From sequence record MZ443780.1: DNA of 64,000 nucleotides; one strand, given 5' to 3'. Both the position numbers and the translations under genes were made by a program. Below the pieces are notes generated by a model, which was not told the origin of the DNA, did no database searches, and saw nothing but the letters and a program-made list of their open reading frames with translations. Shown here piece after piece: positions 1 to 64,000 of the stretch (positions within the stretch are counted from its first letter, which is position 1; each line of letters begins with the position of its first letter).

Positions 1-1458
1 CCAAAGATCAAAGAAGCGTACAGGACGGCCATGATGGGCCGTCTTGGCACTTCCCACTTTAGTTCGGAAGTCACTCGCAAAGCATTCCGCCGCATAACTA
101 AGCTGGTGGAAGTTAAGAGCGAAATAATTGAATGGGACGACTTGCTGGAAGACCCTAACCTGAGTGAAGAGTTCAGGGACAGTCTGCGGGAAGCAGAAGA
201 AACGCCAGCAAAGACCATGAAAGGGTTTGATAAGATCTTCGACAGTCTGGAGAAGTATCGCCAGCGTCGAGATATCATGAACATCGGTAAGATGATTGCC
301 AAAGACTTTGGCGAAGCTGACCCGGAAGAGTTCGACGAGCATGAGTATATGCAGGGGCTTGCTGATAAGCTCGGGCAAGCTCAACGCGGCACACGAACGA
401 CAGAGAAAGTCTGGACGTTTGGCGGCAAGAAGTCGAACGCAACCAAGTTGGCGAAGCAGGTAATCACCAACCCGAAAGAAGTGATGTACAAGACCGGCTT
501 CTCAAGCTACGACAAAAAGAACGGCGGTTGGCCGACGACTGGCGTAGTGTTGTTAGCTGGTTCAACGTCCGGCGGTAAGTCTGTGTTGTCAATGAACATC
601 GCAGATCGCATGGCGAAGATGAATGGCATTCACTGTCTCAAGGTCACTCTCGAAATGACCGCCGAGCAGGAAATGAAGCGTATGCTGTCCATGATCAGTG
701 GCATCGACTTCTGGAAGATCAAGCAAGGCAAACTCTCGCAGCGTGAGCAGAAAGAACTGCTGAAAGCCGCGAAGAAGTACGACAAGCTGATGAGCAAGTC
801 GAAGGGGCGTAACTCGTTCACTTCACCTGAGCGTGGCATGTCGATTGATGACGTTCTGTATATGTCGATTCCGTATGGCGTACACGTAACGTTCATCGAC
901 TACGTTGGTCTGCTTGAAGGTATCGACAACGACAACCAGTGGCGCGAACTGTCTACCGTTGTTCGTAAAGCTAAAGTACACGCGTCAGCAACAGGCCAGC
1001 TTGTTGTTATCCTGTGTCAGCTTGATGATCAGTCAGGTCGTATTCGTTACTCTGGAGGTATGCGTGAGCACGCCGACGTTGTGTGGGCATGGAACTACTC
1101 TGACCCTGAAATCCGTGAAGGCAAAATCATTCCTGTTCAGGTAATGAAAGCGCGTGACGGTGAACTGTTCGAAATGCCTCTGAAAGACGTGTTTGAGAAA
1201 ATGCGTGTCGAAGATGCAGATGAAGGTACAGAAGTTCCGAAGTCGAAGGCCATATCTGCTGATGATATGGAAGGCGGCAAAGATTCCTCGAAAAAGAAAT
1301 TCGGAAAAGGTAATTTCAAGAAGAAGGGAGATAAAATTGAGATTAAGAAGTCGCGTCGTGGCGCTGCTGCATTCCTTAACTCAGGGTCTGACAGTGACGA
1401 TGACGACGGCGATTTGCCGAAGAAAAAGAAAAAGCGCAAGTCCTATGACGTTGCGTAA
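1..1458 (+). CDS. dnaB: DnaB-like replicative helicase (5'-truncated by window edge)
   Basis: Walker A variant GSTSGGKS, H1a-like VTLEM, Walker B TFIDYVGLL, LCQL..RYSG..EHADVV; frame is open back to base 1; Lys/Asp-rich C-terminal tail. Confidence 0.85.
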   Translation, partial: PKIKEAYRTAMMGRLGTSHFSSEVTRKAFRRITKLVEVKSEIIEWDDLLEDPNLSEEFRDSLREAEETPAKTMKGFDKIFDSLEKYRQRRDIMNIGKMIAKDFGEADPEEFDEHEYMQGLADKLGQAQRGTRTTEKVWTFGGKKSNATKLAKQVITNPKEVMYKTGFSSYDKKNGGWPTTGVVLLAGSTSGGKSVLSMNIADRMAKMNGIHCLKVTLEMTAEQEMKRMLSMISGIDFWKIKQGKLSQREQKELLKAAKKYDKLMSKSKGRNSFTSPERGMSIDDVLYMSIPYGVHVTFIDYVGLLEGIDNDNQWRELSTVVRKAKVHASATGQLVVILCQLDDQSGRIRYSGGMREHADVVWAWNYSDPEIREGKIIPVQVMKARDGELFEMPLKDVFEKMRVEDADEGTEVPKSKAISADDMEGGKDSSKKKFGKGNFKKKGDKIEIKKSRRGAAAFLNSGSDSDDDDGDLPKKKKKRKSYDVA

Positions 1459-1467
1459 GGAGTCTTT

Positions 1468-1710
1468 GTGGACGATATCCAATGGCAAGTGTTTGACGAC
1501 GCTGCCCGTGACAACATAGACAAGGATTATGTCTATCACATTCGCACCAAGGAGGGTGCGGAGTACAGTGGTATGTATCCCAACTACGCTGGGTTCCACT
1601 GTCAGAATCCCGGAGAGCCTCGTCGTGTCGATATGAGTGACGTTACTCACTATGCGATACAGATGACGTTCGACGATCACGCAGACAAGTACGTGTTCAA
1701 ACGTGGCTAA
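1468..1710 (+). CDS. hypothetical protein (80 aa)
   Basis: GTG start with AAGGAG SD; packed between neighbours. Confidence 0.7.
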   Translation: MDDIQWQVFDDAARDNIDKDYVYHIRTKEGAEYSGMYPNYAGFHCQNPGEPRRVDMSDVTHYAIQMTFDDHADKYVFKRG

Positions 1711-2500
1711 CTACGAAGGCCCGTACGGACTTGTTGAGTCTGACGACATGGTTCCACGTTGGTCGTACCCTGTTAAGCATGGACAGATACGAGCAGTAGA
1801 AGCGTGGGAACTTAATAAGATGGACAACATCACTGCGCCTGTGCGCATGGTGCGGGACATTCATGCGATTCATAGTATACCTGTAGAGGAACCCGATGAC
1901 TTACTCGACCTCGACGAAGAAGCCGAAAAGATCTCAAAAACTGAATCCCGACTTCTTATCAAGCCTCGACTCAATGAAGTCCGTTCCCGTAAGTACAAAG
2001 ACCACATTGGTCCAGAGAACGTCTTCACAGTCGAAGGTGACGTAATCGACGGTGCGCTCGATAGCATAGACGAGTTTTCTTCAACGTTCCGCGAGCACCT
2101 GCTGCGTAATGTATTCAGTGCCGTACTCGGCTTTGACATTGCTGCTGGTGAAGTGGAAGCAATCTCGAAAGACTGCCTCAAAACAGATTTGGAGATTGAC
2201 AGCGAACTCGTCCCATACATTGAGCGCGTGGGTATTGCTAACATCATAGGTGTAATGCTCTCTAAGTCCGAATCAGTACCAGAAGCAGTGCGTAGTGACG
2301 TGCTGAAAGACTGGCTTATCAAATCGTTCGATGATGTGCGTAACGAGTATAGGACAAAGACAGGCGATAACAAATTGCGTGATCGCATTCGTCGTCTAAT
2401 GCACGGTAACGATGAGCTTGTCGCAAAAGGTACGGGCATAGGAACAGCCCGCGGATTTACTGAGTACAGGAAGAAACAGACCGAGAATGGCCAAGCCTAA
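1703..2500 (+). CDS. hypothetical protein upstream of large terminase
   Basis: 265-aa ORF overlapping both neighbours; no recognisable motif. Confidence 0.7.
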   Translation: MANYEGPYGLVESDDMVPRWSYPVKHGQIRAVEAWELNKMDNITAPVRMVRDIHAIHSIPVEEPDDLLDLDEEAEKISKTESRLLIKPRLNEVRSRKYKDHIGPENVFTVEGDVIDGALDSIDEFSSTFREHLLRNVFSAVLGFDIAAGEVEAISKDCLKTDLEIDSELVPYIERVGIANIIGVMLSKSESVPEAVRSDVLKDWLIKSFDDVRNEYRTKTGDNKLRDRIRRLMHGNDELVAKGTGIGTARGFTEYRKKQTENGQA

Positions 2501-5321
2501 AAAGGGCCCAGCATTCACTCTGCGTCCGAAACGAATAGCTGCGTTTGATGCGCTGCTTGGTGACGACGTTCGAGTGGAAGCCGCATCCGATGAGGAAGAC
2601 TTCTTATCGGATAATAGTTCGAGTGCGATTAACTTTCTCGAAAAGGGTGAGGTCAACATTGTTGATCTCGTCGAGGGTGCGTTAGAGCAACGTACAATCG
2701 TACCACGCGACTTGAAGTTTGATGACAGTTCAATGCCCAAGGCGAAACACTTCCTTGAGTGGTGTACGAGTCCTGACTTCTTAAAGTCTGACCCATATCT
2801 CGAACAGGCCCTTATCGGCCTTCGCTTATTCGGCGAGATTTGTGTACGCTGTAGTCCTAACTTGCAGTGGATGTACACAGAAAACCATGAGCCACAAGAA
2901 ACGACAGCCGCGATAGAGACACACTTACACCTACTCCACAACGGTGTGTGCCCTCATTGCGGCGCTCGTCGTTCTGAGATGATCAAAAACGGGGAAATGA
3001 ACTTCTACAACGAACTGGCAGTGAACGCCGGACAGCGTTGTGTGATAGCGTCAACACCTGTTCTTACATCTCGTGGTATCATGCCTATCGGTCACATGAT
3101 GATTGGTCATGACACGCCTGGGTTCCACAAGCCTCGTCGCCACTATAACGCGCACAATGGCCGTGAGATCAAGAACGTCAGTCAAGTCTATGTGTCCGAT
3201 GTTGCGCCTACGAAAGTCGTAATGCTCGCAAACGGTATGTGGGTTGAAGCAACCCATGAGCATCCGCTGCGAACCGAACACGGATTCAAGAAAGCTGCCA
3301 AGCTCGTTCCCGGTGACCGTATTGAAGTACGTTTAGGTACGAACTCGTGGGGCAAGATTCAACGCCCTGTCAGTATCTACGATGCTGGTCTGTCTACGCG
3401 TGAAGATGCGCTGCGCTACATCTCTGATCGTTCGTTGCCATTCGGCTCGACGATGCAGCAATATGTGTCTAACGATGACGATGCTCTGCAAATGGTTGCG
3501 TCTATCCTGCTTAACGCGGGTTATATGCCAAGCATTCTGCACGGGCCCGGCGATAAGAGCATTCTGTTTGACCTGACTCAACCTCCTCAGTGTCGTGCTG
3601 CACACATCGAAGTTATCACTGTCAATGATGGTGAAGCTCAGGTGACGTATGACCTACAGATGGAAGGCTTGCCGCAGTTTATTGCTGGCGGTATGCTGCA
3701 CCACAATAGCGGTAAGTCAGTCGTAGTAGCAATGATCTCGACCTACCTGACGCACAGATTGCTTATGTCTCAGTCGCCTACAGGCATCTTGAGTATCGAC
3801 AGCACAACAGTATTGCACGGTACGTTCGTCGCGCTGACTCAGAAGCAGGCGTCAGATACACTCTGGACTCCGTACTTCAATTACATCATGGGCAGTCCGT
3901 GGTTCCAAGCATATCACAATTTGATTCGCAAGCACGAACGCAAGTTCGGCATAGAGGTGATGAAGATTCGTGATACGTTCGTACTGTACGGACACAGGAA
4001 CTTCGTTATCTACCCAGCCGGTCCAGATGGTCGTATTCTTCGTGGTCGAACCCGTGTATTAGCGGTAATAGATGAAGTGGCGTACTTCGACAACGACGCC
4101 GCATCGAAGAAGATCAAAGTGAGTGCTGGTGCAGTATACGGTGCACTTGACCGTAGCCTCGCAACTGTACGAGCGAAAGAAAAGCGCCAGGTCGAAGCTG
4201 GCTATGATGAAGCGTTTACAGGTTACTTCTGCAACATTAGTAGCCCTGTACATGCGCGTGACAAGATCAACGAACTGCTTCGTATGTCTGTAGGCTCGAA
4301 GACGCTGCTTGGGATTCATGCTCCTACATGGAAGATGAACCCAGACATGCCGCGTAACTCTGAGTTCCTGCTTGAAGCGTTTCGTCGTGACCCTGTTGGT
4401 GCAGCCCGTGACTACGGAGCCGAAGCACCGTTGTCTGCTAACCCATTCATCACGCAGCCTACGTTTATCGCAGATGCTATTCGTGAGAAGGGTCGTTCGA
4501 TGTGTACCTACACGCATCACATCATTCGACACAAAGACGGGGAACGCCAGCGTTATGGCAGTCTCGTTAAAGCGGCAACGACAACCAAAGCGTCGATACT
4601 CGCAATTGATGCAGGCTTCTCGAACAACAGCTTTGCACTCGTAACAGGCTCACGCGGTGATGACGGCATTATCAGTGTCGATTGTCTCGTTGAGATCGTA
4701 CCGAAGCCGGGTATCCCTTTGAACTATACCCTCATCTTTGATGAACTGCTTATCCCGCTGTGTAAGGCACGTAACGTTCGCGTGATGCTCGCCGACCAGT
4801 GGCAGTCGCTCAAGCTGCTGCAAGATGCGAAACTGAAAGTGGATTCAATTGAGGAGTCTGACCAGTACAGCCTGAAATATCAGGACATGTGGACTGTTAA
4901 GACAATGTTCGAATCTACCCCTTCGAAGATCAGCTTGCCCCGCATGACCCACGCAGCGACAATTGCTGACACGTTGAAGTATGACGGTGATGAATATCCT
5001 CAGTGCTTTGAGAACAAACCAACAGAGCACTTGATAATGCAGCTCCAGACAGTGCAGGACACTGGGCGAAGCGTTATCAAGAACACAGGGGCAACCGATG
5101 ACCTGTGGCGAGCAATGGCACTCATGGTCTATGGCTTCGAGTGTGGTGAGTACGATGAGTATCTGACTAAAGCGGCAGAAGTAACGATGAATCGTGACCC
5201 GAATCGTCTTGGCCGTGTAGCGCATCGTCTGAACAAAGGCGTGGCGGGTTCTCTCAGCACATCGCTTACTGGTGGTCGCGTTCTTGGTAGTGCGCGTACT
5301 CGAATGATTGGCCGTAAATAA
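2487..5321 (+). CDS. terL: terminase large subunit, intein-containing
   Basis: After intein removal Walker A reads AGQRSGKS; Walker B VAVIDEVAYF; coupling motif NISSP; nuclease ILAIDAGFSNNSFA and C-terminal TDDLWRA. Confidence 0.88.
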   Translation: MAKPKKGPAFTLRPKRIAAFDALLGDDVRVEAASDEEDFLSDNSSSAINFLEKGEVNIVDLVEGALEQRTIVPRDLKFDDSSMPKAKHFLEWCTSPDFLKSDPYLEQALIGLRLFGEICVRCSPNLQWMYTENHEPQETTAAIETHLHLLHNGVCPHCGARRSEMIKNGEMNFYNELAVNAGQRCVIASTPVLTSRGIMPIGHMMIGHDTPGFHKPRRHYNAHNGREIKNVSQVYVSDVAPTKVVMLANGMWVEATHEHPLRTEHGFKKAAKLVPGDRIEVRLGTNSWGKIQRPVSIYDAGLSTREDALRYISDRSLPFGSTMQQYVSNDDDALQMVASILLNAGYMPSILHGPGDKSILFDLTQPPQCRAAHIEVITVNDGEAQVTYDLQMEGLPQFIAGGMLHHNSGKSVVVAMISTYLTHRLLMSQSPTGILSIDSTTVLHGTFVALTQKQASDTLWTPYFNYIMGSPWFQAYHNLIRKHERKFGIEVMKIRDTFVLYGHRNFVIYPAGPDGRILRGRTRVLAVIDEVAYFDNDAASKKIKVSAGAVYGALDRSLATVRAKEKRQVEAGYDEAFTGYFCNISSPVHARDKINELLRMSVGSKTLLGIHAPTWKMNPDMPRNSEFLLEAFRRDPVGAARDYGAEAPLSANPFITQPTFIADAIREKGRSMCTYTHHIIRHKDGERQRYGSLVKAATTTKASILAIDAGFSNNSFALVTGSRGDDGIISVDCLVEIVPKPGIPLNYTLIFDELLIPLCKARNVRVMLADQWQSLKLLQDAKLKVDSIEESDQYSLKYQDMWTVKTMFESTPSKISLPRMTHAATIADTLKYDGDEYPQCFENKPTEHLIMQLQTVQDTGRSVIKNTGATDDLWRAMALMVYGFECGEYDEYLTKAAEVTMNRDPNRLGRVAHRLNKGVAGSLSTSLTGGRVLGSARTRMIGRK
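3039..3707 (+). mobile_element. intein (223 aa) in TerL Walker A
   Basis: Starts CVIASTPVLT (block A); block B ATHEHPL; ends YDLQM...GGMLHHN followed by Ser+1; short central region, endonuclease degenerate or absent. Confidence 0.9.
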
Positions 5322-5326
5322 AAAGC

Positions 5327-5340
5327 TAATTTAGACGAGT
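5327..5340 (+). promoter_or_regulatory. candidate late promoter TAATTTAGACGAGT
   Basis: Identical 14-mer on - strand at 48590-48603; intergenic, just upstream of the Zn-ribbon/portal genes. Confidence 0.55.
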
Positions 5341-5363
5341 CAGTTAATACAAGGAACTAGATC

Positions 5364-5579
5364 ATGAGCAAGCATTATAACCCGCTTCTGACTTCAAACA
5401 CTGTAAAGTCAGAGTCGAAGGACTCACAGGTGGAAAGCACAAGCGGCGCGTTCGTTGTTGATAGCGCCAATGTCTGTCCTAAGTGCAGTTCTGCAACCGT
5501 GCCTACGCAATTGCTTTCTGGTGAAGGCGTAATGTTCTGCACCAGTTGCCGCGTGAGTCTCGCAATCCCTTTGAAGTGA
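5364..5579 (+). CDS. small Zn-ribbon protein
   Basis: CPKC-x14-CTSC; AAGGA SD. Confidence 0.7.
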   Translation: MSKHYNPLLTSNTVKSESKDSQVESTSGAFVVDSANVCPKCSSATVPTQLLSGEGVMFCTSCRVSLAIPLK

Positions 5580-5586
5580 GGTAACT

Positions 5587-7521
5587 ATGGGCGTTCAGGT
5601 AGGTCGTCGTCATCTTGGCGGCGCACAGCCAGAGCCTGCGAAAAAGAAAGAGAAATCTATCGGCGCAGCCTCTTTACCGCGCGAGATAGGCAAAGCAATC
5701 CGCAGTGAGAGTTCGAGGCGCAATCTTGACTTCGTATCTCAATCTGCGGGTGGCGCAGGAATGGCTGCCGGTAATATGCAAATTGGTACTGTCCCTCTTG
5801 ATATCGACTTAGAGCCGATGATGGAAGGTATGGACTATGATGCTGACGACCGACAGCTATTCAATGTCTACCGCGATATGTATCACTTCGACCCAATCTG
5901 CGGTTCTTACGTGGACTTGTTCTCAACGCTGCCATTCTCCGATGTGAGTTTCAGTGGCGCGAAAGACAGTGTGCTCGAACCGTATTACGAAGTGAATGAA
6001 CGTTTGTCACTGACGACCAGTATGCCGAACATCACTACCGATATTCAGGTTACTGGTGCGTTCGTCGGCAGTATGATCTACAACAAAGACCGCAAAAAGT
6101 TCATCGACTTGATGACGCACCGTTACGACAACATCGACGTAACGCCACTGCCGTTTATCAGTCAGGACCCTATGTTCGAGCTGCGCATTCCACAGTACGT
6201 TAAAACTGCCTTCGCAAAAGAAGGTAAGCGTATTGACGCGCTGAAAAAAGAGCTGGGCCCTGGGTTTGTCGATAAGCTAATGAACGACACGACGATGGAG
6301 CTTGACCCCATCGGCACGATCTACATTCCGCGTAAGACGTTCAGCTTTGGTGAAGGTATCTCGGTGTTACGCCGTGTGCTGCCAATCTGGTTGATCGAAA
6401 AGAACCTGTATCGAGGAACGTTGATTGAATCGGGTCGTCGTCAACGCGGTATCTTACACGCCCAGTTGGGTGATGGTGATCAGTGGGAACCGTCGCAAGA
6501 AGAAATGGACTTTATGACCGACCTTCTTCTGTCTGCGGATAGTGACCCGATTGGATCTATCATTACCACGCGCTTAGGCGTGAACATCAGTGAGTTCCGC
6601 CAAGGCGGTGACTTCTGGAAGATTACGGACATCTGGGACCAGACTGCTCAATTCAAAATGCGAGCTATGGGCATCAGTGAAGCGTTCCTCAGCGGCGAAG
6701 CGAACTATGACTCAGGCGCTGCTGGCCTGACGATTTTCGTCGAAGCGATGCGGGCGTTCCGTGATCATCTGACGCGTAAAGTCTACTATGAGAAGGTATT
6801 CCCTCTTATCAGTATGATGAATGGTCTGGCTGTTCAGCGTAACGGCAAGATCATTAAGAAGAACAACATGATGGAAGGTGGCTTGACCGAAATCATGTAC
6901 AAACTGAATGACGGTAGCAAACTGTTTATTCCGAATGTGCATTGGTCTAAGCAACTGCGACCTGATGTTGACCAAGCGATGATGGAAAACTTACGTGCGA
7001 TGACTGAGCTGGGTGTTCCGGTTCCATTACGTGCAATCGCTGCGGCTGGCGGGTACAACTTCGACCAGATTCTTATGGATCAGGATGAAGACCTCGCAAT
7101 GCGCCGTAAGCTGATGGCGTATCGCAAACGTATGGCAGAGATTGACGCTGAGTTCGCTCCTCCTGAACCTGGTGGTGGAGGCGGTGAAGACAGCTTTAGT
7201 TCTGTCAGTTCTATGTCTGCTGACCTCAAACGTCGCCGCAGACACATCGCTGGTATCGGCCTGTCTTCTGCTGTGCTCGGTGGCGAACAACGCAAGCTGC
7301 TCAATCGTGACTTCGGTGAACGTTCCGAAATCTACGAAATCGGTAAGACTGGTAAGAAGAAACACGTCTTCCGTCAGTCTGTCGCAAACAGCCGTGCGAA
7401 TGACGCTATCTGGAAAGCGGCGAAGAACTACGAAGCAAACAAAACGATGCCTCTTGATGACGGCAAGGTTTCCTTCAAGCCTACCGCGCAGGAGCTTCGT
7501 GCAATGTCGAGACTCCGTTAA
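5587..7521 (+). CDS. portal protein (probable)
   Basis: 644 aa downstream of TerL; YRDMYHFDPICGSYVDLF N-terminal helix and helical/coiled-coil C-terminal part typical of large-phage portals; GAGG SD. Confidence 0.65.
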   Translation: MGVQVGRRHLGGAQPEPAKKKEKSIGAASLPREIGKAIRSESSRRNLDFVSQSAGGAGMAAGNMQIGTVPLDIDLEPMMEGMDYDADDRQLFNVYRDMYHFDPICGSYVDLFSTLPFSDVSFSGAKDSVLEPYYEVNERLSLTTSMPNITTDIQVTGAFVGSMIYNKDRKKFIDLMTHRYDNIDVTPLPFISQDPMFELRIPQYVKTAFAKEGKRIDALKKELGPGFVDKLMNDTTMELDPIGTIYIPRKTFSFGEGISVLRRVLPIWLIEKNLYRGTLIESGRRQRGILHAQLGDGDQWEPSQEEMDFMTDLLLSADSDPIGSIITTRLGVNISEFRQGGDFWKITDIWDQTAQFKMRAMGISEAFLSGEANYDSGAAGLTIFVEAMRAFRDHLTRKVYYEKVFPLISMMNGLAVQRNGKIIKKNNMMEGGLTEIMYKLNDGSKLFIPNVHWSKQLRPDVDQAMMENLRAMTELGVPVPLRAIAAAGGYNFDQILMDQDEDLAMRRKLMAYRKRMAEIDAEFAPPEPGGGGGEDSFSSVSSMSADLKRRRRHIAGIGLSSAVLGGEQRKLLNRDFGERSEIYEIGKTGKKKHVFRQSVANSRANDAIWKAAKNYEANKTMPLDDGKVSFKPTAQELRAMSRLR

Positions 7522-7877
7522 TGTACAGCATGGCAACGTGTGCAATTGACGGTGAGGAAACGGTGGTTGTGTATCGCCACCCTATCTTCACTGACTACGG
7601 CTTAGGCTTGAAGATTAACCGCGGTGGCGACATGCCTCTTGTTGAATGTAGCATCGTTACAGGCAGCATTGATGGTGTGTCTAAGCTCGAACCAGTGACT
7701 GACCATACTGCACCACTCGAAGTGCAAGCATGGTGTTTTGCTGGTATGCTCTCTTTAAGGGACATGCGGGAATCTGTAAATATGCAGAGCCTATCATTAG
7801 ATGCTTTATTCCCGAATAACGGGGGCATCGTTTATTATCAAACCCAAACTCAGCAAAATCAGGAGAGTGCATCGTGA
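7521..7877 (+). CDS. hypothetical protein
   Basis: TAATG coupling to portal gene. Confidence 0.6.
   Translation: MYSMATCAIDGEETVVVYRHPIFTDYGLGLKINRGGDMPLVECSIVTGSIDGVSKLEPVTDHTAPLEVQAWCFAGMLSLRDMRESVNMQSLSLDALFPNNGGIVYYQTQTQQNQESAS
7771..7782 (+). promoter_or_regulatory. candidate phage promoter AATCTGTAAATA
   Basis: Exact copy of recurrent motif, ~90 nt upstream of 7874 gene, inside a CDS. Confidence 0.4.
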
Positions 7878-8260
7878 GTGGATTGTTCCCGCATCGCGTA
7901 ATTACCCAGAAAGAAGGCTTCGTGTTCATCGTTCAGCCCGCTGACGAAACGGATGCAGATGCCGTAGTTGCCGCAGAGCAAGTCGAAGAAGTTCTGGCCG
8001 AAGCGTGGCCGACTGCACCTTCTGAGCTGACTGTCGATGACGTCACTGACCCAGAAGAAGCAGAGCTGATCTTTGCTGACGTTGTGCAACTGCTGGAAGA
8101 AGCGAACCGCGAAGAAGCGAACCAGATCGTTATCACCAGCATCGTTATTGTTGGCGGTCTGGCCATCGTTAACTGTATGCTCACCGGCGAAGATATCGGT
8201 GACGACGAAGAAGACGAAGACGATGATTCCGTTGAAGCCGACGAAGAAGAGTTCGATTAA
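7874..8260 (+). CDS. highly acidic hypothetical protein
   Basis: AGGAG SD, GTG start; about one third Asp/Glu. Confidence 0.7.
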   Translation: MSGLFPHRVITQKEGFVFIVQPADETDADAVVAAEQVEEVLAEAWPTAPSELTVDDVTDPEEAELIFADVVQLLEEANREEANQIVITSIVIVGGLAIVNCMLTGEDIGDDEEDEDDDSVEADEEEFD

Positions 8261-8269
8261 CGTCTGTCG

Positions 8270-8289
8270 TGAGGACCTTCGGGTCCTCA
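8270..8289 (+). promoter_or_regulatory. C(UUCG)G hairpin overlapping SD and start codon of 8289 ORF
   Basis: TGAGGACC-TTCG-GGTCCTCA perfect 8-bp stem; no U-tract. Confidence 0.6.
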
Positions 8290-8423
8290 TGAATCTCACT
8301 GACAGCAATGTCGCATACGCAGCAAAGTTCCTTACGAACAAGACAGAAGACGAAGCCCGTGCTCTGCTTGCTGCACTCAAGAATGAGGAAGTGGAATCTC
8401 TGTATAACTTCTTGGTGGCGTAA
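8289..8423 (+). CDS. small hypothetical protein (44 aa, MNLTDSNVAY...)
   Basis: C-terminal part of track ORF 8073..8423; ATG at 8289 after GAGGA; TAATG coupling to next gene. Confidence 0.55.
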   Translation: MNLTDSNVAYAAKFLTNKTEDEARALLAALKNEEVESLYNFLVA

Positions 8424-8920
8424 TGGAAACAAATTCAGTGGGCGCAAGCCCTAATAACGAAAGGCATCGCATCTTCTACAAGCAGCCGAAACGAGTACCT
8501 CCCTTCGATACAGCTTTCGTCCGTTCATCTAATCGTGAAGGTCTGAAAGTTCTCCTATCGGCTGCTCCTGAACATTGTCAGATTATTTTGTTTACGGACG
8601 GTCCCGGCGCTGCTTACGCCATGAAACGCCTCTTTAAGCGCAACTTCAAACTTTGTTCACAAGCGTTACAACTTGACCTAAGGACTCTCACGTTCACGGG
8701 TCAGGTCGTTTTTCAGTTCGTTCGTGGTGGTGCAATGCTCGACCCACTTGCTCGCTACTTCTGTGCTGGTGACAGTTACCTGCATGAGCTTGCGCAGACA
8801 AACAAGGGCATCGAGTTCGAAACAGACACGATTGATATGTTCTGTTGCGGTATCGGGTTTCATCGTGCGTTACGTGAGCGTGGTCGAGGCCGTTCTCTCG
8901 TATTCGCGGAGGAACAATGA
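8423..8920 (+). CDS. hypothetical protein
   Basis: 165-aa ORF coupled to neighbours. Confidence 0.6.
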   Translation: METNSVGASPNNERHRIFYKQPKRVPPFDTAFVRSSNREGLKVLLSAAPEHCQIILFTDGPGAAYAMKRLFKRNFKLCSQALQLDLRTLTFTGQVVFQFVRGGAMLDPLARYFCAGDSYLHELAQTNKGIEFETDTIDMFCCGIGFHRALRERGRGRSLVFAEEQ

Positions 8921-9945
8921 GTAGATCGTTTGCCAGTATCGGAAAGAACTCCGCGCCTGGTTCTTTGCCAAAGATGAAGATCAAGTACGGCAAGAAGCCG
9001 ATGCTTCACGTTGTTGATGCGTCGAACTGGATGTGCCGTGCTTACTTCGCTACGCAGAAAAATCCCACGTATGCGAAAGACGGTACGCCTACTTACGGCC
9101 TTCGTCAATTCATGTACATGGTCAAAGACTTGATCGACATTGCTGCTAAGGACCCGAACGGTGCGTATCTCGCTTTCTGCTTTGACCCAAGCTCAAGCGA
9201 TACGTGGCGTTATCGAGCAATACAGCAATGGGCTGCTGAACACAAGAAGAAATACATTCGTCAGGTGTTCAAGAAGTCTAGCGACTACAAAGGCAACCGC
9301 GACCGTACTCAGACCGTAGAGCTTGGCCCGCAGATGACACTCGCCCGAGAGATTCTGCAAATGGCGGGTTACTATGTCGGCATTAAAAAGCCGTATGAGT
9401 GCGATGACCTTGTGGGTACGTTGAGCGACCGCTTCAAGCACGACTACCTGATCAAGCTGTATTCGCGTGACAAAGACTACGTGCAACTTGTTGACCACAA
9501 GAACGTTGAGCTTATCATGCAAGCGCAGTCGAATGCTGCTGAACGCCGATTCGATTACAAAACAGCAAAAGGTTTCTTCGGTGTTCCTGCCGACCGAGTT
9601 ATCGACATGCTTGCTCTTTGTGGTGACGGCGTGGATAACGTGCCTGGCATTCCGGGACTTGGTGAGAAGACCTCGATTGAGCTTATCAATAAGTGGGGTG
9701 GGGCGATTGGTATTCGTGACGCTCTGCTGAAAGGCAAACTCAAGTCGAACGCTGGCTGGGCTAAAGCACTCATGATGCAAGTACCAGCTATGGATATTGA
9801 ATTGCAAATGGAGCTTGTAACTATCGACCGCAACGTACCGTCGTTACCTCGTAACATCGAAGCGTTTGCACCGCGCAGACCAGACATAAAAGCGCTGAAA
9901 GCTGTTAAGAAGCGCCTGGCTCTGCCTCAACTATTACACGTCTAG
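8917..9945 (+). CDS. 5'-3' exonuclease / flap endonuclease (PolI N-terminal, T5 D15/T4 RNase H-like)
   Basis: VVDASN, ECDDLVGT, SRDKDYVQL, LCGDGVDNVPGIPGLGEKT helix-3-turn-helix motifs. Confidence 0.92.
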   Translation: MSRSFASIGKNSAPGSLPKMKIKYGKKPMLHVVDASNWMCRAYFATQKNPTYAKDGTPTYGLRQFMYMVKDLIDIAAKDPNGAYLAFCFDPSSSDTWRYRAIQQWAAEHKKKYIRQVFKKSSDYKGNRDRTQTVELGPQMTLAREILQMAGYYVGIKKPYECDDLVGTLSDRFKHDYLIKLYSRDKDYVQLVDHKNVELIMQAQSNAAERRFDYKTAKGFFGVPADRVIDMLALCGDGVDNVPGIPGLGEKTSIELINKWGGAIGIRDALLKGKLKSNAGWAKALMMQVPAMDIELQMELVTIDRNVPSLPRNIEAFAPRRPDIKALKAVKKRLALPQLLHV

Positions 9946-9956
9946 TAGAGGACAGC

Positions 9957-10499
9957 ATGACGGAAAAGATTACGCAGTTGGCAAAGTGGTTTGATGCGGC
10001 GAAAGTCGCATTCAAGATGGGGACAGTTAATCCAGACGGTGATGCTGCGTTGCTTCTGGCAATTCACAAACGTCTGATTAAAGAAGTCGAAGATGCTGGT
10101 GATGCAGAAACCAAAGCATTCGCTCAGACAAATCTGTCAGAGTTCATTTCGGACCTGCGCATAGAGCTGCGCATGTTCGACCTGATCTGCAGGCGCTTCA
10201 ACACTGACCTGTACCCTCAGATCAAAATCGGCGATGACGTCAAAATCTATATCGCGCTCATGGCTCAAACGCCGGGCAGTGCTGTAATGGCAATGACGTA
10301 CCTGTATCTTGCTCGCTGCTACACGCTGCAAGACATGATCTTAAACTTCCTCCCGAACGGCTTCCCGGCCTCAGATGCTCTCGGTCTTACGTGGAGCATT
10401 CAAAAAGGGAACAGTGATGCGTTCACCGGAAATCTGGTGGACGATATCGAAACTGTAAATAGCCTGTACAATAAGATGTATAGCTCAGGAGAGAAGTAA
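9957..10499 (+). CDS. hypothetical protein
   Basis: GAGGA SD; 180 aa. Confidence 0.7.
   Translation: MTEKITQLAKWFDAAKVAFKMGTVNPDGDAALLLAIHKRLIKEVEDAGDAETKAFAQTNLSEFISDLRIELRMFDLICRRFNTDLYPQIKIGDDVKIYIALMAQTPGSAVMAMTYLYLARCYTLQDMILNFLPNGFPASDALGLTWSIQKGNSDAFTGNLVDDIETVNSLYNKMYSSGEK
10452..10461 (+). promoter_or_regulatory. candidate promoter variant ACTGTAAATA
   Basis: 47 nt upstream of macrodomain gene start. Confidence 0.4.
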
Positions 10500-11086
10500 T
10501 GGATTTGTCTGCAATCGGTTACGCTTCGAAACAGTTCCGAGTAATCCCCGTTGAGAAGGGAAATCTCGTGACTGATTTTATTCAAGGTAAGTTCCGCGTT
10601 ATCGGTGTTGAGTGCAATGCCCGTGGTGCTTACGGTAGTCCTATCCAGCAGAGTATCGCACGGCGCTTCCCGGAAGTCATGCGCAAAGTCGAATCAGTTG
10701 ACTACGAGCATGAACTGACTATCGGTAAGACTCATCTTATTCGTGTTGGTACTCAACACCGCCGCAATCTGTTTGTTGCTAACATGCACATTGCTCGCGG
10801 TTTCGGTCTGGGCCTCAATCGCACTATGTCCGAAGGCCCGATCAACCGTTTCAGTGAGCAGCACCTGACGCGAGCGTTTGAACATCTGATTGAACAGTGT
10901 GATAAAGAGAACATCGCACTCGACCGTCAGATCGCTATTCAGCGCTTCTATGGTGGACTCGGCGGAGTTTCGTGGGAAGAAGTATGTGTAGTCCTTGATG
11001 CTATCTGTGAAAAGCACAAGTTCAACATGTACGCGTACCTACCACGTAACTACAATTCTAACTACGTGCGTGGTAGCGCGAACTAA
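10499..11086 (+). CDS. macrodomain protein (Poa1p/TARG1/T4 Tk.4-like), divergent
   Basis: KGNL..., VECNARGAYGSPIQQSIARRFP, VANM, IAIQRFYGGLGGVSWEEV match the macro-fold pattern GDL/CN..G.MG.GIA/P.IG.GLGG..W. Confidence 0.7.
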   Translation: MDLSAIGYASKQFRVIPVEKGNLVTDFIQGKFRVIGVECNARGAYGSPIQQSIARRFPEVMRKVESVDYEHELTIGKTHLIRVGTQHRRNLFVANMHIARGFGLGLNRTMSEGPINRFSEQHLTRAFEHLIEQCDKENIALDRQIAIQRFYGGLGGVSWEEVCVVLDAICEKHKFNMYAYLPRNYNSNYVRGSAN

Positions 11087-11098
11087 CTCTGGGGTGTA

Positions 11099-11443
11099 TT
11101 GATGAATACAATACGCGGATTTGATTGGCTCTTTTACGGAGATGGAACCGATAGCGGCCAACACTCAATTTTAAGTATCGTCGTTGAACAAGCGGCGAAA
11201 TCAATACAGGTGGAAGTAGAACAAGGAAGTGCCGTGCCTGTAATTCAAGCGATTCAGGAAAACGAAGTCCTGTACGCGCAGACGGACGAAGGGCTTTATC
11301 GCGTTCGTTACAGTTGTTCGTTCCGTGGTCTTGACCCGAACTTCTTCCCGCAAGACAAAACGACATTCCGTTTGAAGCTCATCTCGTTTGAGTTTCTTCC
11401 GGGAGTTACTACGCACGATAAGCTGTTGGAGTACGTGCCATGA
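11099..11443 (+). CDS. hypothetical protein
   Basis: 114-aa ORF in operon. Confidence 0.6.
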   Translation: MMNTIRGFDWLFYGDGTDSGQHSILSIVVEQAAKSIQVEVEQGSAVPVIQAIQENEVLYAQTDEGLYRVRYSCSFRGLDPNFFPQDKTTFRLKLISFEFLPGVTTHDKLLEYVP

Positions 11444-12201
11444 TTACTGTGCAGAAAATTGAAGCCCGTTTAAAAAGACTGGACTATACTCGCCCCTCAC
11501 CTAGTCGTGAGATGCTTGAGGGACTTATGAAAGATGGACGCACTCGCATTCTTAGCAAATCAGCTTCGAGTGACCTGTGCAAAGACTCGATGGAATACTT
11601 CGAGTTCTGCCTTTCGCAAGTCGGCTCTTTCTGTACTGCGTCGTACAATGCTGTGGAGATTGGTCTGTCTCTCAACATTCAACCGATTTATATCGCTGCT
11701 GCTATTCACCTGTACGGTAGCGATTGGCAGTTCCGTTTCCTTGAGCTTAAACGTTTCGGTCTGCTTGCTCGTGGTGATTACTCTGTGTGGAAGTCTGCTG
11801 ACGCATGGTTCGGCCTGGGTGAATGTCGTCGTCGCTTAGTACGTGCTGGTGTGACGAACGAAATCTCCAGCGGTCAGTCTGAGCTTCGCATGGCAGTACG
11901 CAAAGGTGAGCTGGACAAGATTCGTGAGATTGCCAAGAAGTTTCCGCATCGCATGATGTCCATTCTCGACGTGAAGCGTGACCCACTGTATAACGATCCT
12001 CGTATTGCGGCATCACGTAAAGCGCGTGAGAAAGCAAAGGCAGAAGCTGCTGCTGCCGGTAAGAAGCTGGCTGAACCTCGTTCGTACTCTGACCTGAGCG
12101 CTGTGTTCAACGGAGCAATCGCGCCTCGTAATACTGATCGTGGGTTTAGCGATTCGTCAGAAACTCGCGGTACGGTGAACGGTCGTCGTTTTCGTGTCTG
12201 A
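11440..12201 (+). CDS. hypothetical protein
   Basis: 253-aa ORF, ATGA overlap. Confidence 0.65.
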   Translation: MITVQKIEARLKRLDYTRPSPSREMLEGLMKDGRTRILSKSASSDLCKDSMEYFEFCLSQVGSFCTASYNAVEIGLSLNIQPIYIAAAIHLYGSDWQFRFLELKRFGLLARGDYSVWKSADAWFGLGECRRRLVRAGVTNEISSGQSELRMAVRKGELDKIREIAKKFPHRMMSILDVKRDPLYNDPRIAASRKAREKAKAEAAAAGKKLAEPRSYSDLSAVFNGAIAPRNTDRGFSDSSETRGTVNGRRFRV

Positions 12202-12251
12202 TAACTGCGAACGGTAATTTCTGCTGTCAAAACAAATAACGGAAACCTCCA

Positions 12252-13022
12252 ATGAGCAACATTGATAATACAATGCCTGAGGGCAAGTGGGAGTTCAACG
12301 AGCCTGTTGCTGCTGTGTTTGATAACATGCTGCAAAACTCAATCCCGTCGTATGGCCGTATGCGCGACTTGACCTATCGTCTGGGTCGTCAGTTCGTCAC
12401 GCCCGGTACTGCTATCGTTGACCTCGGAGCTTCTCTGGGTCGTGCTATTGAGCCGTTCTGCAAAGAGTTCGGCGAGTACATCTACGTTCACGCTGCTGAC
12501 CGTCCTGAGCCAGATCGTGAAATCGGTAACATGTACTGCTGCTACGAAGTCGCTCCTGCGATGCTTGAACGCCTGCGTGAAAACGAAGTGCTGAAAGCGG
12601 CCAAAGCGAAAATCAGTAGCGAATCGCTGGTGGACGTTGACACGTTCCGCTTCGACGAACAGGTTGAGTGCTCGCTCATTCTGTCTGTACTCACTCTCCA
12701 GTTCACGCCGATTGAACATCGTCAACACGTCCTTGAGAAAGTCTATGACTCTCTTGCAAAAGGCGGTGCGTTCATTCTCGTTGAGAAGGTTCTCGGTGAC
12801 GACAACTTCCTCGACCGTCTGCTGGTGGACACGTACTATCACATGAAAGGCGACAACGGCTACACGCAAGAATCTATTGCTTGTAAGCGTAAGTCACTCG
12901 AAGGTGTTCTGGTACCTGTCAAAGCTGCATGGAACGAAGAACTGCTGCGCAAAGCGGGTTTCAACCGTGTAGAATGTTTCTACCGCGATCTCAACTTCGC
13001 CGGATGGATCGCAATTAAGTAA
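12252..13022 (+). CDS. cmoA: carboxy-S-adenosyl-L-methionine synthase (CmoA family)
   Basis: Full-length similarity to E. coli CmoA as recalled: W.F.E.VA.VF..M...S.P.Y, VDLGASLG, TLQF, GGAFIL.EK, K..NGY....I..KR..LE.V (Arg corresponding to the Cx-SAM-binding Arg retained), L.KAGF....F...NF. Confidence 0.88.
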   Translation: MSNIDNTMPEGKWEFNEPVAAVFDNMLQNSIPSYGRMRDLTYRLGRQFVTPGTAIVDLGASLGRAIEPFCKEFGEYIYVHAADRPEPDREIGNMYCCYEVAPAMLERLRENEVLKAAKAKISSESLVDVDTFRFDEQVECSLILSVLTLQFTPIEHRQHVLEKVYDSLAKGGAFILVEKVLGDDNFLDRLLVDTYYHMKGDNGYTQESIACKRKSLEGVLVPVKAAWNEELLRKAGFNRVECFYRDLNFAGWIAIK

Positions 13023-13032
13023 GGGAAGTAGC

Positions 13033-14295
13033 ATGAAAGTAAACGGGCGTATCTTAGCAATCGTACCGCACAAGACTCTGGCTGATCGCACGAAGTCTGG
13101 TGTTGGTGCTTACATCGACGGACTCGAAGCGTATGGTTTCTGCGACTTCATCACTGACGGTGAGAACAGTTCCGTAACCAAGAGCTTGTGGTTTAACTAC
13201 GGTGATACCACGCTGAGTGACGGTTATAAAGTGGGGCACATTCAAAGTGAACTGCTTGCTGCTCTTGAGCGTCATCCGTATCGTGCAATCATTTGCAGCA
13301 CATACGAAGCGATTGAGGCTGCTGTCGGTCTGGGCTTGCCAAAGATTATGCCCGTTTACTATCGTTCGCATAACAGCTTCCTGTTGACGCAAGATCTCAA
13401 TGGTCTCGGTGCTGAGAAGATTCACCGTGCTCTACTGCAAGCTGGCGTAACTGGTCTGCGTGTGTTAGCGAACTGTGATTCAACTGCAAACAATCTGGCA
13501 TCACGTTATCCTGTTGCTGCGTCTGTCGCGTACAACTCGTTCAACGTGCCTGACTACAATCCACCAGCAAAGCGCAAGCCGACGCTGTTGATTATCTGTC
13601 GCTACGAAAAGGTTAAGCGCCCTGCGTTTGCTGCTCGTATCGCTGCTGCATCTGGTCTGCCTGTTCGTGTGATGACAGGCAGTGATCGCCAAGTTAAAAG
13701 CTGGCAGAAAGAACTGACCGATGCCGGTGTCAAAGACCATACAGTCGTTAGCGGTATCAGTGGCAAAGAGAAACTTGAGTTCATCGGCGCTTGTACCGTG
13801 GCTCTCTCCTGCGCTGAAATCGAATCGTTCGCTAACGGTGTGCGTGAGTCTGTACCGTACTGCCCAACGTTCATCGTGCAAACATCGAAGTTCGACTGGG
13901 CGAAAGATTACACACGCTTCTGCTCTCTGGACAAACACATCCACGTTCGCACTGTTGACCGTGTGACAGAGCAGGAAGTCACTGAGCTGGGTAATGAGAT
14001 TGCTTACTGGGCTACTACTCGCTACCTGAACAATGCTCAACGTAAAGACTTGATGACCAAGTGGGTTGCTCAAGTCGATAAGGGCTGGGCTGACTTTATG
14101 AAGAATGCCGTTGTTGCTGATGACGGCAAGCCCATGAAAACTGACCTGTCGAAAGAACTCGAACAAAAAGGCGTAGTAGACTGGTCAGAAGTACCTGCGC
14201 TTATGCGTACTGTAAAAGCATTACACAAATGCCATGCTCGTATGGGCCTGACATTCGATGGCACCAAAATCAAAACTAAAGGAAGAAAGAAATGA
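13033..14295 (+). CDS. GT-B (GT4-like) glycosyltransferase
   Basis: ICRYEKVKR (cf. GRL..EKG) and ALSCAEIESFANGVRES (cf. PS..EGFG....EA). Confidence 0.65.
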   Translation: MKVNGRILAIVPHKTLADRTKSGVGAYIDGLEAYGFCDFITDGENSSVTKSLWFNYGDTTLSDGYKVGHIQSELLAALERHPYRAIICSTYEAIEAAVGLGLPKIMPVYYRSHNSFLLTQDLNGLGAEKIHRALLQAGVTGLRVLANCDSTANNLASRYPVAASVAYNSFNVPDYNPPAKRKPTLLIICRYEKVKRPAFAARIAAASGLPVRVMTGSDRQVKSWQKELTDAGVKDHTVVSGISGKEKLEFIGACTVALSCAEIESFANGVRESVPYCPTFIVQTSKFDWAKDYTRFCSLDKHIHVRTVDRVTEQEVTELGNEIAYWATTRYLNNAQRKDLMTKWVAQVDKGWADFMKNAVVADDGKPMKTDLSKELEQKGVVDWSEVPALMRTVKALHKCHARMGLTFDGTKIKTKGRKK

Positions 14296-15326
14296 GCGTG
14301 ATTGGTGATATCTATAACATTCCTCAACCGTATGCGATGTACTGCGGCAATGCCAAAACCAAAGCAATGGCAAAGATTACTGCCGGTATGGTTGAGTGGG
14401 CTCCTGAGAAGGTATGTTGTGTAGTCGAAGACGCTGAACGTTTGTTCGCTGACGTACCGTGTGTTGAAGTGCGCGATCTCGATAAGACCGACGCTGAAAC
14501 TCTGGTTATCGGCTTTGCGCCATTTGGCGGTCAGATTAACGATGACATTGATCGCGTTGTCTGCGAAGCATTAAAGCGCGGTCTGAACGTTGCTGCTGCT
14601 CTGCACGTCAAACTGGCAGACAATCCTAAATACTTCGCGCTCGCTCGTGAGCACGGTGTATCACTGTATGACTTCCGTCATCACCCTGAGCAATATCCTC
14701 TGGGCACTGGTATTCGTCGTGACGGTATTCGCGTTCTGACTGTTGGCACCGACTGCTCCTGCGGTAAGAAATTCACTGCGCTCGCTCTGACCAAGAAGCT
14801 GACCGAGATGAGTCAGAAAGCTGTGTTCTGTGCTACAGGCCAGACAGGCTTCTTGATTAGCGGGCGTGGCATCAACAACGACACTGTGGTTGCTGACTTC
14901 CTTGCTGGTGCTGCTGAGTGGCTTTCACCTGATGACAAAGACGCAATCTATTTGATTGAAGGTCAAGGCGCTATTCGTCACCCTGCGTATACTGGTGGCA
15001 GCATGAGTCTGATTGCTGGCTCGCAACCTGATGCGCTCGTTATGTGTCACACTGTTGGCCGTAACGTCATGATGGGCACTGAGCGCGAGATCAGTATCAC
15101 GGACGAAATCTCTGCTAACCTTGCAGCGGCTGCGATGCACGACTGGTACCCTCGCGTTGTTGGTATCAGTATCAACTTCTGCGAGTCTGGTATGGACAAA
15201 GAACAGCGCAAGAAATATCTGGCGACTATTGAGCGTAACATCGGTTATGTAGCGTTTGATCCGCAAGAAGGCGGCGAAGCGTTTGACCGTGTTGCTACTA
15301 CCATCGCGTTGCTGTCGCGCCCATGA
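14292..15326 (+). CDS. DUF1611-family P-loop protein (DgcN-like)
   Basis: LVIGFAPFGG, G.NVAAALH, VLTVGTDCSCGKKFT, ATGQTG, DTVVADFLAGAAE, IEGQGAIRHPAY, GSQPDALVMCH. Confidence 0.88.
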   Translation: MSVIGDIYNIPQPYAMYCGNAKTKAMAKITAGMVEWAPEKVCCVVEDAERLFADVPCVEVRDLDKTDAETLVIGFAPFGGQINDDIDRVVCEALKRGLNVAAALHVKLADNPKYFALAREHGVSLYDFRHHPEQYPLGTGIRRDGIRVLTVGTDCSCGKKFTALALTKKLTEMSQKAVFCATGQTGFLISGRGINNDTVVADFLAGAAEWLSPDDKDAIYLIEGQGAIRHPAYTGGSMSLIAGSQPDALVMCHTVGRNVMMGTEREISITDEISANLAAAAMHDWYPRVVGISINFCESGMDKEQRKKYLATIERNIGYVAFDPQEGGEAFDRVATTIALLSRP

Positions 15327-16258
15327 TAGTCCTAATAGACAACGCTGCGTTAGCGAGTAATGCAGCGTATTTAAAATCACTCGCACCGACCATGATTCCA
15401 GTTGTGAAAGGTAATTTCTATGGGCATGGTTTAGATTGCGTGACAGCGTTCGCGTCTGACTTTGACGTGCTTGCAGTGCATAACGTCCGAGAGGCATTGA
15501 CGCTGCGTGAGCTTGGGCTTGACCACACGCTGCTGATTCTCGGTGGTACTGACGCGCGTATGTGGAATATAGTTCCGGTATTGAATGCAGCGCAAGCCTC
15601 AACGTATGAAGGCCAGTATGCTGTGTTTGCTGATTGGGGCTGTCGTCGTATCAATGTCAGCCCTGGCCAACTTACCAGTCGCCCAGCTCTCGTTCTCATT
15701 CACTCTGAGGACTACCGTCAGCCTGTGTCTGCGCACACTGCTAACGAGATTGCTGTGCGTTACAACATGCCGCGCTCTCGATTGTCTGTAGGCTCAAGCA
15801 TGAATGCGCTTACACCAGACGCGCCGAAGTTGATGCCGCGTGTTGGTATGGCACTTACCGGTTATAGCAGTGATGAAACTGTTAACGGTAATTTGATCGT
15901 AGCGAAGACAGTGCTTGCTCGCATCTGCGATAAGCTGGATGCTGGTCGAGTATTTGGTTACGGTGCATTAGTGCCTAACAGCGCACACATGTTCCTGTAT
16001 TCGATTGATGTGGGTTATTACGATAACTTATATCAGTCAGAGAACAACACGCCTGTGCATTGCCCTAATGTGCCACACGCTAAGGTCACGTTGCTTACTG
16101 GCGTTGCGCGATCAATCAGCATGAACCATGCCTTCGTATTGTCAGATACTGAGCTACCGTTCGACTCTGAAATTGAATTGCTCGGACCGAACGTTCGCGC
16201 AGATTATCTGGCCAAACTTCACGGAACAACAACTGCGAATATTTTAAGGCTGGGTTAA
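15323..16258 (+). CDS. alr: PLP-dependent alanine-racemase-like enzyme
   Basis: PLP lysine motif VVKGNFYGHG, EALTLRELG, PRVGMALTG, catalytic Tyr in FGYG, VGYYD, SISMN; shortened barrel. Confidence 0.75.
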   Translation: MIVLIDNAALASNAAYLKSLAPTMIPVVKGNFYGHGLDCVTAFASDFDVLAVHNVREALTLRELGLDHTLLILGGTDARMWNIVPVLNAAQASTYEGQYAVFADWGCRRINVSPGQLTSRPALVLIHSEDYRQPVSAHTANEIAVRYNMPRSRLSVGSSMNALTPDAPKLMPRVGMALTGYSSDETVNGNLIVAKTVLARICDKLDAGRVFGYGALVPNSAHMFLYSIDVGYYDNLYQSENNTPVHCPNVPHAKVTLLTGVARSISMNHAFVLSDTELPFDSEIELLGPNVRADYLAKLHGTTTANILRLG

Positions 16259-16260
16259 TC

Positions 16261-17130
16261 ATGGCTAAACACGTTTTGCGTAAGCTGTTTGAACAGCACG
16301 TTAAGCAAGAGGTTAAAGCGGACAAAGTTGCAGTGCTGCTGTCCAGCGGCCTTGACGGACTTGTCAGTGCTCTTGCTGCCCACGACTTAGGAAAGAAGGT
16401 ACATGCCTTTACTTTCCAGATGGGTGACAACGAAAGTTTTGACAGCAAACACGCACGTAAAGTAGCAGAGAAGATGGGCTGGGAGTTCACGCTTGTGAAA
16501 GTTCCTACGTCCGACACTGCTATCGCTCAGGGCTGGCGCACACTTCACGCCAAGTATCGCTGTATCAAAAAGCGTGACTACGAGTGTGCTTACCCTATGG
16601 TGTATTGCTACAAGGCAATCAAAGAAGCAGGTTACAAGTACGTTCTCAGCGGCCTTGTTGCTGACGCTTACTTCTGCTTTGCGCGTAATACCCACATCGC
16701 AAAAATCAGCGGCCCGCATAGCGTACTCGAAAAGTTCGACGAGTATCGCAAAGAGTATTGGGCGCCGTGGTTCAAGAACGGTAAGAAGTCTCTCGGCGTT
16801 GACGGCTATAATCCAAGTGGTATGCTGCAACACGAAATGCTGTGCGACACTTTCGGCCTGACTCACGTTAACCCGTGGCTGTTGAAAAAAGTCCATGACT
16901 ACTTCATCGGTCGTTCGTGGCAAGAACTAAATCAACCCAAGCAGAAAATGCCAATAACAGAAGCCTGGGCTGATCACATCGCTGTGGTAGGGCATCGTCC
17001 TCACCGTGGCTATCAAACAGAAGCTGGAGTACCTGCGTACTTCGAACGCTTACTGGATAATCCTGAGATCAACTTCAACGGTCGCAAGCGTGTTATGGAC
17101 CTTGCGCGTGATTGGTCAACGAGGACTTAA
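16261..17130 (+). CDS. asparagine-synthetase-like ATP-dependent amide ligase lacking glutaminase domain (CmoY-like)
   Basis: PP-loop VAVLLSSGLDG, HAFTF, VLSGLVADAYF (cf. SGEGADELF), NPWL..., K..ITEAW; only 289 aa. Confidence 0.75.
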   Translation: MAKHVLRKLFEQHVKQEVKADKVAVLLSSGLDGLVSALAAHDLGKKVHAFTFQMGDNESFDSKHARKVAEKMGWEFTLVKVPTSDTAIAQGWRTLHAKYRCIKKRDYECAYPMVYCYKAIKEAGYKYVLSGLVADAYFCFARNTHIAKISGPHSVLEKFDEYRKEYWAPWFKNGKKSLGVDGYNPSGMLQHEMLCDTFGLTHVNPWLLKKVHDYFIGRSWQELNQPKQKMPITEAWADHIAVVGHRPHRGYQTEAGVPAYFERLLDNPEINFNGRKRVMDLARDWSTRT

Positions 17131-17131
17131 T

Positions 17132-17752
17132 ATGTTAGTACACATCATTGACGGAAGCGTAGGCGGTAACTATGTATTCCATAATCTGCAAGAGGCTGGC
17201 ATCAACGCGCGTGTTCATGCTCCTAGTGATCCACGTCGCCGCGCAGTAGCAGCAACCTATCCTTCGCTGTCTATGGGATTTACTCCCGAAGAGATTGAGA
17301 AGCATATCGGTAATGTGCTTGGCACGTATCGCGGTCTGTTCTTGATTAGCAGCTATGTTGGTTCGCTGGTGGCTCGCAGTATGATTGACCAGTGTGGTCA
17401 GAGTCATAACATCATCTACTGCGATGATCTCAAGTGCGGGTCTACGCCTGTCGTTGCTTCCTCGATTTCTGTAAATGTCTATCAGAAGCAACGACAACTC
17501 GGACGCATTGCAGGTCGAATCAAACACTTCGACTTCGACCATGAGTTCATTGTAGCTGACAAGGCTGTGCGTTTTGCAGCAGGGTCAGAATTTGATGAGC
17601 ATGGTGCGCGTGAAGAACTGGACGACACGCCCAAGTTCTTATCGAGTCCGTCAATGATTGTTGCTGCACACAAACTCGGTGTGAAGCGCAACGTGTATCA
17701 CAACTACGCTGGTCTGGTGCAAGAGTTCCTTGAAAAGCGCCAGCAGCAATAA
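17132..17752 (+). CDS. degenerate Asp/Glu-racemase-fold-like protein
   Basis: Start re-assigned to ATG 17132 after GAGGA; IIDGSVGG resembles MurI FDSGVGG; catalytic-Cys positions appear to be Ser (LISSY, LSSPS). Confidence 0.35.
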   Translation: MLVHIIDGSVGGNYVFHNLQEAGINARVHAPSDPRRRAVAATYPSLSMGFTPEEIEKHIGNVLGTYRGLFLISSYVGSLVARSMIDQCGQSHNIIYCDDLKCGSTPVVASSISVNVYQKQRQLGRIAGRIKHFDFDHEFIVADKAVRFAAGSEFDEHGAREELDDTPKFLSSPSMIVAAHKLGVKRNVYHNYAGLVQEFLEKRQQQ

Positions 17753-17764
17753 CGCGAGGGTACG

Positions 17765-18028
17765 ATGATCAATCGCTTTCAGTTAAAACGAGTTCCAGTG
17801 ATTGAAGCATGTCAGTGGAACGGCGAGAACATTGATGAGATGAATCAATTTCTCAACGGTAGCGGTTACGTTGTAGGTCGCTATGTTCAGATTGGTGTTA
17901 CAGACCAATTCGGTAAGCCGACTCTTGCAAACGTATCAGTCGGCAACTATGCAGTGAAACACGAAGACGGTAAGTTCGACGCAATCACCGCATCAGAATT
18001 GATGGACCTTTACGTACTGGCGGATTGA
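17765..18028 (+). CDS. hypothetical phage protein
   Basis: IEACQWNGEN motif common in small phage proteins; GAGG SD. Confidence 0.7.
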   Translation: MINRFQLKRVPVIEACQWNGENIDEMNQFLNGSGYVVGRYVQIGVTDQFGKPTLANVSVGNYAVKHEDGKFDAITASELMDLYVLAD

Positions 18029-18035
18029 GGAACAA

Positions 18036-18491
18036 ATGAACCTGTTTTCTATTCTAAAGCAGCAAGTGAAGAAAGCGCTGTCGACCGAAGCTAACCACGA
18101 ACCAGAAATACGTGCGCAGTTCGACTGGCGTTACGCTCTTGAGATCAAAGGGCAGATGTACATTGTAGGCAAGACGGGCGCTAACACCTGCTTCTATATT
18201 GAGCCAGGTACTACCGAGCCTGTTGGTTGTTATCCAGATGCGCTTCTGGAGAAGATTGATCAGTGGGGTGGCAGCAAGTATGTTTCGTTTGCTATCTACT
18301 TCAAACACTTCGATAGCCCTGTCGCTGAGAATATCAAGACAGAAGAACAAGCGCTGAAAGGTAAGCCGAAGACATTTAAGAAAGGTTACTTCATCTGCGG
18401 TGTGACACCGAAAGGCAAGCGTATCAAACTGTATCGCTTGCAGCAAGGTCTCAGCGGTATGCAGTGGGTTGCCGTCGAACCTAAAAAGTAA
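18036..18491 (+). CDS. hypothetical protein
   Basis: GAGGA SD; 151 aa. Confidence 0.7.
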   Translation: MNLFSILKQQVKKALSTEANHEPEIRAQFDWRYALEIKGQMYIVGKTGANTCFYIEPGTTEPVGCYPDALLEKIDQWGGSKYVSFAIYFKHFDSPVAENIKTEEQALKGKPKTFKKGYFICGVTPKGKRIKLYRLQQGLSGMQWVAVEPKK

Positions 18492-18519
18492 TCACGGTCT
18501 GTCCGTGTGAGGAGCAAGT

Positions 18520-18813
18520 ATGATTAGCGACATTACAGTTGGCCACATCTATAAGTCACCAAGCAATAAACCTTTTATTGTTGACTGCATTGCTGCGCAC
18601 GGACAGGATTGCTCATTGCCTATGGTTGTCTATCGTAATCTTGAAGCTACGTTTGACAAACCTGCTGATAGCATTTGGGTAATCCCTGAATCGTTGTTTG
18701 TGATGCAGTTCTCTGAGTACGAATCAGGAGAGCACCATGAGCACAACGAGCTTGTATCATCATCTGGAGTCAAGGGGATTTTCTCCTTCTTTCTATCACT
18801 GTTGGCTAAGTGA
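18520..18813 (+). CDS. DUF1653-like small beta-barrel protein
   Basis: G.IYK......F.V..IA.H......MVVY..L......WV.P...F pattern. Confidence 0.65.
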   Translation: MISDITVGHIYKSPSNKPFIVDCIAAHGQDCSLPMVVYRNLEATFDKPADSIWVIPESLFVMQFSEYESGEHHEHNELVSSSGVKGIFSFFLSLLAK

Positions 18814-19253
18814 TACGCAAATGACTGTGCCGCTGTTTGGCTTTGACAGAGCTATGCGCGGCCTACAGGTCTACACACCAAATGCACCTAAGCATGACGC
18901 TAACCCGAAAGCCTGTCGTTACTTCACGCGAGCATTCGGTGGCAAGCAGTTGGTGTGGGGATCAGAAATTAAACCTGAACGGGTCGACCGTATTCTTAAC
19001 TGAGTCTGTGTTCAAGGCATGTGCGCTACATCGTCTTGGACTCAACGCTTGGTCCGTTCTTGGTTCAGATGTTAATCTACATCTCTATCGTCAGTTGCGT
19101 CTTCTTGGTCTGCGTTTCGTTTGTCTTGGTGACAACGATGCTGCTGGTGAAAAGTTCAGTCAGACATTCGGACTAGGCACGACGAGCAAAGACCTCGATG
19201 AGATGACAGACGAAGAACTTCGCGATCTAACTCTACCATTCTTGAGGAAGTGA
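18737..19253 (+). pseudogene. Toprim (primase-like) protein split by a +1 frameshift near 18966-18968
   Basis: ORF 18737..19003 joined to the frame of 18837..19253 gives ...LVWGSE/LNLNGSTVFLTESVFKAC...LGDNDAAG, i.e. the Toprim TE and DND motifs. Confidence 0.7.
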
Positions 19254-19254
19254 A

Positions 19255-19707
19255 ATGCCAAACGTAACCGAACAGGCGCGCCAACATAAAGTTGAAGTGC
19301 GCATCTTAGGTGCTGTGGGTAGCGGCAAGTCTGCTGTCTATTCAAAGATTGTTGCTGCCCTGACTAACAGTGGCGCGACTGTCAAACACGCAGACGAGAA
19401 AGCGTGGACGATGTTGAAGAATGCTGGTGAAGTTGACCAGTCTTCTGAAACGCTCTACACTTTCAGCCCGGAAGTGACTATCGAAGAAGTTTGCGTTCGC
19501 GCCAACACCGATATGTCGAACAACAAGATCATGCAGTTCTTCGCCTACGCACATCTGCCGCCGCATCTGCAAAAGGTGAGCAAGCCATTCGCTCTGCTGG
19601 CGCAAGAGATGGACCAGTATCTGCCTGACGGTGCTGAGAAAGCTGCGGGTCTGCGTAAACTTCTCGAAGCTAAAGACTGCGCCGTTCGCGCACTCGTAGC
19701 TAAGTAA
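19255..19707 (+). CDS. two-domain protein: N-terminal P-loop-like motif, C-terminal helical hairpin resembling Acb2/Tad1 family
   Basis: GAVGSGKS; C-terminal FFAYAHLPPHLQ...P.GAEKAAGLRKLLEAKDCAVRA. Confidence 0.5.
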   Translation: MPNVTEQARQHKVEVRILGAVGSGKSAVYSKIVAALTNSGATVKHADEKAWTMLKNAGEVDQSSETLYTFSPEVTIEEVCVRANTDMSNNKIMQFFAYAHLPPHLQKVSKPFALLAQEMDQYLPDGAEKAAGLRKLLEAKDCAVRALVAK

Positions 19708-19719
19708 CATGGAGCAATC

Positions 19720-20100
19720 ATGCCTAACTTTATTCGTCCACCAGCTTTCATCAAATCGGTTCCTACTATGTCAACGGTCGATGCAACCGATTTCATAGCA
19801 AGTGGTTCTCCTGTGAACCACGTAGTCAATCTGGATGCTGTACAGGCGCTCCACCGCGAACAGATTAGCGCGGGGCACATCGAGCCCTTCTCTAAGTCTA
19901 TAGGTCTGCACCCTGCCGACCCTCTGCCTGAAAACGATCACGTAAGCGTACCTTCATTGGCCTTCTTCCTTGAAGGCGGCGAGTGTGAAATCTGGTACTT
20001 CTGTGGTCCAGAGCTTCCACTTGTCGAGTGGACGAAGCTGCGTGATAAAGTCGAACAGGCTGTATTTGAAAACGCGTACCATCACGACACAGAGTTCTGA
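19720..20100 (+). CDS. hypothetical protein
   Basis: GGAG SD; 126 aa. Confidence 0.65.
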   Translation: MPNFIRPPAFIKSVPTMSTVDATDFIASGSPVNHVVNLDAVQALHREQISAGHIEPFSKSIGLHPADPLPENDHVSVPSLAFFLEGGECEIWYFCGPELPLVEWTKLRDKVEQAVFENAYHHDTEF

Positions 20101-20123
20101 TAACCTGACCAGAGGAGGCAATC

Positions 20124-20150
20124 ATGAACGATTGGTTCTACGACTGGTAA
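20124..20150 (+). CDS. putative 8-aa micropeptide MNDWFYDW
   Basis: AGAGGAGG SD 5 nt before ATG, tandem TAA TAA stops, followed by terminator. Confidence 0.45.
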   Translation: MNDWFYDW

Positions 20151-20154
20151 TAAC

Positions 20155-20180
20155 AAAGGGTGGCTTCGGCTGCCCTTTTC
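20155..20180 (+). terminator. intrinsic terminator
   Basis: AAAGGGTGGC-TTCG-GCTGCCCTTT followed by TC. Confidence 0.75.
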
Positions 20181-20301
20181 TGATCTTAGACGACTAAAAC
20201 ATGCCTATAGGGATAGCGAATAACCGTGCGTAAAGCGTATAAAACCATGTGTAGACAGCGCAGAAACACCACCTTTTTCTTGAGCAGTGTCAAGCGCTTA
20301 A

Positions 20302-20313
20302 AATCTGTAAATA
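20302..20313 (+). promoter_or_regulatory. candidate phage promoter AATCTGTAAATA
   Basis: Exact motif copy, intergenic, ~40 nt upstream of RHH gene. Confidence 0.6.
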
Positions 20314-20352
20314 AGCATCAGATACCAATAACGATTCTTGAAAAGGATAAAA

Positions 20353-20754
20353 ATGAGACCCGAGACCATCGCACGAACGTATAGAGTCCCAAGCCAGACT
20401 TTGGAGACAGTTCACAATATCTGCGAACGCCAAGGCGTAAGATTATCTGACATTGTTCGACGCTATGCCCAATTCGTCGTGCGTACTCGCGGTGAGTTTC
20501 TGCGTTCGGCTCCTCGGCCAGAATCGTCCCAGCTCAACGTGCGTATGCCTTTTGATTTAGCACATTCGTTTAGTCTTGTGTGCAAACAATCTGGCTCTGG
20601 TACCAACACAACTGTGACCAGTTTCCTGAATGAGATCGTTCAACTCAATCGTATTCCTGAGGAACTTCTGCAAGAGTCGGCAGAAGATGTGCGTGAGTAT
20701 ATCCGCAAAGAACGTGCTCGCCTCGATACACTGGAGGCCCAACTCGGAAAATAA
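20353..20754 (+). CDS. tandem ribbon-helix-helix DNA-binding protein
   Basis: Two RHH-like units (TYRVPSQT...CERQGVRLSDIVR; LNVRMPFDL...CKQSG...VTSFL); AAGGA SD favours ATG 20353. Confidence 0.6.
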   Translation: MRPETIARTYRVPSQTLETVHNICERQGVRLSDIVRRYAQFVVRTRGEFLRSAPRPESSQLNVRMPFDLAHSFSLVCKQSGSGTNTTVTSFLNEIVQLNRIPEELLQESAEDVREYIRKERARLDTLEAQLGK

Positions 20755-20755
20755 A

Positions 20756-21598
20756 ATGACAGTAATCAGCCCCATTCGTTATCAGGGCAATAAGCGTAGC
20801 CTTATCCCTCTTATTCTTGAAAACACACCTGATGTGAAAGACTGCCCGCGTATGGTCGATGTGTTTGGCGGTAGTGCCACCGTGTGCGCGAACATGCCTC
20901 AGAAGTTTCGCGTCTACAACGAGCTTAGTCCTCAGGTGTATGAGATCGTTAAGATGCTTGTCGAGCAAGACCCGAAGAAAACATTGGGTCAAGTCAAGCG
21001 TCTGGTAAAGCACTGGTGCCTGACAAACAGCAACGAAGCGAACTATGACGCGTTTCGAACTGTCGTCCAGAAGAAGCGTACTCCCATACTTCACTACGTT
21101 GCGCACAGACACGCACACTCGAACATGCTGCGCTTTAACCAGCAGGGTGTGTACAACGTAGGCTTCGGCGATCGTGGTCTGATTGGAAAGTTCGAGGAGC
21201 TTGAGCATGAGCTTACGACATTCCACCAGCACATGCAGGGTGTTCACCTGACGAACATGAAGTACGGTAAGTTGTTGGGTAGATTAGGCAATCAACTGGA
21301 TTGCAATACGTTCTGCTACTTCGACCCACCGTATCTGGCAAGTGGCGCGATGCAGTACGGCAAGTGGACTGAATCAAACGAACGTAACCTGCTTGCTACG
21401 CTTGAACAACTCAATCGCTTAGGCGTACCGTGGATGTTGAGCAACGTTACAGAGCACAGGCATTTCTCGAACGACCTGTTAAAGCGTTGGCTAAAGAAAC
21501 ACGCGACGACCGTGCTCTACCCGAACAAAAGCTATGCGATGAACAACGGCCAGAGTGGCTCGCATGGTACTGTTGAAATTCTGGCAATGAACTACTGA
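20756..21598 (+). CDS. dam: D12-class N6-adenine DNA methyltransferase (Dam-like)
   Basis: RYQGNKRSL, VDVFGGSATV, YFDPPY, WMLSN motifs. Confidence 0.9.
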   Translation: MTVISPIRYQGNKRSLIPLILENTPDVKDCPRMVDVFGGSATVCANMPQKFRVYNELSPQVYEIVKMLVEQDPKKTLGQVKRLVKHWCLTNSNEANYDAFRTVVQKKRTPILHYVAHRHAHSNMLRFNQQGVYNVGFGDRGLIGKFEELEHELTTFHQHMQGVHLTNMKYGKLLGRLGNQLDCNTFCYFDPPYLASGAMQYGKWTESNERNLLATLEQLNRLGVPWMLSNVTEHRHFSNDLLKRWLKKHATTVLYPNKSYAMNNGQSGSHGTVEILAMNY

Positions 21599-21605
21599 GG
21601 CTTCT

Positions 21606-21911
21606 ATGACTATGCGCACAAACCAAAAACTGATCTTCGTGTTAAAAGCACTGACTCGTAAACTGGAAGAGGTCAATGCTCTCGCGTGGTCAATTTCGAA
21701 AGATCCCAGAGATACGTGCGGCGCTATTGATATGTCCGCAATTTCTGACTACTCAGACGAAGGTCTGATCAAAGAAATTGAAATGCGCGCCAATCAAATC
21801 GAAGAACGCAAACGCTACATTGCCGGTCTGCATGGCGGTGCTGATGGTCACTGCCGCGTTGCCAATAGACAAGCAGACGAGCTGTACCAGAAATACTGCG
21901 GCAAACGCTAA
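21606..21911 (+). CDS. hypothetical protein
   Basis: GAGG SD; 101 aa. Confidence 0.65.
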   Translation: MTMRTNQKLIFVLKALTRKLEEVNALAWSISKDPRDTCGAIDMSAISDYSDEGLIKEIEMRANQIEERKRYIAGLHGGADGHCRVANRQADELYQKYCGKR

Positions 21912-21920
21912 TCTGTAAAA
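21912..21920 (+). promoter_or_regulatory. candidate promoter variant TCTGTAAAA
   Basis: Intergenic, 51 nt upstream of 21963 start. Confidence 0.45.
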
Positions 21921-21962
21921 CAACACTGAACCACTTATTTGACTACACATTAAGGATATACG

Positions 21963-22547
21963 ATGAAAGAGTTCCTGTCTAAATATTTCGATCTGGGTGA
22001 GTATGACCGTTGGCCTGTTATCGGCATGTTCATTCCGATGTTTATCGGTCTGTTCACTGATCATCTGGTGTCTGTTGAAAATCAGCTTTACGTCACGGTG
22101 CTGTTTATCGCGTTTCTCGTTGTGTGCGTTTGGCAAGATGCACGTAATCTGAAAGAAGCTGGCTTCGATCATCCGTCACGCGGCTGGGTGCTGCTTATCC
22201 CTGTGTATCTTTTCCGCCGCGACCACGTAACAAAGAAAAAGAACCATCGCATCTTCCTCGCGTGGATGTTGTTGTTCTGTGTCTCTGTTGCAAACGGCGT
22301 CTGGGCAATGAACAAAGACCAGAACTATGCTGTCGAGCAAGACGTGTGCTCTGTGCTTGATACGCTTGACTCTCTCAAAGAGAACAACGTGACCTGCGTT
22401 CGTGCGTACAACATGGAAGAACAATACGACGGCTACTGGAAGGGTAGTGCGCACCTGTCAAACAACCGTGACGTAAACGTAAGCGCTGACTACAACAAGT
22501 ATCAAGGTCAGGTGTACGTTCAAATTCATAGTCTGCTGGTGGAGTAA
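21963..22547 (+). CDS. membrane protein (about 4 TM helices plus periplasmic C-terminal domain)
   Basis: Hydrophobic segments; GWVLLIPVYLFRR. Confidence 0.7.
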   Translation: MKEFLSKYFDLGEYDRWPVIGMFIPMFIGLFTDHLVSVENQLYVTVLFIAFLVVCVWQDARNLKEAGFDHPSRGWVLLIPVYLFRRDHVTKKKNHRIFLAWMLLFCVSVANGVWAMNKDQNYAVEQDVCSVLDTLDSLKENNVTCVRAYNMEEQYDGYWKGSAHLSNNRDVNVSADYNKYQGQVYVQIHSLLVE

Positions 22548-22549
22548 TC

Positions 22550-23248
22550 ATGGAACAGAACATGCAAGACATGCCTGTGCATATCATCAACGGCTTCCAG
22601 TTCAACAAGAAATCTGCTGCGCTGTTTGGCTACGCGCTCGACCTTGTTCGTCTTGGCGCAGAGATTGATGAATCGTTCTGGATCGATCACATTCGTCCGC
22701 AAGACGAGAAAGCAGATCTGATGCACACGATCTCAATCTCAGGTCCTGTCATTCGTCATCGTGAATTTGACCTCTTCGATTCGCTTGATAAGTGCCGCCG
22801 CAACGCACACATCATTCTCGAAGGTCTGATTGACGGTATGAGCACTATCTGCTCCGAGCTGGAAACAGCGTTCCTTGCAGAAGACGGTCCGTCCCTTCAT
22901 ATCTGCAAGTCAAACCAGAACATGTTCCGTAACGAAACGCTGCAATACTTGACGCGACCTGCGGAAGAACAGGACATTCTCTTGTGTGCTGCCGGACGTA
23001 GACAAGCTGCCCAGCTGTACGACACTGAATCTGTGTTGTTGGCTATTCGTGGTATTGAGTCAAGCTGGCAGTACGTGTGGAACGGCGAGTGGCGGGCACT
23101 GCTTGCGTCAGACGAAGAAACGCGTAGCACTCACTTCCGTCGTTGGTATTACAACCATGTGCTGACAATCCATCGTCTGCGTCATGCCCTATCGTGCCAC
23201 CTGTACACGGTCTATCCTGAACATTTTAACAGAGGTAAGAATGCGTAA
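22550..23248 (+). CDS. hypothetical protein
   Basis: GGAG SD; 232 aa. Confidence 0.7.
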   Translation: MEQNMQDMPVHIINGFQFNKKSAALFGYALDLVRLGAEIDESFWIDHIRPQDEKADLMHTISISGPVIRHREFDLFDSLDKCRRNAHIILEGLIDGMSTICSELETAFLAEDGPSLHICKSNQNMFRNETLQYLTRPAEEQDILLCAAGRRQAAQLYDTESVLLAIRGIESSWQYVWNGEWRALLASDEETRSTHFRRWYYNHVLTIHRLRHALSCHLYTVYPEHFNRGKNA

Positions 23249-23579
23249 GATCAGAGCGTTGTTGAAAATGCGTCATCTGGAACAATTGCGTGATCGTTTC
23301 GAAGATGGTCCGCTGTTTGATATCATCTACTTCGATGGTCAGGCAACCGATGCGCCTCAGTACGTCCGCGAAGTTGTGTGCGACAAGCTGTTCCCTAACA
23401 GCATCGACGAATCTATCGTTGGCGGTTACGACTATCTGGTGCTGGGAGTTCGCGATCAGGACGTGGATATCGAACTCAAGCCGGGTGACTATGTTGTGTT
23501 CCGTGACGACAATAGCTTCGTCACCCTTCGTGGTTTTGATAAAGCAGAGGTGGCTGGTGGAAAACTCGTCCTTCACTGA
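23241..23579 (+). CDS. hypothetical protein
   Basis: GAGG SD before ATG 23241. Confidence 0.65.
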   Translation: MRKIRALLKMRHLEQLRDRFEDGPLFDIIYFDGQATDAPQYVREVVCDKLFPNSIDESIVGGYDYLVLGVRDQDVDIELKPGDYVVFRDDNSFVTLRGFDKAEVAGGKLVLH

Positions 23580-24036
23580 GTTGCGTGAGCGTCTGGTTAA
23601 GGCGCTCGATATGTCTATCGTAAGTGACGGTCCATCTGCCTGTTACGTCGATGCTATAGGCAAACCAATGGGTCTGGTTAGTCACTGGCGTCCTGAATCA
23701 GCAGAGAACATTCTGCTTGTGATCGAGCGTTACGGTCTGCATGTAGAGCGTATCGTAGCACCTTACCATAAGCCTCGTCCCGGCGAAGAAGATAAGATTG
23801 TGTGGCAGTTCAACGTATGGTCGCGCAATCCAATTTATCGCACACTGTCTCAGGATTACGGACGTAGACTGGAACATGGTCCTCGTGTCGTTGGTCCTGA
23901 TTTGACTACTGCCGTGTTTACGTGGGCGGTACTTCGTGCAGAGCGTGTCAAGCAACTACGCGAGTGTAAAGTAGACGCGAACCTCTACCACTTTGGTGCG
24001 CTGCGGGAGAAGGTATATGTATCACCAGCTCAGTGA
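23557..24036 (+). CDS. hypothetical protein
   Basis: GAGG SD before GTG 23557; part of track ORF 23290..24036. Confidence 0.6.
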   Translation: MENSSFTELRERLVKALDMSIVSDGPSACYVDAIGKPMGLVSHWRPESAENILLVIERYGLHVERIVAPYHKPRPGEEDKIVWQFNVWSRNPIYRTLSQDYGRRLEHGPRVVGPDLTTAVFTWAVLRAERVKQLRECKVDANLYHFGALREKVYVSPAQ

Positions 24037-24427
24037 CGGCGCGTCTGACGATGAAGTTCGTAAGTATTACGAGCAGATTCACAAGGACGCAGAAGCAATC
24101 ATGCAGCAGGTGTGGGCGCTTCGTGGTTGGACTATTCGCTGGGAGTGGCACAACGGCATTTGCGATGACTGTGAATTTATTTTCGATGAAACAGGCAAAT
24201 GCCGTGGCACTAAGTCTGATGCCATACCTCAGCAGGTGGGGATAGCTGACCGCATCGACGCGCTAAAGCTGTCTGTTTCGCACACCAAGAAATCTGTAAA
24301 GATAACTAACAAACATGCTGAAAAGCCAGTTGAAGGAAAAGGTCGTAATGTGCGCCTTGCTTATCTCGACTGGTTGCTCAGTGTTGAAAAGCAGAAAGCT
24401 GAGGAGAGAAAGTGCGCTGCAACTTAA
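24017..24427 (+). CDS. hypothetical protein
   Basis: AAGG SD before ATG 24017. Confidence 0.6.
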   Translation: MYHQLSDGASDDEVRKYYEQIHKDAEAIMQQVWALRGWTIRWEWHNGICDDCEFIFDETGKCRGTKSDAIPQQVGIADRIDALKLSVSHTKKSVKITNKHAEKPVEGKGRNVRLAYLDWLLSVEKQKAEERKCAAT

Positions 24428-24933
24428 CTGAACTACCAATCAAGCTCGAACAGGCCGAGTTTATTATGGCAAGCGTCTTTGCGCTCGCTGGTGCTTCTAA
24501 ATCGAAACGCCGTGCGACTGCTGCGATGCTGGTGCACTTTCACAAAGGCTTCCCCACTATTATCAGTAGTGGCGTGAACGGTACGATGCCTGGTGAGAGC
24601 AACGTCATGGAGAACGCTGACCTGACGCTCTCGCTTGACACTGTTATTCACGCAGAAGCGAACTGCCTGAATCGCATGGAAGAGTACAACATGTGGTCGG
24701 ACGATCAGGACATTTTGTTCTGCACCGATTCGCCGTGTCCAAACTGTCTGGCGTATCTTGAAGCGGAAGGCGTTAAGACGATTGTGTACGCGCGAGAGTA
24801 TCGCCTGACCGATCATCTGGATGCGTCTGATATCAAGATGTTCTGTCTCGATATGGATAGCGTTATTCAGCGTATGCAACACAGCATCGACCGCAGCAAA
24901 GAAGTGATTGCAACAACCCCAGCGTCTAATTAA
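24412..24933 (+). CDS. dCMP deaminase
   Basis: SSGVNGT, IHAEANC, TDSPCPNC zinc-binding deaminase motifs. Confidence 0.88.
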   Translation: MRCNLTELPIKLEQAEFIMASVFALAGASKSKRRATAAMLVHFHKGFPTIISSGVNGTMPGESNVMENADLTLSLDTVIHAEANCLNRMEEYNMWSDDQDILFCTDSPCPNCLAYLEAEGVKTIVYAREYRLTDHLDASDIKMFCLDMDSVIQRMQHSIDRSKEVIATTPASN

Positions 24934-25762
24934 GACCAATAGCAGAGAGGCTCTCAACGTGGAAAAGAATCAGCATTACAATACGGCTATACCGTCGGAT
25001 GATCAAGTACGTCAGGTCTTAGACCAAGAGGACCGCATCTTCGTTGATGCTATGCGTGAGATTGAAAATGCGCGTCGTCGTAATCTGGATCGTCTGGCCG
25101 AGATGATTGCTTCTGATCCCAAGTTGAGAGCCAAGCTGGAAGCGACTCAGCGCAACAAGTTCCAACCAAAATTGGACCTGTCTTCGCTTGAGGAGATTGC
25201 TGCTAGGACGCATACTGGTCGTGTGAGATCTGATCGTAGTAATATCGAACATGTCTCACCTACGTTTCGTCACACGTCAGGCAAAACTCGCGGTGTCATT
25301 CAACGCGTACCGTTTATGGCAGACAATATCCCGCGTGACGGTCATATCAAAGTTGACGTAGCTCCTGGGAAGCGTGTTCTGCAAACTGATATTCATCTTG
25401 GTGATTCCAAAACAGAGGATTTATCTATGGCAATGGTAGCTGCTGCCTACGGACTGAGTGGCGAACAGCTTGGCGTTATTCCTGCTGTATCTGGTGGCGG
25501 TCAGTCTGTACCAGATCCGCGTCTGTCTTATATCGACGAAGCCCCTTTCGTTCCGAATCACATGGCGCAGCATTATCTACAGACCGCTAAAGGTCCTGTG
25601 TGTCCAGTAGGTCCTAGCCCTTCAGGCAGAGCGCTGCGTGTTGAGAAACTGCAGGGTTGGTCTGCTGCTCGCCGTGACCGCGCTGCCACTTCTGCGCCAG
25701 TGCGTAAGAAGCTCCGTGATCGTACACGCGCCCAGAAGCAAGCGCGCCGTAAACAACGCTGA
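24908..25762 (+). CDS. hypothetical protein with basic C-terminus
   Basis: 284-aa ORF; ends RKKLRDRTRAQKQARRKQR; exact start uncertain. Confidence 0.65.
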   Translation: MQQPQRLIKTNSREALNVEKNQHYNTAIPSDDQVRQVLDQEDRIFVDAMREIENARRRNLDRLAEMIASDPKLRAKLEATQRNKFQPKLDLSSLEEIAARTHTGRVRSDRSNIEHVSPTFRHTSGKTRGVIQRVPFMADNIPRDGHIKVDVAPGKRVLQTDIHLGDSKTEDLSMAMVAAAYGLSGEQLGVIPAVSGGGQSVPDPRLSYIDEAPFVPNHMAQHYLQTAKGPVCPVGPSPSGRALRVEKLQGWSAARRDRAATSAPVRKKLRDRTRAQKQARRKQR

Positions 25763-25772
25763 GGTAACAGCA

Positions 25773-26261
25773 ATGTCTGATTTTAATAAGTTCAAAGATG
25801 GTTTCCTTCGTTCGGTGGGTATCGACCCAAAGCGTCTTGACCTGCCGGAAGATCCTGAGGGTGCTGAAATCTTTAACAGCCTGAATGCGCAAGACCAGCG
25901 CAAAGTCAAAGTTGGTCTTGCGCTGCTGCATCTGCAAGTTCCTGATGAAGTTCGTTATGAGTTGCTGACGAACCATCTCGATGAAACCGAGCGTCTGGTA
26001 TCTACCGCGTTTGAAGATCTGACTGCCTCGCTTGTGAACAAGCTGTCGCAAGCGGGTGATGCGGAAACCAAATCGACACTCGGTAGTGTTCGTCTGGCTA
26101 TGCTGATGAACATTCTGGGTTTTGATGACGCTACTCTCACTGGCGTCCTTACCGATCCAATTCTCGCTCGTCGCGCCAGCCTTGTTGCTGTGACGTGCAT
26201 GAATGAGATGGGTCAGAAAATCCAACAAATGTACGACGAGAAAAGCAATGAGCCAACCTGA
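25773..26261 (+). CDS. hypothetical protein
   Basis: GAGG SD before ATG 25773. Confidence 0.7.
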   Translation: MSDFNKFKDGFLRSVGIDPKRLDLPEDPEGAEIFNSLNAQDQRKVKVGLALLHLQVPDEVRYELLTNHLDETERLVSTAFEDLTASLVNKLSQAGDAETKSTLGSVRLAMLMNILGFDDATLTGVLTDPILARRASLVAVTCMNEMGQKIQQMYDEKSNEPT

Positions 26262-26406
26262 AAATCCTTTAGCGAAATTCTTCGATGAATCTGCATCTAT
26301 CCCTGGTCTGGACGAAGCCCAAGAGCGCGTTGAAACAATGCGTGATGGTGGCGGTGAAGTTGTAGAAGCATCTGATGAATGCGAAGGCGGCGGCTGCAAG
26401 ATCTAA
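26248..26406 (+). CDS. 52-aa acidic peptide ending in an RNR-alpha-like CxxxxC tail
   Basis: Ends DECEGGGCKI; followed by terminator. Confidence 0.6.
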   Translation: MSQPENPLAKFFDESASIPGLDEAQERVETMRDGGGEVVEASDECEGGGCKI

Positions 26407-26409
26407 CTC

Positions 26410-26436
26410 ATGGGGCCTAGTGCCCCATTTTTGTTT
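26410..26436 (+). terminator. intrinsic terminator
   Basis: ATGGGGC-CTAGT-GCCCCAT followed by TTTTGTTTT. Confidence 0.75.
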
Positions 26437-26444
26437 TGGGGAAC

Positions 26445-26975
26445 ATGATGCAAACAGCATATCGGTGTAAGCACTGTAAGTATGTCCACATTGGCAAAGT
26501 CAGTAGCTGTGACTGTCAGGGCAGCAAGCGATTCGAATACACGTTGGTGCAAATCATCGACGTGCCAGAAGCTGAGGAGCAGATTCCTCAGTTCAAAGAT
26601 CTCAAACACTCTCGTGCCCAGCGTTACGTGAACGTGAAAGACGGTACGTATGGCAACGGCATTTACGAGCTGCGCGAGAAGCGTGAGGGTGAGCGTTACT
26701 GGTGGACGCATCTAGGCACGATGCAGAGCGGGCTTGATAGCACTGATGCCAGCTACAAAATGTGCGAAGACAACCGCAAGGCAAATGTTGTTCTGGCTGC
26801 TGCCGGGCCTGTTATGCTCGAAGCGCTCTACATGTGCTATCAGTATTTCAATCTCAAACGTGAGGTGCAAGGCAGTTCAATCAAGAACGATAGCCGTATC
26901 TCAATCATCGCAGACGCTATTCGTCAGGGCACGGACTTGTCTGTGTTTGACACACTTCAACATCCAAAGGAGTAA
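26445..26975 (+). CDS. hypothetical protein with N-terminal Cys cluster
   Basis: CKHC...CDC; 176 aa. Confidence 0.6.
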   Translation: MMQTAYRCKHCKYVHIGKVSSCDCQGSKRFEYTLVQIIDVPEAEEQIPQFKDLKHSRAQRYVNVKDGTYGNGIYELREKREGERYWWTHLGTMQSGLDSTDASYKMCEDNRKANVVLAAAGPVMLEALYMCYQYFNLKREVQGSSIKNDSRISIIADAIRQGTDLSVFDTLQHPKE

Positions 26976-26977
26976 CA

Positions 26978-27574
26978 ATGACAACGCGAGCGAAAAACAT
27001 GCTGGACGAAATACGCATGAAACTTAGTAAGTGCCGACATGAGTACCGCAGACAAGAAGCTGCTGATCGTGTGCTCAAGCACGATGCAATACGCGGCGGT
27101 CAGGTGTGGACAAACATCAAAAACAATGCGCCATACCAAGTGTTGTTCCTGACTAACCTGTACAACGACGGTCACATTCAGGTTGTGTATTCTCAGCATT
27201 GGGCATACATCTACTCCATGCCTGTTGAAGACTTCTTCGAACAGTTCACACAAAATCTGAACATCGACAACACCTTGGCCAGTGCGCACGATGACCTGAT
27301 GGCTATGGCGACCAACATGCGTGGGAGCACTCGCTTACGCTTACCGCAAGAAGGTGAACGCTGGACGCGTGTTGACCGCATACCAGACGGCTTCGATGAA
27401 AATCGTATGCCTGTATACCGCCCGCAGTCTGTTACCGTTGTGGTTGAAGGCATCGTCGAGCAAAGTCCTGCGCATCCATTCGTTCTGTTTAAAGAAGGCG
27501 GCGAGCGCAAGGTCCTGAACATGTATATGTTCCTAAACTTCTACAGCCCTGAAGGTGAAAACAATGTTGCTTGA
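26978..27574 (+). CDS. protein with DUF1653-like repeat domains
   Basis: GQVWTNIK...YQVLFLTN...VVYS...S.P...F and PQEGERW second unit; AAGGAG SD. Confidence 0.6.
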   Translation: MTTRAKNMLDEIRMKLSKCRHEYRRQEAADRVLKHDAIRGGQVWTNIKNNAPYQVLFLTNLYNDGHIQVVYSQHWAYIYSMPVEDFFEQFTQNLNIDNTLASAHDDLMAMATNMRGSTRLRLPQEGERWTRVDRIPDGFDENRMPVYRPQSVTVVVEGIVEQSPAHPFVLFKEGGERKVLNMYMFLNFYSPEGENNVA

Positions 27575-28199
27575 TGCGCTAAAGGCACTGCCGTTGCTTG
27601 TACTGTGTTATATCGCGTGGAACTGGTTGATTGCTCGTCGTGACCGTGACCGTCAACTTATCAAAGCGCAAGAGCATTATGATCGCGGTCACCTTGATCG
27701 CGGTAACGTCTGGATTCATTTAAAGACAGGTCGTCCGTATACCGTTCTCGGTCTGACTAATACTGGCACGTCGAAAGCTGGCTGGGAAATCAACGTCATC
27801 TATACGAATGACTTCAAGCAGATCTATAACAGGCCGTTCAGTGAGTTCTGCCATAAGTTCACGCACGTTAGTCGCGGTTCTAATGAAGAACACTTCACTT
27901 TGACGCTGATGGGTTTGCAGATGGAAGCTAACACTCGTCTTCTTATTCCACAAGAAGGTGAGATTTGGTTTGAGGGCACCATACACGCGACACCTCCAGA
28001 GCTGGTGGAACGTGGCCACGCACCGCAAGTAGTCAGTCAACGCCGTGCGCATATCGACATGGTGCTTGGTGTAGGTGAAGCCCACCCAGTAGTCGTGTAT
28101 ACTGTAAATGACAAGCAGACAGCAATGCTGCTCTCGCAGTTCATTTTCATCTATCGCAAAGAGGTGTCCTTCGATGGAACAACCAGCTCTTGTGTTTAA
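27555..28199 (+). CDS. membrane-anchored paralog with DUF1653-like domains
   Basis: N-terminal TM; GNVWIHLKTGRPYTVLGLTN...VIY...RPFSEF; PQEGEIW. Confidence 0.6.
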   Translation: MKTMLLDALKALPLLVLCYIAWNWLIARRDRDRQLIKAQEHYDRGHLDRGNVWIHLKTGRPYTVLGLTNTGTSKAGWEINVIYTNDFKQIYNRPFSEFCHKFTHVSRGSNEEHFTLTLMGLQMEANTRLLIPQEGEIWFEGTIHATPPELVERGHAPQVVSQRRAHIDMVLGVGEAHPVVVYTVNDKQTAMLLSQFIFIYRKEVSFDGTTSSCV

Positions 28200-28521
28200 A
28201 TACGTGATGTTCGTTCGTACTCGTAACAAAGAGCGTACGGACGGCGTTCACCTGCCAGTGATCTTCCCTACCCATATCATGCACTCTGATATGGGCGATG
28301 TGATGCGCGGTTACGGTATGCAGAATGGCTATCGTGACAACTACTACCACCAGCGTGTCGAACCAATCTCTGCTGGCTTCATTAACTTGCGGACGCTTCA
28401 ATGCTTTGGTGAGTCTGAATCTCTGGAACTCAAATCACGTCCAGAAGACAGTCAGATAATTGCCGAGTACATGAAGACTCAGGGCAAGGGTGCAGAAGCT
28501 CCACCGGAGGAAGACGAGTGA
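28174..28521 (+). CDS. hypothetical protein
   Basis: GAGGT SD before ATG 28174. Confidence 0.65.
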   Translation: MEQPALVFKYVMFVRTRNKERTDGVHLPVIFPTHIMHSDMGDVMRGYGMQNGYRDNYYHQRVEPISAGFINLRTLQCFGESESLELKSRPEDSQIIAEYMKTQGKGAEAPPEEDE

Positions 28522-28859
28522 TGGAAACGCTCTTAGCATTTTGGAACAGCCCGTTCTGGAGCAGCCCTGCATCTGCGTTCGTCGTACCTGTTGTGGTAAT
28601 CAGCTACTTCATCTTCACCGAATGGCGTGAGCGCCGCATCTTCCGTATGTCACGCAAAGCATTCGCAGACGGCTGGGGCCCGAAGAAGAATACGCGCTTT
28701 CGTCATAAGTGGTTTCCATTTTTGACGTGTCGCGTTGACTTCTATTCAAACAGTCCAAATGACGCGTTCGTGCCGACTGTATTCGTTCAACGGAATAGCG
28801 GGCGTTATGTGGAAATACCCGCTGGAATCCTACGCTATCGCTGGAAAGAAATCCAATGA
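28518..28859 (+). CDS. hypothetical membrane-anchored protein
   Basis: GGAGG SD; TM segment AFVVPVVVISYFIF. Confidence 0.6.
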   Translation: MMETLLAFWNSPFWSSPASAFVVPVVVISYFIFTEWRERRIFRMSRKAFADGWGPKKNTRFRHKWFPFLTCRVDFYSNSPNDAFVPTVFVQRNSGRYVEIPAGILRYRWKEIQ

Positions 28860-29197
28860 CTACACCAGTAATTCGCTTTGACGAACAGACACGTCAACTG
28901 CTGGCAAAGATCTTCGGCATACATAAGCCGTTCTTTGTTGTGCGTCGTGATACGATCATCTCAGGTGGTGACTTGGGCTTTCGTGTGTATCTGTCGAATG
29001 GCACCAACACTGTTACCGTTCCTCGCGTTAAAGGCCTTGACTTGGGCGACAAGCTCTATCTCGGTGATGACGAGGAAGTTTATGAGTGGCATCCTCATAT
29101 AGGCTGCACGTATATGGCCATTGGCGATAATCAGCCAGAAGCACTCGCATTTGGTCTTCATCCAATCGTTTTTCACAAAGACAGTCGGAACTCTTAA
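28856..29197 (+). CDS. hypothetical protein
   Basis: ATGA overlap; 113 aa. Confidence 0.6.
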   Translation: MTTPVIRFDEQTRQLLAKIFGIHKPFFVVRRDTIISGGDLGFRVYLSNGTNTVTVPRVKGLDLGDKLYLGDDEEVYEWHPHIGCTYMAIGDNQPEALAFGLHPIVFHKDSRNS

Positions 29198-30300
29198 TGG
29201 CAAAGCAAACTCTTGATCTACGCGATCCTAATCAGTACGAACTCTATTCCCTGCATTGTGTTGACGAGCAATACATCAATCTGGGCAACGCTATCATCTC
29301 TCAGGGTACTGATGAGTCAGACCCAGGCCGTACAGAAGATACGTGGCGCACCATTATCGGCTGTGGCTTCCAGTTGTCAAACACGCTGATCGCTTTCCCT
29401 GCGTTAGTCAGTGCTCGTAAGAACTGGCTGGCAGCAGTCGATGAGATGTGCTGGATGTCTCGCGGCGAAACGAATATCAGCTCGCTCAATTCCAAAATCT
29501 GGAATGAGTGGGCAGATGAAGACGGCGAGTGCGGCCCTATCTACGGTCTGATGTGGCGCATGTGGCCTGATATCAAAACGTTCCCGACTATTGAGTCGAT
29601 GAAAGAGCGTCAGATCAGCGATGCAGAAATCGAGCGCATCTCGAAAGAGATCAATCGCATGAAAGCTGCCGGGTACACTGAAACGCAAATGGCTGACGGT
29701 CGTGTGTGCTACGAAGGTACAGTTGACCAGTTCGCTGATGCGCTGCGTCAGGTAATGGCCCGCAGTCGTTCTCGTCGTATTCGCGTTCAGGCGTACAACC
29801 CGTCCTATCTGCACATGCAGGGTCTGCCTCCGTGCCACACCGAGTTCGAGTTCAACGTAACCAAGCCGACGCTGTATGAAATCGCTCAGATGGAAGCGCG
29901 TCAAATGGCACCGGCAGAAGATTCGTTGCACATCGTTGTGACCATGAGATCGAACGATGTGCTCTTGGGCAGGCCATTTAACATCATCGGCTACAGCGCC
30001 ATGCACCAGATGATTGCCAAGTGGGCTGGCTTGAACGTCGGCAGCTTTACGCTCAACACTACCAACACGCACCTGTACACGCATCACTTTGAAGCGTTTG
30101 AAAAGCAGCGTGAGCAGTGGGCAGTTCTCGCAGACAACATTAAGCGCACTGGCGAACCTGTTGTCTATCCTATGCTGGAAATCAGCGACGACATTCTCGG
30201 TCTGACGCCGGAAGAGTTGCTGGACAACGCGAACGCAGAGTGGTTCCAGCTTCTCGATTACGCACCATCACCAGCGGTCAAAGGACGTGTGACGAAATGA
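29197..30300 (+). CDS. thyA: thymidylate synthase
   Basis: IWNEWA, GPIYG..WR, SRR, LPPCH, MRSNDV.LG.PFNI, NTHLY. Confidence 0.93.
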   Translation: MAKQTLDLRDPNQYELYSLHCVDEQYINLGNAIISQGTDESDPGRTEDTWRTIIGCGFQLSNTLIAFPALVSARKNWLAAVDEMCWMSRGETNISSLNSKIWNEWADEDGECGPIYGLMWRMWPDIKTFPTIESMKERQISDAEIERISKEINRMKAAGYTETQMADGRVCYEGTVDQFADALRQVMARSRSRRIRVQAYNPSYLHMQGLPPCHTEFEFNVTKPTLYEIAQMEARQMAPAEDSLHIVVTMRSNDVLLGRPFNIIGYSAMHQMIAKWAGLNVGSFTLNTTNTHLYTHHFEAFEKQREQWAVLADNIKRTGEPVVYPMLEISDDILGLTPEELLDNANAEWFQLLDYAPSPAVKGRVTK

Positions 30301-30959
30301 TTGACAATAACTTCCTGCTGATTAAACGTATCAGCGCTTTCCTGTACCTTGGTTATGCAGAGAAAGAGCTGTACATCCCGCGCCGTGGCGTAGAAACGTT
30401 TGACGTGCTTATCCCTAATCCTAAAGGTCTGGCCGAAGAAGGTCCTATCCTGACGATGCGAGCACGTTGCATCTATCATCTGCCGCACAACTGCTTCCTG
30501 ATTCAACGTGTCGATGACGGTCGCTCTGGTTCGTATGAGCACCCATCATTGATGAAGTCGCACTGCCAGAAAAACGAAGGCGTGTTCCAGAGGTCAGAGC
30601 ACGGTCGTGAGCAGTCTGCCGTTAACCTGATACTGAACGAACTGCGCGATGCAGAAACTGATCATCCTACGTGGCCGGAAGAATGTATTCACGCTGCATC
30701 CATCGTTGTTGAAGAAGCGGGTGAGTTGCTTCGTGACTGCGCTACGTTTGAAGAAAACGGCGATATGCGTCTGATTGAAAACATGGGGATTGAAGCTGTG
30801 CAGACAGGCGCAATGGCAGTTCGTTTCCTCAAGAATCTGCCGCGCAGCCAGAAGCGCACAATCCCACACAATGCCCTGCGTTCTATTCTCGATTCCGGGA
30901 TGACACAGGAACAGCAACTGATTGAGTTGCGCCGCCTTGTAGAAAATGGAGTAAGCTAA
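30297..30959 (+). CDS. protein with C-terminal MazG-like NTP pyrophosphohydrolase domain
   Basis: WP...IHAASIVVEEAGEL...EAVQTGAMAVRFL. Confidence 0.6.
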   Translation: MIDNNFLLIKRISAFLYLGYAEKELYIPRRGVETFDVLIPNPKGLAEEGPILTMRARCIYHLPHNCFLIQRVDDGRSGSYEHPSLMKSHCQKNEGVFQRSEHGREQSAVNLILNELRDAETDHPTWPEECIHAASIVVEEAGELLRDCATFEENGDMRLIENMGIEAVQTGAMAVRFLKNLPRSQKRTIPHNALRSILDSGMTQEQQLIELRRLVENGVS

Positions 30960-31849
30960 TGAAGCTATTAGGCTATGCTGCTTGTGGCGGCACACCCTTT
31001 CGTATTCTGCGTGTGCAGGACTATGGTAAGCTGACTGACGGTACGCACGAACGTCTTGACCTGTTCGGTTGTATCTTCACTAACGTAGACGTGTCGCACG
31101 ACATTGATACGAATCTGGCGTATCTGTCTTTACCCACAGCTAATGACTGGCGTGTTAATCTGACCAATCCAATGTTCACCAAAGAGTACATGGACTGGTT
31201 CAACGGTTACTCACCTACAATCGAAGTCATGCTTGACGCACACAAGCTGAAAGCACTCCTGCCTAACATCACGCAAGAGTTTGACCAGTTCGTTGACTGG
31301 CTGAAAGTGCAGATAGCGAAGATGCCGACGCTTGAAGTCTCGTTTAAGAACGACACTCTTACGGCGGTTGCGACCGGTAATAAGTACGACATTTGGATGC
31401 TGTACAAACACTACCTGATGGTTGACGGCAATCTGATTGTGACACGCAATCCTGAAGGTGATGTTATCTTCCACGATGCTCACATCTCTGAAAAAGGTAC
31501 CAAGCATTGGTTGCTTGAGCACAACAAAGAGATGATGCGCCTCGCAGCAGAAAATGATCTGCTAGCTGCATACATCACTTTCGGTGCGGTGCGCGGACAC
31601 CCTCAGTATCAGTACACGTTTGTAACGCGTGAAGGTGACTACATGCACCGGCCAGTAGATGAAGCAGAGTTCACGCACATCGCTATTCGCGGTCAAATGC
31701 CTGTCGTGTTGTTTAAAGATGAGGGCGCTAACCTGAATCTTACTGTCAACATCGATCAGCACTTCCCGCAGAAGTATCTCGACTTCACGCGTACTGCGCA
31801 TCCAGTCATCGGCTACAACCATGCACTGAACCTGATTCGCTTCATCTGA
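30959..31849 (+). CDS. hypothetical protein
   Basis: 296-aa ORF, TAATG coupling. Confidence 0.7.
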   Translation: MKLLGYAACGGTPFRILRVQDYGKLTDGTHERLDLFGCIFTNVDVSHDIDTNLAYLSLPTANDWRVNLTNPMFTKEYMDWFNGYSPTIEVMLDAHKLKALLPNITQEFDQFVDWLKVQIAKMPTLEVSFKNDTLTAVATGNKYDIWMLYKHYLMVDGNLIVTRNPEGDVIFHDAHISEKGTKHWLLEHNKEMMRLAAENDLLAAYITFGAVRGHPQYQYTFVTREGDYMHRPVDEAEFTHIAIRGQMPVVLFKDEGANLNLTVNIDQHFPQKYLDFTRTAHPVIGYNHALNLIRFI

Positions 31850-31864
31850 CCGGCTGCCGTCTCC

Positions 31865-31877
31865 TGTCAGTAATTTA
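31865..31877 (+). promoter_or_regulatory. candidate late promoter TGTCAGTAATTTA
   Basis: Identical 13-mer on - strand at 57898-57910; intergenic. Confidence 0.5.
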
Positions 31878-31899
31878 ACTTTCTAACAGGAGACTTGCC

Positions 31900-32235
31900 A
31901 TGAAATACGATCCGAAGAAAGACTACAAACCATTTCAGTATCTGGGTGCGCCTAAAGCTCCAACGAGCGGGTACTTAGGCAGTACAGTGTATGTCGTAGA
32001 GAACGATGTTAACATCGGAAGTGATGAATGCGAGTTCGTATTCACTGTAGCTCAGATGAATGAGATGGATAGAGGTACTGTTACGTTCCGTGCTAAAGAC
32101 TCGGGCGGAGGTATCACGATAAAGAAATGCTCGGTCTCAGGTCTGAAAATGGTAATTAAGCTGGACAGACGCGTCATACAGTTTGGCAAAGTTCAGGTCG
32201 AATGGCAGACAACGCCCCGACATTATTACTACTGA
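31900..32235 (+). CDS. hypothetical protein (possible beta-rich structural protein)
   Basis: AGGAG SD; 111 aa. Confidence 0.65.
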   Translation: MKYDPKKDYKPFQYLGAPKAPTSGYLGSTVYVVENDVNIGSDECEFVFTVAQMNEMDRGTVTFRAKDSGGGITIKKCSVSGLKMVIKLDRRVIQFGKVQVEWQTTPRHYYY

Positions 32236-32236
32236 A

Positions 32237-32245
32237 TCTGTAAAG
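32237..32245 (+). promoter_or_regulatory. candidate promoter variant TCTGTAAAG
   Basis: Intergenic, 42 nt upstream of ParB-N gene start. Confidence 0.45.
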
Positions 32246-32278
32246 ACAGAGAAAGAGCAACCGATAAGAGATACGATA

Positions 32279-32983
32279 ATGGCAAAAACTGCTACCAAAA
32301 CAAAGGACGGAAAAAAGAAAGGCGAGTTGAAGTTTGATCTGAAAAAACTCAATTCAGTCTCTCAGCTCAAGGGCGCAGAGTACAACCCGCGCTTCATTAC
32401 TGACAGTCGCTTGAAAGCTCTCGAAGGTTCTCTCGGGAGTTTCGGTGATCTGTCTGGTATCGTGTTCAACAACAACATCAAGTCTGGTGTGTTGATCTCA
32501 GGCCACCAGCGTCTGAAATCAATCGACGGTTGGAAAACTCGCATCGAGATTCAGCCGACGACTGACAAGCACGGTACTATCGGTCTGGGCTACATTCATG
32601 CAACGCATCCGAAGAAAGCTGATCGTGTTATCAGCATTCCTCTGCGTGTCGTGAACTGGACTGATAAGAAAGCTGAGTACGCAGCGAACATCGCAGCGAA
32701 CGCCCACGGCGGTGAGTTCGATAACAAGAAGCTCGCCAAGCTGGTTGAGAAACTCGATCTGAATACGATCAAGCCTCAGCTGCTGGGTCTCGACCCGCTT
32801 GAGATTCGTGGTCTGCAAGCCAAGATCAAGATTCAGGCGAACGTCGAAGATACGAAACGTGCTGGCAAGACTACTGGCCAGATGAACGGCAGCACCGGTA
32901 AGTTTAATGAGTACAACCCTGATGATGTGGGTGACACTCTGAACTGCACCTGCCCGCGTTGTGGATTTAAGTTCGAGGGATAA
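32279..32983 (+). CDS. ParB-N-terminal (ParB/Srx-like) domain protein with C-terminal Zn ribbon
   Basis: LK.AEYNPR, G....IVFN, LISGHQRL, NIAAN..GGEFD...L..L; CTCPRCG. Confidence 0.8.
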   Translation: MAKTATKTKDGKKKGELKFDLKKLNSVSQLKGAEYNPRFITDSRLKALEGSLGSFGDLSGIVFNNNIKSGVLISGHQRLKSIDGWKTRIEIQPTTDKHGTIGLGYIHATHPKKADRVISIPLRVVNWTDKKAEYAANIAANAHGGEFDNKKLAKLVEKLDLNTIKPQLLGLDPLEIRGLQAKIKIQANVEDTKRAGKTTGQMNGSTGKFNEYNPDDVGDTLNCTCPRCGFKFEG

Positions 32984-32984
32984 T

Positions 32985-35114
32985 ATGATCATCAAGCCGC
33001 CAACCATGAAGGAAATCAACAAGCTGGCTAAACCCTGGCGTGGTATGAGTTTCTTCGCAGGTTGCGGTGGGTCTTCGACCGGTCACAAGATGGCCGGTAT
33101 CGACATTCTGTTGAGCAACGAGTTTATTGACTCTGCGCGTGAGTCGTATGAAGCAAACCACCCGACAACCAAAGTGCTGCCTCATGATATCCGTCGCTTA
33201 GACCCAAGCAAGCTGTTGCGCTACTGCGGTCTTGCTAAGGGTGAGCTGGATTTGCTTGATGGTAGTCCTCCGTGCTTTACCGAAGACACAATCATCCACA
33301 CTGCTGACGGCATGAAGTTCATTTCTGATATGCACGTCAACGATCTGGCAATGACGAGCGTTGGTGAATACTTTCCTGTGTACGACACTATGGTTCGTCC
33401 GTATGTCGGTACGATGCACAAGATTGAAACGATGCTCGGTAGCAACAAAGCAACGCCAGAGCACCCGTTCTTTGTTCGTCGCTCTCAGGCAGACGGTAGC
33501 TACTCTGAGCCGTTCTGGTGTGATGCGAAAGACGTGCAAGAAGGTGACTTGCTCGGTACGCCGCGCACTACCCCTGACATGGGGATTGACGTGTATCAGG
33601 CTCAGATTGATCAGTTGCCTAAGTTAGTAGCGGACTGGGTGACTTACCCTGAGTTCTGGTGGATGATTGGTCACTGGTGTGATCGTGGCACAATCGAAAC
33701 AGTTAACGGTGTTGACGTCATCTGCTTCGAGTCGCACTCAAGCCTTGAGAACGCGATGATCGAGCAGGCGTTTGATGCGCTTAAAATCAGTAGCCTGAAT
33801 CGTATCGACACGACAACGGCGCAGCGCAAAACATTCCGCACTGTTATCGAAGCAGAGCTGGTGCAGTTCCTGCGTCGATTCGTCAGTCAGGAGCAGAACA
33901 AGTTTTCTCGTCGTCTGCCTGCAATCGTGTTCCATTTGTCAAACGAGTTGAAGCAACAATTCATTCTCGGTTGTGCGGGGCATGACTACGTGACTGCTAT
34001 GGGCACAAGCCTTGCTATCACATCTGATAGTCGCCGCTTCCTGATTGAGCTGAACTACCTGTGTGCGTCTGCTTTCAATCGTCCGCTGTTTGACGGTCTT
34101 ATCTGGGCAGACGTTAACTTCGGTAGTGCGTTAACGCCGCGTGAGCGTAACAGTTCACGAGCGCATATCGGCTTCCTGTTCCTGCAGGATGAAGCGCTGT
34201 TCATGCACGAGTTCTCCGATGAAGACCCGCATCTCTGGGTTGAAGTGATTGAGAACCTCGCGTATCAGGCGACCTGTGACGTGTATAACTTCTCTGTGCA
34301 GACAGACGAGACATACGTTGCAAATAGCATGGTCGTTCACAACTGCAAAGGCTTCTCTACTGCTGGTGTGAAAGAAGAAGGCTGGGGCAAAGAAGTTAAA
34401 TACAGCGACAACAAGTATCAGCAGGTTGATGACCTGTTCGATCAGTATTGCCGTATGCTTCAAGGCATGGAGCCAAAAGTGTTCACTGCGGAAAACGTCA
34501 GCGGCTTAATCAAGGGTACCTCTAAAGGGTACTTTGTCGAAATCATGAAGCACTTCGACAGATTAGGTTATTATGTTCGTGCTCCGATGTTGAATGCTTG
34601 CTGGCTGGGTGTACCGCAATCGCGTGAACGTATCATCTTCATGGGTGTGCGTAAAGACGTTGCCCACGCACTCGGATATAAGTCTGCTCAGACCGCTGTG
34701 CCTGATGTTATCCCGTGCGAGACGCAAGCGTTTCTCGGCGATGCGTTGCCGCACATCATGCGATACAAAACAACGCAGCGTGACCTGATCAAATATCTGC
34801 CTGCCGTTAACGGTCCGATGCCTACGATTACTGCTGCTGATGCGATTGCGTATGAGACTGCGCGATTCTCGTCTGCTGGCTTTATCGAAGACAACAAAGG
34901 TCATCGCCGTAAGCTGACCATTGACGAACTCAAAGTTATCTCTGGACTGCCGTCTGACTATAAGCTGATGGGTGAGTTTGAAGAACAATGGGAACGTCTT
35001 GGTCGTATCTGTGTGCCAGCAATGACACACGCTGCATCTAAGGCTTTCATCGAGCACATTCTTCTGCCGTATGCGAAGAAGCGTAAGAAGAAGCCCGGCG
35101 ATATCTTTAAGTAA
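32985..35114 (+). CDS. C5-cytosine DNA transferase (Dcm fold), intein-containing, probable carboxymethyltransferase (CmoX-like)
   Basis: Motif I SFFAGCGG, II NEF, IV GSPP|CKGFS, VI AENVSGL, VIII QSRERIIF, IX RKLTIDELK, X LGRICVP (Arg in place of Asn); GAGG SD before ATG 32985. Confidence 0.85.
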   Translation: MIIKPPTMKEINKLAKPWRGMSFFAGCGGSSTGHKMAGIDILLSNEFIDSARESYEANHPTTKVLPHDIRRLDPSKLLRYCGLAKGELDLLDGSPPCFTEDTIIHTADGMKFISDMHVNDLAMTSVGEYFPVYDTMVRPYVGTMHKIETMLGSNKATPEHPFFVRRSQADGSYSEPFWCDAKDVQEGDLLGTPRTTPDMGIDVYQAQIDQLPKLVADWVTYPEFWWMIGHWCDRGTIETVNGVDVICFESHSSLENAMIEQAFDALKISSLNRIDTTTAQRKTFRTVIEAELVQFLRRFVSQEQNKFSRRLPAIVFHLSNELKQQFILGCAGHDYVTAMGTSLAITSDSRRFLIELNYLCASAFNRPLFDGLIWADVNFGSALTPRERNSSRAHIGFLFLQDEALFMHEFSDEDPHLWVEVIENLAYQATCDVYNFSVQTDETYVANSMVVHNCKGFSTAGVKEEGWGKEVKYSDNKYQQVDDLFDQYCRMLQGMEPKVFTAENVSGLIKGTSKGYFVEIMKHFDRLGYYVRAPMLNACWLGVPQSRERIIFMGVRKDVAHALGYKSAQTAVPDVIPCETQAFLGDALPHIMRYKTTQRDLIKYLPAVNGPMPTITAADAIAYETARFSSAGFIEDNKGHRRKLTIDELKVISGLPSDYKLMGEFEEQWERLGRICVPAMTHAASKAFIEHILLPYAKKRKKKPGDIFK
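33273..34343 (+). mobile_element. intein (357 aa) with degenerate LAGLIDADG-like region in catalytic PC motif
   Basis: Starts CFTEDT; block B ATPEHPF; WMIGHWCDRG and FILGCAGHD remnants; ends VYNFSV...YVANSMVVHN followed by Cys+1. Confidence 0.92.
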
Positions 35115-35123
35115 GGGCGCGTT

Positions 35124-35225
35124 ATGTTCTGGGCTGGCTTAGGCTTAGGTGTCGTTTTAGGCGTAGTGCTGTGCATCGGCATTGCGTGGTATTACCTCAG
35201 AGACTTTGCAGTGTTCAAGTCTTAA
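35124..35225 (+). CDS. 33-aa single-TM membrane peptide
   Basis: MFWAGLGLGVVLGVVLCIGIAWYYLRDFAVFKS, read manually; AAGGG upstream; absent from ORF track. Confidence 0.55.
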   Translation: MFWAGLGLGVVLGVVLCIGIAWYYLRDFAVFKS

Positions 35226-35258
35226 TAACCGTGGACAAGGACGTCCGGAGAATTTCAA

Positions 35259-35825
35259 ATGTCATATACAATCACTCGTGGTGCAATGATCGCTTTCGTC
35301 CAGAACGGTCAGTTGCAATGTCGCAGCATCAAAGTAAAAGCGTCTGGTATTCAAGACGTCTATATCTACAACAAGCTGGCCGGATTACAGGCGCTTCTCA
35401 ACACGAAGATCTTCACGCAGGGTCCGTCCGGCGCTGACGTTCTTCCTACCGATGAATACATCAAGGCTACCCATTGTCTCTACACTGACCTGGGCATTCT
35501 GAAACGTCTGGAGCGCATGTTCTCCGATGAAGACGTGACGATTCGTATCATCGACAAACAGCGTGATACGCCGCTTTCAGTTGCGTCTGTGTTCTGGATT
35601 GATCGCAAAGACACGATTGCCTGTCAGGTACTTGAGACTGACAAGAAAGAGCACAACAGAAAGACTATCCTCATTACCGAGGCGGTCGATGTTAAGTACC
35701 CAGGCAACCCAACTGTCCTGCGCTATGATGCGGACGAGCAGTGCGTCTACGACACTGACCTGTGCAACAACGTCTACACGCTGCACGGTTGGAACGAAAC
35801 AGTTACCCACTCAGCGGATAAGTAA
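35259..35825 (+). CDS. hypothetical protein
   Basis: GGAG SD; 188 aa. Confidence 0.7.
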   Translation: MSYTITRGAMIAFVQNGQLQCRSIKVKASGIQDVYIYNKLAGLQALLNTKIFTQGPSGADVLPTDEYIKATHCLYTDLGILKRLERMFSDEDVTIRIIDKQRDTPLSVASVFWIDRKDTIACQVLETDKKEHNRKTILITEAVDVKYPGNPTVLRYDADEQCVYDTDLCNNVYTLHGWNETVTHSADK

Positions 35826-35826
35826 C

Positions 35827-35994
35827 ATGATACGCTACCCGATAATCTTCTTCGCTACATGGATTCTGGTAGCGTACTCGTTATCTACAGTGGAAGTATC
35901 TCCTGAATGGTGCGAGCGCATTGGCATAGTATGCGCCGCTGTCTTCACGCATTTTGAAATGAAGTGGCAACGTTTTATTAAGGATCGTGGCTAA
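35827..35994 (+). CDS. small membrane protein (55 aa)
   Basis: Two hydrophobic segments; fills gap between neighbours. Confidence 0.55.
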   Translation: MIRYPIIFFATWILVAYSLSTVEVSPEWCERIGIVCAAVFTHFEMKWQRFIKDRG

Positions 35995-36404
35995 TGAGCA
36001 AGCGCCAAGAAGCAATTGGTATTCTGAAAGAGTTTGGCTTTGAGCACCATCGTGGTTTTATTCGTTTCGTTCGCGGTGAGTATCTGTCTTCGTTCCAGTT
36101 CCATCTGGACGAGATACGCGAAGTGACTGTGGCACAGGGTGAAGGTGTCAACAAAGCAGACGGAAGCATCGTTACCGTATGTCGCGTTAACATTGATTTG
36201 ATTGGCGGTGGCGTTGCCTACTCAGTACCGATGCACCCTGAACGTGATAAAAGAAACTACGAGCGCCTTTCTGCCGCTCTCTTGTTGTTGCGTGATTCAG
36301 CTTGTGGTCTGCCTTACGCAGATTATCACGTCCGTCTTGTTGATACAAAGTTTTACACCAACCCGCCAGTTGTTGACTGGCCTGTTGAAACTCCCGCCAA
36401 GTAA
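35994..36404 (+). CDS. hypothetical protein
   Basis: TAATG coupling; 136 aa. Confidence 0.65.
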   Translation: MSKRQEAIGILKEFGFEHHRGFIRFVRGEYLSSFQFHLDEIREVTVAQGEGVNKADGSIVTVCRVNIDLIGGGVAYSVPMHPERDKRNYERLSAALLLLRDSACGLPYADYHVRLVDTKFYTNPPVVDWPVETPAK

Positions 36405-36462
36405 TTGGCATTCGGTGTGTAGCGTAAACTCGACTACACCCTCTACCTAAAAGGTATGTACT

Positions 36463-37377
36463 ATGACTAAGCAACATGTGTCTTATAGCAGCGCGTTCGC
36501 AATCGGTGAGAGTGCTATTCTGGTTCTCGATAGCTTTGGGCAGAACAAAGTTCCGTACGGCGTGATCGAAGGTGTGATGTTCTACGGACGTCAGCGTCTG
36601 TACCGTGTGTCGTTGTTCGTTAACGAAGGTACGGAGGCATCACCAGAAGCGTTCCTGCATCAGGGTCGTCCTGTTGACGGTTTCATTGCGCAGGACTTGA
36701 AGCCGATTCTTGACCGTCAGTATGTTGATCATATCGGGCACGTTGGTAAGTTCGAGCGCACTGATTGTGCCTCCATGGGTGACGCGAGCTTTATCCCAGG
36801 TCAGCTTGTAGAAGTCGATATCGACCTTGAAAGCGAAGGCGAACAGGATAAGTTCAACATCCCTGTAGTCGTTACTGGTGTGACTTACGTTGAAGGTAAA
36901 GTGTTGTACGAAGTGAGCATTCAACGTGCCTATTACAATGACGGTCGTGTTAATGGCGGTCGTCTGGTGCGTGACACTCTGAGCAACATCGACAGCATTT
37001 ACCTGAAACCTGTAGGCGGTTGGCCAGAGACTGTGCTCGACGAAGAAAAGGGTGACGCCACTCTTACAGTCAAAGGCAACGGTACTATCGCTATCGACTG
37101 CGATGCGGAGCTGACTATCACTGCTAAATCGATCAGCATTGAACCAGCTACGCAGACCAACATGCCAATCTCAAACGATCTGTTTGATGCGGCTTATGAA
37201 GCGCACCTGTTGGGTATTTTCTGCGGCGATAACAACAAGCAAGCGGCTCGTAACTTCCTTGGGCAGTACATCCGTGAACAGGACAAACGCCTGGAAAACT
37301 TCCGTGCTCTTGGCTCTGTTAGCGGTCGTGTTTCTGGCCTGACTGAGAACCAGAGCGCTGAACCTCGTTCTAAGTAA
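36463..37377 (+). CDS. hypothetical protein with two SH3-like repeats
   Basis: FAIGE.A.L...G.I.GV.F...Q.LY.V and F.PGQ.V.V...V.V.GV.Y...K.LY.V units. Confidence 0.65.
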   Translation: MTKQHVSYSSAFAIGESAILVLDSFGQNKVPYGVIEGVMFYGRQRLYRVSLFVNEGTEASPEAFLHQGRPVDGFIAQDLKPILDRQYVDHIGHVGKFERTDCASMGDASFIPGQLVEVDIDLESEGEQDKFNIPVVVTGVTYVEGKVLYEVSIQRAYYNDGRVNGGRLVRDTLSNIDSIYLKPVGGWPETVLDEEKGDATLTVKGNGTIAIDCDAELTITAKSISIEPATQTNMPISNDLFDAAYEAHLLGIFCGDNNKQAARNFLGQYIREQDKRLENFRALGSVSGRVSGLTENQSAEPRSK

Positions 37378-37383
37378 CTAAAT

Positions 37384-37409
37384 ATGGGTGACTTCGGTCG
37401 CCCATTTTT
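37384..37409 (+). terminator. intrinsic terminator
   Basis: ATGGGTGAC-TTCG-GTCGCCCAT followed by TTTT. Confidence 0.8.
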
Positions 37410-37417
37410 GTATCTAA

Positions 37418-37429
37418 ATTCTGTAAATA
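37418..37429 (+). promoter_or_regulatory. candidate phage promoter ATTCTGTAAATA
   Basis: Directly after terminator, ~30 nt before next start. Confidence 0.6.
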
Positions 37430-37458
37430 TCTGACACACAAACAAAGAGAGTACCGAT

Positions 37459-38112
37459 ATGAATCTTGAGCACGTACAACTGGCAACGGCTGCTGTAGTC
37501 AATCTCGTCAATGAGATGAAAAGCGAAGCAGAGAAGAATGGCTTTGCAGTATCTGACAAGGAAGATGGAGTTCGTATCGTCTTCCCTGGCTTTAATGGCG
37601 GTCAGACCTATAACTTCCTGAATCTGTCACGCATGGCTCTTATCTCAGTGGTAACGAAGTGTCCGTTCATAATCAAAACAGATGAGCGCTACGGACCAAT
37701 GATGATACCCGAAGTTGATCTCAGCAAATACGATGGCGAATTCCCTTCGACGAGAACAATGTTCAGCACAGTCAACAAGGAACTACGTGAGTTCCTGTCG
37801 GCGCAAGGTGATCTCGAACCCTCGCACATCTTCTGGGTACAACCTGAGCCTCCACATATAAACGCCACAGAAGAAGAACGTCATCACTTTGCGGTATTGA
37901 GTAACGTGTATGAGAACGGGCGTTTCCGCAATCTAACCACTACACTCTATCACTTCTCGTACATCTACCTGACGGATAACGTCAAGTATAAAGTGTTTGA
38001 GCATCCAGAGCGCGGCCAGTACGTTGACTTGCACGAAGACTCAGATAAAGCGTACGGCGAGTTGTGCTGGGAAGTGTTTACTCGCGTTAAGAACGAACTG
38101 CGTCCAGCGTAA
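37459..38112 (+). CDS. hypothetical protein
   Basis: 217 aa. Confidence 0.7.
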   Translation: MNLEHVQLATAAVVNLVNEMKSEAEKNGFAVSDKEDGVRIVFPGFNGGQTYNFLNLSRMALISVVTKCPFIIKTDERYGPMMIPEVDLSKYDGEFPSTRTMFSTVNKELREFLSAQGDLEPSHIFWVQPEPPHINATEEERHHFAVLSNVYENGRFRNLTTTLYHFSYIYLTDNVKYKVFEHPERGQYVDLHEDSDKAYGELCWEVFTRVKNELRPA

Positions 38113-38118
38113 GTTGAG

Positions 38119-38472
38119 GTGACCGTGGAACAACATAAGCCTGTAGTCAAACAGATGGTCGATTACGTCACGAAGCGTATAAACGAAAACGCGACTGATG
38201 GACTCGATATCAGCGAAGATGCGTGGCGTAGTCATGCACGAGATATCGTTAACGGTGTAATGCGCGCCTTTAACGATAAACCTGAGAGTGGTGTGCGTGT
38301 TGTGTGCGACGAATCAAATAACCCGCAATACAACATCGACAACAACATTCTGACCATTGATGTTATCATCACAGGTCAACCGCTGCGTAAACTCATTCTC
38401 GGAGAAGAAGATGATCAAAAGACTATTAGCGTGGTTTGCTCGCTCGAAGACCCAGCCAAAGAAAACCTTTGA
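38119..38472 (+). CDS. stand-alone tail-sheath C-terminal-domain-like protein
   Basis: RVVCDESNNP..IDNNILTIDVII resembles gp18-type sheath C-terminus; true start may be GTG 38125. Confidence 0.6.
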   Translation: MTVEQHKPVVKQMVDYVTKRINENATDGLDISEDAWRSHARDIVNGVMRAFNDKPESGVRVVCDESNNPQYNIDNNILTIDVIITGQPLRKLILGEEDDQKTISVVCSLEDPAKENL

Positions 38473-38890
38473 AGAAAAGCTGGACGATGTTGCGGGAGTG
38501 AAGCACGATAACTCTTTAGCCGCTGAGATTCGTCGTCACGATGAACAGCTACGTCGAGCGCTGCATCCAGGGTATCAACCGATTCGTAGGGAAGATGATC
38601 CAAAGGTAGTAGACTTCCCTACACGGCGTTATCAGACGCAACGAAGTGCTGATCGACCTAAGCCGTTGAATCGTGGCATGACGGTCAATCAACATGCGTC
38701 CAGTCGAGCAGCAACAGACGATCTGGCAATGGCAATGATGATGCGCCAGACGTTCGTAGCACCATCACCGATTGTCTCTTACGACGATGACTGCCGCAAT
38801 ACTCATCACACGCCTAGTCATGGTGGTTACGATAGCCCGTCTGATGGTGGCGGTTCAAGCGACGGCGGTGGAGGAGGTTCATGTGATTAA
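38411..38890 (+). CDS. hypothetical protein with Gly/Ser-rich C-terminus
   Basis: GGAG SD before ATG 38411; ends DSPSDGGGSSDGGGGGSCD. Confidence 0.65.
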   Translation: MIKRLLAWFARSKTQPKKTFEEKLDDVAGVKHDNSLAAEIRRHDEQLRRALHPGYQPIRREDDPKVVDFPTRRYQTQRSADRPKPLNRGMTVNQHASSRAATDDLAMAMMMRQTFVAPSPIVSYDDDCRNTHHTPSHGGYDSPSDGGGSSDGGGGGSCD

Positions 38891-39224
38891 ACGTCTAGCA
38901 AACTGGATAGGCTTGATGCTTATCTCTGACAAGAACAAGCGCAAGCTCCGTCAACACGAAGCGATGATGCGCGCCTGCACTGACGTGTACGACTGGTGTG
39001 GCGCAGACTTACCGCAAACAGCAGAAGCAGTTGAGTATGTGCGTACTCGCGCTCTCGGTTATGAGAATCGCTTGAACATACACAACGGTAAGATCATGAC
39101 GCCATACGAATGTCACACTGGTATCAGTGACTGGCGTGATGCGATGCGCCGTAAGTACCGCGAACTACCTGAACTTGATTTCGACGGCAAAGACTTCAAG
39201 GTCAAGTCAGTATCTGTAAACTGA
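38883..39224 (+). CDS. hypothetical protein
   Basis: GGAGG SD before GTG 38883. Confidence 0.6.
   Translation: MIKRLANWIGLMLISDKNKRKLRQHEAMMRACTDVYDWCGADLPQTAEAVEYVRTRALGYENRLNIHNGKIMTPYECHTGISDWRDAMRRKYRELPELDFDGKDFKVKSVSVN
39213..39221 (+). promoter_or_regulatory. candidate promoter variant TCTGTAAAC
   Basis: 41 nt upstream of 39254 start. Confidence 0.4.
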
Positions 39225-39253
39225 TCGCACGAACAACATATACCGAGAAAAAT

Positions 39254-39739
39254 ATGGAAAAGAAACAGAAGCAGCCCAAGAACGATAATCCAAACATCGT
39301 TGTCTTGGACATTGAAATGTATCGCACACTTGTGGGTTACGCTAAGTGCGGTGAAGCAGATTGCGGTGAAGGTTTCTTTGGGAAAACAATGCGGGATATC
39401 GAAAAACACGCACGGCACTTCAATGTGCATCTACGCCCGCAGTTCGAGCAGCAGCAAAAGAACGAGCGCATGGCGAAAGCAGAACGCCGTCGTCTGGTGA
39501 AGAAAGCTCGTCGTCTAAGTTCGCAGCGTGAGCCTGTGCGTTTCCTCGTTGACCACCAGCACAAGGTAATCTACCCTATCGTCATTATCGGCGTAGCGTC
39601 TGACAATCAACTGCGCTTGAAGTATCACGCGCTGTCAGACGGCTGGGAATCATACGCTATGGTTGATCGCATCTTCGAAACACCAGAAGAGTTGCCTCAG
39701 TCGTATCGCGTGATGAAAGAAGGGGAGAAGTGCGAATGA
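39254..39739 (+). CDS. hypothetical protein
   Basis: 161 aa. Confidence 0.65.
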   Translation: MEKKQKQPKNDNPNIVVLDIEMYRTLVGYAKCGEADCGEGFFGKTMRDIEKHARHFNVHLRPQFEQQQKNERMAKAERRRLVKKARRLSSQREPVRFLVDHQHKVIYPIVIIGVASDNQLRLKYHALSDGWESYAMVDRIFETPEELPQSYRVMKEGEKCE

Positions 39740-40134
39740 AAGCTCTTTCTATCCGTCAACCGTGGGCGTGGCTGATCGTTCAAGGCCACAAGAAGATTGA
39801 GAACCGTACGTGGGACACAAAGAAGCGCGGACGTTTCCTCATTCATGCAAGCTCGAAGCGACCGAGTGATGACGACATGGAAGCAGCGCTAGCTATCTGC
39901 ACCAAGCTGGGTATTGCTCTGCCGCATAAAGCAGACTTTACTCTCGGTGCTATCGTTGGCTACGCTTCGCTGTGTGGCACTGTCACTCAGTCTGACGACC
40001 CATTTTTCTTCGGGCCTGTAGGGTTGCAGTTGAAAGACTGTCACGCAGTTGAGCCTATTCGTTTCAAAGGCGCTCTCAGTTTCTTCAACACGCCGTACTG
40101 CGTCAACAACGGAAAGGTGGTACACTCACGGTGA
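39736..40134 (+). CDS. ASCH-domain protein
   Basis: MKALSIRQPWAWLIV.G.K.IENR.W....RG..LIHAS. Confidence 0.9.
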   Translation: MKALSIRQPWAWLIVQGHKKIENRTWDTKKRGRFLIHASSKRPSDDDMEAALAICTKLGIALPHKADFTLGAIVGYASLCGTVTQSDDPFFFGPVGLQLKDCHAVEPIRFKGALSFFNTPYCVNNGKVVHSR

Positions 40135-40346
40135 GACCCATACTGGTTGTACATAATGGTAAAGTTCTGCCTGCACAACTGGTTAATGAAGATCGCAATG
40201 ACGTGTATTTCGTGCGGCAGATTGTAGTCCGTGGATTCTCAGTCTTCACGACGGGTATATGTCCAGTTGCCTACGTCGTGTTTCTCTACGGCTACTCTCC
40301 AACGAAAGATGATTACGATGTTGTGAGCGCTATGCGTGGCAGATAA
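40131..40346 (+). CDS. hypothetical protein
   Basis: GTGA overlap; 71 aa; followed by terminator. Confidence 0.55.
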   Translation: MRPILVVHNGKVLPAQLVNEDRNDVYFVRQIVVRGFSVFTTGICPVAYVVFLYGYSPTKDDYDVVSAMRGR

Positions 40347-40348
40347 AC

Positions 40349-40376
40349 AAAGGGTGGCCTAATGGTCGCCCTTTTT
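40349..40376 (+). terminator. intrinsic terminator
   Basis: AAAGGGTGGCC-TAAT-GGTCGCCCTTT followed by TT. Confidence 0.75.
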
Positions 40377-40404
40377 GTGTTTTACTTTCGAAACGAGGAA
40401 CATC

Positions 40405-40809
40405 ATGCTACCGTTTGCACCTAAGACGCGTGTAGTCAGTATGCGCAATGGAAACAAAGACTATGACGTGCGCATCGACCGTGAGACTAAGTGGGGCAAC
40501 AAGTTCTACATGAAGCGGGAGACAGTCGCAGAACGCAACCGAGTGTGCGACGAACATGAGGAAGATTTGTGGAAGAAGATACTCAGTGGTGAGATTCTAT
40601 TGAGGCATTTGCTTGAACTGTACGGTAAACGGTTGGGTTGTTGGTGCAGCCCTAAGCGTTGTCATGGTGACGCGTTGGTCAGAGCAGCAGAATGGGCGTA
40701 TCAGCTAAACTGTAAATATGAACGTATCAAACGTACATACAGGAAACGCCGTCGTGCAGCAGCTAAAGCCAATCGTCAAAAAGACAGGAAGAAAGTTTCT
40801 CGCAAGTAG
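40405..40809 (+). CDS. DUF4326 domain protein
   Basis: IDR.TKWGN.F, L.GK.LGCWC.PK.CHGD.L. Confidence 0.85.
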   Translation: MLPFAPKTRVVSMRNGNKDYDVRIDRETKWGNKFYMKRETVAERNRVCDEHEEDLWKKILSGEILLRHLLELYGKRLGCWCSPKRCHGDALVRAAEWAYQLNCKYERIKRTYRKRRRAAAKANRQKDRKKVSRK

Positions 40810-40816
40810 TCCCTCA

Positions 40817-41308
40817 ATGCGGGCCATGAATTGGGAAGTATATGTCAGCCCATGCAGTGGCCTTGCTTATGGACAGTTTGCAGTCGCGTGGGGTGCAGCA
40901 CATCTCGTCATCCACACGCTCGATGCCACAGAGCAGATTCGCCATAACTGCGACCAGCTCTACATCGACAAGCTAACGTTAATCATCGACTGCCTGAACG
41001 AGTTCATTGATCTGCTGGGTACGACAAATACTGGTCGTCGTCGTGAGTGGTTGAACCCGATAGAGACAGGCGCTACAGGCAGCGTAGCCTACTGCTACTC
41101 AGTGGCCGAGAAAGAGTCCACCGTGTATTTCGAGCTTGGCTCATGCACGGACAAGATTCGCTTCTACCCTGCAATGACAGGCCGTAATAAACTGCGCAAT
41201 CTCAAAACCAGTATGGAGAGACTGCGCGTAGAGCTTGCTAACCACAGACAAGCCATGCTTGATACCATGAGCATAGTCAACGAAACACGGTCTATGCTGA
41301 ATCTGTAA
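40817..41308 (+). CDS. hypothetical protein
   Basis: Part of track ORF 40718..41308; start uncertain. Confidence 0.55.
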   Translation: MRAMNWEVYVSPCSGLAYGQFAVAWGAAHLVIHTLDATEQIRHNCDQLYIDKLTLIIDCLNEFIDLLGTTNTGRRREWLNPIETGATGSVAYCYSVAEKESTVYFELGSCTDKIRFYPAMTGRNKLRNLKTSMERLRVELANHRQAMLDTMSIVNETRSMLNL

Positions 41309-41311
41309 ATA
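41300..41311 (+). promoter_or_regulatory. candidate phage promoter AATCTGTAAATA
   Basis: Exact copy overlapping the Asn-Leu-stop of the upstream gene. Confidence 0.6.
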
Positions 41312-41349
41312 TAGCGTAAGATCACTATACCTAGAATAAGGACCATATT

Positions 41350-41676
41350 ATGGCAATGACTGAATTGCAGTTTGCACTATCCATGTTTTCTCAGAAGTGT
41401 TCTGAGGCAGCCGTGCTTGCTAATGAGGCCCAACAGTTTGGCCTTGGTCATTTTGACAATAGCGGCAAGCCTGTTGTAGATCGTCTCCTGAGCATCATGC
41501 GTGATATTGACGCGGCTCAGTATCTGGTTGAAGAAAAAGCGCAGGCGTTTGAGTACGTGCCTGATGTGCTTCGCTCTCTGGACCGTACCGACGAATTGAA
41601 AGCACTCATGGAACAGGCCAAAGATAATGGTCAAGTGCTCCGTGAAGACGAAGAAGATGAAGACGAGGACGAATAA
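41350..41676 (+). CDS. hypothetical protein with acidic tail
   Basis: AAGGA SD; 108 aa. Confidence 0.7.
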   Translation: MAMTELQFALSMFSQKCSEAAVLANEAQQFGLGHFDNSGKPVVDRLLSIMRDIDAAQYLVEEKAQAFEYVPDVLRSLDRTDELKALMEQAKDNGQVLREDEEDEDEDE

Positions 41677-41678
41677 TA

Positions 41679-42194
41679 ATGAGTTACTCTTTCGTTGTTG
41701 AGTGGAATATCCGACTCAAGGCAGATACGCCTAAAGAAGTTATCAGCATGTTGAAGCAGTGGCACAATAACCCGCACGGCTTTGACGATTTTCTGCATCT
41801 GGGCATTGACGTAAGTGCAGCGTTGGGTTGTCGTGACAGCGAAGGCTTCGCTAGCGTTGTTCCTGACAGAAACTTCATTCACGGTTCCGGTGTAGTTACC
41901 TGCATTCGCACCTGCTCAAACTTCTCGCGCCGCTCTCAAGGTACAGACCGTCTTGTTGGTTTCATCAACTGGCTTGAGCCGTATATCGACCATCGTGATG
42001 ACGTTATCGGTATCATGCGAGGCGAAGACGATCTGTATAACATTCATGATGACCGCGTGAACATGTGGTCCGATGAACCACAAACGCCTACCGAAACCTA
42101 CTACGAAATTCGCGTAGTCAACAACCATGCCCAGATCAAATACGTGCGTGGTGATCTCTATAACCTCTACCCGTGGGTACAACATGCTTACTAA
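41679..42194 (+). CDS. hypothetical protein
   Basis: 171 aa. Confidence 0.65.
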   Translation: MSYSFVVEWNIRLKADTPKEVISMLKQWHNNPHGFDDFLHLGIDVSAALGCRDSEGFASVVPDRNFIHGSGVVTCIRTCSNFSRRSQGTDRLVGFINWLEPYIDHRDDVIGIMRGEDDLYNIHDDRVNMWSDEPQTPTETYYEIRVVNNHAQIKYVRGDLYNLYPWVQHAY

Positions 42195-42858
42195 CATTGC
42201 ACGTCTTGTCGCTACACAAGCTCATCACGGCCAAGTACGCAAGTACACTAACGAGCCTTACATCAATCACCCGCTGCGTGTTGCACATTGGTTGTCGCAA
42301 TTTAACGTGGGTGAACTGATCGAAGCTGGCGCTATCTGTCACGATGTTATCGAAGACACAGGCGTTACGCACGGTACGTTGGAACTGACTGTCGGCACTC
42401 AGGTTGCTGATCTGGTACTTGAAGTAACCAACAACGAATACCCTGAATGTACGCCGCGCGTTGAGAAGTTCTGGGGCAACGTCGTCAAACTGCTGCAAGC
42501 CAGCCATCAGGCACAAACGCTGAAATGCGGCGACTGCTACGACAACTGCAAAGACGTGTATGAGCTGGACCCGTCGTATGCTGCGCGTTACATCGCAGAG
42601 AAGTTCTTCATGATCCGCATGTTCACTCGCGCTCAGGGTGACGTTCGTGCCGCAGTGCTGCAACTACTGTCCGATATCTATAATAAAATGTCTGACGGTC
42701 ATCGCATCTACTGTCTGGAGTACATGCAGCGTCTGGAACGCGAATGCCCGGACAGCCTGTTAATCCACTTCCACAACGCACTGGCGGAAGCCCAGAACTA
42801 CAACGGCTACACTCTGCGCATCGGTGATAATCATGGAACTGAAACTGCCGCCGTTTAA
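42184..42858 (+). CDS. HD-domain hydrolase (RelA/SpoT-hydrolase / Mesh1-like)
   Basis: A..AH.GQ.RK...EPY..HP..V, CHDVIEDT, G..VA.LV..VT, K..D..DN. Confidence 0.85.
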   Translation: MLTNIARLVATQAHHGQVRKYTNEPYINHPLRVAHWLSQFNVGELIEAGAICHDVIEDTGVTHGTLELTVGTQVADLVLEVTNNEYPECTPRVEKFWGNVVKLLQASHQAQTLKCGDCYDNCKDVYELDPSYAARYIAEKFFMIRMFTRAQGDVRAAVLQLLSDIYNKMSDGHRIYCLEYMQRLERECPDSLLIHFHNALAEAQNYNGYTLRIGDNHGTETAAV

Positions 42859-43207
42859 AACTCGTAGCGTGTTGGTTGAGAATATGGAAATCAAAAACAA
42901 ACACGCTAATGCAGTTTTGACTGTCAGTGAAACAAGCTGGTGGGGCTTTCGCAAACGTCATCTGCGAGTGAGGATGAAGTGTGATAAAATCACTCGAAAA
43001 GAGCCTGAGTGGTTCGCACTTGTTGAGTGGACTGACGGCTTTATTTACATGCCTATCTGCGACGATCATGAAGTCCTGACAGTAGCAACCAATACACTAC
43101 GCGATATGCGCAACATGAACATGACACACTTTGATCAGTTGCTTGCGCATCGCCTTACTATTCACATGAGGAAGAATCATGGCCGCCTTATCTCTGCACC
43201 TGTTTGA
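42833..43207 (+). CDS. hypothetical protein
   Basis: Part of track ORF 42824..43207. Confidence 0.55.
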   Translation: MELKLPPFKTRSVLVENMEIKNKHANAVLTVSETSWWGFRKRHLRVRMKCDKITRKEPEWFALVEWTDGFIYMPICDDHEVLTVATNTLRDMRNMNMTHFDQLLAHRLTIHMRKNHGRLISAPV

Positions 43208-43562
43208 GAACGTAGTGAACGAGCAAGAGTTTGCTGAACGCCGCTTTCATAAAAGCATTATGCTGATGAAAAGCGCTACGCCGAATAGCGTGTGCGTCAA
43301 AGAAGCCGTACCACAGACTTTCGCCGTGTACGAAGTGGGTGATACCCGCACGTATGCTGCAACTGTCGGTACGCACCTGCCTGAGCATTTGCAGCAAGCA
43401 ATGAACCTTGAGCCAGTGCGTGTGTGGCAATTGGTTCGTCGTGGTGACGATGTATTCTTTGTAGGCGAAAGCTCCGAAGCAATCGTTGCTGAAAACGTTG
43501 TACCTGCTGAGATTCTTGTTGAGGGAGGCCAAGATGCAGAGCGTTGCTGGGCAGCCCGTTGA
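43179..43562 (+). CDS. hypothetical protein
   Basis: GAGGA SD; 127 aa. Confidence 0.6.
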   Translation: MAALSLHLFENVVNEQEFAERRFHKSIMLMKSATPNSVCVKEAVPQTFAVYEVGDTRTYAATVGTHLPEHLQQAMNLEPVRVWQLVRRGDDVFFVGESSEAIVAENVVPAEILVEGGQDAERCWAAR

Positions 43563-44214
43563 GTTAACCGCTAAAGACGTTGAAGCATATTGGAGGGGAC
43601 GTGCCTACATTGAAGCTGCGCGACTTGCGCACGAAAGCCATGAAGACCCTACGGCGCACACTCTCAGTCATGCAGAGATCGCTCCGTTTTTAGATCAGGG
43701 TAATGCGATCATCGAACCGCTGCGTGAACAGCATGAGCAACAACAGGCGGATGCTCAGTTCGAGCACTCTCTGCCTGATGCTGTCTTCGAAGAGGGCAAC
43801 ACGCTTGAGCCGCGTTTCGTTATCTTGCTTGCGCTTATGCTTGACAGTGAGAAGCAGGTTGGCGGTAAGACGCTGCGAGCTATGGCTGATATCTCTGCCT
43901 ATGCGCGTGACAAAAAGATCGTGTTAGTGCTTAACGGTCATGATACAGAGCTGGCGCGTCACCTTGCGCGTGAGTCAGGCTACGAAGTGAAAGAGTCTGG
44001 TCTGATTGAAGCTACGCAGGCTATCAGTGCAAAGATGCTGCGGAGAGAACAACTCACAGGCTTCTTCGAACTCGATACGCCTCGTGTGCGTAAAGAGCCT
44101 GACCCTAATCTGAAAGCTGTACGTCAGTCGCACAATCGTGTAGGCAGACATTCAGGCCACCAGCGTTTTAACGCGAAGCCTCAACGCCAGAACTTCAAAG
44201 GTCGCGGTCGTTGA
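43534..44214 (+). CDS. hypothetical protein with basic C-terminus
   Basis: GGAGG SD before ATG 43534. Confidence 0.7.
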   Translation: MQSVAGQPVELTAKDVEAYWRGRAYIEAARLAHESHEDPTAHTLSHAEIAPFLDQGNAIIEPLREQHEQQQADAQFEHSLPDAVFEEGNTLEPRFVILLALMLDSEKQVGGKTLRAMADISAYARDKKIVLVLNGHDTELARHLARESGYEVKESGLIEATQAISAKMLRREQLTGFFELDTPRVRKEPDPNLKAVRQSHNRVGRHSGHQRFNAKPQRQNFKGRGR

Positions 44215-44408
44215 GCAAGTCACCATCTCTACCGCAGTCTCCACTCGATGCGGTATCAACGCGCACAAGAGTTTTTCTTGATGTGCTGAATAATGAACGT
44301 ACACCAGCAGGTGAATGTATCAGCCGTGTTGTGGATGCGGAACTTGCTCAGGGGAATGGCCATGAGTATAAAAGACTGGTTGATACGGACGGAGACAATC
44401 GTCCATGA
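44211..44408 (+). CDS. hypothetical protein (65 aa)
   Basis: TTG start; fills gap; weak support. Confidence 0.35.
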   Translation: MSKSPSLPQSPLDAVSTRTRVFLDVLNNERTPAGECISRVVDAELAQGNGHEYKRLVDTDGDNRP

Positions 44409-44718
44409 GATGATTGTTAATGTCGAAGACGGTACAGCGGTAGGCTCAGTGGAAACTGTTTACTACGGACCTAAGCGTACCGGAGGCAATCGCATTCACG
44501 GCAGAAATCAGTCCTGTATGTGCCACGATATCTACCGTCGTCATTTGACGTGGGCGGATGTTAATGGCATGGACGATCTCTTGCCTAAAGACAACACTGC
44601 GAAGTCATTGAGCCGTAGACTACGCACTGAACTCAACAAACTCGTTGCAGAAGGTAAAGTAAATGGCGAGTCCATTATCAGAGATGCAAATAGGCAGCCC
44701 ACTGCCGAACACGAGTGA
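44356..44718 (+). CDS. hypothetical protein
   Basis: Part of track ORF 44293..44718; start uncertain. Confidence 0.5.
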   Translation: MAMSIKDWLIRTETIVHEMIVNVEDGTAVGSVETVYYGPKRTGGNRIHGRNQSCMCHDIYRRHLTWADVNGMDDLLPKDNTAKSLSRRLRTELNKLVAEGKVNGESIIRDANRQPTAEHE

Positions 44719-45388
44719 TCTGATCTTCAAACAGATACTCGAAGGTAACATCGAGATTCTCGATACAGTCCAAGAGCTACACGAACGCAGTCAGATAAAC
44801 ATGCGTAACGTTGAGTCGCTTGGGCTGGTTGCACTTAACGGTAGTTGGTGCTATACGCCTAAGTATTTGCACGAAAACAAACACGCTATCTCATACATGC
44901 TCGGTCATGTTCTGCTTGGTCCGACGCTGAACTACACCACTCTCCTGACCGAGATGACTCAGCGTGTAGAGAACGAGATGTACTACGGCCCGTTGCGTCA
45001 ACTGCGCACGTTCCTGATCAATCACGATACAGTGTCCGGCAAAACTGATTTGCGTATGCCTGACGAATGGACAATTGACTTCGATGAAAGCCTGACAGTG
45101 GCAGACTTCATGGGTGTCGTTGAAGCCTATGTGCGTGAACCGCAACGTCAGGCAATCTCGTCGTTTGTGTACGAGCACTTCTACGCAAATGGTCTGAATG
45201 ACAAAAACGGTGCTGCGCGTTTCGCATTCATCGGCGGTCAGATGGTATTCGTTGCGCCTGACAGTTTTGCGCCTGGTGTTAACTACAAATACAACATGAC
45301 GCGAATCATACGCTTCATCTCACGTCCGTGGAATCACGGTCTTGACCAGAAGAATCTTCGCGCCTATCGCAGTCTCGTAAATCTGTAA
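44663..45388 (+). CDS. hypothetical protein
   Basis: 241 aa. Confidence 0.65.
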   Translation: MASPLSEMQIGSPLPNTSDLIFKQILEGNIEILDTVQELHERSQINMRNVESLGLVALNGSWCYTPKYLHENKHAISYMLGHVLLGPTLNYTTLLTEMTQRVENEMYYGPLRQLRTFLINHDTVSGKTDLRMPDEWTIDFDESLTVADFMGVVEAYVREPQRQAISSFVYEHFYANGLNDKNGAARFAFIGGQMVFVAPDSFAPGVNYKYNMTRIIRFISRPWNHGLDQKNLRAYRSLVNL

Positions 45389-45391
45389 ATA
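45380..45391 (+). promoter_or_regulatory. candidate phage promoter AATCTGTAAATA
   Basis: Exact copy overlapping the Asn-Leu-stop of the upstream gene. Confidence 0.6.
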
Positions 45392-45442
45392 CTGACTGCT
45401 AAAGTTAACTGTCTCTAACTTCTCGATAGAAAGGAAAAAGTA

Positions 45443-46141
45443 ATGGTATCTAAAGTTCGTAAAGGCGGTGCTAGCGGTGATACGCTTCCTGCTGCGGGTA
45501 AACGTGTGACTGCTCCCGTTTATAATGGCGCTGTTGCTTCGTCTGTTCCTGCTCCGGAACTGCGTACAGCCGTACCATGCAAAGGCCAATCGCTGGCGGG
45601 TGCTCTGTATAGCCGCATCGACTCACTGCACTACGCCGTATCTTCTCTAACCGATACGCTTACCCGCATGGGCGTATACTCTGCGCCACCGGCAGCAGAA
45701 GACAAAAACAAAGAAGGCGCTGGTCAGCACGAAAACATTCTTCGTATTCTGAACGAAGATCTGAACTACGCTACCACACGCGCCGGTCAGCTTCTGATTG
45801 CGTCCATTTATGATCGTGAAGATCCAACGGACGATGAAGAAGGCGAAGACGCAGATAAGCAACCAAGCGGTCCTATCCTGCGCACTGCATACGGTCGCTC
45901 CATCTACAACGACTGCGAAGCACTGATCGAACGTCTGCTGATTATTCAGCGTAACGCAAACGACGTGGGCGCCTCGTTCGTAGGTGAAGGTCCCGAATCA
46001 ATCTCGCGTGGCTCGCGTGTGACGGATAGCGTTCACGCGTGTGTTAGCAATCTGGCAGATCACGTCGAAGACACTATCGGCGTTCTGCATCGCATCAACG
46101 CGGACCTGGCCGCAAACATCCTGGGAGAAACTGAGCAATGA
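45443..46141 (+). CDS. hypothetical helical protein
   Basis: AAGGA SD; 232 aa. Confidence 0.7.
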   Translation: MVSKVRKGGASGDTLPAAGKRVTAPVYNGAVASSVPAPELRTAVPCKGQSLAGALYSRIDSLHYAVSSLTDTLTRMGVYSAPPAAEDKNKEGAGQHENILRILNEDLNYATTRAGQLLIASIYDREDPTDDEEGEDADKQPSGPILRTAYGRSIYNDCEALIERLLIIQRNANDVGASFVGEGPESISRGSRVTDSVHACVSNLADHVEDTIGVLHRINADLAANILGETEQ

Positions 46142-47133
46142 TCGACTTTACCGCTGTCAAATTTGACGATGAGCGCCAGCCGTATATTGTAGAGCGTGGC
46201 GCTAAGGGCAAGTTCACTCGTCGTTACCTGGACGATGGTGAACAGCAAGCCCACAAAGAGTGGGAAGATGAACGCGTCCGTAAGCTGAACGCACAGGCAG
46301 TTGCGCCTGCACGTGGCCAGACCAAATCGTTCCAACACGCTGACACTATTGGTACTGACCGTAGTGCAGCACGTATCGCTTCTTACCGCGGTTTCCATGA
46401 AGGCGCAACAGGTGTTGCTGGAGGCTGTGCTGGCGGTCCAATTGGCGGTGAGCCTTCTGCGATTCCACCGTCAATAGAAAGTAACGAAGACCAAACTGAA
46501 ATCCCTATCGGCCAGCGCGTAGCTCGTCGCTCTGTTAACCTGATGGATAGCGTTGCGCATCTGACCAATGCTCTGTATGAGTTCGGTGCTATCGACAACT
46601 CATGTCCGGCAGATTTACGCGCACGTATCATGGATCGCTTCTCCGGCGAGTGCATCTCTGATCGTGATAATGTTATTCGTGCAGAAGACGAGCTGGAAGA
46701 ACCGTACTTCTACATCGAAGGCCTGTCGCAGTACCTGTGCAATGCGTACACGCAGTCACGTACTCAGGCGCCGTTAAAAGTTGTCGGCTATCACGCAGCA
46801 CCGATGATCGTTCTGGCGCAGTACCTGATGGGCCTGCTGTTCCCTGAAGGCGATATGGCACGTCGTGCTCAGTCTGGCGACATGCTTGGTCGCGGTGATG
46901 AAAACGTGTATAGCTTGGCACTCGACCTGCTGACCGTATACAACAACATTCAGGCTGACCTGAGTCATGCCGGTAACACGCTGCTGGGCGTAACACCAGA
47001 AGAGATTGGTGAAATCACCGTAACGATCTCTGACCTGTCTCAGCTTGACGTTGTTCACTGCGTTGACGAGATGCTGGAATATCTGACCCGACGTATCGAC
47101 GGTCTGACTGAACTGCTTAACGAACGTCTGTAA
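46138..47133 (+). CDS. hypothetical helical protein, probable paralog of upstream gene
   Basis: 331 aa; ATGA overlap. Confidence 0.7.
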   Translation: MIDFTAVKFDDERQPYIVERGAKGKFTRRYLDDGEQQAHKEWEDERVRKLNAQAVAPARGQTKSFQHADTIGTDRSAARIASYRGFHEGATGVAGGCAGGPIGGEPSAIPPSIESNEDQTEIPIGQRVARRSVNLMDSVAHLTNALYEFGAIDNSCPADLRARIMDRFSGECISDRDNVIRAEDELEEPYFYIEGLSQYLCNAYTQSRTQAPLKVVGYHAAPMIVLAQYLMGLLFPEGDMARRAQSGDMLGRGDENVYSLALDLLTVYNNIQADLSHAGNTLLGVTPEEIGEITVTISDLSQLDVVHCVDEMLEYLTRRIDGLTELLNERL

Positions 47134-47152
47134 AATTTGCCGTAGAAACGAC

Positions 47153-47189
47153 AAAAGGGCGACTCTCAATTACGAGGGCCGCCCTTTTT
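47153..47189. terminator. bidirectional intrinsic terminator between convergent gene blocks
   Basis: AAAAGGGCGACTCTC-AATTAC-GAGGGCCGCCCTTTTT. Confidence 0.75.
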
Positions 47190-47191
47190 AT

Positions 47192-47656
47192 TTACAACGC
47201 CAGTCCTATTCCGATTGCCGCTGCAATGCGTGTTAACCACAACTGAAAATCTGCTGACTTCTGATCTTCAATACGTGCTTTACGCTCTGCTGCAAGATCA
47301 TCAGAAAGTCCATTAGCCCTCACCTCTTCGGCTTGAGCCAAACGCAATAGCTTGTTGCGTTCATCAATAGTCAGATTAAGCACATCGAGTAACTTGTTTC
47401 GTTCTTCGGTGCGCTCTTTCCCTGCCTGATAAAGATTTATCAGATCAACCATCCCCTTGTTATCGAGCACAGCTACCTTCTTGTCGTCTACTACTTTGAC
47501 AACAACACTAGGCTTAGCAGGAACGCTTTCCTTCTGCCACTCAACATGATTAATCTGCTGAATGTCCTGCATGGTTGTTTTCTTTTGTGCGTCGATGCTC
47601 GACAAGGAGCTGCAACCACAGACGAGCAAACACAGGAGTAACGTGATTATTTTCAT
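47192..47656 (-). CDS. lipoprotein spanin (o-spanin/u-spanin-like)
   Basis: Signal peptide with lipobox-like LVCG-C-S, coiled-coil body, hydrophobic C-terminus LWLTRIAAAIGIGLAL. Confidence 0.6.
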   Translation of the reverse strand: MKIITLLLCLLVCGCSSLSSIDAQKKTTMQDIQQINHVEWQKESVPAKPSVVVKVVDDKKVAVLDNKGMVDLINLYQAGKERTEERNKLLDVLNLTIDERNKLLRLAQAEEVRANGLSDDLAAERKARIEDQKSADFQLWLTRIAAAIGIGLAL

Positions 47657-47955
47657 AGCTTATTATACCTGTCTACCAGCTCATCCATGCTGTCATCTAC
47701 GGACGGAGGCTTAACATCAGTCTCAGGCTTCCGCGTGTTCAGGTCTTTCACCGCCTCGTTGACAGTCTTGCTGTCTTGGACTTGGTTCTCGATTGCTGCT
47801 TCACGCGTATTCTCAGCGGCTTTCTGCTCACCTGTAACGGTCGATGGGCTAGTCTTAGGACGACGGAACAACAACGCCGCTACTACCAACACAACAACAG
47901 ATGCGAAAACCTTCCAGTATTTTCTAAACAACTCAATAGCCTTTGACATAATCAC
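47653..47955 (-). CDS. i-spanin-like type II membrane protein
   Basis: N-terminal TM (VFASVVVLVVAALLF) plus coiled-coil; overlaps the lipoprotein gene. Confidence 0.55.
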   Translation of the reverse strand: MIMSKAIELFRKYWKVFASVVVLVVAALLFRRPKTSPSTVTGEQKAAENTREAAIENQVQDSKTVNEAVKDLNTRKPETDVKPPSVDDSMDELVDRYNKL

Positions 47956-47964
47956 GCACTCCCG

Positions 47965-48273
47965 CTATTCGGCTTTGTCGTCAGCCTGCTTCTGCGCTTT
48001 GGTCGTCTGCAAGTTGACGAGATTCTCAACCGTGAATGCCAAAGAGAAGTAGGTTAAATGATCGGTCTGACCGTTCATCAGTAAACCGATGAACATACCG
48101 GTAGACACGAACACTGCGGCTATGGACGAGATTGGATTCAGCGTCCAATACTCTTTCCAGTTCAGGCCTTCTCGCTTAGTCTTGACTACATAGTTCATCA
48201 AGACGCCGCCAACGTATGAAAGAAAGAAGGCTACGATTTGAATCGTTGGCATTTGTGATAATACATCACCCAT
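47965..48273 (-). CDS. holin-like membrane protein
   Basis: 102 aa, 2-3 TM segments, charged C-terminus, adjacent to spanins. Confidence 0.5.
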   Translation of the reverse strand: MGDVLSQMPTIQIVAFFLSYVGGVLMNYVVKTKREGLNWKEYWTLNPISSIAAVFVSTGMFIGLLMNGQTDHLTYFSLAFTVENLVNLQTTKAQKQADDKAE

Positions 48274-48293
48274 GTTAATACTCCCTATTAGAC

Positions 48294-48323
48294 AAAAGAA
48301 AAGGGAGAGCCGAAGCCCTCCCT
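48294..48323 (-). terminator. intrinsic terminator
   Basis: On - strand AGGGAGGGC-TTCG-GCTCTCCCT followed by TTTCTTTT. Confidence 0.75.
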
Positions 48324-48328
48324 ATAGA

Positions 48329-48568
48329 TCAAAGCTGTTCAGCGGTAATCTGCCCAGCTTGATACAGTTCCCGTTTGCGCGTTTTCCACGATGAGGAAAG
48401 TTCAGAGAAGAACTCTCTCAGGCGGTCATCGTCCAGTTCAAACGGTTGTGCCACGCCATACTTCTCGCACATTGCTTCGTATGCGGTCACGTATTCCTGT
48501 TGAAGGAATGACTTCTCAGCGCTAACGCTAACGTACTGCTGCGCTGTCAGAGCTACAGATACTTGCAT
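48329..48568 (-). CDS. hypothetical protein (79 aa)
   Basis: GAGGA SD. Confidence 0.7.
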   Translation of the reverse strand: MQVSVALTAQQYVSVSAEKSFLQQEYVTAYEAMCEKYGVAQPFELDDDRLREFFSELSSSWKTRKRELYQAGQITAEQL

Positions 48569-48589
48569 GATACCATCCTCTTATTTTGT

Positions 48590-48603
48590 ACTCGTCTAAA
48601 TTA
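48590..48603 (-). promoter_or_regulatory. candidate late promoter TAATTTAGACGAGT
   Basis: Identical to 5327-5340. Confidence 0.55.
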
Positions 48604-49203
48604 TCAAACGAATTTCAAAACAAGGTCGTTGATAATCACTGCTTTCGACTGGTCAGTAGGGGTGCTGCTATTCGCATACACCTTGCCGCCTTTCAGTCTG
48701 AGGTCTGCGTTCGAGTTCTCATCCCCAACAGAACATATTGCGAGGAACGCACAGCCTGCATCGTTGGTGCCTGTCTGCAAGTTGAGCGTATTCGAATATG
48801 CGCAAGCGACGATACACCAAGTAGGCGTAGCGTCTTTGAGGAAGTAACTCGAACGATAGTCAGTGTTACCAGCAGCGGCCTTCATGTTCATAGCAGACGC
48901 AAGAAGCACAGGCACGTTGTTCGCATTGAGCGTCATCGCAGCCTTGTTACCTGCCACACCGCCAACGTAATCAGCAGCGTGGGCATTAAGCAACGGAGAG
49001 ATACGCGTGTACAATGCGTTACCACCAGCAAGCTGGGTAGCTTCGGCAAGCAGTGCCTGAACTTCTGCTTTAGTCGGCATCGTACCTGTATAGAACAGGA
49101 TTGAGTTCGCAACAGTAGTGTAGTTCGTAGGAATAGCCGCAGACACCAAGCTGCTGAATGCGTTACGCATCATTGCGTTCGCAGTAGAGGGAAGCATTTT
49201 CAT
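48604..49203 (-). CDS. virion fibre/structural paralog, short class
   Basis: ILFYTGTMPT, PTWCI, SVGDENSNADLRL family motifs; GGAGG SD before ATG 49203. Confidence 0.65.
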   Translation of the reverse strand: MKMLPSTANAMMRNAFSSLVSAAIPTNYTTVANSILFYTGTMPTKAEVQALLAEATQLAGGNALYTRISPLLNAHAADYVGGVAGNKAAMTLNANNVPVLLASAMNMKAAAGNTDYRSSYFLKDATPTWCIVACAYSNTLNLQTGTNDAGCAFLAICSVGDENSNADLRLKGGKVYANSSTPTDQSKAVIINDLVLKFV

Positions 49204-49204
49204 A

Positions 49205-50113
49205 TCACACACCCTCCAGGATGTTATCCACGATACGAACGGTAAAATCAGAAGTAGCCATCTGACCGTACTGACCGATAGACGATACGCCGAGCACAAG
49301 GTCAGTGCCAACATCAAGCACAAGCCCGTAGTAATCGTCCTGCACCTGACTGAGATATTGAGCAGTACCGGAAGGAATGCTCAGAGTCAGAGGCACAAGC
49401 ACAACATGCGTGAATGCGGCTGTGACGAAATCGCTCGCTCGTTCTGCATAAGGCGTGAATGCCAACTGGTTATTGGTAGACGTACCGTTCATGCTCAGTC
49501 GGAGCTTACGCGCAGTGATATCCACATCGTTGATGCCAGTGACAACAGTGATGCGTGTCCACACTAACGTTGTAGGGTCCTGATACTCAAGGCGAATGTT
49601 GCCTGTATTGATAGGCGTAGCATTCGGCACGAAGAACGAACGAAAACGCAGGGTGCGTCCATAGTCGTACTCGACGATATCATTCGCATCATAAGATGGA
49701 GCGACACCAGTAGTGATATCAGAACAGGCTGCTAAGTTCGCCAGTACCTGCTGAGGAGTTTTGCTCCAACCGGGTGACGGGATATAGCGAGAGTATTCAG
49801 GGTAGACAGCAAACGTTGCAACAGCCTGTTTGTTCGTAGCATCGAATGCCATGCGGCCCTGACCGTACCCGCCAATCGGCATCAGACTGCGAACGCGAGA
49901 ATACAGACGGCAGAGAATACCGTTCGCATCAGCAGTCTGGTTCTGGTACTTGAGTTCAACAGCGCAGCGAGAAGTCGCAATCAAGTCAGTGAGTGACTTG
50001 GGCACGTTCGCGCTACTACCGTTGCGGAAGAACGCTGCCCAGCCGCTTGAGTTTGTCGTAGTACCGGCAGTCTGTAGCAATTGATACAGCGCTTGCTTTT
50101 CAGAGACTAACAT
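49205..50113 (-). CDS. virion fibre/structural paralog, long class with discoidin-like insert
   Basis: VEYDYGRT...LEYQD..W...TARKLRL; C-terminal LDVGTDLVL. Confidence 0.6.
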   Translation of the reverse strand: MLVSEKQALYQLLQTAGTTTNSSGWAAFFRNGSSANVPKSLTDLIATSRCAVELKYQNQTADANGILCRLYSRVRSLMPIGGYGQGRMAFDATNKQAVATFAVYPEYSRYIPSPGWSKTPQQVLANLAACSDITTGVAPSYDANDIVEYDYGRTLRFRSFFVPNATPINTGNIRLEYQDPTTLVWTRITVVTGINDVDITARKLRLSMNGTSTNNQLAFTPYAERASDFVTAAFTHVVLVPLTLSIPSGTAQYLSQVQDDYYGLVLDVGTDLVLGVSSIGQYGQMATSDFTVRIVDNILEGV

Positions 50114-50122
50114 AATGCCTCC

Positions 50123-50656
50123 TTAGAGTTTGATACGCATATCAGCTACACGTACAGGCTGACCAGCAGTAACAGTACCACCGAGAATACGCAGGTCGGC
50201 AGTTGAGTTCTCATCACCGACAGTACCTGTCATGAGTGCATAACAGTTAGTGCCAGCAACGAAGTTTGTCCACGAATCACCGGCAGAAGCAACAGAAGTC
50301 ACACGCATCAGGAACCACGTTGGCGTACCGCTTGTTGCGATAGTCATCGTGTTCGGCTGGCTGCTGAACGGCAGGTTGATGATGTTGTTATCGTAGTCCA
50401 TGTTCGGTACAAACGAAGACAGTGTGGCATCACCGAGGAAGTTCGATTGCGTTGCAAATGAGGAGAGAGCAGCAGCGGACCACGTGAACATCGTGTTGGT
50501 CGTAGACAGCATCGCTTGTAACTGATCATCAGTCGGTGGCGTACCGGAGAACAGAGCGATATGCACGGTGTTTGCAGAGGCAGCAGACCCTGGGACTAAG
50601 CGCCAGTTGAGTGCAATCATTGCTTGCAGCGAGTTAAAGGCTTTAGAAACGCGCAT
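50123..50656 (-). CDS. virion fibre/structural paralog, short class
   Basis: HIALFSGTPPT, PTWFLMR, GTVGDENSTADLRILGG. Confidence 0.7.
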   Translation of the reverse strand: MRVSKAFNSLQAMIALNWRLVPGSAASANTVHIALFSGTPPTDDQLQAMLSTTNTMFTWSAAALSSFATQSNFLGDATLSSFVPNMDYDNNIINLPFSSQPNTMTIATSGTPTWFLMRVTSVASAGDSWTNFVAGTNCYALMTGTVGDENSTADLRILGGTVTAGQPVRVADMRIKL

Positions 50657-50657
50657 C

Positions 50658-51722
50658 TTAGTATACCTCCAGCACGACAGGTTTAAAGGTCACATTGAAC
50701 GAGCCTACAGCTTGTTCCTGTCCAGGGTACACAGTTGCGTCATTCAACACAAGGTCAAAGCTAGCAGACTGTTTCAGATCGTCTGTAACTGTCAGGCCGT
50801 AGTGCGGGAAGATGCGGCCGTAAGACTGCGCGACAAGACCTGTAGAGATTGCAGTTGCGTTGTAGCTTGTACCCCACAGCAGAGGAAACATAACTGCATG
50901 TTGGATTTTGCCCAACGTACGCGGTGCAGTACCAGCAGCGTACTCGCCGTAGAAGTGCAGCGCATAAGTACCGATACCCAGAGGGAATGGGTTCGCTACA
51001 GCTTTAGACACGATACGGAAGCGACGACCCTGAACAGTAGACGGCAATTGATAGAACTTCTCAGTAGCTACTGAGGTTTGGAACAGGTTCGTTTGCAGGT
51101 TGGTCACGTCTACCCACGAGCTACCCTGCTGCACTTGCAGGAAAGGTAAGTTTGCAGCGGTGTTAGCAAACAGGTTGTTCCCTGCAGTTGTGAGAGTGAT
51201 GCCCGCCAGAGAGTTAATAACGACCTCCGCACCGAAGTCATACTCAGCCAGAGTCCATGTACCGTCTGCGTTCGCTTGTTTTACCACAGGCACAGATGCG
51301 TTCGTTGAAGGACTAGCGCACGGTTGCAGCGTAGCACTTGAAGTCGAAGCAACACGGTGCATCAGGATAGTAGCGTACAGCATGTCCAGTTGCAGACCGA
51401 AGATAGACAGGTTAGCTGCTACGTCTTGATACACAGTGCTGTAGGAAGCGAACGTCACTTTAGGCAGAACGCGTTTACCACGGAAGCCTTGTGCAGTAGT
51501 CCATGCCGGAGCAGGAGAGACCTGATAGTTAGGTGCTACAGCCGGTTGAATTTGCTGTAGACTTGCACCAAGAGGCTGCTGCGTACACATACGACCTGAC
51601 ACCATGTTGTTCAGCAGAGTCTGAATGTCGTAGTTAACAGGGTTAGGAAGATTCCCTTCCATAAAGGCACCGTACATAATGACCGGCGTGTTCTGATAGA
51701 TAGGTAGGATTTTCATATACAT
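50658..51722 (-). CDS. virion fibre paralog, long class with F5/8-type-C (discoidin)-like domain
   Basis: AEYDFGAE...LQVQQG..WVDV...LP..VQGRRFRIV...LHFYG. Confidence 0.65.
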   Translation of the reverse strand: MYMKILPIYQNTPVIMYGAFMEGNLPNPVNYDIQTLLNNMVSGRMCTQQPLGASLQQIQPAVAPNYQVSPAPAWTTAQGFRGKRVLPKVTFASYSTVYQDVAANLSIFGLQLDMLYATILMHRVASTSSATLQPCASPSTNASVPVVKQANADGTWTLAEYDFGAEVVINSLAGITLTTAGNNLFANTAANLPFLQVQQGSSWVDVTNLQTNLFQTSVATEKFYQLPSTVQGRRFRIVSKAVANPFPLGIGTYALHFYGEYAAGTAPRTLGKIQHAVMFPLLWGTSYNATAISTGLVAQSYGRIFPHYGLTVTDDLKQSASFDLVLNDATVYPGQEQAVGSFNVTFKPVVLEVY

Positions 51723-51782
51723 GCCCTTGGTTTAAAGACAGTTCAAATTAATGACGTGGCAGCCGAAGCCACCACGTGTGTC

Positions 51783-52307
51783 TTACAGTTGAATGGTAAG
51801 ATCGAGGAAGCGATATGCTTGACCTGTCTTAATCGTACCACCGATGAACTGTAGTTCTGCGTCAGACCCTTGAGCACCGACACTGCCGATCCAGAACGGA
51901 CCAGTAAGGCTTGCGCTGTAGCTGAACCCTGCCCAGTTGTTTGATGCGTTAGCCGGAAGAATACGCGCAACATAGAACGTAGGTGTACCGTCAGCAGCAC
52001 CAACCAACGTAGCGGCCTGCCCAGAAAGAGGCAACGTGACTGTACGAGCAGTGACGTTCACTACTGGAGTGATTGCAGCAGACGCCAACACACCAAGGAA
52101 GTCTGTAGACGTCAAGCCAAGATTAGCTGCCACCGTACTCCATGTAAGCAGACTGTTAACAGCACCTGGAGCCATGAGATCAAGTGCTTTACTGATCTTA
52201 GGAGCAGTGCCTTTGAACAGAGCAATGTGCAACGTGTTAGCAGCCAGAGCAGTTGCAGGGAATGCAGCGTTCATCTGGGCAAGAGAGATACCTTTGTTGC
52301 TAATCAT
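51783..52307 (-). CDS. virion fibre/structural paralog, short class
   Basis: HIALFKGTAP, PTFYVAR, GSVGAQGSDAELQFIGG. Confidence 0.7.
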   Translation of the reverse strand: MISNKGISLAQMNAAFPATALAANTLHIALFKGTAPKISKALDLMAPGAVNSLLTWSTVAANLGLTSTDFLGVLASAAITPVVNVTARTVTLPLSGQAATLVGAADGTPTFYVARILPANASNNWAGFSYSASLTGPFWIGSVGAQGSDAELQFIGGTIKTGQAYRFLDLTIQL

Positions 52308-53380
52308 ACGCCCCTCCCTACGAGTGCATCTTGCTTAATGCGGAACGTTGGCACAGGCGCTTCACCTAACGCAATGCTGTATGTCGTATCTGGCATCACG
52401 ATATCGTTGCTTGCAGCGAGCTTGAGATCGTCAGTGACGGTCAGATGTGTCATACCGAAGTAACGTCCGGCAACCGTTGCTTCTGCGGCAGGCCAGTTGA
52501 AGTGCCACTGGGTGCTGTTAGCATAACTACTGTTTGCCATGAGTGTAAGCAGAGACATGTGCTTGTACTTGCCCAACGTGCGAGGCTTCGTTCCTGTGTA
52601 GTTGCCATAGAACTGCAAGCTAAACGGATAGTGGCCTGTAGTAGACCACGGCCATGCGGTAGTCTTGTTCACCAGACGCCACTTCTGCGCTTTGATAGAC
52701 ACAGGCAGGTTGTACGCTACTGGTGACCAGTTGGTGGTTGTGCGGACGTTCGTGTAACAGTCAACTGCATCAACCCACTGACCATCAACATAGGCCTGCA
52801 GGAAAGTATTCGCAGTGCCGAGCACCATCAGGCTACTTACCGTAGAACCGATAGATACGCCCACCAGCCCTTTGAGTTCCATCTCAGCGCCGAAGTCATA
52901 TTCAGCAATCAACCAGTTGCCAGCTTCTGTCAGGTTGTACTGAGGACTCAGGTACAGACTGGTATTGATGGAGAACTGAGTCTGAATAGTCCCCATCTTA
53001 TGTGCGAGAATAGTTGTAGCTACGCTCTCATTGTATTTGCCGACAGTTGCAGCGAAACGGTTATCAAGTGCAGGCAGTCGTACTTTAGGAACGACGCGCG
53101 ACAACGCACTGATAGCAGCACCATATCCAAGCGAACCACTGAACTCAACCCACGCAGGATAGAAGTTGGTGCAGAGGAACGTTGACGCAGTTACGGGCTG
53201 ATACCGCCAGCTAAACGGTGCAGTAGACATAAATGTTTTCTGAAACAGACGCATAGCGATAGCGTCATTGAACGTGCTATGAATGCCACGCTCGCCATTT
53301 GCTGGCACGTCTGTATCATACAGCAGACCGAGCGCAAACACCGACGCTACGTTTGCGGCTTGATACGGAAAGAGTTCCAT
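52304..53380 (-). CDS. virion fibre paralog, long class with discoidin-like domain
   Basis: AEYDFGAE...LQAYVDGQWVD...LP..IKAQKWRLV...LQFYG; close paralog of 50658..51722. Confidence 0.65.
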   Translation of the reverse strand: MELFPYQAANVASVFALGLLYDTDVPANGERGIHSTFNDAIAMRLFQKTFMSTAPFSWRYQPVTASTFLCTNFYPAWVEFSGSLGYGAAISALSRVVPKVRLPALDNRFAATVGKYNESVATTILAHKMGTIQTQFSINTSLYLSPQYNLTEAGNWLIAEYDFGAEMELKGLVGVSIGSTVSSLMVLGTANTFLQAYVDGQWVDAVDCYTNVRTTTNWSPVAYNLPVSIKAQKWRLVNKTTAWPWSTTGHYPFSLQFYGNYTGTKPRTLGKYKHMSLLTLMANSSYANSTQWHFNWPAAEATVAGRYFGMTHLTVTDDLKLAASNDIVMPDTTYSIALGEAPVPTFRIKQDALVGRGV

Positions 53381-53389
53381 AGAGCGTCC

Positions 53390-53971
53390 TTAGCTGAATG
53401 AGATGTTGTTGATGTTGACAGTACCATTCAGGTTGAATGTACCGTCACCGTTGTCAGTCAAAGGTACACCCATGCTGATCAAGTCTTGTGGCGTGAACTC
53501 AAACACCGTAGTTGTAGACACAGTTCCAGCGGCGTATGCAGAAGTGCTGTTACTGACTAACAGGTACATGCGATTGAATGCTTTCGCGTAGCTGAAACGT
53601 CCGAGCAGACCGTTCAGGTCGAGAGTACGCTTGTCGCCACCAACGTTGATAACACGCACAGTACCAGACGAAATGAACGATGCGTCCATGACACAGTTAG
53701 GCAAATTCGCTGCGAGATATGTACGCAACGAAGTGAGACTGAACAGAGCTTGTGACTGGTTTGTCCAAACGCTGTCTGGGATTGTGTCGCCCGTAGAGAA
53801 CACGATAGCAGCAGAAGGTTCAGCCGATATAGGAACGCCACCAGATTGATAGGCACCAGCTTGGTTGTATGCAGTAAACGCACTCGGTACCCAGGGCATA
53901 TCCACGGTAATAGATGCAGTAGAACTAAGCGAGTCACCACGCATGTTGAGCATTGCTTTAGAGATATACAT
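53390..53971 (-). CDS. virion fibre/structural paralog, short class (divergent)
   Basis: Thr/Ser/Asn-rich, IVFSTGDTIP; alternating position in array. Confidence 0.55.
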   Translation of the reverse strand: MYISKAMLNMRGDSLSSTASITVDMPWVPSAFTAYNQAGAYQSGGVPISAEPSAAIVFSTGDTIPDSVWTNQSQALFSLTSLRTYLAANLPNCVMDASFISSGTVRVINVGGDKRTLDLNGLLGRFSYAKAFNRMYLLVSNSTSAYAAGTVSTTTVFEFTPQDLISMGVPLTDNGDGTFNLNGTVNINNISFS

Positions 53972-54873
53972 CAGCTACTCCTTTGCGTGAAGCGAAGTTT
54001 AGGGCAGTACATCAGCGTCTTCTGGTTAGGAATAACCTGATCGACTAACTTGAACGGACCCTGATTGCCGACAGCACCAGCAGTGAACATGATCTCGTCA
54101 CTGTAGTTAATGTCGCCATGAGTGAACGTGTTGCAGTGCGCAAGAGCAGCCCACGTAGGTGAAGTAACTGCCGTAGCACTAGGCACATCTACAGAACTAA
54201 GCAGCACACGCATAGCAGACTGCGCGGACGTGCTGGTAGACTTGTAACGATAGCGCTTAGAAGCACGAGGCGCACTTAGCACTAGGCAGGTTGTGTCGCC
54301 TGCAATAGCTGTAGCACTACCGAGTTGATATTCGGTTAGACCGTCATCAGACAGAGCCACCAGCTGGAACGCATCACCAACTGTATTGTTGAATTTGATA
54401 TGCGTTACGGTAACTGCCGTGTCGAACTCGAAGTCTATATCAGTGCCCAGATTACGCGGAGCAGGAACGTAGCCAGTACCTGCACCCATAATCAGTGTGA
54501 TGCTACGATCAGTAAAACCTGAACGAGTGATACGATGAGGCACAAGTTGAGATACCACAAGAGCAGCAGTGCCAATGGTCCCATAGTACGATACCCCTTT
54601 AGGGATGTACTGAGATTGAAGGGCAAGTGCAATCACGTTGCCGTTTTCAATTCCAGTAATAGGGTTTCGCACGATACCGATAGACTGATTGTACATATCA
54701 GCAAGTGACTTATTGTTGAAGGCTGCTTCGAAGCCCTCTTTTGAGGTAGGCAGTTTGCCGCTAAACGCAAAAATATTCCACCCGGCACCTACATTGGGGT
54801 CTTGCAGGAGAGTGTTATTTGTGTTTGTGCCAACAACTGCCTGAGCCATGTTACGTGTGTTAATGATTTTCAT
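53971..54873 (-). CDS. virion fibre paralog, long class
   Basis: IFAFSGKLPT, DFEFDTAV...RASKRYRY, PTWAAL, GAVG. Confidence 0.6.
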   Translation of the reverse strand: MKIINTRNMAQAVVGTNTNNTLLQDPNVGAGWNIFAFSGKLPTSKEGFEAAFNNKSLADMYNQSIGIVRNPITGIENGNVIALALQSQYIPKGVSYYGTIGTAALVVSQLVPHRITRSGFTDRSITLIMGAGTGYVPAPRNLGTDIDFEFDTAVTVTHIKFNNTVGDAFQLVALSDDGLTEYQLGSATAIAGDTTCLVLSAPRASKRYRYKSTSTSAQSAMRVLLSSVDVPSATAVTSPTWAALAHCNTFTHGDINYSDEIMFTAGAVGNQGPFKLVDQVIPNQKTLMYCPKLRFTQRSS

Positions 54874-55328
54874 TAGCTCACCACCGGTGCAACAGATTTG
54901 TTATTCGCTTTCGTGTCGGACAGGTCAAGCTGAGGAACAGACACGCGGAACACGATGTTATCGAACAGCGGTTCAATCGTCTGGTCAGTAACGAAAGAGC
55001 CTGTAGCGATTGGAACATCAATACGAGACTTCCCAGGGTTCGACGCAAAGTTGCGTGGTGTGAACTTGGACTGAACCTGATTCACACCTGCAGGAACAAG
55101 CACAATGCTGTCTGAACTGCTCACCTGCTGATTGAGAATCTGCGACCAGCGATACGCCTGAATAGCAAGCGTTACCGTATCTGCGACACGCTCTGCTGGG
55201 TGCAGTGCGGCCTTCTCATTCGTCATAGGCTTTGACGGTTGTGAGTTCGTACTGATCTCAATCTGAGACATAACGAACACGAAGTCAGCAAAGAGATCTG
55301 GATCATACGCAATGACAGGTACAAACAT
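54873..55328 (-). CDS. putative virion structural protein
   Basis: 151 aa within array; GGAG SD. Confidence 0.55.
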   Translation of the reverse strand: MFVPVIAYDPDLFADFVFVMSQIEISTNSQPSKPMTNEKAALHPAERVADTVTLAIQAYRWSQILNQQVSSSDSIVLVPAGVNQVQSKFTPRNFASNPGKSRIDVPIATGSFVTDQTIEPLFDNIVFRVSVPQLDLSDTKANNKSVAPVVS

Positions 55329-55329
55329 G

Positions 55330-56418
55330 TTATGCTCCTTGTCTCACGCTGTAGCGGTTGATGATTGGCGTGAATGCAGCGTTACCACCTCCGTAGCCAC
55401 CTTGAACCATAACGTTAGTCGCTACAGGCTTCTGCAACGCATACGTGAACTGATCCACCTGAGTACCGTTCAAGAACACAGTGTGCGTGTTGGTCGTTGC
55501 GTCATACACATATTTGATGTGGACAACACTACCAGACCAGAGCGCAGAGTACGGAGAAATTGAGCGCGTGACTTTAGCAGGCGCGGTTCCACCGTTAACG
55601 TTATTCCAGATGAGCAGACCACGTTCGTTAGAACGGTCGAAAGCAATGACCATTCGGTTAGACGCAGCACCGCCGATATTGAGCAGACACCATTCAGCGT
55701 AATCAGAGTTACCTGACTGGTGATAGTCACACTCGATTGTGAATGACTTGCTGCAATCAAAGGCAGTTGGCGTTGAAGTCGTGCAGATACCGTTAGTGCC
55801 TAGGTCGATGCCGCTACCATCAGCAGCAACTTTCAACGCGCCTGACGTAGTGTATGCGTTGCCAATGTAATCGGTAAACGCGCCAGTGTTGAAGCTACCT
55901 GTGTCGAACGCTATCGTTTCGTTACCAGCAAGCCATGTCACGCCAGCAGTCTCAGTCCAGAAGCTCGACAGGCTAATGTTGAACGCAAGAATGGTGATTT
56001 GCGTCTTATAGCCGTTCGGGTCATACTTGATATTCAAGTCAGGATAGAGCAGCGTAACGTCAGTGCCTACAGTCAGACACACAGGCAGAATGCCACCGAG
56101 AATCAAATGGGTTGGCACACCTTCGGCTGTAGCAGTAAGCAGACAGTCAGAGACAGCGATCTTAGTGCGGTCGATTGTGCGCACACAGTTGGTGCCTTTC
56201 GCAAGCACGGTACAAATGCCTGTAGATGCAGCGAGCGCCGCGTCGAATACATAGCCTGCACCTGTCTGCGTCTGATAGTTCAGGCACTTGTTGATATCAG
56301 CTTCGGTAAAACCGGCATTCAACTTGACCAGATAGCAGGACTTATCGTCTGCTGTAGCCTGAGCGAACAAACGAGTCAACTGAGGTACAACAGAGTTTGC
56401 GAATAACTTATAGTTCAT
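55330..56418 (-). CDS. virion fibre paralog with C-terminal ConA/LamG-like lectin domain
   Basis: N-terminal family unit (PTHLI, LTVGTDV); SFTIEC...LLNIG...HIKYVYD..T..VFLNG; GAGG SD before ATG 56418. Confidence 0.65.
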   Translation of the reverse strand: MNYKLFANSVVPQLTRLFAQATADDKSCYLVKLNAGFTEADINKCLNYQTQTGAGYVFDAALAASTGICTVLAKGTNCVRTIDRTKIAVSDCLLTATAEGVPTHLILGGILPVCLTVGTDVTLLYPDLNIKYDPNGYKTQITILAFNISLSSFWTETAGVTWLAGNETIAFDTGSFNTGAFTDYIGNAYTTSGALKVAADGSGIDLGTNGICTTSTPTAFDCSKSFTIECDYHQSGNSDYAEWCLLNIGGAASNRMVIAFDRSNERGLLIWNNVNGGTAPAKVTRSISPYSALWSGSVVHIKYVYDATTNTHTVFLNGTQVDQFTYALQKPVATNVMVQGGYGGGNAAFTPIINRYSVRQGA

Positions 56419-56419
56419 G

Positions 56420-57376
56420 TCATACCTCGGTAGATAGACGGAGCTGGGCGACAGATGCGAACTCACCAGGACCGAGTGATGTGCTTAACAACTCGATAGG
56501 CTTGCCGCTACCAATAGCACCAACTTCACATGCGAAGTAAGTAGGCACGTAGCTGCCGTTTGCCAGAGCACCATAGTTCGTGTCTTGAATGACAACGATA
56601 GCACTCTTAATCGACTTGTACGCTGCGGTGCGACCTACATCCGATGCAGTCACAGGCAGAACGCGACGAGTACCTGACGTCTGAATGAAACGATAACGGT
56701 TCGACTGAGGGATAGACGTGGCAATCACGTTACCTTCTTGGTTAGCAGCAATCGACCAAGCGACAGCAGTACCAACTGTACCAGAGCCATCAATAGGAGC
56801 AATCGTGCCCGCCGCGGCGGTTGATATGTCACCCACATCAGACAGCACTGCGTCAATCGTAACAGCGAAGTCATACGTCAGGTCAGTAGTAGACAGATGA
56901 ATGCCGGGCATCAGTGCATCGTGAGGCACACCTGCATAGTCCCATGGTCTGAACCCAGCAGGACCAATGCCCCACAGAGCTTTGTTACCTGCATCGTTGC
57001 TGGTGTTGTACGCTGTCTGAATCTGAACAGCAGCAACACCGTTATAGCCTACAGGACGCGCTTTCGAAGGATAGTGAATTGTAGCACCGTTCTTGATCTC
57101 GTACACATGACCAGAACGAGCTTTCCACCCTTCTTGCTGGTCCATCAGAGGCAGCAGACCTTCTGTAGTTGGACGCAACACAAGGCGCGTAGCAGCAACA
57201 GCGTTGTCATACAGGTTACGCATGTCGAGCAGATGCTGGGAGAAGTTACCTTGATCGGCAATCTCCGTATCGAAGAAGAACACGTTAACAGTCTGACCGT
57301 TAGCCGCATTCGATGCCCAGCCAGTGCCTAAGTTAAGCACACTGAAAGGCAGTAGGTTGTGACCTAAGATGCGCAT
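56420..57376 (-). CDS. virion fibre paralog, long class
   Basis: VNVFFFD, TYDFAVTI, PTYFACEVGAIGSG. Confidence 0.6.
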   Translation of the reverse strand: MRILGHNLLPFSVLNLGTGWASNAANGQTVNVFFFDTEIADQGNFSQHLLDMRNLYDNAVAATRLVLRPTTEGLLPLMDQQEGWKARSGHVYEIKNGATIHYPSKARPVGYNGVAAVQIQTAYNTSNDAGNKALWGIGPAGFRPWDYAGVPHDALMPGIHLSTTDLTYDFAVTIDAVLSDVGDISTAAAGTIAPIDGSGTVGTAVAWSIAANQEGNVIATSIPQSNRYRFIQTSGTRRVLPVTASDVGRTAAYKSIKSAIVVIQDTNYGALANGSYVPTYFACEVGAIGSGKPIELLSTSLGPGEFASVAQLRLSTEV

Positions 57377-57873
57377 TAGAACTCCTTAGAATCTTTGACG
57401 ACTGTAGCGAGGAATTTACCGTTGCGCAGATTCGCTGCGGACAGAATCAAGTCAGCACCAGAGCCAGCAGCACCGATAGTCAGAATCAGGAAGCCGCCGT
57501 AAGGTGTGCTTGCAATGTCCTTGTTAAACACAATAACATTGTATGCTGTCAGCAAGTCAGAGATAGTCCCGGCAAAAGTACCAGACAGAGTTGCGCTCAG
57601 TCGGAACTTATACTTGTTATCTTGACCGTGAATCCAGCGCACAGGGTTAACAGTAACAGAAGTCAGGTCGAGCACCGCAGTAGCACCGATAGCTGTTTGC
57701 ACTGTAGTGCCGTCGGCAACAACAATGTTAGCAGGGTCAGGCACTTTAGCGAGGCAGATAGTCTTCTGCATATTCGAGAGGCCGTACTTCAACGGCGGAT
57801 CAGAAGCAGGACGTTTACCTGCATCAGGGATCGTAATGCCGTTGGCGACCAGAGGGAATGAAACTATTTCCAT
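57376..57873 (-). CDS. virion fibre paralog, short class
   Basis: LTIGAAGSGADLIL C-terminal family motif; GGAG SD. Confidence 0.6.
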   Translation of the reverse strand: MEIVSFPLVANGITIPDAGKRPASDPPLKYGLSNMQKTICLAKVPDPANIVVADGTTVQTAIGATAVLDLTSVTVNPVRWIHGQDNKYKFRLSATLSGTFAGTISDLLTAYNVIVFNKDIASTPYGGFLILTIGAAGSGADLILSAANLRNGKFLATVVKDSKEF

Positions 57874-57897
57874 TTTAGATCTCCAGTTAACTCGCTA

Positions 57898-57910
57898 TAA
57901 ATTACTGACA
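57898..57910 (-). promoter_or_regulatory. candidate late promoter TGTCAGTAATTTA
   Basis: Identical to 31865-31877; intergenic. Confidence 0.5.
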
Positions 57911-57929
57911 ACAAAGGTTCGTGTAGGAC

Positions 57930-58982
57930 TTAACACCTAAAGGAGCGCTCGATCGCCAGAGGTGTGTAGTCTCTCAATGCAGCTACAGGTTTCTCATTTG
58001 GCAGAATCGCTGAGGCTACATCAAAATCAATTCCCGCTTTAGCCACCAGCACATAGACTGGAGCGCCATAAGCAAACGCGATAGGCATTGCTCCCCATGT
58101 GATAGAGTATGCGGGAGTATCTTCATGAGTACCTTGTCCATAGTACGCAAGATTTTCATTCGCAGGGGCTGTCCCATAGGAACCGGGAGAGTATGATGTT
58201 GTATACGACCAACCTCCACCCGAAAAGTACGTCGTACCGTAAACAACAGATCTATACGGCTGAAATAGACGAGGTGCTCGCGCGAAAGAGTATGCACCAT
58301 GGTTATAAGGTTGATTGGCTGTTATGCCTGGTAATGACTGAGATGCAGTAACAAGGACTGCTGTATCTGCAACTCTGTCCATTGAGTTCACGCCTATATT
58401 TTGCAGATAGGACGTTGTGTTTCTTGACCAATAACCGATACCGCTGCCACCACCGCCATAGATCGTCCCTGACTCTGAGAGCGTTGTATTTGCGTTGGCC
58501 GAGGGTGTCGTATACAAAGACACACTGTAGCTGGTGTTATCAAACGACGGTAGTACCATATCAGAGTATGCAGGCACTGTAGGATTGCTTGTGCCTAACG
58601 TATCAAGCAGACTACCAGAACCATTGAGTGCACCGCCACCTGTATCATCTTTTCCTATGGCATAGTATCGACAGAACAGGTTGAACGCAGTTGTGTTGCG
58701 ACTTTGGTTGGTCTGATCGAATGTAGACTCCTTTCTCACATTCGGAACATAGTTGTAGAACAACTTATTACCAGACCAACCAGCTCCTCTAACACACAGC
58801 ATATTCTTATCTGCATCAACTGAGGCACAGAAAGAGAGTGACGTGTTTATCTTGTCCCACATGTCAGAGAACGAAGACTTGTCAGTTGGTTTTGGTGTGC
58901 TATCAGAAAACAGAAACATGCGCTTTCTGGCTATCTCAACTTTCTTCTCCAACAGCTGGGCACCGTTTGAAACAAAAAGCAT
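57930..58982 (-). CDS. virion fibre paralog, long class
   Basis: RMFLFSDSTPKP; Ser/Thr/Tyr/Gly-rich middle; C-terminal AKAGIDF. Confidence 0.6.
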   Translation of the reverse strand: MLFVSNGAQLLEKKVEIARKRMFLFSDSTPKPTDKSSFSDMWDKINTSLSFCASVDADKNMLCVRGAGWSGNKLFYNYVPNVRKESTFDQTNQSRNTTAFNLFCRYYAIGKDDTGGGALNGSGSLLDTLGTSNPTVPAYSDMVLPSFDNTSYSVSLYTTPSANANTTLSESGTIYGGGGSGIGYWSRNTTSYLQNIGVNSMDRVADTAVLVTASQSLPGITANQPYNHGAYSFARAPRLFQPYRSVVYGTTYFSGGGWSYTTSYSPGSYGTAPANENLAYYGQGTHEDTPAYSITWGAMPIAFAYGAPVYVLVAKAGIDFDVASAILPNEKPVAALRDYTPLAIERSFRC

Positions 58983-58991
58983 AATGCGTCC

Positions 58992-60029
58992 TTACATCAG
59001 ATACAGCGTCTTAGAACCAAATGGCAGTTCAGATTCGATGTTCAGCACAGCAACATCACCAGTGGCCGCGGGTGCGGTCTGTATAATGTCTTGGCCAATC
59101 TTGGCACGAAGCATATATCCTTGTCCGTTACATTTAAACATCATCATGCACGAAGACAAGGTTACGTCAGGGGTATTCGATTTACCTGTAACAGCTACTC
59201 GCATGTTGAAGGCGGCTGCGGCAGTTCTGTCATAACCGCTAACGCCATTTGACGTTGTAGGCACATCCAACGAAGTGAATTGATTGAGGCCGTTAGCGCT
59301 GTATCGTTTACCTACAGGACGCACGAACACTATGTGGTCAGCAGCTAACGATTGTGCTTGCATATCCTGCATGGGCGTAGCAGTTGTTGAGATGAGAACA
59401 TAAGATTGCGTGACAGTTTCCTGTAGCGTACTCAGGTTCATCGACGCGTTCATATAGCCTGCATCGTAGCCACTGTATGTTCCCCAGAAAGGGTCAGTGC
59501 TACGCGCATACTGATTGCCCGCTTTTGAGCTATATGTCTCTATGGAAGCAGACTGTCTAAGGCCATTAGGGAAAACGAGCATCGACTGCGATGGCCAGTA
59601 GTAACCAGACTCGCATGTGTCTTTGCTAGGACCGTTCCAACCGTTGAACACAGGGTTACCGTTAGACCACTGTTGGCCGTTGCCTACAGCCGAGTCGTAG
59701 ACACAGAAGTAACGCTCTGCTGTAGCTTTTGGCGTCTGAGCCGTAGTGTAACTGTTATGCACAGCACTCACGCCAGAAATCAAGTTAGCACTACGCGCAG
59801 GGTAGAAGTAGTTATCTTTGATGCCACTCATAGGACTGAGTGTGATAGACTGAGCGTTTGTGTCTGCGCTGTTTCCCCAAGCCCTGACTTTTGGTATCTT
59901 TGATAGGTAGTGTGCTTCGTCCAGATGTGCGTCTGACAAATCCGCCTGATCGTCAAAGTACATGGCACGATGCAGTGCCAGCGTAGCGATGTTGTTTGCT
60001 TTCTTGTTGTGGTACGTTGCAAAGAGCAT
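58992..60029 (-). CDS. virion fibre paralog, long class
   Basis: AGGAGG SD before ATG 60029; RAMYFDD; C-terminal AKIGQDI. Confidence 0.6.
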   Translation of the reverse strand: MLFATYHNKKANNIATLALHRAMYFDDQADLSDAHLDEAHYLSKIPKVRAWGNSADTNAQSITLSPMSGIKDNYFYPARSANLISGVSAVHNSYTTAQTPKATAERYFCVYDSAVGNGQQWSNGNPVFNGWNGPSKDTCESGYYWPSQSMLVFPNGLRQSASIETYSSKAGNQYARSTDPFWGTYSGYDAGYMNASMNLSTLQETVTQSYVLISTTATPMQDMQAQSLAADHIVFVRPVGKRYSANGLNQFTSLDVPTTSNGVSGYDRTAAAAFNMRVAVTGKSNTPDVTLSSCMMMFKCNGQGYMLRAKIGQDIIQTAPAATGDVAVLNIESELPFGSKTLYLM

Positions 60030-60052
60030 CGTAACCTCCTTATAAATAGGTA

Positions 60053-60982
60053 TCACAGAGCAAACTGGTTACGAGCGTACAGGGAGAACTCTTTCACTGA
60101 GGTAACTGTAGCATTCGTACCAGCCAGAGTGTTTCCGTGTGCGAAGTCTCCATCAGCACTCGAAAGAACGACAGCGCGAAGTGTTGGCCCCTCGTCAACT
60201 ACAAGCAAACCCTTAGTCAACTTGATTGCAGACTCAACGCCACCACTGAAAGCGAAATCACTGGACACAGCATTAGCATACGTTGACGTGTCGCTACGCG
60301 TTGGCGTCGTAATTCGGTTCTGACCGCTGATTAGAAACGAGGGTGACCATTTGAACGCAACAGCCGTACCATTCGTATAGGTAGGTGCGAATATGTTTGT
60401 ACTGTTATCGTCGTTGTAGGCCCAAGATGCAATAGTGGAAGTGGCCTCCGTTGAACCAGAAGGAGTAAACTCTCGGTGCCAATGCGTCCATGCTGCTGCA
60501 TACTGGAGACTCTGTTTAGAGGCTTGCGAGGTGAGTTTCGGGAATGTCATTGTCGTGTTAGTGAATGCGTAAGCACCAACATAAGCAGGACGTACCCATA
60601 TAGGACCTTCACGTTCACCAGCAGCACCTTGAGGGAATGGTATAGAGTTCTCAAGGAAATCAATCTCCGTGCGAGGATTCAGGCCACGCCCCGGATGCAA
60701 CATTGTCTGTATGAAACGCTTATCCGTAGTGAAGTCTGGATCTTCGGACAGGAATGATATCCGCGCAAAGTGAACTCGTTGTGTGCCACCAGCAACACCG
60801 GCCACAGCACCCATCATGCGGTGAGTAACAAGAGTGCTGCCTGACTGAGACTTCACAGTTGCGCGTGTGCTTCTTATCGTATTTTTGAGCGCTGCCATTG
60901 AAGCGAAGTTCAAAGGTGTGGCATCGTCGTAAAAATAGAGAAGTTTTCTTAGGTCTTGTTGTGCAGGGAATATGTATTGCAC
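60053..60982 (-). CDS. virion fibre paralog, long class
   Basis: KLLYFYDDATP; GGAG SD, GTG start. Confidence 0.6.
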   Translation of the reverse strand: MQYIFPAQQDLRKLLYFYDDATPLNFASMAALKNTIRSTRATVKSQSGSTLVTHRMMGAVAGVAGGTQRVHFARISFLSEDPDFTTDKRFIQTMLHPGRGLNPRTEIDFLENSIPFPQGAAGEREGPIWVRPAYVGAYAFTNTTMTFPKLTSQASKQSLQYAAAWTHWHREFTPSGSTEATSTIASWAYNDDNSTNIFAPTYTNGTAVAFKWSPSFLISGQNRITTPTRSDTSTYANAVSSDFAFSGGVESAIKLTKGLLVVDEGPTLRAVVLSSADGDFAHGNTLAGTNATVTSVKEFSLYARNQFAL

Positions 60983-61001
60983 TATCCATCTCCCAGAAGG
61001 T

Positions 61002-61031
61002 AAAAAGGCCCGTACCGTTAAGATACAGGCC
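61002..61031 (-). terminator. intrinsic terminator
   Basis: On - strand GGCCTGTATC-TTAAC-GGTACGGGCC followed by TTTTT. Confidence 0.65.
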
Positions 61032-61037
61032 AGAGGG

Positions 61038-61619
61038 CTACACCAACAGACGACCTGCGATGGTGATCGCTACACCGTTAAGTGTTGTGTCAGCAGTGTC
61101 AGGCGCAACTACACGCAACTGGTCGCCAGCAACAAGAATGATCTCTTGATCCTGATACGCAGCAAGCGGTGTAAACACACCAGTCTTCGAGCCAGCACCA
61201 AACGTCACAGTACCAAGCTGAATAACTGCCTGGGTTGCTGAGTCGTATGCACTGATCTTAAACGCAGCCGCAGCAGTAGCCGCAATGTCAGCGTTGGCCA
61301 TAGAGCCGCCGAAGTTTTTGATGATTGCAGTTGTGCGAACAGACAGGTAACGAGCGATCTCCTGACCACCAGCATAACGCTTGAGCACACTCATGCCTAC
61401 ATCATAGGGATTTACAGACTGCAACTGATTAACCCACTTGGCACGTACTTGACTGTAGACGTACAGGCCAGGTTGGTTAGCACCAGCTACAGCAGTCAGG
61501 TTCCATACGCGACCGTTGCTTGGGTTAGATGGAAAGGTAGGCCCAGATGAGTTTGGATCTCCCGGTGCGCGTGTAATCTGCGCCTGTTCGCCCGCTAATT
61601 GAATACCAAAAGCGTACAT
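61038..61619 (-). CDS. putative tail-fibre/collar-associated protein
   Basis: FPSNPSNG.VW..., Ig-like C-terminal part; AGGAG SD. Confidence 0.55.
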   Translation of the reverse strand: MYAFGIQLAGEQAQITRAPGDPNSSGPTFPSNPSNGRVWNLTAVAGANQPGLYVYSQVRAKWVNQLQSVNPYDVGMSVLKRYAGGQEIARYLSVRTTAIIKNFGGSMANADIAATAAAAFKISAYDSATQAVIQLGTVTFGAGSKTGVFTPLAAYQDQEIILVAGDQLRVVAPDTADTTLNGVAITIAGRLLV

Positions 61620-61630
61620 TGTTTATCTCC

Positions 61631-61849
61631 TTAGGCGATTCGCGCTTCGCCCGTAACTGCATACGGGAAGACGATTTTTACCGTGTTGTTATCAACGATG
61701 ATAACGTCAAGAGGTAGCACTTGATGGAGTTTACCATCAGGCATATTCACGCACGTTGTCACAGCAACTGGACGCCCGAAGTTGTGTGTAATCGTCCATT
61801 CAGATGCTGGCGTTTCTTGCTTGTAGCTACGCCCCATTGAATAGTTCAT
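61631..61849 (-). CDS. 72-aa single 'W.I.HN.G..P' beta domain protein
   Basis: WTITHNFGRPV...DNNTVKIVF; GAGGA SD before ATG 61849. Confidence 0.65.
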   Translation of the reverse strand: MNYSMGRSYKQETPASEWTITHNFGRPVAVTTCVNMPDGKLHQVLPLDVIIVDNNTVKIVFPYAVTGEARIA

Positions 61850-61856
61850 AAGTTCC

Positions 61857-62762
61857 TCACATATCGAAGATGTATTGTGACTGAATACTGGATGATAGAG
61901 CGGCAGTACCGTAACCATCAAGCACAGGCGTCACATGCGCTAAGTCGCTCTCTGCAACCAATGCAATGAGCAACGTGCTTTTCTCATTGACGAAAGCAGC
62001 CATTCCCCATGTAGGAGCAGACACGCCTGGAGTACCACCAGTGATAGGATGATACAAGTTTTGTGTGCCCCAGTAGATAGAGAAGAAAGTGCCGCCTGAG
62101 TTGTTGAAGTTGATATTCCTATATGTGACTGCGTACTGCAACCTGTTAGCTGGGATGCCGTTGGCACCCATAACAATGTTACCGTTGCTCGACCATGAAT
62201 ACGAAGGACCAGCGACGTTAGTGAACGAGTCCAATGTCTCGGGGTACACAAATACACCCATATTGGTTGTATACATGTTGTTGCCCTGCTGACCGTTAAG
62301 CTGCCCGTTAGCAAGAATATTCAGTGTGCGGTCAACACCGTATGCAGCTCTCGCTTGCGGTACACTCTCACCAGACGGCACAGTAATCATACCGAGAGTA
62401 TCACTCAGATTGAGAGCAAACTGACGTTCCATGTATCGGTAGCTGGGCATGGTAGGTTGGTTCACAGGAGCAAGTGTTCCTGATACCGTACCGTTATTGC
62501 TGGCATACGTATGGCTGACCAAACGAGTGTGTAACCAGCGGCGTGTACCATCAGCACTGACACCGGCTGCAGGGTTAAGCGGAATCTCTCCGTTTGTCGG
62601 ATAGTCTCTGGCGCTCGTCACAGATTTTTCAGCACACAACTTAACGAACCCGTTCCATGTCAAAGTGCCCATGTCTGGCTTAGGCGTGGACGCTTCGAAC
62701 AGGAACAGGCTTCGTTCTATCATATGCTTTTGAGCGGTACGTTTTGACGGCACAAAAAGCAT
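61857..62762 (-). CDS. virion fibre paralog, long class
   Basis: RSLFLFEASTPKP; PTWGMAAF. Confidence 0.6.
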   Translation of the reverse strand: MLFVPSKRTAQKHMIERSLFLFEASTPKPDMGTLTWNGFVKLCAEKSVTSARDYPTNGEIPLNPAAGVSADGTRRWLHTRLVSHTYASNNGTVSGTLAPVNQPTMPSYRYMERQFALNLSDTLGMITVPSGESVPQARAAYGVDRTLNILANGQLNGQQGNNMYTTNMGVFVYPETLDSFTNVAGPSYSWSSNGNIVMGANGIPANRLQYAVTYRNINFNNSGGTFFSIYWGTQNLYHPITGGTPGVSAPTWGMAAFVNEKSTLLIALVAESDLAHVTPVLDGYGTAALSSSIQSQYIFDM

Positions 62763-62774
62763 ATGCCACCTACC

Positions 62775-63371
62775 TTAGTACAGAATGACAGTACCAGACT
62801 GCGCACTATCAAACGTGATGGTGAGCTGGCTGTTGCTGTCATGTACGATTGACTTAGGTTGAACCTCTTCCGTACCCTGATAGATGCGCACCGCTGGGTG
62901 ATAGCCGAGGTTGTGAGTAACAACCCACACAGCTTCATCAGTGAATGATGTGGTGAACGCTACGGTAGGAGTAGGCAGACCGCTTTCGATACCAGACAGA
63001 AGCACAGCAGTACCGGCAACGGGTTCAGGGAACAGCACGATAGTCGTGTTTGCATCCTGAGCTTTGATGGAGGAAGGCTGAACCACTTCGCCATTTTCGT
63101 CGTAGCACTGCACGATAGGCGTAGCAGTATTCATGTTGTGGGCAATTTCCCAGCGAGATGACGCAGATGCCTGAGCATAACGGTACATCGTCATTTGCTG
63201 CGTCAGTGGCACCCAGATAGGCAGAGTTTCGAACTCAACACAGAACATAAGACGCTTGTCCATGAAGATTGCCATGCCGGGCTGCGGGTTCTCAGGCCAG
63301 TCAGTTACTTCTGCGAACTTAAAGTTCTTGATTGAGCCGAACGCTAAGTCTAAGCTCCCGATGACTTTCAT
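62775..63371 (-). CDS. fibre-associated protein with two 'W.I.HN' domains
   Basis: WEIAHNMN..P and WVVTHNLGYHP repeats; AGGAG SD before ATG 63371. Confidence 0.65.
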   Translation of the reverse strand: MKVIGSLDLAFGSIKNFKFAEVTDWPENPQPGMAIFMDKRLMFCVEFETLPIWVPLTQQMTMYRYAQASASSRWEIAHNMNTATPIVQCYDENGEVVQPSSIKAQDANTTIVLFPEPVAGTAVLLSGIESGLPTPTVAFTTSFTDEAVWVVTHNLGYHPAVRIYQGTEEVQPKSIVHDSNSQLTITFDSAQSGTVILY

Positions 63372-63390
63372 AAATCTTCTCCTGAAAGGT

Positions 63391-63418
63391 AAAAAGGGCA
63401 GGCAGATGCCCACCCTTT
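63391..63418 (-). terminator. intrinsic terminator
   Basis: On - strand AAAGGGTGGGC-ATCT-GCCTGCCCTTT followed by TT. Confidence 0.65.
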
Positions 63419-63439
63419 ATTTTATGCTACTGAGTCGAA

Positions 63440-64000
63440 TTACGCTTCTGGTTCAACGTAGGCGTTAGTACCAGTCACGAAAGCAATTGCGACTTTCTTA
63501 GCAGTAGTCAGCTCAACGCGCAGGCTGTTTGCGTCGATGAACACGATCTCATCAGGAATGATCTGATAGCCGGTGTCGTCAACAACAGTAACGGTACCGT
63601 ACTTCACGCCAGCGTTGTGGGTGAAGGTATGCGCTGTAGCAGCAACATCACCGCTAGCGGTTTTGTCGTACTGATACAGTTTAGCAGCGGCACCACCAGC
63701 AGAAGCTGCGATAGCGTCGTCAACGTATTTCTTGGACGGAACGCTGGTATCTGTCAGCGGGTCGGTACCAGTCAGGGTCAGCGCTTCGACAGAACCACCA
63801 GTCGCGTCGATGAAGCCACCAGCAGTTTTAACCGCAGCAACGTCAACAGCGATTTTGCTATTGGTAGTGTCTTGTTTCAGGCCATCACCCAGAGCGGCCG
63901 CAGCAATCTGAGTGTAGCCAACGCCACCATCAGCAATCGCCAGACCGTCTACAGAACGTGCCAGAGTTGCACCGTCCAGTTTAACGCGAGTAGAACCGGC
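63440..64000 (-). CDS. C-terminal part of a fibre protein (start lies beyond window)
   Basis: Manually translated open frame AGSTRVKLDG...SKKYVDDAI...FTHNAGVKY...VEPEA*; KKYVD fibre motif plus THN domain. Confidence 0.75.
   Translation of the reverse strand, partial: AGSTRVKLDGATLARSVDGLAIADGGVGYTQIAAAALGDGLKQDTTNSKIAVDVAAVKTAGGFIDATGGSVEALTLTGTDPLTDTSVPSKKYVDDAIAASAGGAAAKLYQYDKTASGDVAATAHTFTHNAGVKYGTVTVVDDTGYQIIPDEIVFIDANSLRVELTTAKKVAIAFVTGTNAYVEPEA

Follow-up and report, generated by a model that had tools for sequence, protein, structure and literature searches.

The window analysed here, bases 1-64000 of the genome of Erwinia phage pEa_SNUABM_40 (Alexandravirus, 267 kb; MZ443780.1), raises the question of what a tightly packed six-gene operon (g1 to g6) would do in a jumbo phage whose host is the fire-blight bacterium. 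An earlier note had read the operon as an extended pathway of DNA modification by way of 5-carboxymethylcytosine (5cxmC). The CmoA chemistry and the S-B43 route that it described are correct: CmoA makes carboxy-SAM (Cx-SAM), CmoX uses it to form 5cxmC, and CmoY converts 5cxmC to the glycine amide (Yang et al., Nat Commun 2025, PMC12783734). Such CmoA/CmoX/CmoY-type systems were published in December 2025, and the same paper predicts different amines for other ligase clusters, with no mention of DUF1611, glycosyltransferase (GT) or racemase genes (PMC12783734). The novelty claimed in the earlier note should be toned down in this light. Among the papers searched, none dealt with DNA modification in Alexandravirus.

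The carboxymethylation and ligation genes

All six genes lie on the + strand at the positions given in the earlier note and are as closely coupled as had been described, with successive intergenic distances of +10, -4, -4, +2 and +1 nt. The first, g1 (12252-13022, 256 aa), was claimed to be of CmoA type, and this holds: it matches TIGR00740 (E=1e-41; 143 bits, below the 193-bit equivalog cut-off), PHROG 4752 (E=3e-80) and, over its full length, the EcCmoA structure 4GEK (E=1e-29), while the best match to a non-CmoA methyltransferase reaches only 2e-7. It is 31% identical to the assayed SpCmoA, and its Arg213 aligns with EcCmoA Arg199.

The Arg-substituted C5 transferase proposed at 32985-35114 (+ strand, 709 aa) likewise proved to be a CmoX-type DNA cytosine C5-carboxymethyltransferase precursor, encoded 15 kb from the operon. 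Its best PDB match is SpCmoX (8YF3; E=7e-53 over three stretches, compared with only 8e-16 for M.HaeIII), and motif X reads ERLGRICVP, with Arg674 (35004-35006) in place of the methyltransferase Asn. Absent from the earlier account is an in-frame intein of 357 aa (33273-34343; Pfam Intein_splicing 3e-9; TIGR01443), which separates an N-extein (32985-33272) from a C-extein (34344-35114) at the catalytic Cys (GSPP/C...VVHN/CKGFS), so that splicing restores SPPC. The product has both features by which CmoX is recognized in PMC12783734, SPPC and the Arg350 equivalent. Its target-recognition region does not align with that of SpCmoX, and GC specificity is therefore not transferable to the phage enzyme. 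Directly 5' of CmoX lies a gene for a ParB-like (ParBc-type) protein (32279-32983, + strand; PHROG 620, E=3e-32); homologues 41-46% identical to it lie immediately 5' of CmoX in contigs L021 and L032, in L016 the distance is about 1.5 kb, and in PaBG the corresponding place is taken by a gene annotated as ParB-like. ParBc proteins are frequent CmoX neighbours (PMC12783734).

The amide ligase g5 (16261-17130, 289 aa) is glutaminase-less, as claimed. Of asparagine synthase it has just the PP-loop half from the C-terminus, matching positions 2-133 of PF00733 (7e-16) and positions 235-369 of the 517 in TIGR01536, with an invariant S28-x-G30-x-D32. Its identity to the characterized SpCmoY is 34% (E=4e-53), and the two share a C-terminal RKRVMDLA motif.

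Could the Cx-SAM from g1 instead serve RNA (host tRNA cmo5U34 via the host CmoB) or a natural product, the C5 enzyme being an ordinary methyltransferase? The host encodes its own CmoB, g1 is labelled 'tRNA methyltransferase' in RefSeq, and its score below the CmoA equivalog cut-off would fit such a role. However, the C5 enzyme has Arg rather than Asn and is closer, by 37 orders of magnitude, to SpCmoX, which uses Cx-SAM only (PMC12783734), than to any other solved structure, and CmoA and CmoX are strictly co-occurring and adjacent. Moreover, the absence of CmoB noted earlier for the window extends to the whole pEa_SNUABM_40 genome, so that Cx-SAM has no phage-encoded tRNA enzyme to supply; among all phage records searched, CmoB was found in only one 3.4-kb fragment. 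We consider this use of Cx-SAM very improbable.

The putative tailoring genes and their downstream neighbours

Three further enzymes, encoded between g1 and g5, had been named as a GT-B glycosyltransferase, a DUF1611 protein and a PLP racemase-like enzyme, and each assignment was confirmed. The AF2 model of g2 (13033-14295, 420 aa; pLDDT 78, pTM 0.74) has a GT-B fold of the GT4-like, retaining type, with GlgM, BshA, MshA, WbnH and a BH4-glucosyltransferase as top Foldseek matches in the PDB (E about 1e-10). E264-x7-E272 (EX7E) is invariant, and PF00534 is present on a 40% identical relative, P0023. GT4 enzymes typically modify small molecules or non-DNA polymers.

The product of g3 (14292-15326, 344 aa) combines a Rossmann-like N domain with a BioD-like P-loop domain in which the P-loop is kept (GTDCSCGKK). 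Both PF17396 (DUF1611_N, 2e-17) and PF07755 (DUF1611, 3e-51) score above cut-off; the match to the DgcN model NF041892 is strong (9.5e-92, 307 bits) and below its cut-off of 480, and that to PDB 7XRJ reaches 5e-62. The phage versions of DUF1611 group in a clade of their own (100/99 support), separate from the bacterial copies. DgcN is said, by Yu et al. 2023 and in its NCBIfam name, to be an acetyl-CoA-dependent N-acetyltransferase of free D-glutamate.

A fold-type III PLP enzyme resembling alanine racemase is encoded by g4 (15323-16258, 311 aa), which matches PF01168 above cut-off (4e-14), PF00842 below it (0.002) and PDB alanine racemases at E about 1e-7. Lys29 (VVKGNFYGHG), Arg173 (PRVGMA) and Tyr213 (FGYG) are invariant in 7/7 homologues.

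The sixth identity, 'Glu-racemase-like' for g6 (17132-17752, 206 aa), is the one that did not stand. This orphan has no match in Pfam, NCBIfam, PHROGs, PADLOC or the PDB, falls into only five representative clusters among 1.84 billion proteins, and yields an unusable AF2 model (pLDDT 47.6). It follows the ligase gene in most members of the pEa_SNUABM_40 phage family, where it accompanies three different ligase types, and is missing from cassette type C, Yoloswag and all metagenomic cmo clusters. The gene travels with the system inside this phage family only, and its product is not recognizable as a racemase.

Two more + strand genes continue the series. The first, encoding 87 aa (17765-18028; PHROG 36935), starts 12 nt after g6 and is translationally close to it; it occurs in every cmo-positive family member read, is missing from JA11 along with the whole block, and has no counterpart in metagenomic cmo clusters, leaving its membership in the system uncertain. 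The second, 7 nt further on (18036-18491, 151 aa), encodes a conserved accessory protein without a match in Pfam or PDB searches, even using a profile; homologues (27-44% identical) lie inside or directly 3' of cmo clusters in PaBG (gp307, between CmoA and ligase), L016, L019, L022 and L032.

Co-occurrence and gene order across phages

Among 57 related jumbo-phage records carrying a marker gene, 51 have CmoA, ligase and CmoX together and 6 have none of the three. CmoA, the ligase, CmoX and the CmoX intein were each found in 48 Erwinia, 2 Dickeya and 1 Yersinia record; the negative records are 6 JA-type Dickeya phages, and the JA11 locus lacks the entire block. Co-occurrence of the operon with the Arg-type transferase, which the earlier note had set as a test, is complete for CmoA and ligase (51/51).

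Contigs of unrelated phages carry these genes side by side, arranged as ParB-CmoX-[GT]-DUF1611-[Alr]-ligase-CmoA, where Alr is the racemase-like gene. PaBG has ParB-CmoX-CmoA-gp307-ligase; L016/L114, CmoX-DUF1611-Alr-ligase-CmoA followed by the 151-aa homologue; L021/L022, ParB-CmoX(intein)-GT-DUF1611-ligase-CmoA; and L032, ParB-CmoX-DUF1611-ligase-CmoA. In the 58-kb contig L019 the order is CmoA-GT-DUF1611-Alr-ligase-DAHP synthase, and CmoX is missing from the 21 kb that were read; the DAHP synthase gene fits a demand for prephenate.

These arrangements bear on a simpler reading, in which CmoA, CmoX and the ligase alone make a 5cxmC amide as in S-B43, and the nearby GT, DUF1611, racemase-like and g6 genes do something else, for instance glycosylate virions or take part in host cell-wall or D-amino-acid metabolism. 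A racemase, a D-amino-acid enzyme and a glycosyltransferase do look like envelope chemistry, and g6 was not found in clusters outside the phage family. In addition, the cassettes are variable: type B lacks the GT, type C has it, type A has GT and racemase, and types D and E show the system working without such neighbours. Yet GT, DUF1611 and Alr lie between CmoX and CmoA, or CmoA and ligase, in at least five unrelated phage backbones, in the constant order [GT]-DUF1611-[Alr]-ligase and with overlapping or abutting frames. DUF1611 adjoins 7/7 GT homologues, always directly 3', and 6/6 racemase homologues found among 5.8e9 proteins; g4 homologues sit between DUF1611 and ligase in every other context read; and next to phage-clade DUF1611 there is always a ligase. 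No phage homologue of the three was found without an adjacent cmo-type ligase where the contig extends past the DUF1611 or racemase gene, and of 80 metagenomic loci with DUF1611 of bacterial type (identity at most 43%), 78 have no other cluster gene. This makes the simple amide an unlikely end point. The co-occurrence of CmoA, ligase and CmoX, together with the placement of the extra genes between CmoX and CmoA, supports an extended 5cxmC pathway well at the genomic level.

A proposed pathway and its relatives

Taken together, we think it likely that 12252-18491 and ParB-CmoX (32279-35114) constitute a CmoA/CmoX/CmoY-type system that makes 5cxmC and then a larger adduct on the carboxyl handle. 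Since GT, DgcN-like enzyme and racemase belong to the same kit in several unrelated phages, the DNA probably carries a larger, undescribed base; an amino-acid amide bearing further decoration and a sugar is its probable form. The added chemistry (D- or acylated amino acid, sugar and order of steps) we infer purely.

Steps 1 to 3 are modelled on the assayed S-B43 enzymes by homology: g1 would convert SAM and prephenate to carboxy-SAM; CmoX, once its intein is spliced out, would carboxymethylate cytosine C5 in double-stranded DNA at a short sequence motif; and g5 would adenylate the new carboxylate and couple an amine to it. The similarity of g5 to SpCmoY, a glycine ligase, makes an alpha-amino acid the likeliest amine. 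Steps 4 to 6 draw on gene order, phyletic dependence and family chemistry. The DgcN-like g3 would depend on the ligase step and handle a D-amino acid. A ligase-attached amino acid would have no free alpha-amine left for DgcN-like acetylation; we prefer that g3 forms or extends an N-acyl-amino-acid linkage, by adding a second, D-configured residue or as acyl-transfer partner of the ligase. DgcN-type action on DNA would be new for that family. The racemase-like g4 may be an optional booster supplying the D-amino acid, as DAHP synthase would boost prephenate in the related cluster, and g2 would move a sugar from an NDP-sugar to a hydroxyl of the adduct. The outcome would be protection from host nucleases by a bulky adduct placed on cytosine in a sequence-specific manner. 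Counting against the pathway are the scores of g1 and g3 below their NCBIfam equivalog cut-offs, the remote CmoX and the usual non-DNA acceptors of GT4 enzymes.

The same end product may be reached in another order: GT, DUF1611 and racemase would build an unusual amine from free metabolites, such as a D-amino acid or diamino acid carrying a sugar or an N-acyl group, and the ligase would attach this amine to 5cxmC in one step. This order is possible, and we hold it only tentatively. Known relatives all use small molecules (free D-Glu for DgcN, free amino acids for alanine racemase, small acceptors for BshA, MshA and BH4-glucosyltransferase), and GT and Alr depend on DUF1611, which depends on a ligase. 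In addition, LigI, the ligase of DUF1611-containing clusters in this phage family, forms a subtype of its own, marked by an insertion of 13 residues that fits a bulkier amine. However, LigI retains the C-terminal motif of SpCmoY, DUF1611 in L032 is paired with another ligase subtype without the insertion, and alpha-amine N-acetylation by a DgcN-type enzyme would take away the nucleophile of the ligase unless there is a second amine.

The preferred pathway, with tailoring after ligation, can be set beside the three closest known systems. The first is S-B43, a Synechococcus phage with 5-glycylcarboxymethylcytosine, which has homologues of three proteins here (CmoA 31%, CmoX exteins 30-53%, CmoY 34% identical) and likewise shows the SPPC motif, the Cx-SAM-binding Arg, a glutaminase-less ligase, a ParB-like neighbour and no CmoB. 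In contrast, the pEa_SNUABM_40 cluster adds GT4, DUF1611/DgcN-like and alanine-racemase-like enzymes and two proteins of unknown fold, and its CmoX is interrupted by an intein in the catalytic motif and lies far from CmoA. The second is the DgcN/DgcA D-glutamate pathway of marine bacteria with its DUF1611 N-acetyltransferase: g3 aligns end-to-end with 7XRJ and the DgcN model, and, as there, its partner belongs to the enzymes that interconvert amino-acid enantiomers. Unlike DgcN, g3 scores below the equivalog cut-off and falls in a separate phage clade; its partner is of the PLP alanine-racemase type, presumably acting on a free amino acid, whereas DgcA is an N-acetyl-D-Glu racemase; and its context is DNA modification rather than catabolism. 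The third comprises T4 glucosyl-5hmC and the 5hmdU-derived thymidine hypermodifications of SP10, ViI and M6, in which a reactive C5 pyrimidine handle also receives sugars or amino acids from a variable set of tailoring enzymes, GT-B glycosyltransferases among them. A thymidylate-synthase homologue encoded in the window has retained the dUMP-type Asn, and relatives that lack the cmo genes carry it too. In those systems the handle is a hydroxymethyl group installed at the nucleotide level, whereas here it would be a carboxyl group, added after replication by a methyltransferase homologue using Cx-SAM.

Predicted genes for cytosine carboxymethylation and amide formation

The six plus-strand genes at 12252-17752 of Erwinia phage pEa_SNUABM_40 (g1 to g6) are separated by gaps of +10, -4, -4, +2, and +1 nt, two more small genes follow g6 at gaps of +12 and +7 nt, and the 5.5-kb operon stretch is 99% identical to six sister Alexandravirus isolates. 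GenBank labels all six genes "hypothetical protein", and RefSeq names g1 only, as "tRNA methyltransferase". A scan for promoters and terminators gave counts no different from shuffled expectation. A reading of the operon as a defense system was ruled out, with a PADLOC match in 0 of the 6 genes.

The first gene (g1, 12252-13022, +) had been described in the earlier note as a CmoA-type carboxy-SAM (Cx-SAM) synthase, and this assignment held. Its product is similar over its full length to E. coli CmoA (EcCmoA; PDB 4GEK, E = 1e-29), and PDB CmoA entries were matched at E values of 1e-29 to 4e-25, compared with 2e-7 for the closest non-CmoA methyltransferase. The TIGR00740 model covered residues 11-256 (E = 1e-41), although g1 scored below the NCBIfam equivalog cut-offs (143 vs 193 bits for TIGR00740 and 109 vs 285 bits for NF011995). 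In a nine-sequence alignment, the assayed CmoA of Synechococcus phage S-B43 (SpCmoA), which is 31% identical to g1, was no nearer to EcCmoA than g1 is. Arg213 of g1 aligned there with EcCmoA Arg199, the residue that contacts the Cx-SAM carboxylate, in a variable column where SpCmoA has E. From homology to the assayed enzymes, g1 probably synthesizes Cx-SAM from SAM and prephenate. The cmo cluster of one unrelated phage contig (L019) also holds an N-terminally shortened AroFGH-type DAHP synthase (14162-15025 of that contig; above the TIGR00034 cut-off at 180 bits), which presumably boosts the prephenate available to CmoA; as the entry enzyme of the route to prephenate, it fits a genuine Cx-SAM synthase. 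An E. coli CmoB query matched no complete phage record, so the absence of CmoB, first remarked for the window, extends to the whole pEa_SNUABM_40 genome.

An Arg-substituted C5 transferase had also been proposed at 32985-35114, and the structural comparison bears this out. The best structural relative of this ORF (CmoX) is SpCmoX of S-B43 (PDB 8YF3; E = 7e-53 over three stretches), the best true methyltransferase being M.HaeIII at 8e-16, and its motif X, ERLGRICVP, aligns with ERVGRMVPP of 8YF3 and places Arg at the methyltransferase Asn position. Arg350 of SpCmoX contacts the Cx-SAM carboxyl (Yang et al., Nat Commun 2025, PMC12783734). The SPPC motif and the motif X Arg are also found in CmoX of Pseudomonas phage PaBG and of three unrelated phage contigs (L016, L021, and L032), and homology to the assayed enzymes suggests that CmoX would carboxymethylate C5 of cytosine in DNA. 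A ParB-like gene lies directly upstream, and such genes adjoin many CmoX genes (PMC12783734).

The CmoX gene is interrupted by a class-1 intein of 357 aa (33273-34343, +) at the catalytic Cys of motif IV, and because the intein separates GSPP from CKGFS, the catalytic SPPC would be formed only by protein splicing. Its Cys1, TPEH (TxxH block), VVHN end (terminal HN), and Cys+1 make splicing plausible. The intein was present in all 51 family CmoX genes at 62-100% identity and absent from CmoX of PaBG, L016, L032, and S-B43; L021, from an unrelated metagenomic phage, has an intein at the same site that is only 23% identical.

The fifth gene (g5, 16261-17130, +) encodes the PP-loop half of asparagine synthase in 289 aa, with TIGR01536 matched at positions 235-369 only and with no glutamine amidotransferase (glutaminase) domain. 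Its product is 34% identical to the assayed S-B43 ligase SpCmoY (E = 4e-53), relative to which it has a 13-residue insertion, and S28, G30, and D32 of the PP-loop SxGxD motif were invariant among ten ligases including SpCmoY. These features agree with the glutaminase-less amide ligase named in the earlier note, and by homology to the assayed enzymes g5 probably forms an amide on the new carboxyl in an ATP-dependent manner.

Predicted tailoring enzymes and two small proteins

The second gene (g2, 13033-14295, +) had no family match by sequence, including to Pfam Glycos_transf_1, a family weakly matched in two g2 relatives (P0023, which is 40% identical, and L035). An AlphaFold model built with seven homologues (pLDDT 78) matched GT-B/GT4 glycosyltransferases at E values of about 1e-10, among them GlgM, BshA, MshA, WbnH, and tetrahydrobiopterin glucosyltransferase. 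The model had 194 PDB matches at E ≤ 0.001, with glycosyltransferases or GT-B-fold relatives making up 50 of the 50 listed, and a fold search of a viral library gave the same GT-B result. The EX7E motif is a hallmark of GT4 and other GT-B glycosyltransferases, and its two residues in g2, E264 and E272, were invariant in the seven homologues. The predicted model and the retained motif thus uphold the earlier call of a GT-B glycosyltransferase (GT), and the closest likeness of g2 is to glycosyltransferases whose acceptors are hydroxyl groups on small acids and alcohols. A 5hmC-type pathway as source of the GT target was considered and rejected, as the thymidylate synthase homologue has retained a PFNI motif of the dUMP type and occurs even in Dickeya phage JA11, which has no cmo genes. 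In this homologue (29197-30300), encoded near a dCMP deaminase gene, the PCH cysteine is conserved along with the dUMP-type asparagine of PFNI, and the protein, at 367 aa, exceeds the usual length by about 100 residues through insertions.

The product of the third gene (g3, 14292-15326, +) matched DUF1611_N and DUF1611, each above the Pfam gathering score, as the DUF1611 assignment made beforehand would have it. Alignments spanning the whole protein were obtained with the model for DgcN, a D-glutamate N-acetyltransferase (9.5e-92), and with PDB 7XRJ (5e-62), the DgcN score lying below the equivalog cut-off (307 vs 480 bits). Phage DUF1611 proteins formed a clade separate from bacterial ones (support 100/99), and the tree showed no resolved tracking of racemase or GT presence. 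The DUF1611 P-loop (GTDCSCGKK) resembles the one in ATP-dependent, amide-forming enzymes of the dethiobiotin synthetase type, so that acyl-CoA-type transfer and an ATP-dependent second ligation by DUF1611 are both conceivable.

For the fourth gene (g4, 15323-16258, +), comparison with the racemase motifs VKANAYGHG, RPG, and GYG, made with HMMER and by visual inspection, identified a PLP lysine (K29, in VVKGNFYGHG), an RxG arginine (R173) as the pyridine-N Arg, and a GYG tyrosine (Y213) as the second base, each invariant among homologues. The match to racemase domains is partial: the N domain was matched over model positions 1-80 of 220 only, the middle part was unmatched, the C domain reached 18 bits (cut-off 25), and g4 falls some 50 residues short of racemase length. 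The product of g4 is alanine-racemase-like (Alr; fold-type III PLP), in line with the racemase-like PLP enzyme of the earlier note.

The sixth gene (g6, 17132-17752, +) had been likened to glutamate racemase, and this likeness found no support in sequence or fold with any tool. Neither single sequences nor profiles (11 members for Pfam) matched Pfam or PDB at E ≤ 10, no assignment came from NCBIfam, PHROGs, PADLOC, or a profile search of 1.84e9 representatives, and the AF2 model (17 sequences) was too poor for a fold search, Foldseek giving no assignment. An apparent echo of the racemase DSGxGG/CNT/GCT motifs in D7...S74...S172, with Cys replaced by Ser, was an impression only and was set aside. 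A 151-aa protein encoded shortly downstream (18036-18491) likewise had no PDB or Pfam match with a nine-sequence profile. Its homologues lie inside or just after the cmo clusters of PaBG (gp307), L016, L019, L022, and L032, and because it recurs in these five unrelated clusters, it is a better candidate than g6 for a general component of cmo systems, which it likely is.

Farther downstream, two overlapping ORFs at 18737-19253 lie under one short "DNA primase" annotation; this primase-like gene, which is annotated in relatives as at least two small pieces (gp024/025 in both Alexandra and Y3), may be split or frameshifted. A Dam-family adenine N6-methyltransferase is encoded at 20756-21598 (TIGR00571, E = 4e-29), and 6mA is therefore a probable second modification of the phage DNA.

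Cassette exchange in the family and linkage in unrelated phages

A conserved neighbor gene (11440-12201) was used as the family marker and delimited 57 jumbo-phage records, of which 48 are from Erwinia, 8 from Dickeya, and 1 from Yersinia phages. All 48 Erwinia records, 2 of the Dickeya records, and the Yersinia record contain CmoA, the ligase, the CmoX C-extein, and the intein, and the 6 other Dickeya records, of JA type, contain none of these. In JA11, the entire block from CmoA through the 151-aa gene is missing, in agreement with Day et al. 2018 (Table 5). The earlier note had made co-occurrence with the Arg-type transferase a point on which its reading turned; CmoA and the ligase accompany CmoX in 51/51 records and in 0/6 of the JA type, and CmoX and CmoA are adjacent in four other phage types. 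A radical SAM protein outside the window (gene 267 of Dickeya phage AD1), present in AD1 and Y3 and not in JA11 (Day et al. 2018, Table 5), has the same phyletic pattern as CmoA, ligase, and transferase and could be a further system component far from the operon.

The locus downstream of CmoA (12252-18500, compared with family loci L002-L014) is a recombination or swap hot-spot in the family. BLAST of all parts against representative family loci distinguished five cassettes after CmoA: GT-DUF1611-Alr-ligase I-g6 in pEa_SNUABM_40 and seven others (type A), DUF1611-ligase I-g6 in Alexandra, AD1, and others (type B), GT-DUF1611-ligase I-84 aa, for example in pEa_SNUABM_14 (type C), ligase II-g6, for example in pEa_SNUABM_2 (type D), and ligase III-2OG-Fe(II) oxygenase with or without g6 (type E). 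The hot-spot ligases are of three non-orthologous types, 22-26% identical to g5 in the alignment, while DUF1611, GT, racemase, the 2OG-Fe(II) oxygenase (Y3, Yoloswag), and g6 are each variably present. Ligase I is always accompanied by DUF1611 within the family, and type A DUF1611 shares only 57-59% identity with its counterparts in types B and C, compared with 82-91% for the flanking genes.

Outside the family, the order in PaBG is ParB-CmoX-CmoA-gp307-ligase. The few g4 and g2 homologues in public assemblies led to further unrelated phage contigs, with the orders ParB...CmoX-DUF1611-Alr-ligase-CmoA-151-aa homologue in L016 and L114, DUF1611-Alr-ligase in L017, CmoA-84 aa-GT-DUF1611-Alr-ligase-DAHP synthase-151-aa homologue in L019, ParB-CmoX (intein at the same site)-GT-DUF1611-ligase-CmoA-151-aa homologue in L021/L022, and GT-DUF1611 in L115. 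An IMG/VR contig (L032) has ParB-CmoX-DUF1611-ligase-CmoA-151-aa homologue. These gene orders indicate that GT, DUF1611, and the racemase-like enzyme are parts of cmo clusters in the fixed order (GT)-DUF1611-(Alr)-ligase. They form a hierarchy of dependence: every GT or Alr observed was accompanied by DUF1611, and every phage DUF1611 by a ligase. Among the best 80 metagenomic DUF1611 loci, 78 had no other cluster gene, were at most 43% identical, and were evidently bacterial; the two above 50% identity were both phage clusters.

Proposed pathway and relation to the S-B43 system

The core of the pathway, from Cx-SAM through the amide, follows from homology to assayed enzymes, and we infer all later tailoring steps. 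The ligase product would formally be an N-acyl amino acid, the same compound class that DgcN makes from D-glutamate, and the presence of an optional racemase beside DUF1611 suggests that DUF1611 acts on a D-amino acid; cassettes that have no racemase could draw on D-Ala and D-Glu from the host. The modification would then proceed as follows: (i) cytosine would be converted to 5-carboxymethylcytosine (5cxmC); (ii) 5cxmC would be converted on DNA to an amino-acid amide; (iii) this would be extended on DNA, in a DUF1611-dependent manner, with a D-residue; and (iv) a sugar would be added, also on DNA. Stepwise growth on DNA is the best reading of the order of events, and the main rival, in which a decorated amine is assembled beforehand and then attached whole by the ligase, seems to us somewhat less likely. 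It is possible, if somewhat doubtful, that virion DNA has an undescribed base in which the 5cxmC carboxyl bears a sugar-capped D-amino-acid amide chain, that DUF1611 represents a new DNA-tailoring class, and that the hot-spot encodes five or more chemically distinct cytosine adducts in phages that are otherwise near-identical.

If this were true, DUF1611 proteins would gain a function outside D-glutamate catabolism, the base could be the first in DNA whose carboxyl handle bears an amino acid as well as a sugar, the resistance of fire-blight biocontrol phages to host restriction would be accounted for, and the enzymes would be tools for site-specific DNA functionalization. The family offers a natural series on one phage backbone (ligase only, plus DUF1611, plus glycosyltransferase, plus racemase), and together with the particular enzymes and the likely adduct of amino acid plus sugar, this ready-made series gives a concrete, testable lead.

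The S-B43 route given in the earlier note agrees with the published account, in which Cx-SAM is produced by CmoA, cytosines at GC sites are converted to 5cxmC by CmoX, and CmoY ligates glycine to 5cxmC using ATP (PMC12783734). The cytosine carboxymethyl handle was found only in late 2025, and the glycine amide is its sole chemically known elaboration; 5,615 candidate CmoX sequences were reported, with several ligase clusters of unknown amine (PMC12783734). Further elaboration of 5cxmC would be unsurprising to a specialist, since that study says so (PMC12783734). Its supplements and the other literature searched made no mention of DUF1611, glycosyltransferase, or racemase in a 5cxmC context, and the search found nothing on DNA modification in Alexandravirus. 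On sequence, the core is a member of the published CmoA/CmoX/CmoY kind, with each of the defining traits that sequence can reveal, although g1 and g3 score below equivalog cut-offs. What is new relative to that kind is the three tailoring enzymes with their fixed order, the cassette series in isolated phages, the intein in the CmoX catalytic motif, and the recurrent 151-aa protein.

Follow-up and report, generated by a model that had tools for sequence, protein, structure and literature searches.

Two hypothetical genes within a predicted cytosine-modification cluster

The window that we analysed is a stretch of 64,000 nucleotides from record MZ443780.1 of the Erwinia jumbo phage pEa_SNUABM_40, in which gp18 (14292..15326, + strand; 344 aa) and gp19 (15323..16258, + strand; 311 aa), both annotated as hypothetical, meet at an ATGA stop/start overlap. 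Matches in Pfam, NCBIfam and the PDB identify gp18 as a DUF1611 or DgcN-like two-domain protein, and Pfam, an alignment, an AlphaFold model and Foldseek identify gp19 as a short PLP racemase with the alanine racemase fold. Genes of the cluster are tightly packed, with 4-base overlaps or gaps of 1–2 bases, and scans for promoters and terminators gave counts at chance level. An earlier note on this DNA had placed the pair between CmoA and glycosyltransferase genes on one side and an amide ligase gene on the other, an arrangement that we confirmed.

Upstream of the pair, gp16 (12252..13022, + strand) is a CmoA-like putative carboxy-SAM synthase that matches the CmoA profile TIGR00740 at 1.1e-41 (143 bits, under the cut-off of 193), has CmoA structures as its top PDB matches (4gek, 4iwn and 1im8), and is 31% identical to the CmoA of Synechococcus phage S-B43. 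Across the Erwinia and Dickeya phages that we compared, which cover all four cassette types (see below), it is conserved at 81–95%. The adjoining gp17 (13033..14295, + strand), an optional member of the cluster, was assigned as a GT-B (GT4-like) glycosyltransferase from a Foldseek search with a structural model (pLDDT 81), which returned the GT-B enzymes GlgM, the phage HY126 glycosyltransferase, BshA and MshA. No Pfam family matched gp17 itself; its relatives have weak matches to Glycos_transf_1, and E264 and E272, spaced as in the EX7E motif, are invariant. The HY126 enzyme, from a phage whose DNA carries arabinosylated 5-hydroxycytosine (PMC13326640), has the same fold as gp17 and is its second-ranked structural match, but sequence identity to such phage DNA glycosyltransferases is merely 13–14%, and the gp17 gene is not present in every cluster. 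Downstream of the pair, gp20 (16261..17130, + strand) is a CmoY-like, AMP-forming amide ligase that consists of the AsnB synthetase domain only (Asn_synthase, 7e-16).

The last component, gp51 (32985..35114, + strand), is a homologue of CmoX-type cytosine C5-carboxymethyltransferases, encoded by one continuous ORF with an in-frame intein (33273..34343, + strand) that lies directly before the catalytic Cys, with its N-junction between GSPP and C and its C-junction between HN and C. Its Pfam matches are DNA_methylase, Intein_splicing and Hint_2, and its top PDB match is SpCmoX (8yf3, 7e-53, versus 8e-16 for M.HaeIII). Moreover, gp51 contains the GSPPC motif and a motif X Gly-Arg, the Arg of which matches SpCmoX R350, the residue that binds the carboxylate of Cx-SAM. 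The full-length gene is kept in 43 Erwinia/Dickeya jumbo phage records. The Dam-like gp29 had been considered as the carboxymethyl acceptor enzyme and was dropped after the CmoX homologue was identified.

These genes resemble the CmoA-CmoX-CmoY pathway of phage S-B43, published in 2025, which forms 5cxmC and then 5-glycyl-cxmC (PMC12783734). Both systems have CmoA-type and CmoX-type proteins, the latter with SPPC and the Arg that binds the carboxylate, and in both the AMP-forming ligase is AsnB-like and lacks a glutaminase domain. Unlike S-B43, pEa_SNUABM_40 has DUF1611, short racemase and GT-B glycosyltransferase genes inserted between those for CmoA and the ligase, and its CmoX is intein-bearing and encoded ~16 kb downstream of the ligase. 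In addition, gp20 shares just 34% identity with the characterised CmoY of S-B43 (E=3e-54) and contains an extra segment that is absent from CmoY. The words DUF1611, racemase and acetyltransferase do not occur in the main text of the report on the S-B43 pathway (PMC12783734). Judged from sequence comparison, gp18 and gp19 belong to a 5cxmC hypermodification system; there are no chemical data on the DNA of this phage, and we found none in the literature for Alexandravirus DNA.

gp18 is related to the cellular DgcN family

In Pfam searches gp18 matched DUF1611_N (2e-17) and DUF1611 (3e-51), the latter being the C-terminal domain, which Pfam describes as a P-loop domain. The NCBIfam model 'N-acetyltransferase DgcN' (NF041892) matched at 9.5e-92 with 307 bits, under its equivalog cut-off of 480 bits, and the top PDB match was 7xrj (5e-62). 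That structure belongs to the DgcN-DgcA pathway of D-glutamate catabolism, reportedly described by Yu et al. in ISME J in 2023. The statement in the earlier note that DgcN N-acetylates D-glutamate agrees with the NCBIfam name and with citing papers.

Phage and cellular proteins of this family share the two-domain architecture, 40–45% sequence identity, an adjacent racemase gene, and 46 residues that are invariant across the phage and 8 cellular members compared, including the Walker-A-like P-loop GTDxxxGK. In a tree of DUF1611 proteins, the phage members form a monophyletic clade (100/100 bootstraps) whose sister group is cellular DgcN. gp18 differs from cellular DgcN in falling into a separate clade below the equivalog cut-off, and the setting differs as well, being DNA modification in the phage and catabolism in cells. 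The earlier note had also stated that DUF1611 genes usually neighbour racemase genes. In Dickeya lacustris an MR_MLE gene does adjoin DgcN; the cellular partner is of the enolase type and not a PLP enzyme. In particular, cellular DgcA is an enolase-superfamily racemase that acts on the N-acetylated product, whereas the phage partner is a PLP enzyme with the alanine racemase fold, a type that acts on free amino acids. The pairing of DgcN with a DgcA-type racemase is absent in phages, where the neighbours of gp18-type genes are those for the PLP racemase and the ligase. By its domains and conserved residues gp18 is DgcN-like, and acetyl-CoA-dependent N-acetylation of D-glutamate can only be inferred for it by analogy.

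gp19 is predicted to be a short racemase with a widened pocket

The Pfam match of gp19 to Ala_racemase_N (4e-14) covers residues 5–79 only, and the match of its C-terminal domain was sub-threshold (0.002). A full-length alignment was obtained between a profile of the gp19 family and the alanine racemase 4qhr, and the AlphaFold model of gp19 (pLDDT 96.4, pTM 0.92) has the two-domain fold of barrel and beta domain. Among the 50 Foldseek matches listed for this model, 49 were alanine racemase chains and the other was a histidine racemase, with query TM-scores of 0.65–0.81, mostly 0.75–0.81. The top sequence matches were likewise to Ala_racemase families and not to decarboxylase families of the same fold.

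To compare individual residues we used an alignment of 99 sequences, with counts given over 11 members of the short family and 87 ordinary homologues. The earlier note had recognized a PLP Lys in the motif VVKGN (residues 27–31) and a catalytic Tyr in FGYG (211–214), and both assignments were borne out: K29, the PLP-binding catalytic Lys of the VVKxNxYGHG motif, is present in 11/11 family members and 87/87 homologues, and Y213, the equivalent of Tyr265, the second catalytic base contributed by the partner subunit, is present in 11/11 family members. Every one of the 11 also retains the PLP-holding residues Y33, R109, H127, R173 and G175, the equivalents of Tyr43, Arg136, His166, Arg219 and Gly221, whose roles in solved enzymes have been described (PMC3485190). 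The model gives gp19 the alanine racemase fold with high confidence, and the alignment shows that both catalytic bases and the PLP-binding residues are kept.

Around this core the family departs from ordinary alanine racemases. gp19 is ~45 residues shorter and scores 53 bits against the strict alanine racemase profile TIGR00492, not reaching the cut-off of 168. Phe102 occupies the position of the carbamylated Lys. At the entryway, one position that is mostly Asp/Glu in ordinary homologues is Arg/Lys in seven of the 11 short-family members, and another that is mostly Arg in homologues (taken as Arg309) is Ala/Ser in nine. The earlier note had inferred altered specificity from the motif SMN (266–268). 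SMN is indeed present, and Asn is usual in the family: M267 occurs in 10/11 members and is followed by Asn in 9/11, versus Asp in 73/87 ordinary homologues. A stronger sign of altered specificity, though, lies at the position of Tyr354, the inner-layer residue that in strict alanine racemases confines the pocket to alanine; this position is Ala305 in gp19, Ala in 10/11 family members and Tyr in 76/87 homologues. Ala is inferred to open the pocket here, so that the substrate would not be limited to alanine. This inner-layer replacement of Tyr354 by a small residue is also found in the lysine-preferring racemase Bar, which has Ala there, and in VanT, putting Ala in place of the Asn at this position did not greatly alter how efficiently Ser or Ala was turned over (PMC3485190, PMC4542195). 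VanT (Ser), Bar and Lyr (Lys-preferring) and BsrV (broad) have the fold and the two-base catalytic set in common with gp19, and differ from it in that gp19 is the shorter protein, lacks the carbamylated-Lys position and has altered entryway charges.

The short racemase clade comprises 8 representative clusters at E<=1e-30 among 1.84 billion proteins, and its members are known only from phage or metagenome contigs. A pattern scan, which can miss relatives, found none in 185,579 reference species genomes, and equivalent scans, with the same caveat, found nothing for the racemase family in JGI metagenomes and no new phage background in IMG/VR, where they recovered one more contig (L044, cassette type B) from the same Erwinia phage group. 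PHROGs contains no family for gp17, gp18 or gp19.

The pair is linked to the ligase by gene order, exchange and covariation

The order DUF1611, racemase, ligase is kept in 8/8 phage backgrounds examined, with CmoX and/or CmoA adjacent in 6. No racemase gene was seen without DUF1611, whereas 5 backgrounds have DUF1611 but lack the racemase. Values of dN/dS of 0.12–0.19 for the racemase-like gene and 0.06–0.19 for the DUF1611 gene point to purifying selection on both.

Jumbo phages of Erwinia and Dickeya carry four cassette types, which lack DUF1611 (Y3 and SNUABM_35), have DUF1611 alone (Alexandra and AD1), combine it with the glycosyltransferase (SNUABM_46) or contain glycosyltransferase, DUF1611 and racemase together (SNUABM_40). 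In the metagenomic phages L025 and L023, flanking genes are 97–100% identical and one tract differs, which consists of the whole DUF1611 gene (72% amino acid identity), an insertion or deletion of the racemase gene and the first ~600 bp, or about two thirds, of the ligase gene. L042 and L026 form a near-isogenic pair for the glycosyltransferase, and are less closely related than L025 and L023. Within the ligase, every one of the 12 racemase-positive clusters has C at position 139 and A at position 141, and each of the 6 racemase-negative clusters has L or V at the first and N at the second. This rule, which holds in 18/18 clusters, includes L041 and L042, which were held out until the rule had been stated; the independent racemase-negative lineages behind it may number just two or three. 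The two positions lie 4 and 6 residues past the ligase Asp whose counterpart in the alignment is the Asp of the synthetase-site motif VLSGEGSDEVF of E. coli AsnB.

In DUF1611 the only racemase-linked residue difference is at position 104 (L versus M). We rejected a racemase-specific subtype of DUF1611, as the tree groups these proteins by phage lineage and not by racemase status. A residue signature linked to the glycosyltransferase was looked for in DUF1611 and in the ligase, and none was found. Taken together, the three system parts, the gene order, the cassette swap and the ligase residues lend support, comparative and without direct chemistry, to the proposal of the earlier note that an amino acid is provided or modified by the pair and becomes attached to DNA.

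A putative small-molecule branch of 5cxmC hypermodification

We propose that gp18 and gp19 probably constitute the small-molecule branch of 5cxmC hypermodification and prepare a D-amino acid for attachment to DNA; there is no direct chemical evidence for this. That such preparation is the most likely role follows from the consistent location of the pair inside cytosine-modification gene clusters. By homology to characterised enzymes, gp16 would make carboxy-SAM, gp51, with its intein spliced out, would add a carboxymethyl group to C5 of cytosine in DNA, and gp20 would adenylate the 5cxmC carboxylate and join an amine to it, as S-B43 CmoY does with glycine. The remaining steps are inferred. As a cytoplasmic PLP racemase, gp19 would convert a free L-amino acid, not strictly alanine, to its D-form. 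A PLP racemase requires a free alpha-amino group, so gp19 would act before attachment, as a supply enzyme. Since gp18 keeps the residues that are invariant in the cellular DgcN proteins compared, a D-amino acid is most likely its acyl acceptor, as D-glutamate is for DgcN. The ligase would then fix the resulting building block onto 5cxmC, and in phages that carry gp17 the adduct may be further glycosylated.

Whether the target of gp18 is the free amino acid or DNA is close to an even call, on which we lean slightly toward the former, and the identity of the amino acid and the gp18 step remain unresolved. Action on the free amino acid would require either that the substrate has a second amine or that the acyl donor is altered. 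Indeed, the reaction reported for DgcN, N-acetylation of the alpha-amine, would block the amine needed by a CmoY-type ligase, unless the substrate has a second amine or gp18 a different activity. Also counting against the proposed pathway are the score of gp18 under the DgcN cut-off and the near absence of a racemase-linked signature in DUF1611, which clusters by phage lineage. In favour of the pathway, gp18 (pI 5.4, acidic like cellular DgcN), gp19 and CmoA resemble metabolite enzymes in being acidic, and the ligase (pI 9.3) and glycosyltransferase (pI 9.1) are strongly basic. The argument from charge is a weak one, since S-B43 CmoY is itself an acidic protein that acts on DNA.

In a rival order of steps the racemase would feed the ligase directly, the alpha-amine of the D-amino acid being joined to 5cxmC and gp18 acting later, as a finishing acyltransferase on the DNA-borne adduct or on another group. 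We consider this order unlikely, though a real contender: the residues that co-vary with the racemase sit in the ligase and not in DUF1611, the swapped tract takes in the N-terminal two thirds of the ligase, and other phage pathways that hypermodify thymidine use N-acetylation as a finishing step. Once the amide has formed, however, the alpha-amine is no longer free, which leaves no obvious acceptor for a DgcN-type N-acylation, and gp18 is an acidic protein of the size of cellular DgcN with no added DNA-binding features. The P-loop domain that Pfam assigns to the C terminus, with GTDxxxGK invariant in phage and cellular members, raises the further possibility that gp18 is an ATP-using ligase that adds the D-amino acid from gp19 to a first amino acid already joined to 5cxmC, yielding a dipeptide-like adduct. 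A CmoY-type product has a free carboxylate that could be extended in this way (PMC12783734). This too seems to us improbable, as we obtained no evidence for ATP use by gp18, and the sole activity reported for the family, going by the NCBIfam name and citing papers, is acetyl-CoA-dependent N-acetylation of D-glutamate.

Two other explanations are very unlikely in our judgement. gp19 could use this fold for a different PLP reaction, for instance a decarboxylation or an aldol cleavage, and so make an amine for the ligase; its short length, its low score against the strict profile (53 versus 168 bits) and its several changed entryway residues would allow this. Against it stand both racemase bases and the equivalents of Arg219, Arg136 and His166 in 11/11 family members, together with the facts that all 50 structural matches listed are racemases and that the top sequence matches favour Ala_racemase families over decarboxylase families. 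Finally, alanine racemases normally serve cell-wall synthesis, and cellular DgcN reportedly acts in D-glutamate catabolism, its gene lying beside that of a racemase. The pair could thus act on host metabolism, on peptidoglycan precursors or in D-amino-acid salvage, unrelated to DNA. The earlier note had entertained peptidoglycan-precursor remodelling as its alternative, which the strict linkage to DNA-modification genes disfavours: the pair is wedged among such genes in 8 phage backgrounds, it varies in step with the ligase, part of which is exchanged along with it, and the racemase clade was not found by the pattern scan of reference cellular genomes.

Implications of a possible D-amino acid adduct

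Virion DNA of these phages may carry a cytosine adduct with a D-amino acid, possibly N-acylated, and glycosylated where gp17 is present, and the tract of DUF1611, racemase and ligase N terminus may be a swappable cassette that changes the adduct. We put this forward only tentatively, at somewhat less than even chances. Such an adduct, if real, would be the first known case of a D-amino acid in a modified DNA base, and the chemistry of DNA hypermodification would then include D-amino acids. It would also give the DgcN family a second biological role, and the alanine racemase family would gain a new branch that is minimal and confined to phages. Through the cassette, phages identical in other respects would differ in their adduct, as is to be expected if host nucleases exert selection.

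The 2025 study of 5cxmC left open which amines other phages put on the carboxymethyl handle (PMC12783734). Our results point to a defined sub-module that recurs in these clusters and is absent from the text of that study, namely DUF1611, joined in some cases by its own racemase and a glycosyltransferase. An AroFGH-type DAHP synthase in a related cluster sets a precedent for genes of precursor supply in clusters of this kind. The L025/L023 and L042/L026 pairs and the four Erwinia/Dickeya cassette types form a natural comparison set for descriptive chemistry.

The gp18–gp19 pair in a predicted 5-carboxymethylcytosine gene cluster

The jumbo phage pEa_SNUABM_40 (267 kb, genus Alexandravirus; MZ443780.1), of which the window covers bases 1–64000, with 100% identity and unchanged coordinates across the gp18–gp19 region, is annotated as "hypothetical protein" for almost all of its genes. 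gp18 (14292–15326, plus strand; 344 aa, DUF1611) and gp19 (15323–16258, plus strand; 311 aa, a short racemase) are joined by an ATGA overlap and belong to a block of five genes, gp16–gp20, in which neighbors either overlap by 4 bases or stand 1–10 bases apart. Promoter-like and terminator-like sites in 11000–18600 occurred only at chance frequency, and ARAGORN detected no tRNA or tmRNA genes in 1–64000.

In Synechococcus phage S-B43, it was reported in 2025 that phage CmoA produces carboxy-SAM, that the C5-methyltransferase homolog CmoX yields 5-carboxymethylcytosine (5cxmC), and that this base is coupled to glycine by CmoY, an AsnB-like ligase (PMC12783734). Using the S-B43 genes as queries, we found all three parts of the system in pEa_SNUABM_40. 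In particular, gp16 is CmoA-like (closest solved structures, CmoA 4gek, 4iwn and 1im8), gp20 is 34% identical to S-B43 CmoY (E=3e-54), and gp51 (32985–35114) is a CmoX homolog that, among solved structures, most closely resembles SpCmoX (8yf3; 7e-53, versus 8e-16 for M.HaeIII) and carries the SPPC motif together with the Arg responsible for binding the carboxylate of the cofactor. The gp51 gene reads as a single uninterrupted ORF, in which an in-frame intein (33273–34343) directly precedes the catalytic Cys (junctions GSPP/C and HN/C); at full length it is conserved across 43 Erwinia/Dickeya jumbo phage records. (Hint and intein domains are likewise present in a metagenomic CmoX of 743 aa, L022, and absent from that of its close relative L025, at 341 aa.) Homology to characterized enzymes thus shows carboxy-SAM synthesis, cytosine carboxymethylation and adenylate-forming amide ligation to be predicted functions of this phage. 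With 19,085 GC dinucleotides in the genome, GC being the motif targeted by S-B43 CmoX, demand for modification could be large; this assumes a GC target, and the specificity of gp51 is not established.

The words DUF1611, racemase and acetyltransferase are all absent from the main text of PMC12783734, and we found no later literature linking any of the three to the 5cxmC system. The gp18/gp19 pair represents an accessory module of this known hypermodification system that had not been described before.

gp19 and its active site

The match of gp19 to the alanine racemase N-domain is confined to the first 80 residues of the protein, and that to the C-domain is weak; its family profile aligns end to end with alanine racemase 4qhr. 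The AlphaFold model of gp19 is very confident (pLDDT 96.4, pTM 0.92), and 50 of 50 structural matches, among the matches listed, are racemases of the alanine racemase family. Together with the ORFs and the Pfam and NCBIfam matches, this fold confirms the DUF1611 and alanine-racemase-like pair that the earlier note had recognized at 14292–16258, and the motifs it quoted from gp19 (VVKGN, FGYG and SMN) are all present.

In an active-site alignment of 11 short-family members and 87 other homologs, the catalytic and PLP set is intact in all 11: K29 (the PLP lysine), Y213 (Tyr265, the second catalytic base), Y33 (Tyr43), R109 (Arg136), H127 (His166), R173 (Arg219) and G175 (Gly221); M267 (Met312) is kept in 10. 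SMN had been read as a sign of altered specificity. The residue following M267, usually Asp, is indeed Asn in 9/11 short-family members, and also in 7/87 ordinary homologs; the replacement of Tyr354 by Ala (10/11) is more telling. Strict alanine specificity is set by Tyr354 with Tyr265′, and the Tyr354 position is Asn in VanT (serine), Thr in Lyr, Pro in BsrV and, as in the gp19 family, Ala in the lysine-preferring Bar (PMC3485190, PMC4542195). Two putative entryway charge positions (Asp171/Glu172 and Arg309′, equated with the residues of PMC3485190 through alignment motif context) are also changed, and the carbamylated-lysine position is Phe. Because the catalytic and PLP residues are kept while specificity and entryway positions are changed, gp19 is very probably an active racemase, albeit not a strict alanine racemase. 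An Ala at the Tyr354 position would be compatible with serine, lysine-type and other substrates alike, leaving the amino acid unresolved.

gp18 and the distribution of the pair

gp18 is clearly a DUF1611 protein (Pfam matches, 3e-51 and 2e-17) whose closest solved structure is 7xrj (5e-62). It matches the NCBIfam model "N-acetyltransferase DgcN" at 9.5e-92, yet with 307 bits against a cut-off of 480. Phage DUF1611 proteins form a single clade (100/100 bootstraps), sister to cellular DgcN, with which they share 40–45% identity and 46 invariant residues; groups within the clade follow phage lineage, not racemase status. In one cellular genome, the gene adjoining DgcN encodes an enolase-type racemase.

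The short racemase family is tiny. Searching 5.8 billion proteins by a word-based method gave 6 clusters, and an exhaustive profile search across 1.84 billion representatives gave 8 at E<=1e-30, below which a score gap precedes the ordinary alanine racemases (<=86 bits); no member turned up in pattern scans of 185,579 species genomes. All placeable members sit in the order DUF1611, racemase, AsnB-like ligase, in 8 phage backgrounds, 6 of which have CmoX and/or CmoA adjacent. In 5 backgrounds DUF1611 is present and the racemase absent; no placed locus has the racemase without DUF1611. As far as genomic context goes, the proposal that the pair provides or modifies the amino acid joined to DNA finds support. 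A 216-kb IMG/VR contig (L039, 6995–10612) holds CmoX, DUF1611, ligase and CmoA together; the ligase there belongs to the CmoY/Y3 type and is just 26% identical to gp20, so DUF1611 is not strictly bound to a gp20-type ligase.

Co-variation of the ligase with the cassette

Between CmoA and the ligase, Erwinia/Dickeya jumbo phages have four types of interval (empty; DUF1611; glycosyltransferase and DUF1611; glycosyltransferase, DUF1611 and racemase), across which CmoA is 81–95% identical. Ligases of DUF1611-bearing phages are only ~25% identical to those of the DUF1611-less phages Y3 (6797–8592) and SNUABM_35 (6819–7682), which are 34% identical to each other. In Y3, a 2OG-Fe(II) oxygenase gene lies downstream of the ligase. 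These differences suggest that further kinds of adduct are built on the CmoA/CmoX base shared by these phages.

Two metagenomic phages, L025 with the racemase and L023 without it, have flanking genes that are 97–100% identical and differ in one tract, which runs from the first DUF1611 codons (72% amino acid identity in DUF1611) to ~600 bp into the ligase, with the racemase as an indel inside. In the ligase, an Asp aligns with that of VLSGEGSDEVF in E. coli AsnB, a segment we take to be part of the synthetase active site; 4 and 6 residues further on come positions 139 and 141. These two positions are Cys and Ala in all racemase-positive clusters, and Leu/Val and Asn in all racemase-negative ones. 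Two loci fetched afterwards as a test, L041 (racemase-negative; L-F-N) and L042 (racemase-positive; C-F-A), obey the rule, which holds in 18/18 clusters with these included. DUF1611 has a single, subtle position linked to racemase presence, and neither DUF1611 nor the ligase has a position found to track the glycosyltransferase.

That glycosyltransferase-like protein, gp17, is encoded by an optional gene immediately upstream of DUF1611 and is independent of the racemase, all four presence/absence combinations being observed. Its model has a GT-B fold resembling GlgM, BshA, MshA and the glycosyltransferase of phage HY126, whose DNA bears arabinosylated 5-hydroxycytosine (PMC13326640). The related phages L042 (4770–5990) and L026, with DUF1611 and ligase 95% and racemase 90% identical, differ in the presence of this gene and thus form a naturally occurring pair in which the sugar step can be compared.

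Possible roles of gp18 and gp19

Since a racemase of this type requires a free alpha-amino group, it is inferred from PLP chemistry that gp19 uses the unattached amino acid as its substrate and so serves as a supply enzyme ahead of the attachment step. By family membership, the acyl acceptor for gp18 would be a D-amino acid, just as D-Glu is for DgcN, an activity we take from the NCBIfam name and citing papers alone. Predicted charge supports a split between two sets of proteins. CmoA, gp18 and gp19 resemble metabolite enzymes in being acidic; the basic set consists of the ligase, at +11 to +19, and the glycosyltransferase, at +9 to +12, with S-B43 CmoY as an acidic exception.

Alpha-N-acetylation would, however, block the amine used by the ligase. 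This conflict would be avoided if the amino acid carried a second amine, or if gp18 used a different acyl donor, worked after ligation or were instead an ATP-using ligase, which stand as rival possibilities.

Precursor-supply genes are a theme of these clusters, in that the last gene of a related cluster, L020, encodes an AroFGH-type DAHP synthase (12162–13025; TIGR00034, 180 bits versus a cut-off of 173), which plausibly raises the supply of prephenate, the CmoA co-substrate. Elsewhere in pEa_SNUABM_40, gp46 (29197–30300) is a thymidylate-synthase homolog of 367 aa, ~100 residues over the usual length, whose product may be dTMP or a hydroxymethylated pyrimidine. gp29 (20756–21598) is a Dam-family N6-adenine DNA methyltransferase (PF02086, 5e-23), which makes it probable that another, simpler modification is also present in the phage DNA.

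Follow-up and report, generated by a model that had tools for sequence, protein, structure and literature searches.

A putative CmoY-type DNA amide ligase with a fixed DgcN-like neighbour in the Erwinia jumbo phage pEa_SNUABM_40

Which carboxylate does the stand-alone asparagine-synthetase domain of a fire blight phage activate, and which amine does it attach there? The gene in question (16261..17130, + strand) lies in a window, by which we mean the whole 64,000-nucleotide stretch of DNA analyzed, that corresponds to bases 1-64000 of Erwinia phage pEa_SNUABM_40 (MZ443780.1), a 267-kb jumbo phage of Erwinia amylovora, the fire blight bacterium. The stretch compared, 11000-19000, is 100% identical at matching coordinates. 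Near relatives of this phage are pEa_SNUABM_3, 20, 23, 31 and 32 (97-99.5% identity), while Dickeya phage AD1 and Erwinia phage Alexandra are more remote; whole-genome checks were made on a sister genome (G001) that is 99.5% identical to pEa_SNUABM_40. The gene has an ATG start and a TAA stop, encodes 289 aa and is surrounded by densely packed genes on the + strand. It is real and under strong purifying selection, since dN/dS against the orthologues of AD1 and Alexandra is only 0.09-0.10 and 37 positions are conserved at 97% or more in an alignment of 75 diverse homologues.

The encoded protein consists of the synthetase domain of asparagine synthetases only. Pfam PF00733 (Asn_synthase) matched residues 6-139 above its cut-off (E 6.9e-16), and the AlphaFold2 model, for which 45 homologues served as input, has a mean pLDDT of 95.5. 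When the whole chain was searched with Foldseek, beta-lactam synthetase, human ASNS, E. coli AsnB and carbapenam synthetase (CarA) were retrieved (E 4.5e-10 to 4.5e-8, TMq 0.62-0.70), the full-length matches being to synthetase domains only; other PP-loop enzymes (QueC, NAD synthetase and LarE) reached a TMq of only 0.30-0.40. With the single sequence as query, no PDB sequence was matched at E ≤ 0.01, and the kinship with AsnB and beta-lactam synthetase was reached only by profile and fold searches. The family profile aligned SSGLDG (aa 28-33, 16342..16359) to the PP-loop of AsnB and SGLVADA to AsnB SGEGSDE. Within the PP-loop, S28, G30 and D32 do not vary across the family and S29 and G33 are clade-specific; they replace the G and the S of the canonical SGGxDS, and this departure is conserved throughout the clade described below. 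The second motif, SGLVADAYF (aa 130-138, 16648..16674), corresponds to SGEGSDEVF (346-354) of AsnB, with L132 in place of E348. Closer to the C terminus, K229 of N224-x-P226-x-Q228-K229 (16930..16947) takes the alignment position of K443, the catalytic Lys of beta-lactam synthetase, and of the Lys that is conserved (EK) in human ASNS. A glutaminase domain was found neither in the open reading frame nor by Pfam, and there is no room for an N-terminal one because the upstream gene stops at 16258. Furthermore, G001 has one Asn_synthase gene only and no GATase_7 match anywhere. Open reading frame, PF00733, fold and the absence of GATase_7 all agree with the earlier note, which had described a 289-aa protein with SSGLDG and SG..AD..F but without an Ntn glutaminase.

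The ligase shares with AsnB (E. coli, 1CT9), human ASNS and beta-lactam/carbapenam synthetase the synthetase fold, the chemistry of a PP-loop ATP pyrophosphatase and an acyl-adenylate intermediate. It differs from the AsnB family in having no Ntn domain, a Leu for E348, an identity of about 20% and scores far below the NCBIfam AsnB cut-offs, and its substrate is presumably a DNA base and not a free amino acid. An assignment as glutamine-hydrolysing asparagine synthetase B was rejected on the missing Ntn domain, a TIGR01536 score of 57.1 bits (cut-off, 267.1) and SGLVADA for SGEGSDE. Likewise, QueC (27.5 bits; cut-off, 150.3) and NadE (23.5 bits; cut-off, 63.65) were rejected, both with weak fold matches.

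A much closer relative is known from Synechococcus phage S-B43, in which CmoA makes carboxy-SAM, SpCmoX, a C5-methyltransferase homologue with SPPC and with an Arg (R350) for the motif-X Asn, yields 5-carboxymethylcytosine (5cxmC) in DNA, and SpCmoY, a glutaminase-less homologue of asparagine synthetase, ligates glycine to the 5cxmC of DNA in an ATP-dependent reaction, as demonstrated in E. coli and in vitro (PMC12783734, Nat Commun, December 2025). SpCmoY performs both half-reactions by itself; glycyl-carboxymethylcytosine is the single known product of the pathway, and according to the authors, other ligase clusters must use unidentified amines (PMC12783734). For the nucleosides, [M+H]+ values of 286.1 (5cxmdC) and 343.1 (glycine amide) are given there (PMC12783734). 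The enzyme class, CmoY, is hence already known. The pEa_SNUABM_40 ligase is 34% identical to SpCmoY (UniProt A0A514ABJ0; E 3e-54, aa 14-287 versus 10-263), and both are glutaminase-less synthetase domains of similar length (289 versus 271 aa) that are encoded along with CmoA and CmoX. The two have in common S28, G30, D32, K103/K104, E108, C109, G131, D135, R163, N224, P226, Q228, K229 and H248, and a C-terminal R..R..D...DW is also invariant; the catalytic set common to both clades is intact in the ligase. A glutamine-dependent CmoY-like cluster (A0A7T0Q3R0) is likewise tied to CmoA and CmoX and predicted to amidate 5cxmC (PMC12783734), but it retains a glutaminase domain that supplies ammonia from glutamine, whereas the ligase studied here has none. 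Taken together, the gene product is probably a CmoY-type amide ligase for 5cxmC in DNA, an assignment that we hold with good confidence on the strength of homology. The proposal of the earlier note, that the enzyme adenylates a carboxylate and uses an external amine to amidate a carboxymethyl group on DNA, gains support from the likeness to SpCmoY and from the homologues of CmoA and CmoX in the same phage. Two features weigh against the ligase reading, namely the non-canonical PP-loop and a CmoX that is encoded 16 kb away and depends on intein splicing.

The carboxy-SAM synthase homologue CmoA (12252..13022, +) is the first gene of the operon (TIGR00740, E 1e-41; 31% identity to SpCmoA). The CmoX homologue is a 717-aa open reading frame (32961..35114, +) of the C5-cytosine carboxymethyltransferase type, which lies downstream of the ligase and not adjacent to it and is, in contrast to the SpCmoY system, split by an intein. 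Homology to SpCmoX is found on both sides of this 357-aa intein (~33273-34343), which sits exactly at the catalytic cysteine (GSPP / C..VVHN / CKGFS), so that the +1 Cys of the intein is the catalytic Cys of SPPC. In ERLGRICVP, the motif-X Asn has given way to the diagnostic Arg, equivalent to R350 of SpCmoX. No CmoB homologue was found in the sister genome. By homology, all three published components (CmoA, CmoX and CmoY) are present in the phage. Among 50,697 phage records, as many Erwinia/Dickeya records contain the ligase as contain CmoA (48 + 2 in either case), and both are also found in PaBG, a Yersinia phage, a Staphylococcus phage and the S-B43 group. AD1 and Y3 are known to share the methyltransferase (CmoA), an asparagine synthase and a DNA-cytosine methyltransferase, and their relative JA11 is without all three (PMC6143709). 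Of the 80 IMG/VR loci retrieved with the ligase profile, about 45, which belong to the sister clade, are compact CmoY-CmoX-CmoA operons.

Some observations on these partners may be added. In metagenome locus L012, CmoX has an intein at the same insertion site, and L014 carries an intein-free allele. The gene at 20630-21598, annotated as "DNA methyltransferase" in relatives, was considered as CmoX and rejected, as it encodes a Dam-like D12-class N6-adenine DNA methyltransferase with DPPY that shows no similarity to SpCmoX; the phage probably also has 6mA. A further clade of 26 CmoY homologues, starred in the tree (L083, L086 and 24 other IMG/VR loci), adjoins genes for a T4-type RNase H and DUF6433, and neither CmoA nor CmoX was found within these contigs (flanks of up to 10 kb); either the partners are located elsewhere or these enzymes have a different carboxylate substrate.

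Between CmoA and the ligase, the window encodes three further proteins, all on the + strand. The first (13033..14295, 420 aa) has no Pfam match. It was assigned as a GT-B (GT4-like) glycosyltransferase by its language-model neighbours, by PF00534 in a 40%-identical relative and by its predicted fold (pLDDT 84), which matched TarM, GlgM, BshA, MshA and a phage glycosyltransferase (E 1e-10 to 1e-9). The second (14292..15326) is a DUF1611, DgcN-like protein, whose whole length aligns to PDB 7XRJ (E 5e-62) and in which the P-loop GTDCS.GK is preserved. PMC12363236 and the GapMind preprint describe DgcN as D-glutamate N-acetyltransferase, and the preprint gives 7XRJ as the DgcN of Yu et al. 2023. 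With the NCBIfam DgcN model, the phage protein scored 307 bits, below the equivalog cut-off of 480 bits; furthermore, it is encoded in a DNA-modification operon, whereas DgcN belongs to a catabolic cluster for D-Glu. The third (15323..16258, 311 aa) is a short alanine-racemase-like PLP enzyme that retains the lysine motif VVKGNFYGHG. Neighbouring genes, from CmoA through to the one that follows CmoY, overlap by up to 4 nt or are at most 10 nt apart (-4 to +10 nt), so that they form one translationally coupled operon.

How do these neighbours relate to the ligase? Fetched loci were annotated with the proteins of the window as queries, and metagenomic homologues were added. DUF1611 adjoins every ligase that is at least 53% identical to that of pEa_SNUABM_40, plus one outlier of 38%, and it was never found beside SpCmoY-type ligases (34-40% identity). 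In AD1, the start and stop codons of DUF1611 and ligase overlap. Indeed, DUF1611 homologues are present in 34 of the 50,697 phage records, and these are the same 34 that have a ligase of at least 82% identity. When 94 ligases were placed in a maximum-likelihood tree, those linked to DUF1611 fell on one side of a branch (starred) with an SH-aLRT of 96, or 99 without the long-branch outlier, the tree being of a quick method with SH-aLRT as its only support and with a root left uncertain by the very great branch lengths of two types (Y3 and SNUABM_5). The label of DUF1611 linkage changes once on this tree. About 29 alignment columns are diagnostic between the DUF1611-linked and the SpCmoY-type clade. 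The signature comprises SSGLD[GS] and not SGGVDS (the PP-loop of SpCmoY), RD and not TH after CxKK, L132 and not W/I, and RNT and not KKA. It also includes an insert of about 13 residues within ~aa 169-187 (16765..16821), in which W170, G174 and L178 are conserved and which is missing in SpCmoY-type ligases, and HRPHRGYQTE (aa 245-254, 16993..17022), which is K.H.NLQLG in SpCmoY-type ligases and a candidate specificity determinant. The ligase therefore differs from SpCmoY in these motifs, in its separate and well-supported clade and in its constant DUF1611 neighbour, and represents a distinct CmoY sub-family that is absent from the December 2025 paper; neither DUF1611 nor the racemase is mentioned there (PMC12783734).

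Around the obligate pair, glycosyltransferase (GT) and racemase are optional. DUF1611-CmoY is found in AD1 and Alexandra, GT-DUF1611-CmoY in pEa_SNUABM_7 and in loci L013 and L097, DUF1611-racemase-CmoY in L098, and GT-DUF1611-racemase-CmoY in the pEa_SNUABM_40 window, L009 and L096. In two metagenomic loci, the whole pathway is combined in a single operon, as CmoX-GT-DUF1611-CmoY-CmoA in L013 and as CmoX-CmoA-GT-DUF1611-Alr-CmoY in L096, and both CmoX proteins have SPPC and ER.GR.

DUF1611 itself is only 56-61% identical to its counterparts in the AD1, Alexandra and SNUABM_7 types, with an adjoining ligase of 82-85% identity; its divergence may follow the accessory gene set, with or without racemase. 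Other genes were seen in metagenomic members of the DUF1611-linked cassette: a DAHP_synth_1 family gene right behind CmoY (L009:14162-15025), which could serve either a Kdo8P-type sugar step or an increased supply of prephenate to CmoA, a GNAT acetyltransferase (L097:9192-10100), and, in one locus, both a ThiF-like E1 enzyme and a DUF1611 protein with the C-terminal domain only (L095:4541-5266 and 7193-7771).

In our model, CmoA would produce carboxy-SAM, and CmoX, once its intein is spliced, would carboxymethylate C5 of cytosines in the phage DNA to give 5cxmC. By homology to SpCmoY and to the AsnB/beta-lactam synthetase family, the ligase would bind ATP at the PP-loop and adenylate the 5cxmC carboxylate; an external amine would then attack the acyl-adenylate and displace AMP, leaving a hypermodified cytosine with an amide linkage. 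Glycosylation of the adduct may follow, and the outcome would be DNA that is poorly recognised by host restriction and other nucleases. While fold, family, partner genes, co-occurrence and purifying selection were seen directly, we infer 5cxmC-DNA as the substrate, the ATP/AMP mechanism, which amine is used and in which order the steps take place. A literature search found no report of DNA modification for pEa_SNUABM_40.

Because the clade has its own signature, an obligate DgcN-like partner and, optionally, a racemase, glycine appears unlikely as the amine, and a D-amino acid is the best, albeit tentative, guess. For the D-amino acid as such, it is only the neighbouring genes that speak. In phages without the racemase, the D-Ala and D-Glu pools of the host could be the source. 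In its full form, our working model is more doubtful: the ligase and its DgcN-like partner might attach an amine of the D-Glu/D-Gln type, or D-Ala/D-Ser supplied by the racemase, to 5cxmC, the GT-B enzyme might then glycosylate the product, and the ligation might be split between an adenylating and an acyl-transferring enzyme. Given the constant pairing of this sub-family with a DgcN-like enzyme, the group attached to cytosine is probably new. Two points fit poorly with a D-amino acid. DgcN acetylates a free alpha-amine, which would be consumed if ligation goes through it, and neither D-Ala nor D-Glu offers the hydroxyl (or similar) group that a glycosyltransferase requires as its acceptor. 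Possible ways out are that the amine is a hydroxy- or diamino-acid, that a second amine is acetylated, or that the ligase is split, with acyl transfer by the DgcN-like protein.

It is imaginable that the amine is simpler. The ligase might join 5cxmC in DNA to ammonia, giving 5-carbamoylmethylcytosine, or to glycine, with DUF1611, racemase and glycosyltransferase acting elsewhere or later. Glutaminase-less asparagine-synthetase domains can use free ammonia, as is established for AsnB-type enzymes. Glycine, in turn, is the substrate of SpCmoY (PMC12783734), and glycosyltransferase and racemase are only optional in the clade. However, a simple amine would leave about 29 clade-diagnostic columns, including the 13-aa insert and HRPHRGYQTE, to be accounted for, as well as a DUF1611 protein that is present in the same 34 phage records as the ligase and adjacent to it or translationally coupled. 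We therefore consider this reading rather unlikely.

Still less probable is that CmoY just adenylates 5cxmC and that the DgcN-like protein passes the (cytosin-5-yl)acetyl group to a D-acidic amino acid. Such a division of labour has some chemical appeal, as the amide of 5cxmC and D-Glu is formally an N-(substituted acetyl)-D-glutamate and thus the product scaffold of DgcN, and it would be in line with the obligate pairing of CmoY and DUF1611, with the overlapping codons in AD1 and with the match of DUF1611 to the DgcN structure; the clade-specific insert of CmoY could be a docking surface. On the other hand, SpCmoY alone performs both half-reactions (PMC12783734), and the whole catalytic set is among the residues conserved across both clades. 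That the target is not DNA at all but a free metabolite or an RNA carboxylate (N-acetyl-D-glutamate, cmo5U of tRNA or, for an auxiliary asparagine synthetase, aspartate) is very improbable: although CmoA is natively an enzyme of a tRNA pathway, CmoX is not adjacent in pEa_SNUABM_40 and there are weak family matches to QueC, NAD synthetase and LarE, the scores lie far under the cut-offs for AsnB (57 versus 267 bits) and QueC (27.5 versus 150 bits), E348 of AsnB is replaced, the phage has no CmoB (as checked in G001), the ligase of L013 and L096 shares one operon with an Arg-signature CmoX, and SpCmoY, the nearest characterised relative, acts on DNA.

Returning to the amide ligase for 5cxmC-DNA as the preferred reading, a comparison of Erwinia jumbo phages suggests which part of the modification varies. 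CmoA is 75-92% identical across these phages (85-92% between pEa_SNUABM_40 and pEa_SNUABM_35, Y3 and others), whereas the ligase beside CmoA in pEa_SNUABM_5 (L007), Y3 (L008) and pEa_SNUABM_35 is only 24-33% identical and without DUF1611. Since CmoA is conserved while the ligase diverges and DUF1611 is lost, the ligase module has been exchanged between phages whose backbones are otherwise near-identical, which points to the amide substituent as the component that host defences drive to diversify. Y3 encodes a 2OG-Fe(II) oxygenase near its ligase.

The sub-family is clearly delimited by a fixed DgcN-like partner with modular extras, the racemase and the glycosyltransferase, and it is represented in phages of Erwinia amylovora and Dickeya solani that are in culture and available. 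The four combinations of genes that occur naturally provide a ready-made deletion series for a new DNA hypermodification. If our model holds true, a D-aminoacyl (glyco)carboxymethylcytosine would be a kind of DNA base for which the literature search found no description.

Downstream of the ligase, a gene for 206 aa (17132-17752) starts 1 nt past the CmoY stop. It has no match in Pfam, PHROG or NCBIfam; language models relate it weakly (0.88-0.92) to alpha/beta (Ser) hydrolases, which may serve as a lead only. It was found in Alexandra-type phages and Y3 and is absent from pEa_SNUABM_7 and the metagenomic cassettes. The 151-aa protein encoded at 18036-18491 (phrog_23597) has counterparts in L009, L013 and L096, distant loci in which they lie directly 3' of the cassette (E 1e-42 to 3e-9); it is either an extra member of the cassette or part of a conserved backbone synteny. 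Farther downstream, a thymidylate-synthase homologue (29197-30300) has 367 aa, over which the Pfam model of 266 positions is stretched from aa 24 to 365, corresponding to about 100 additional residues.
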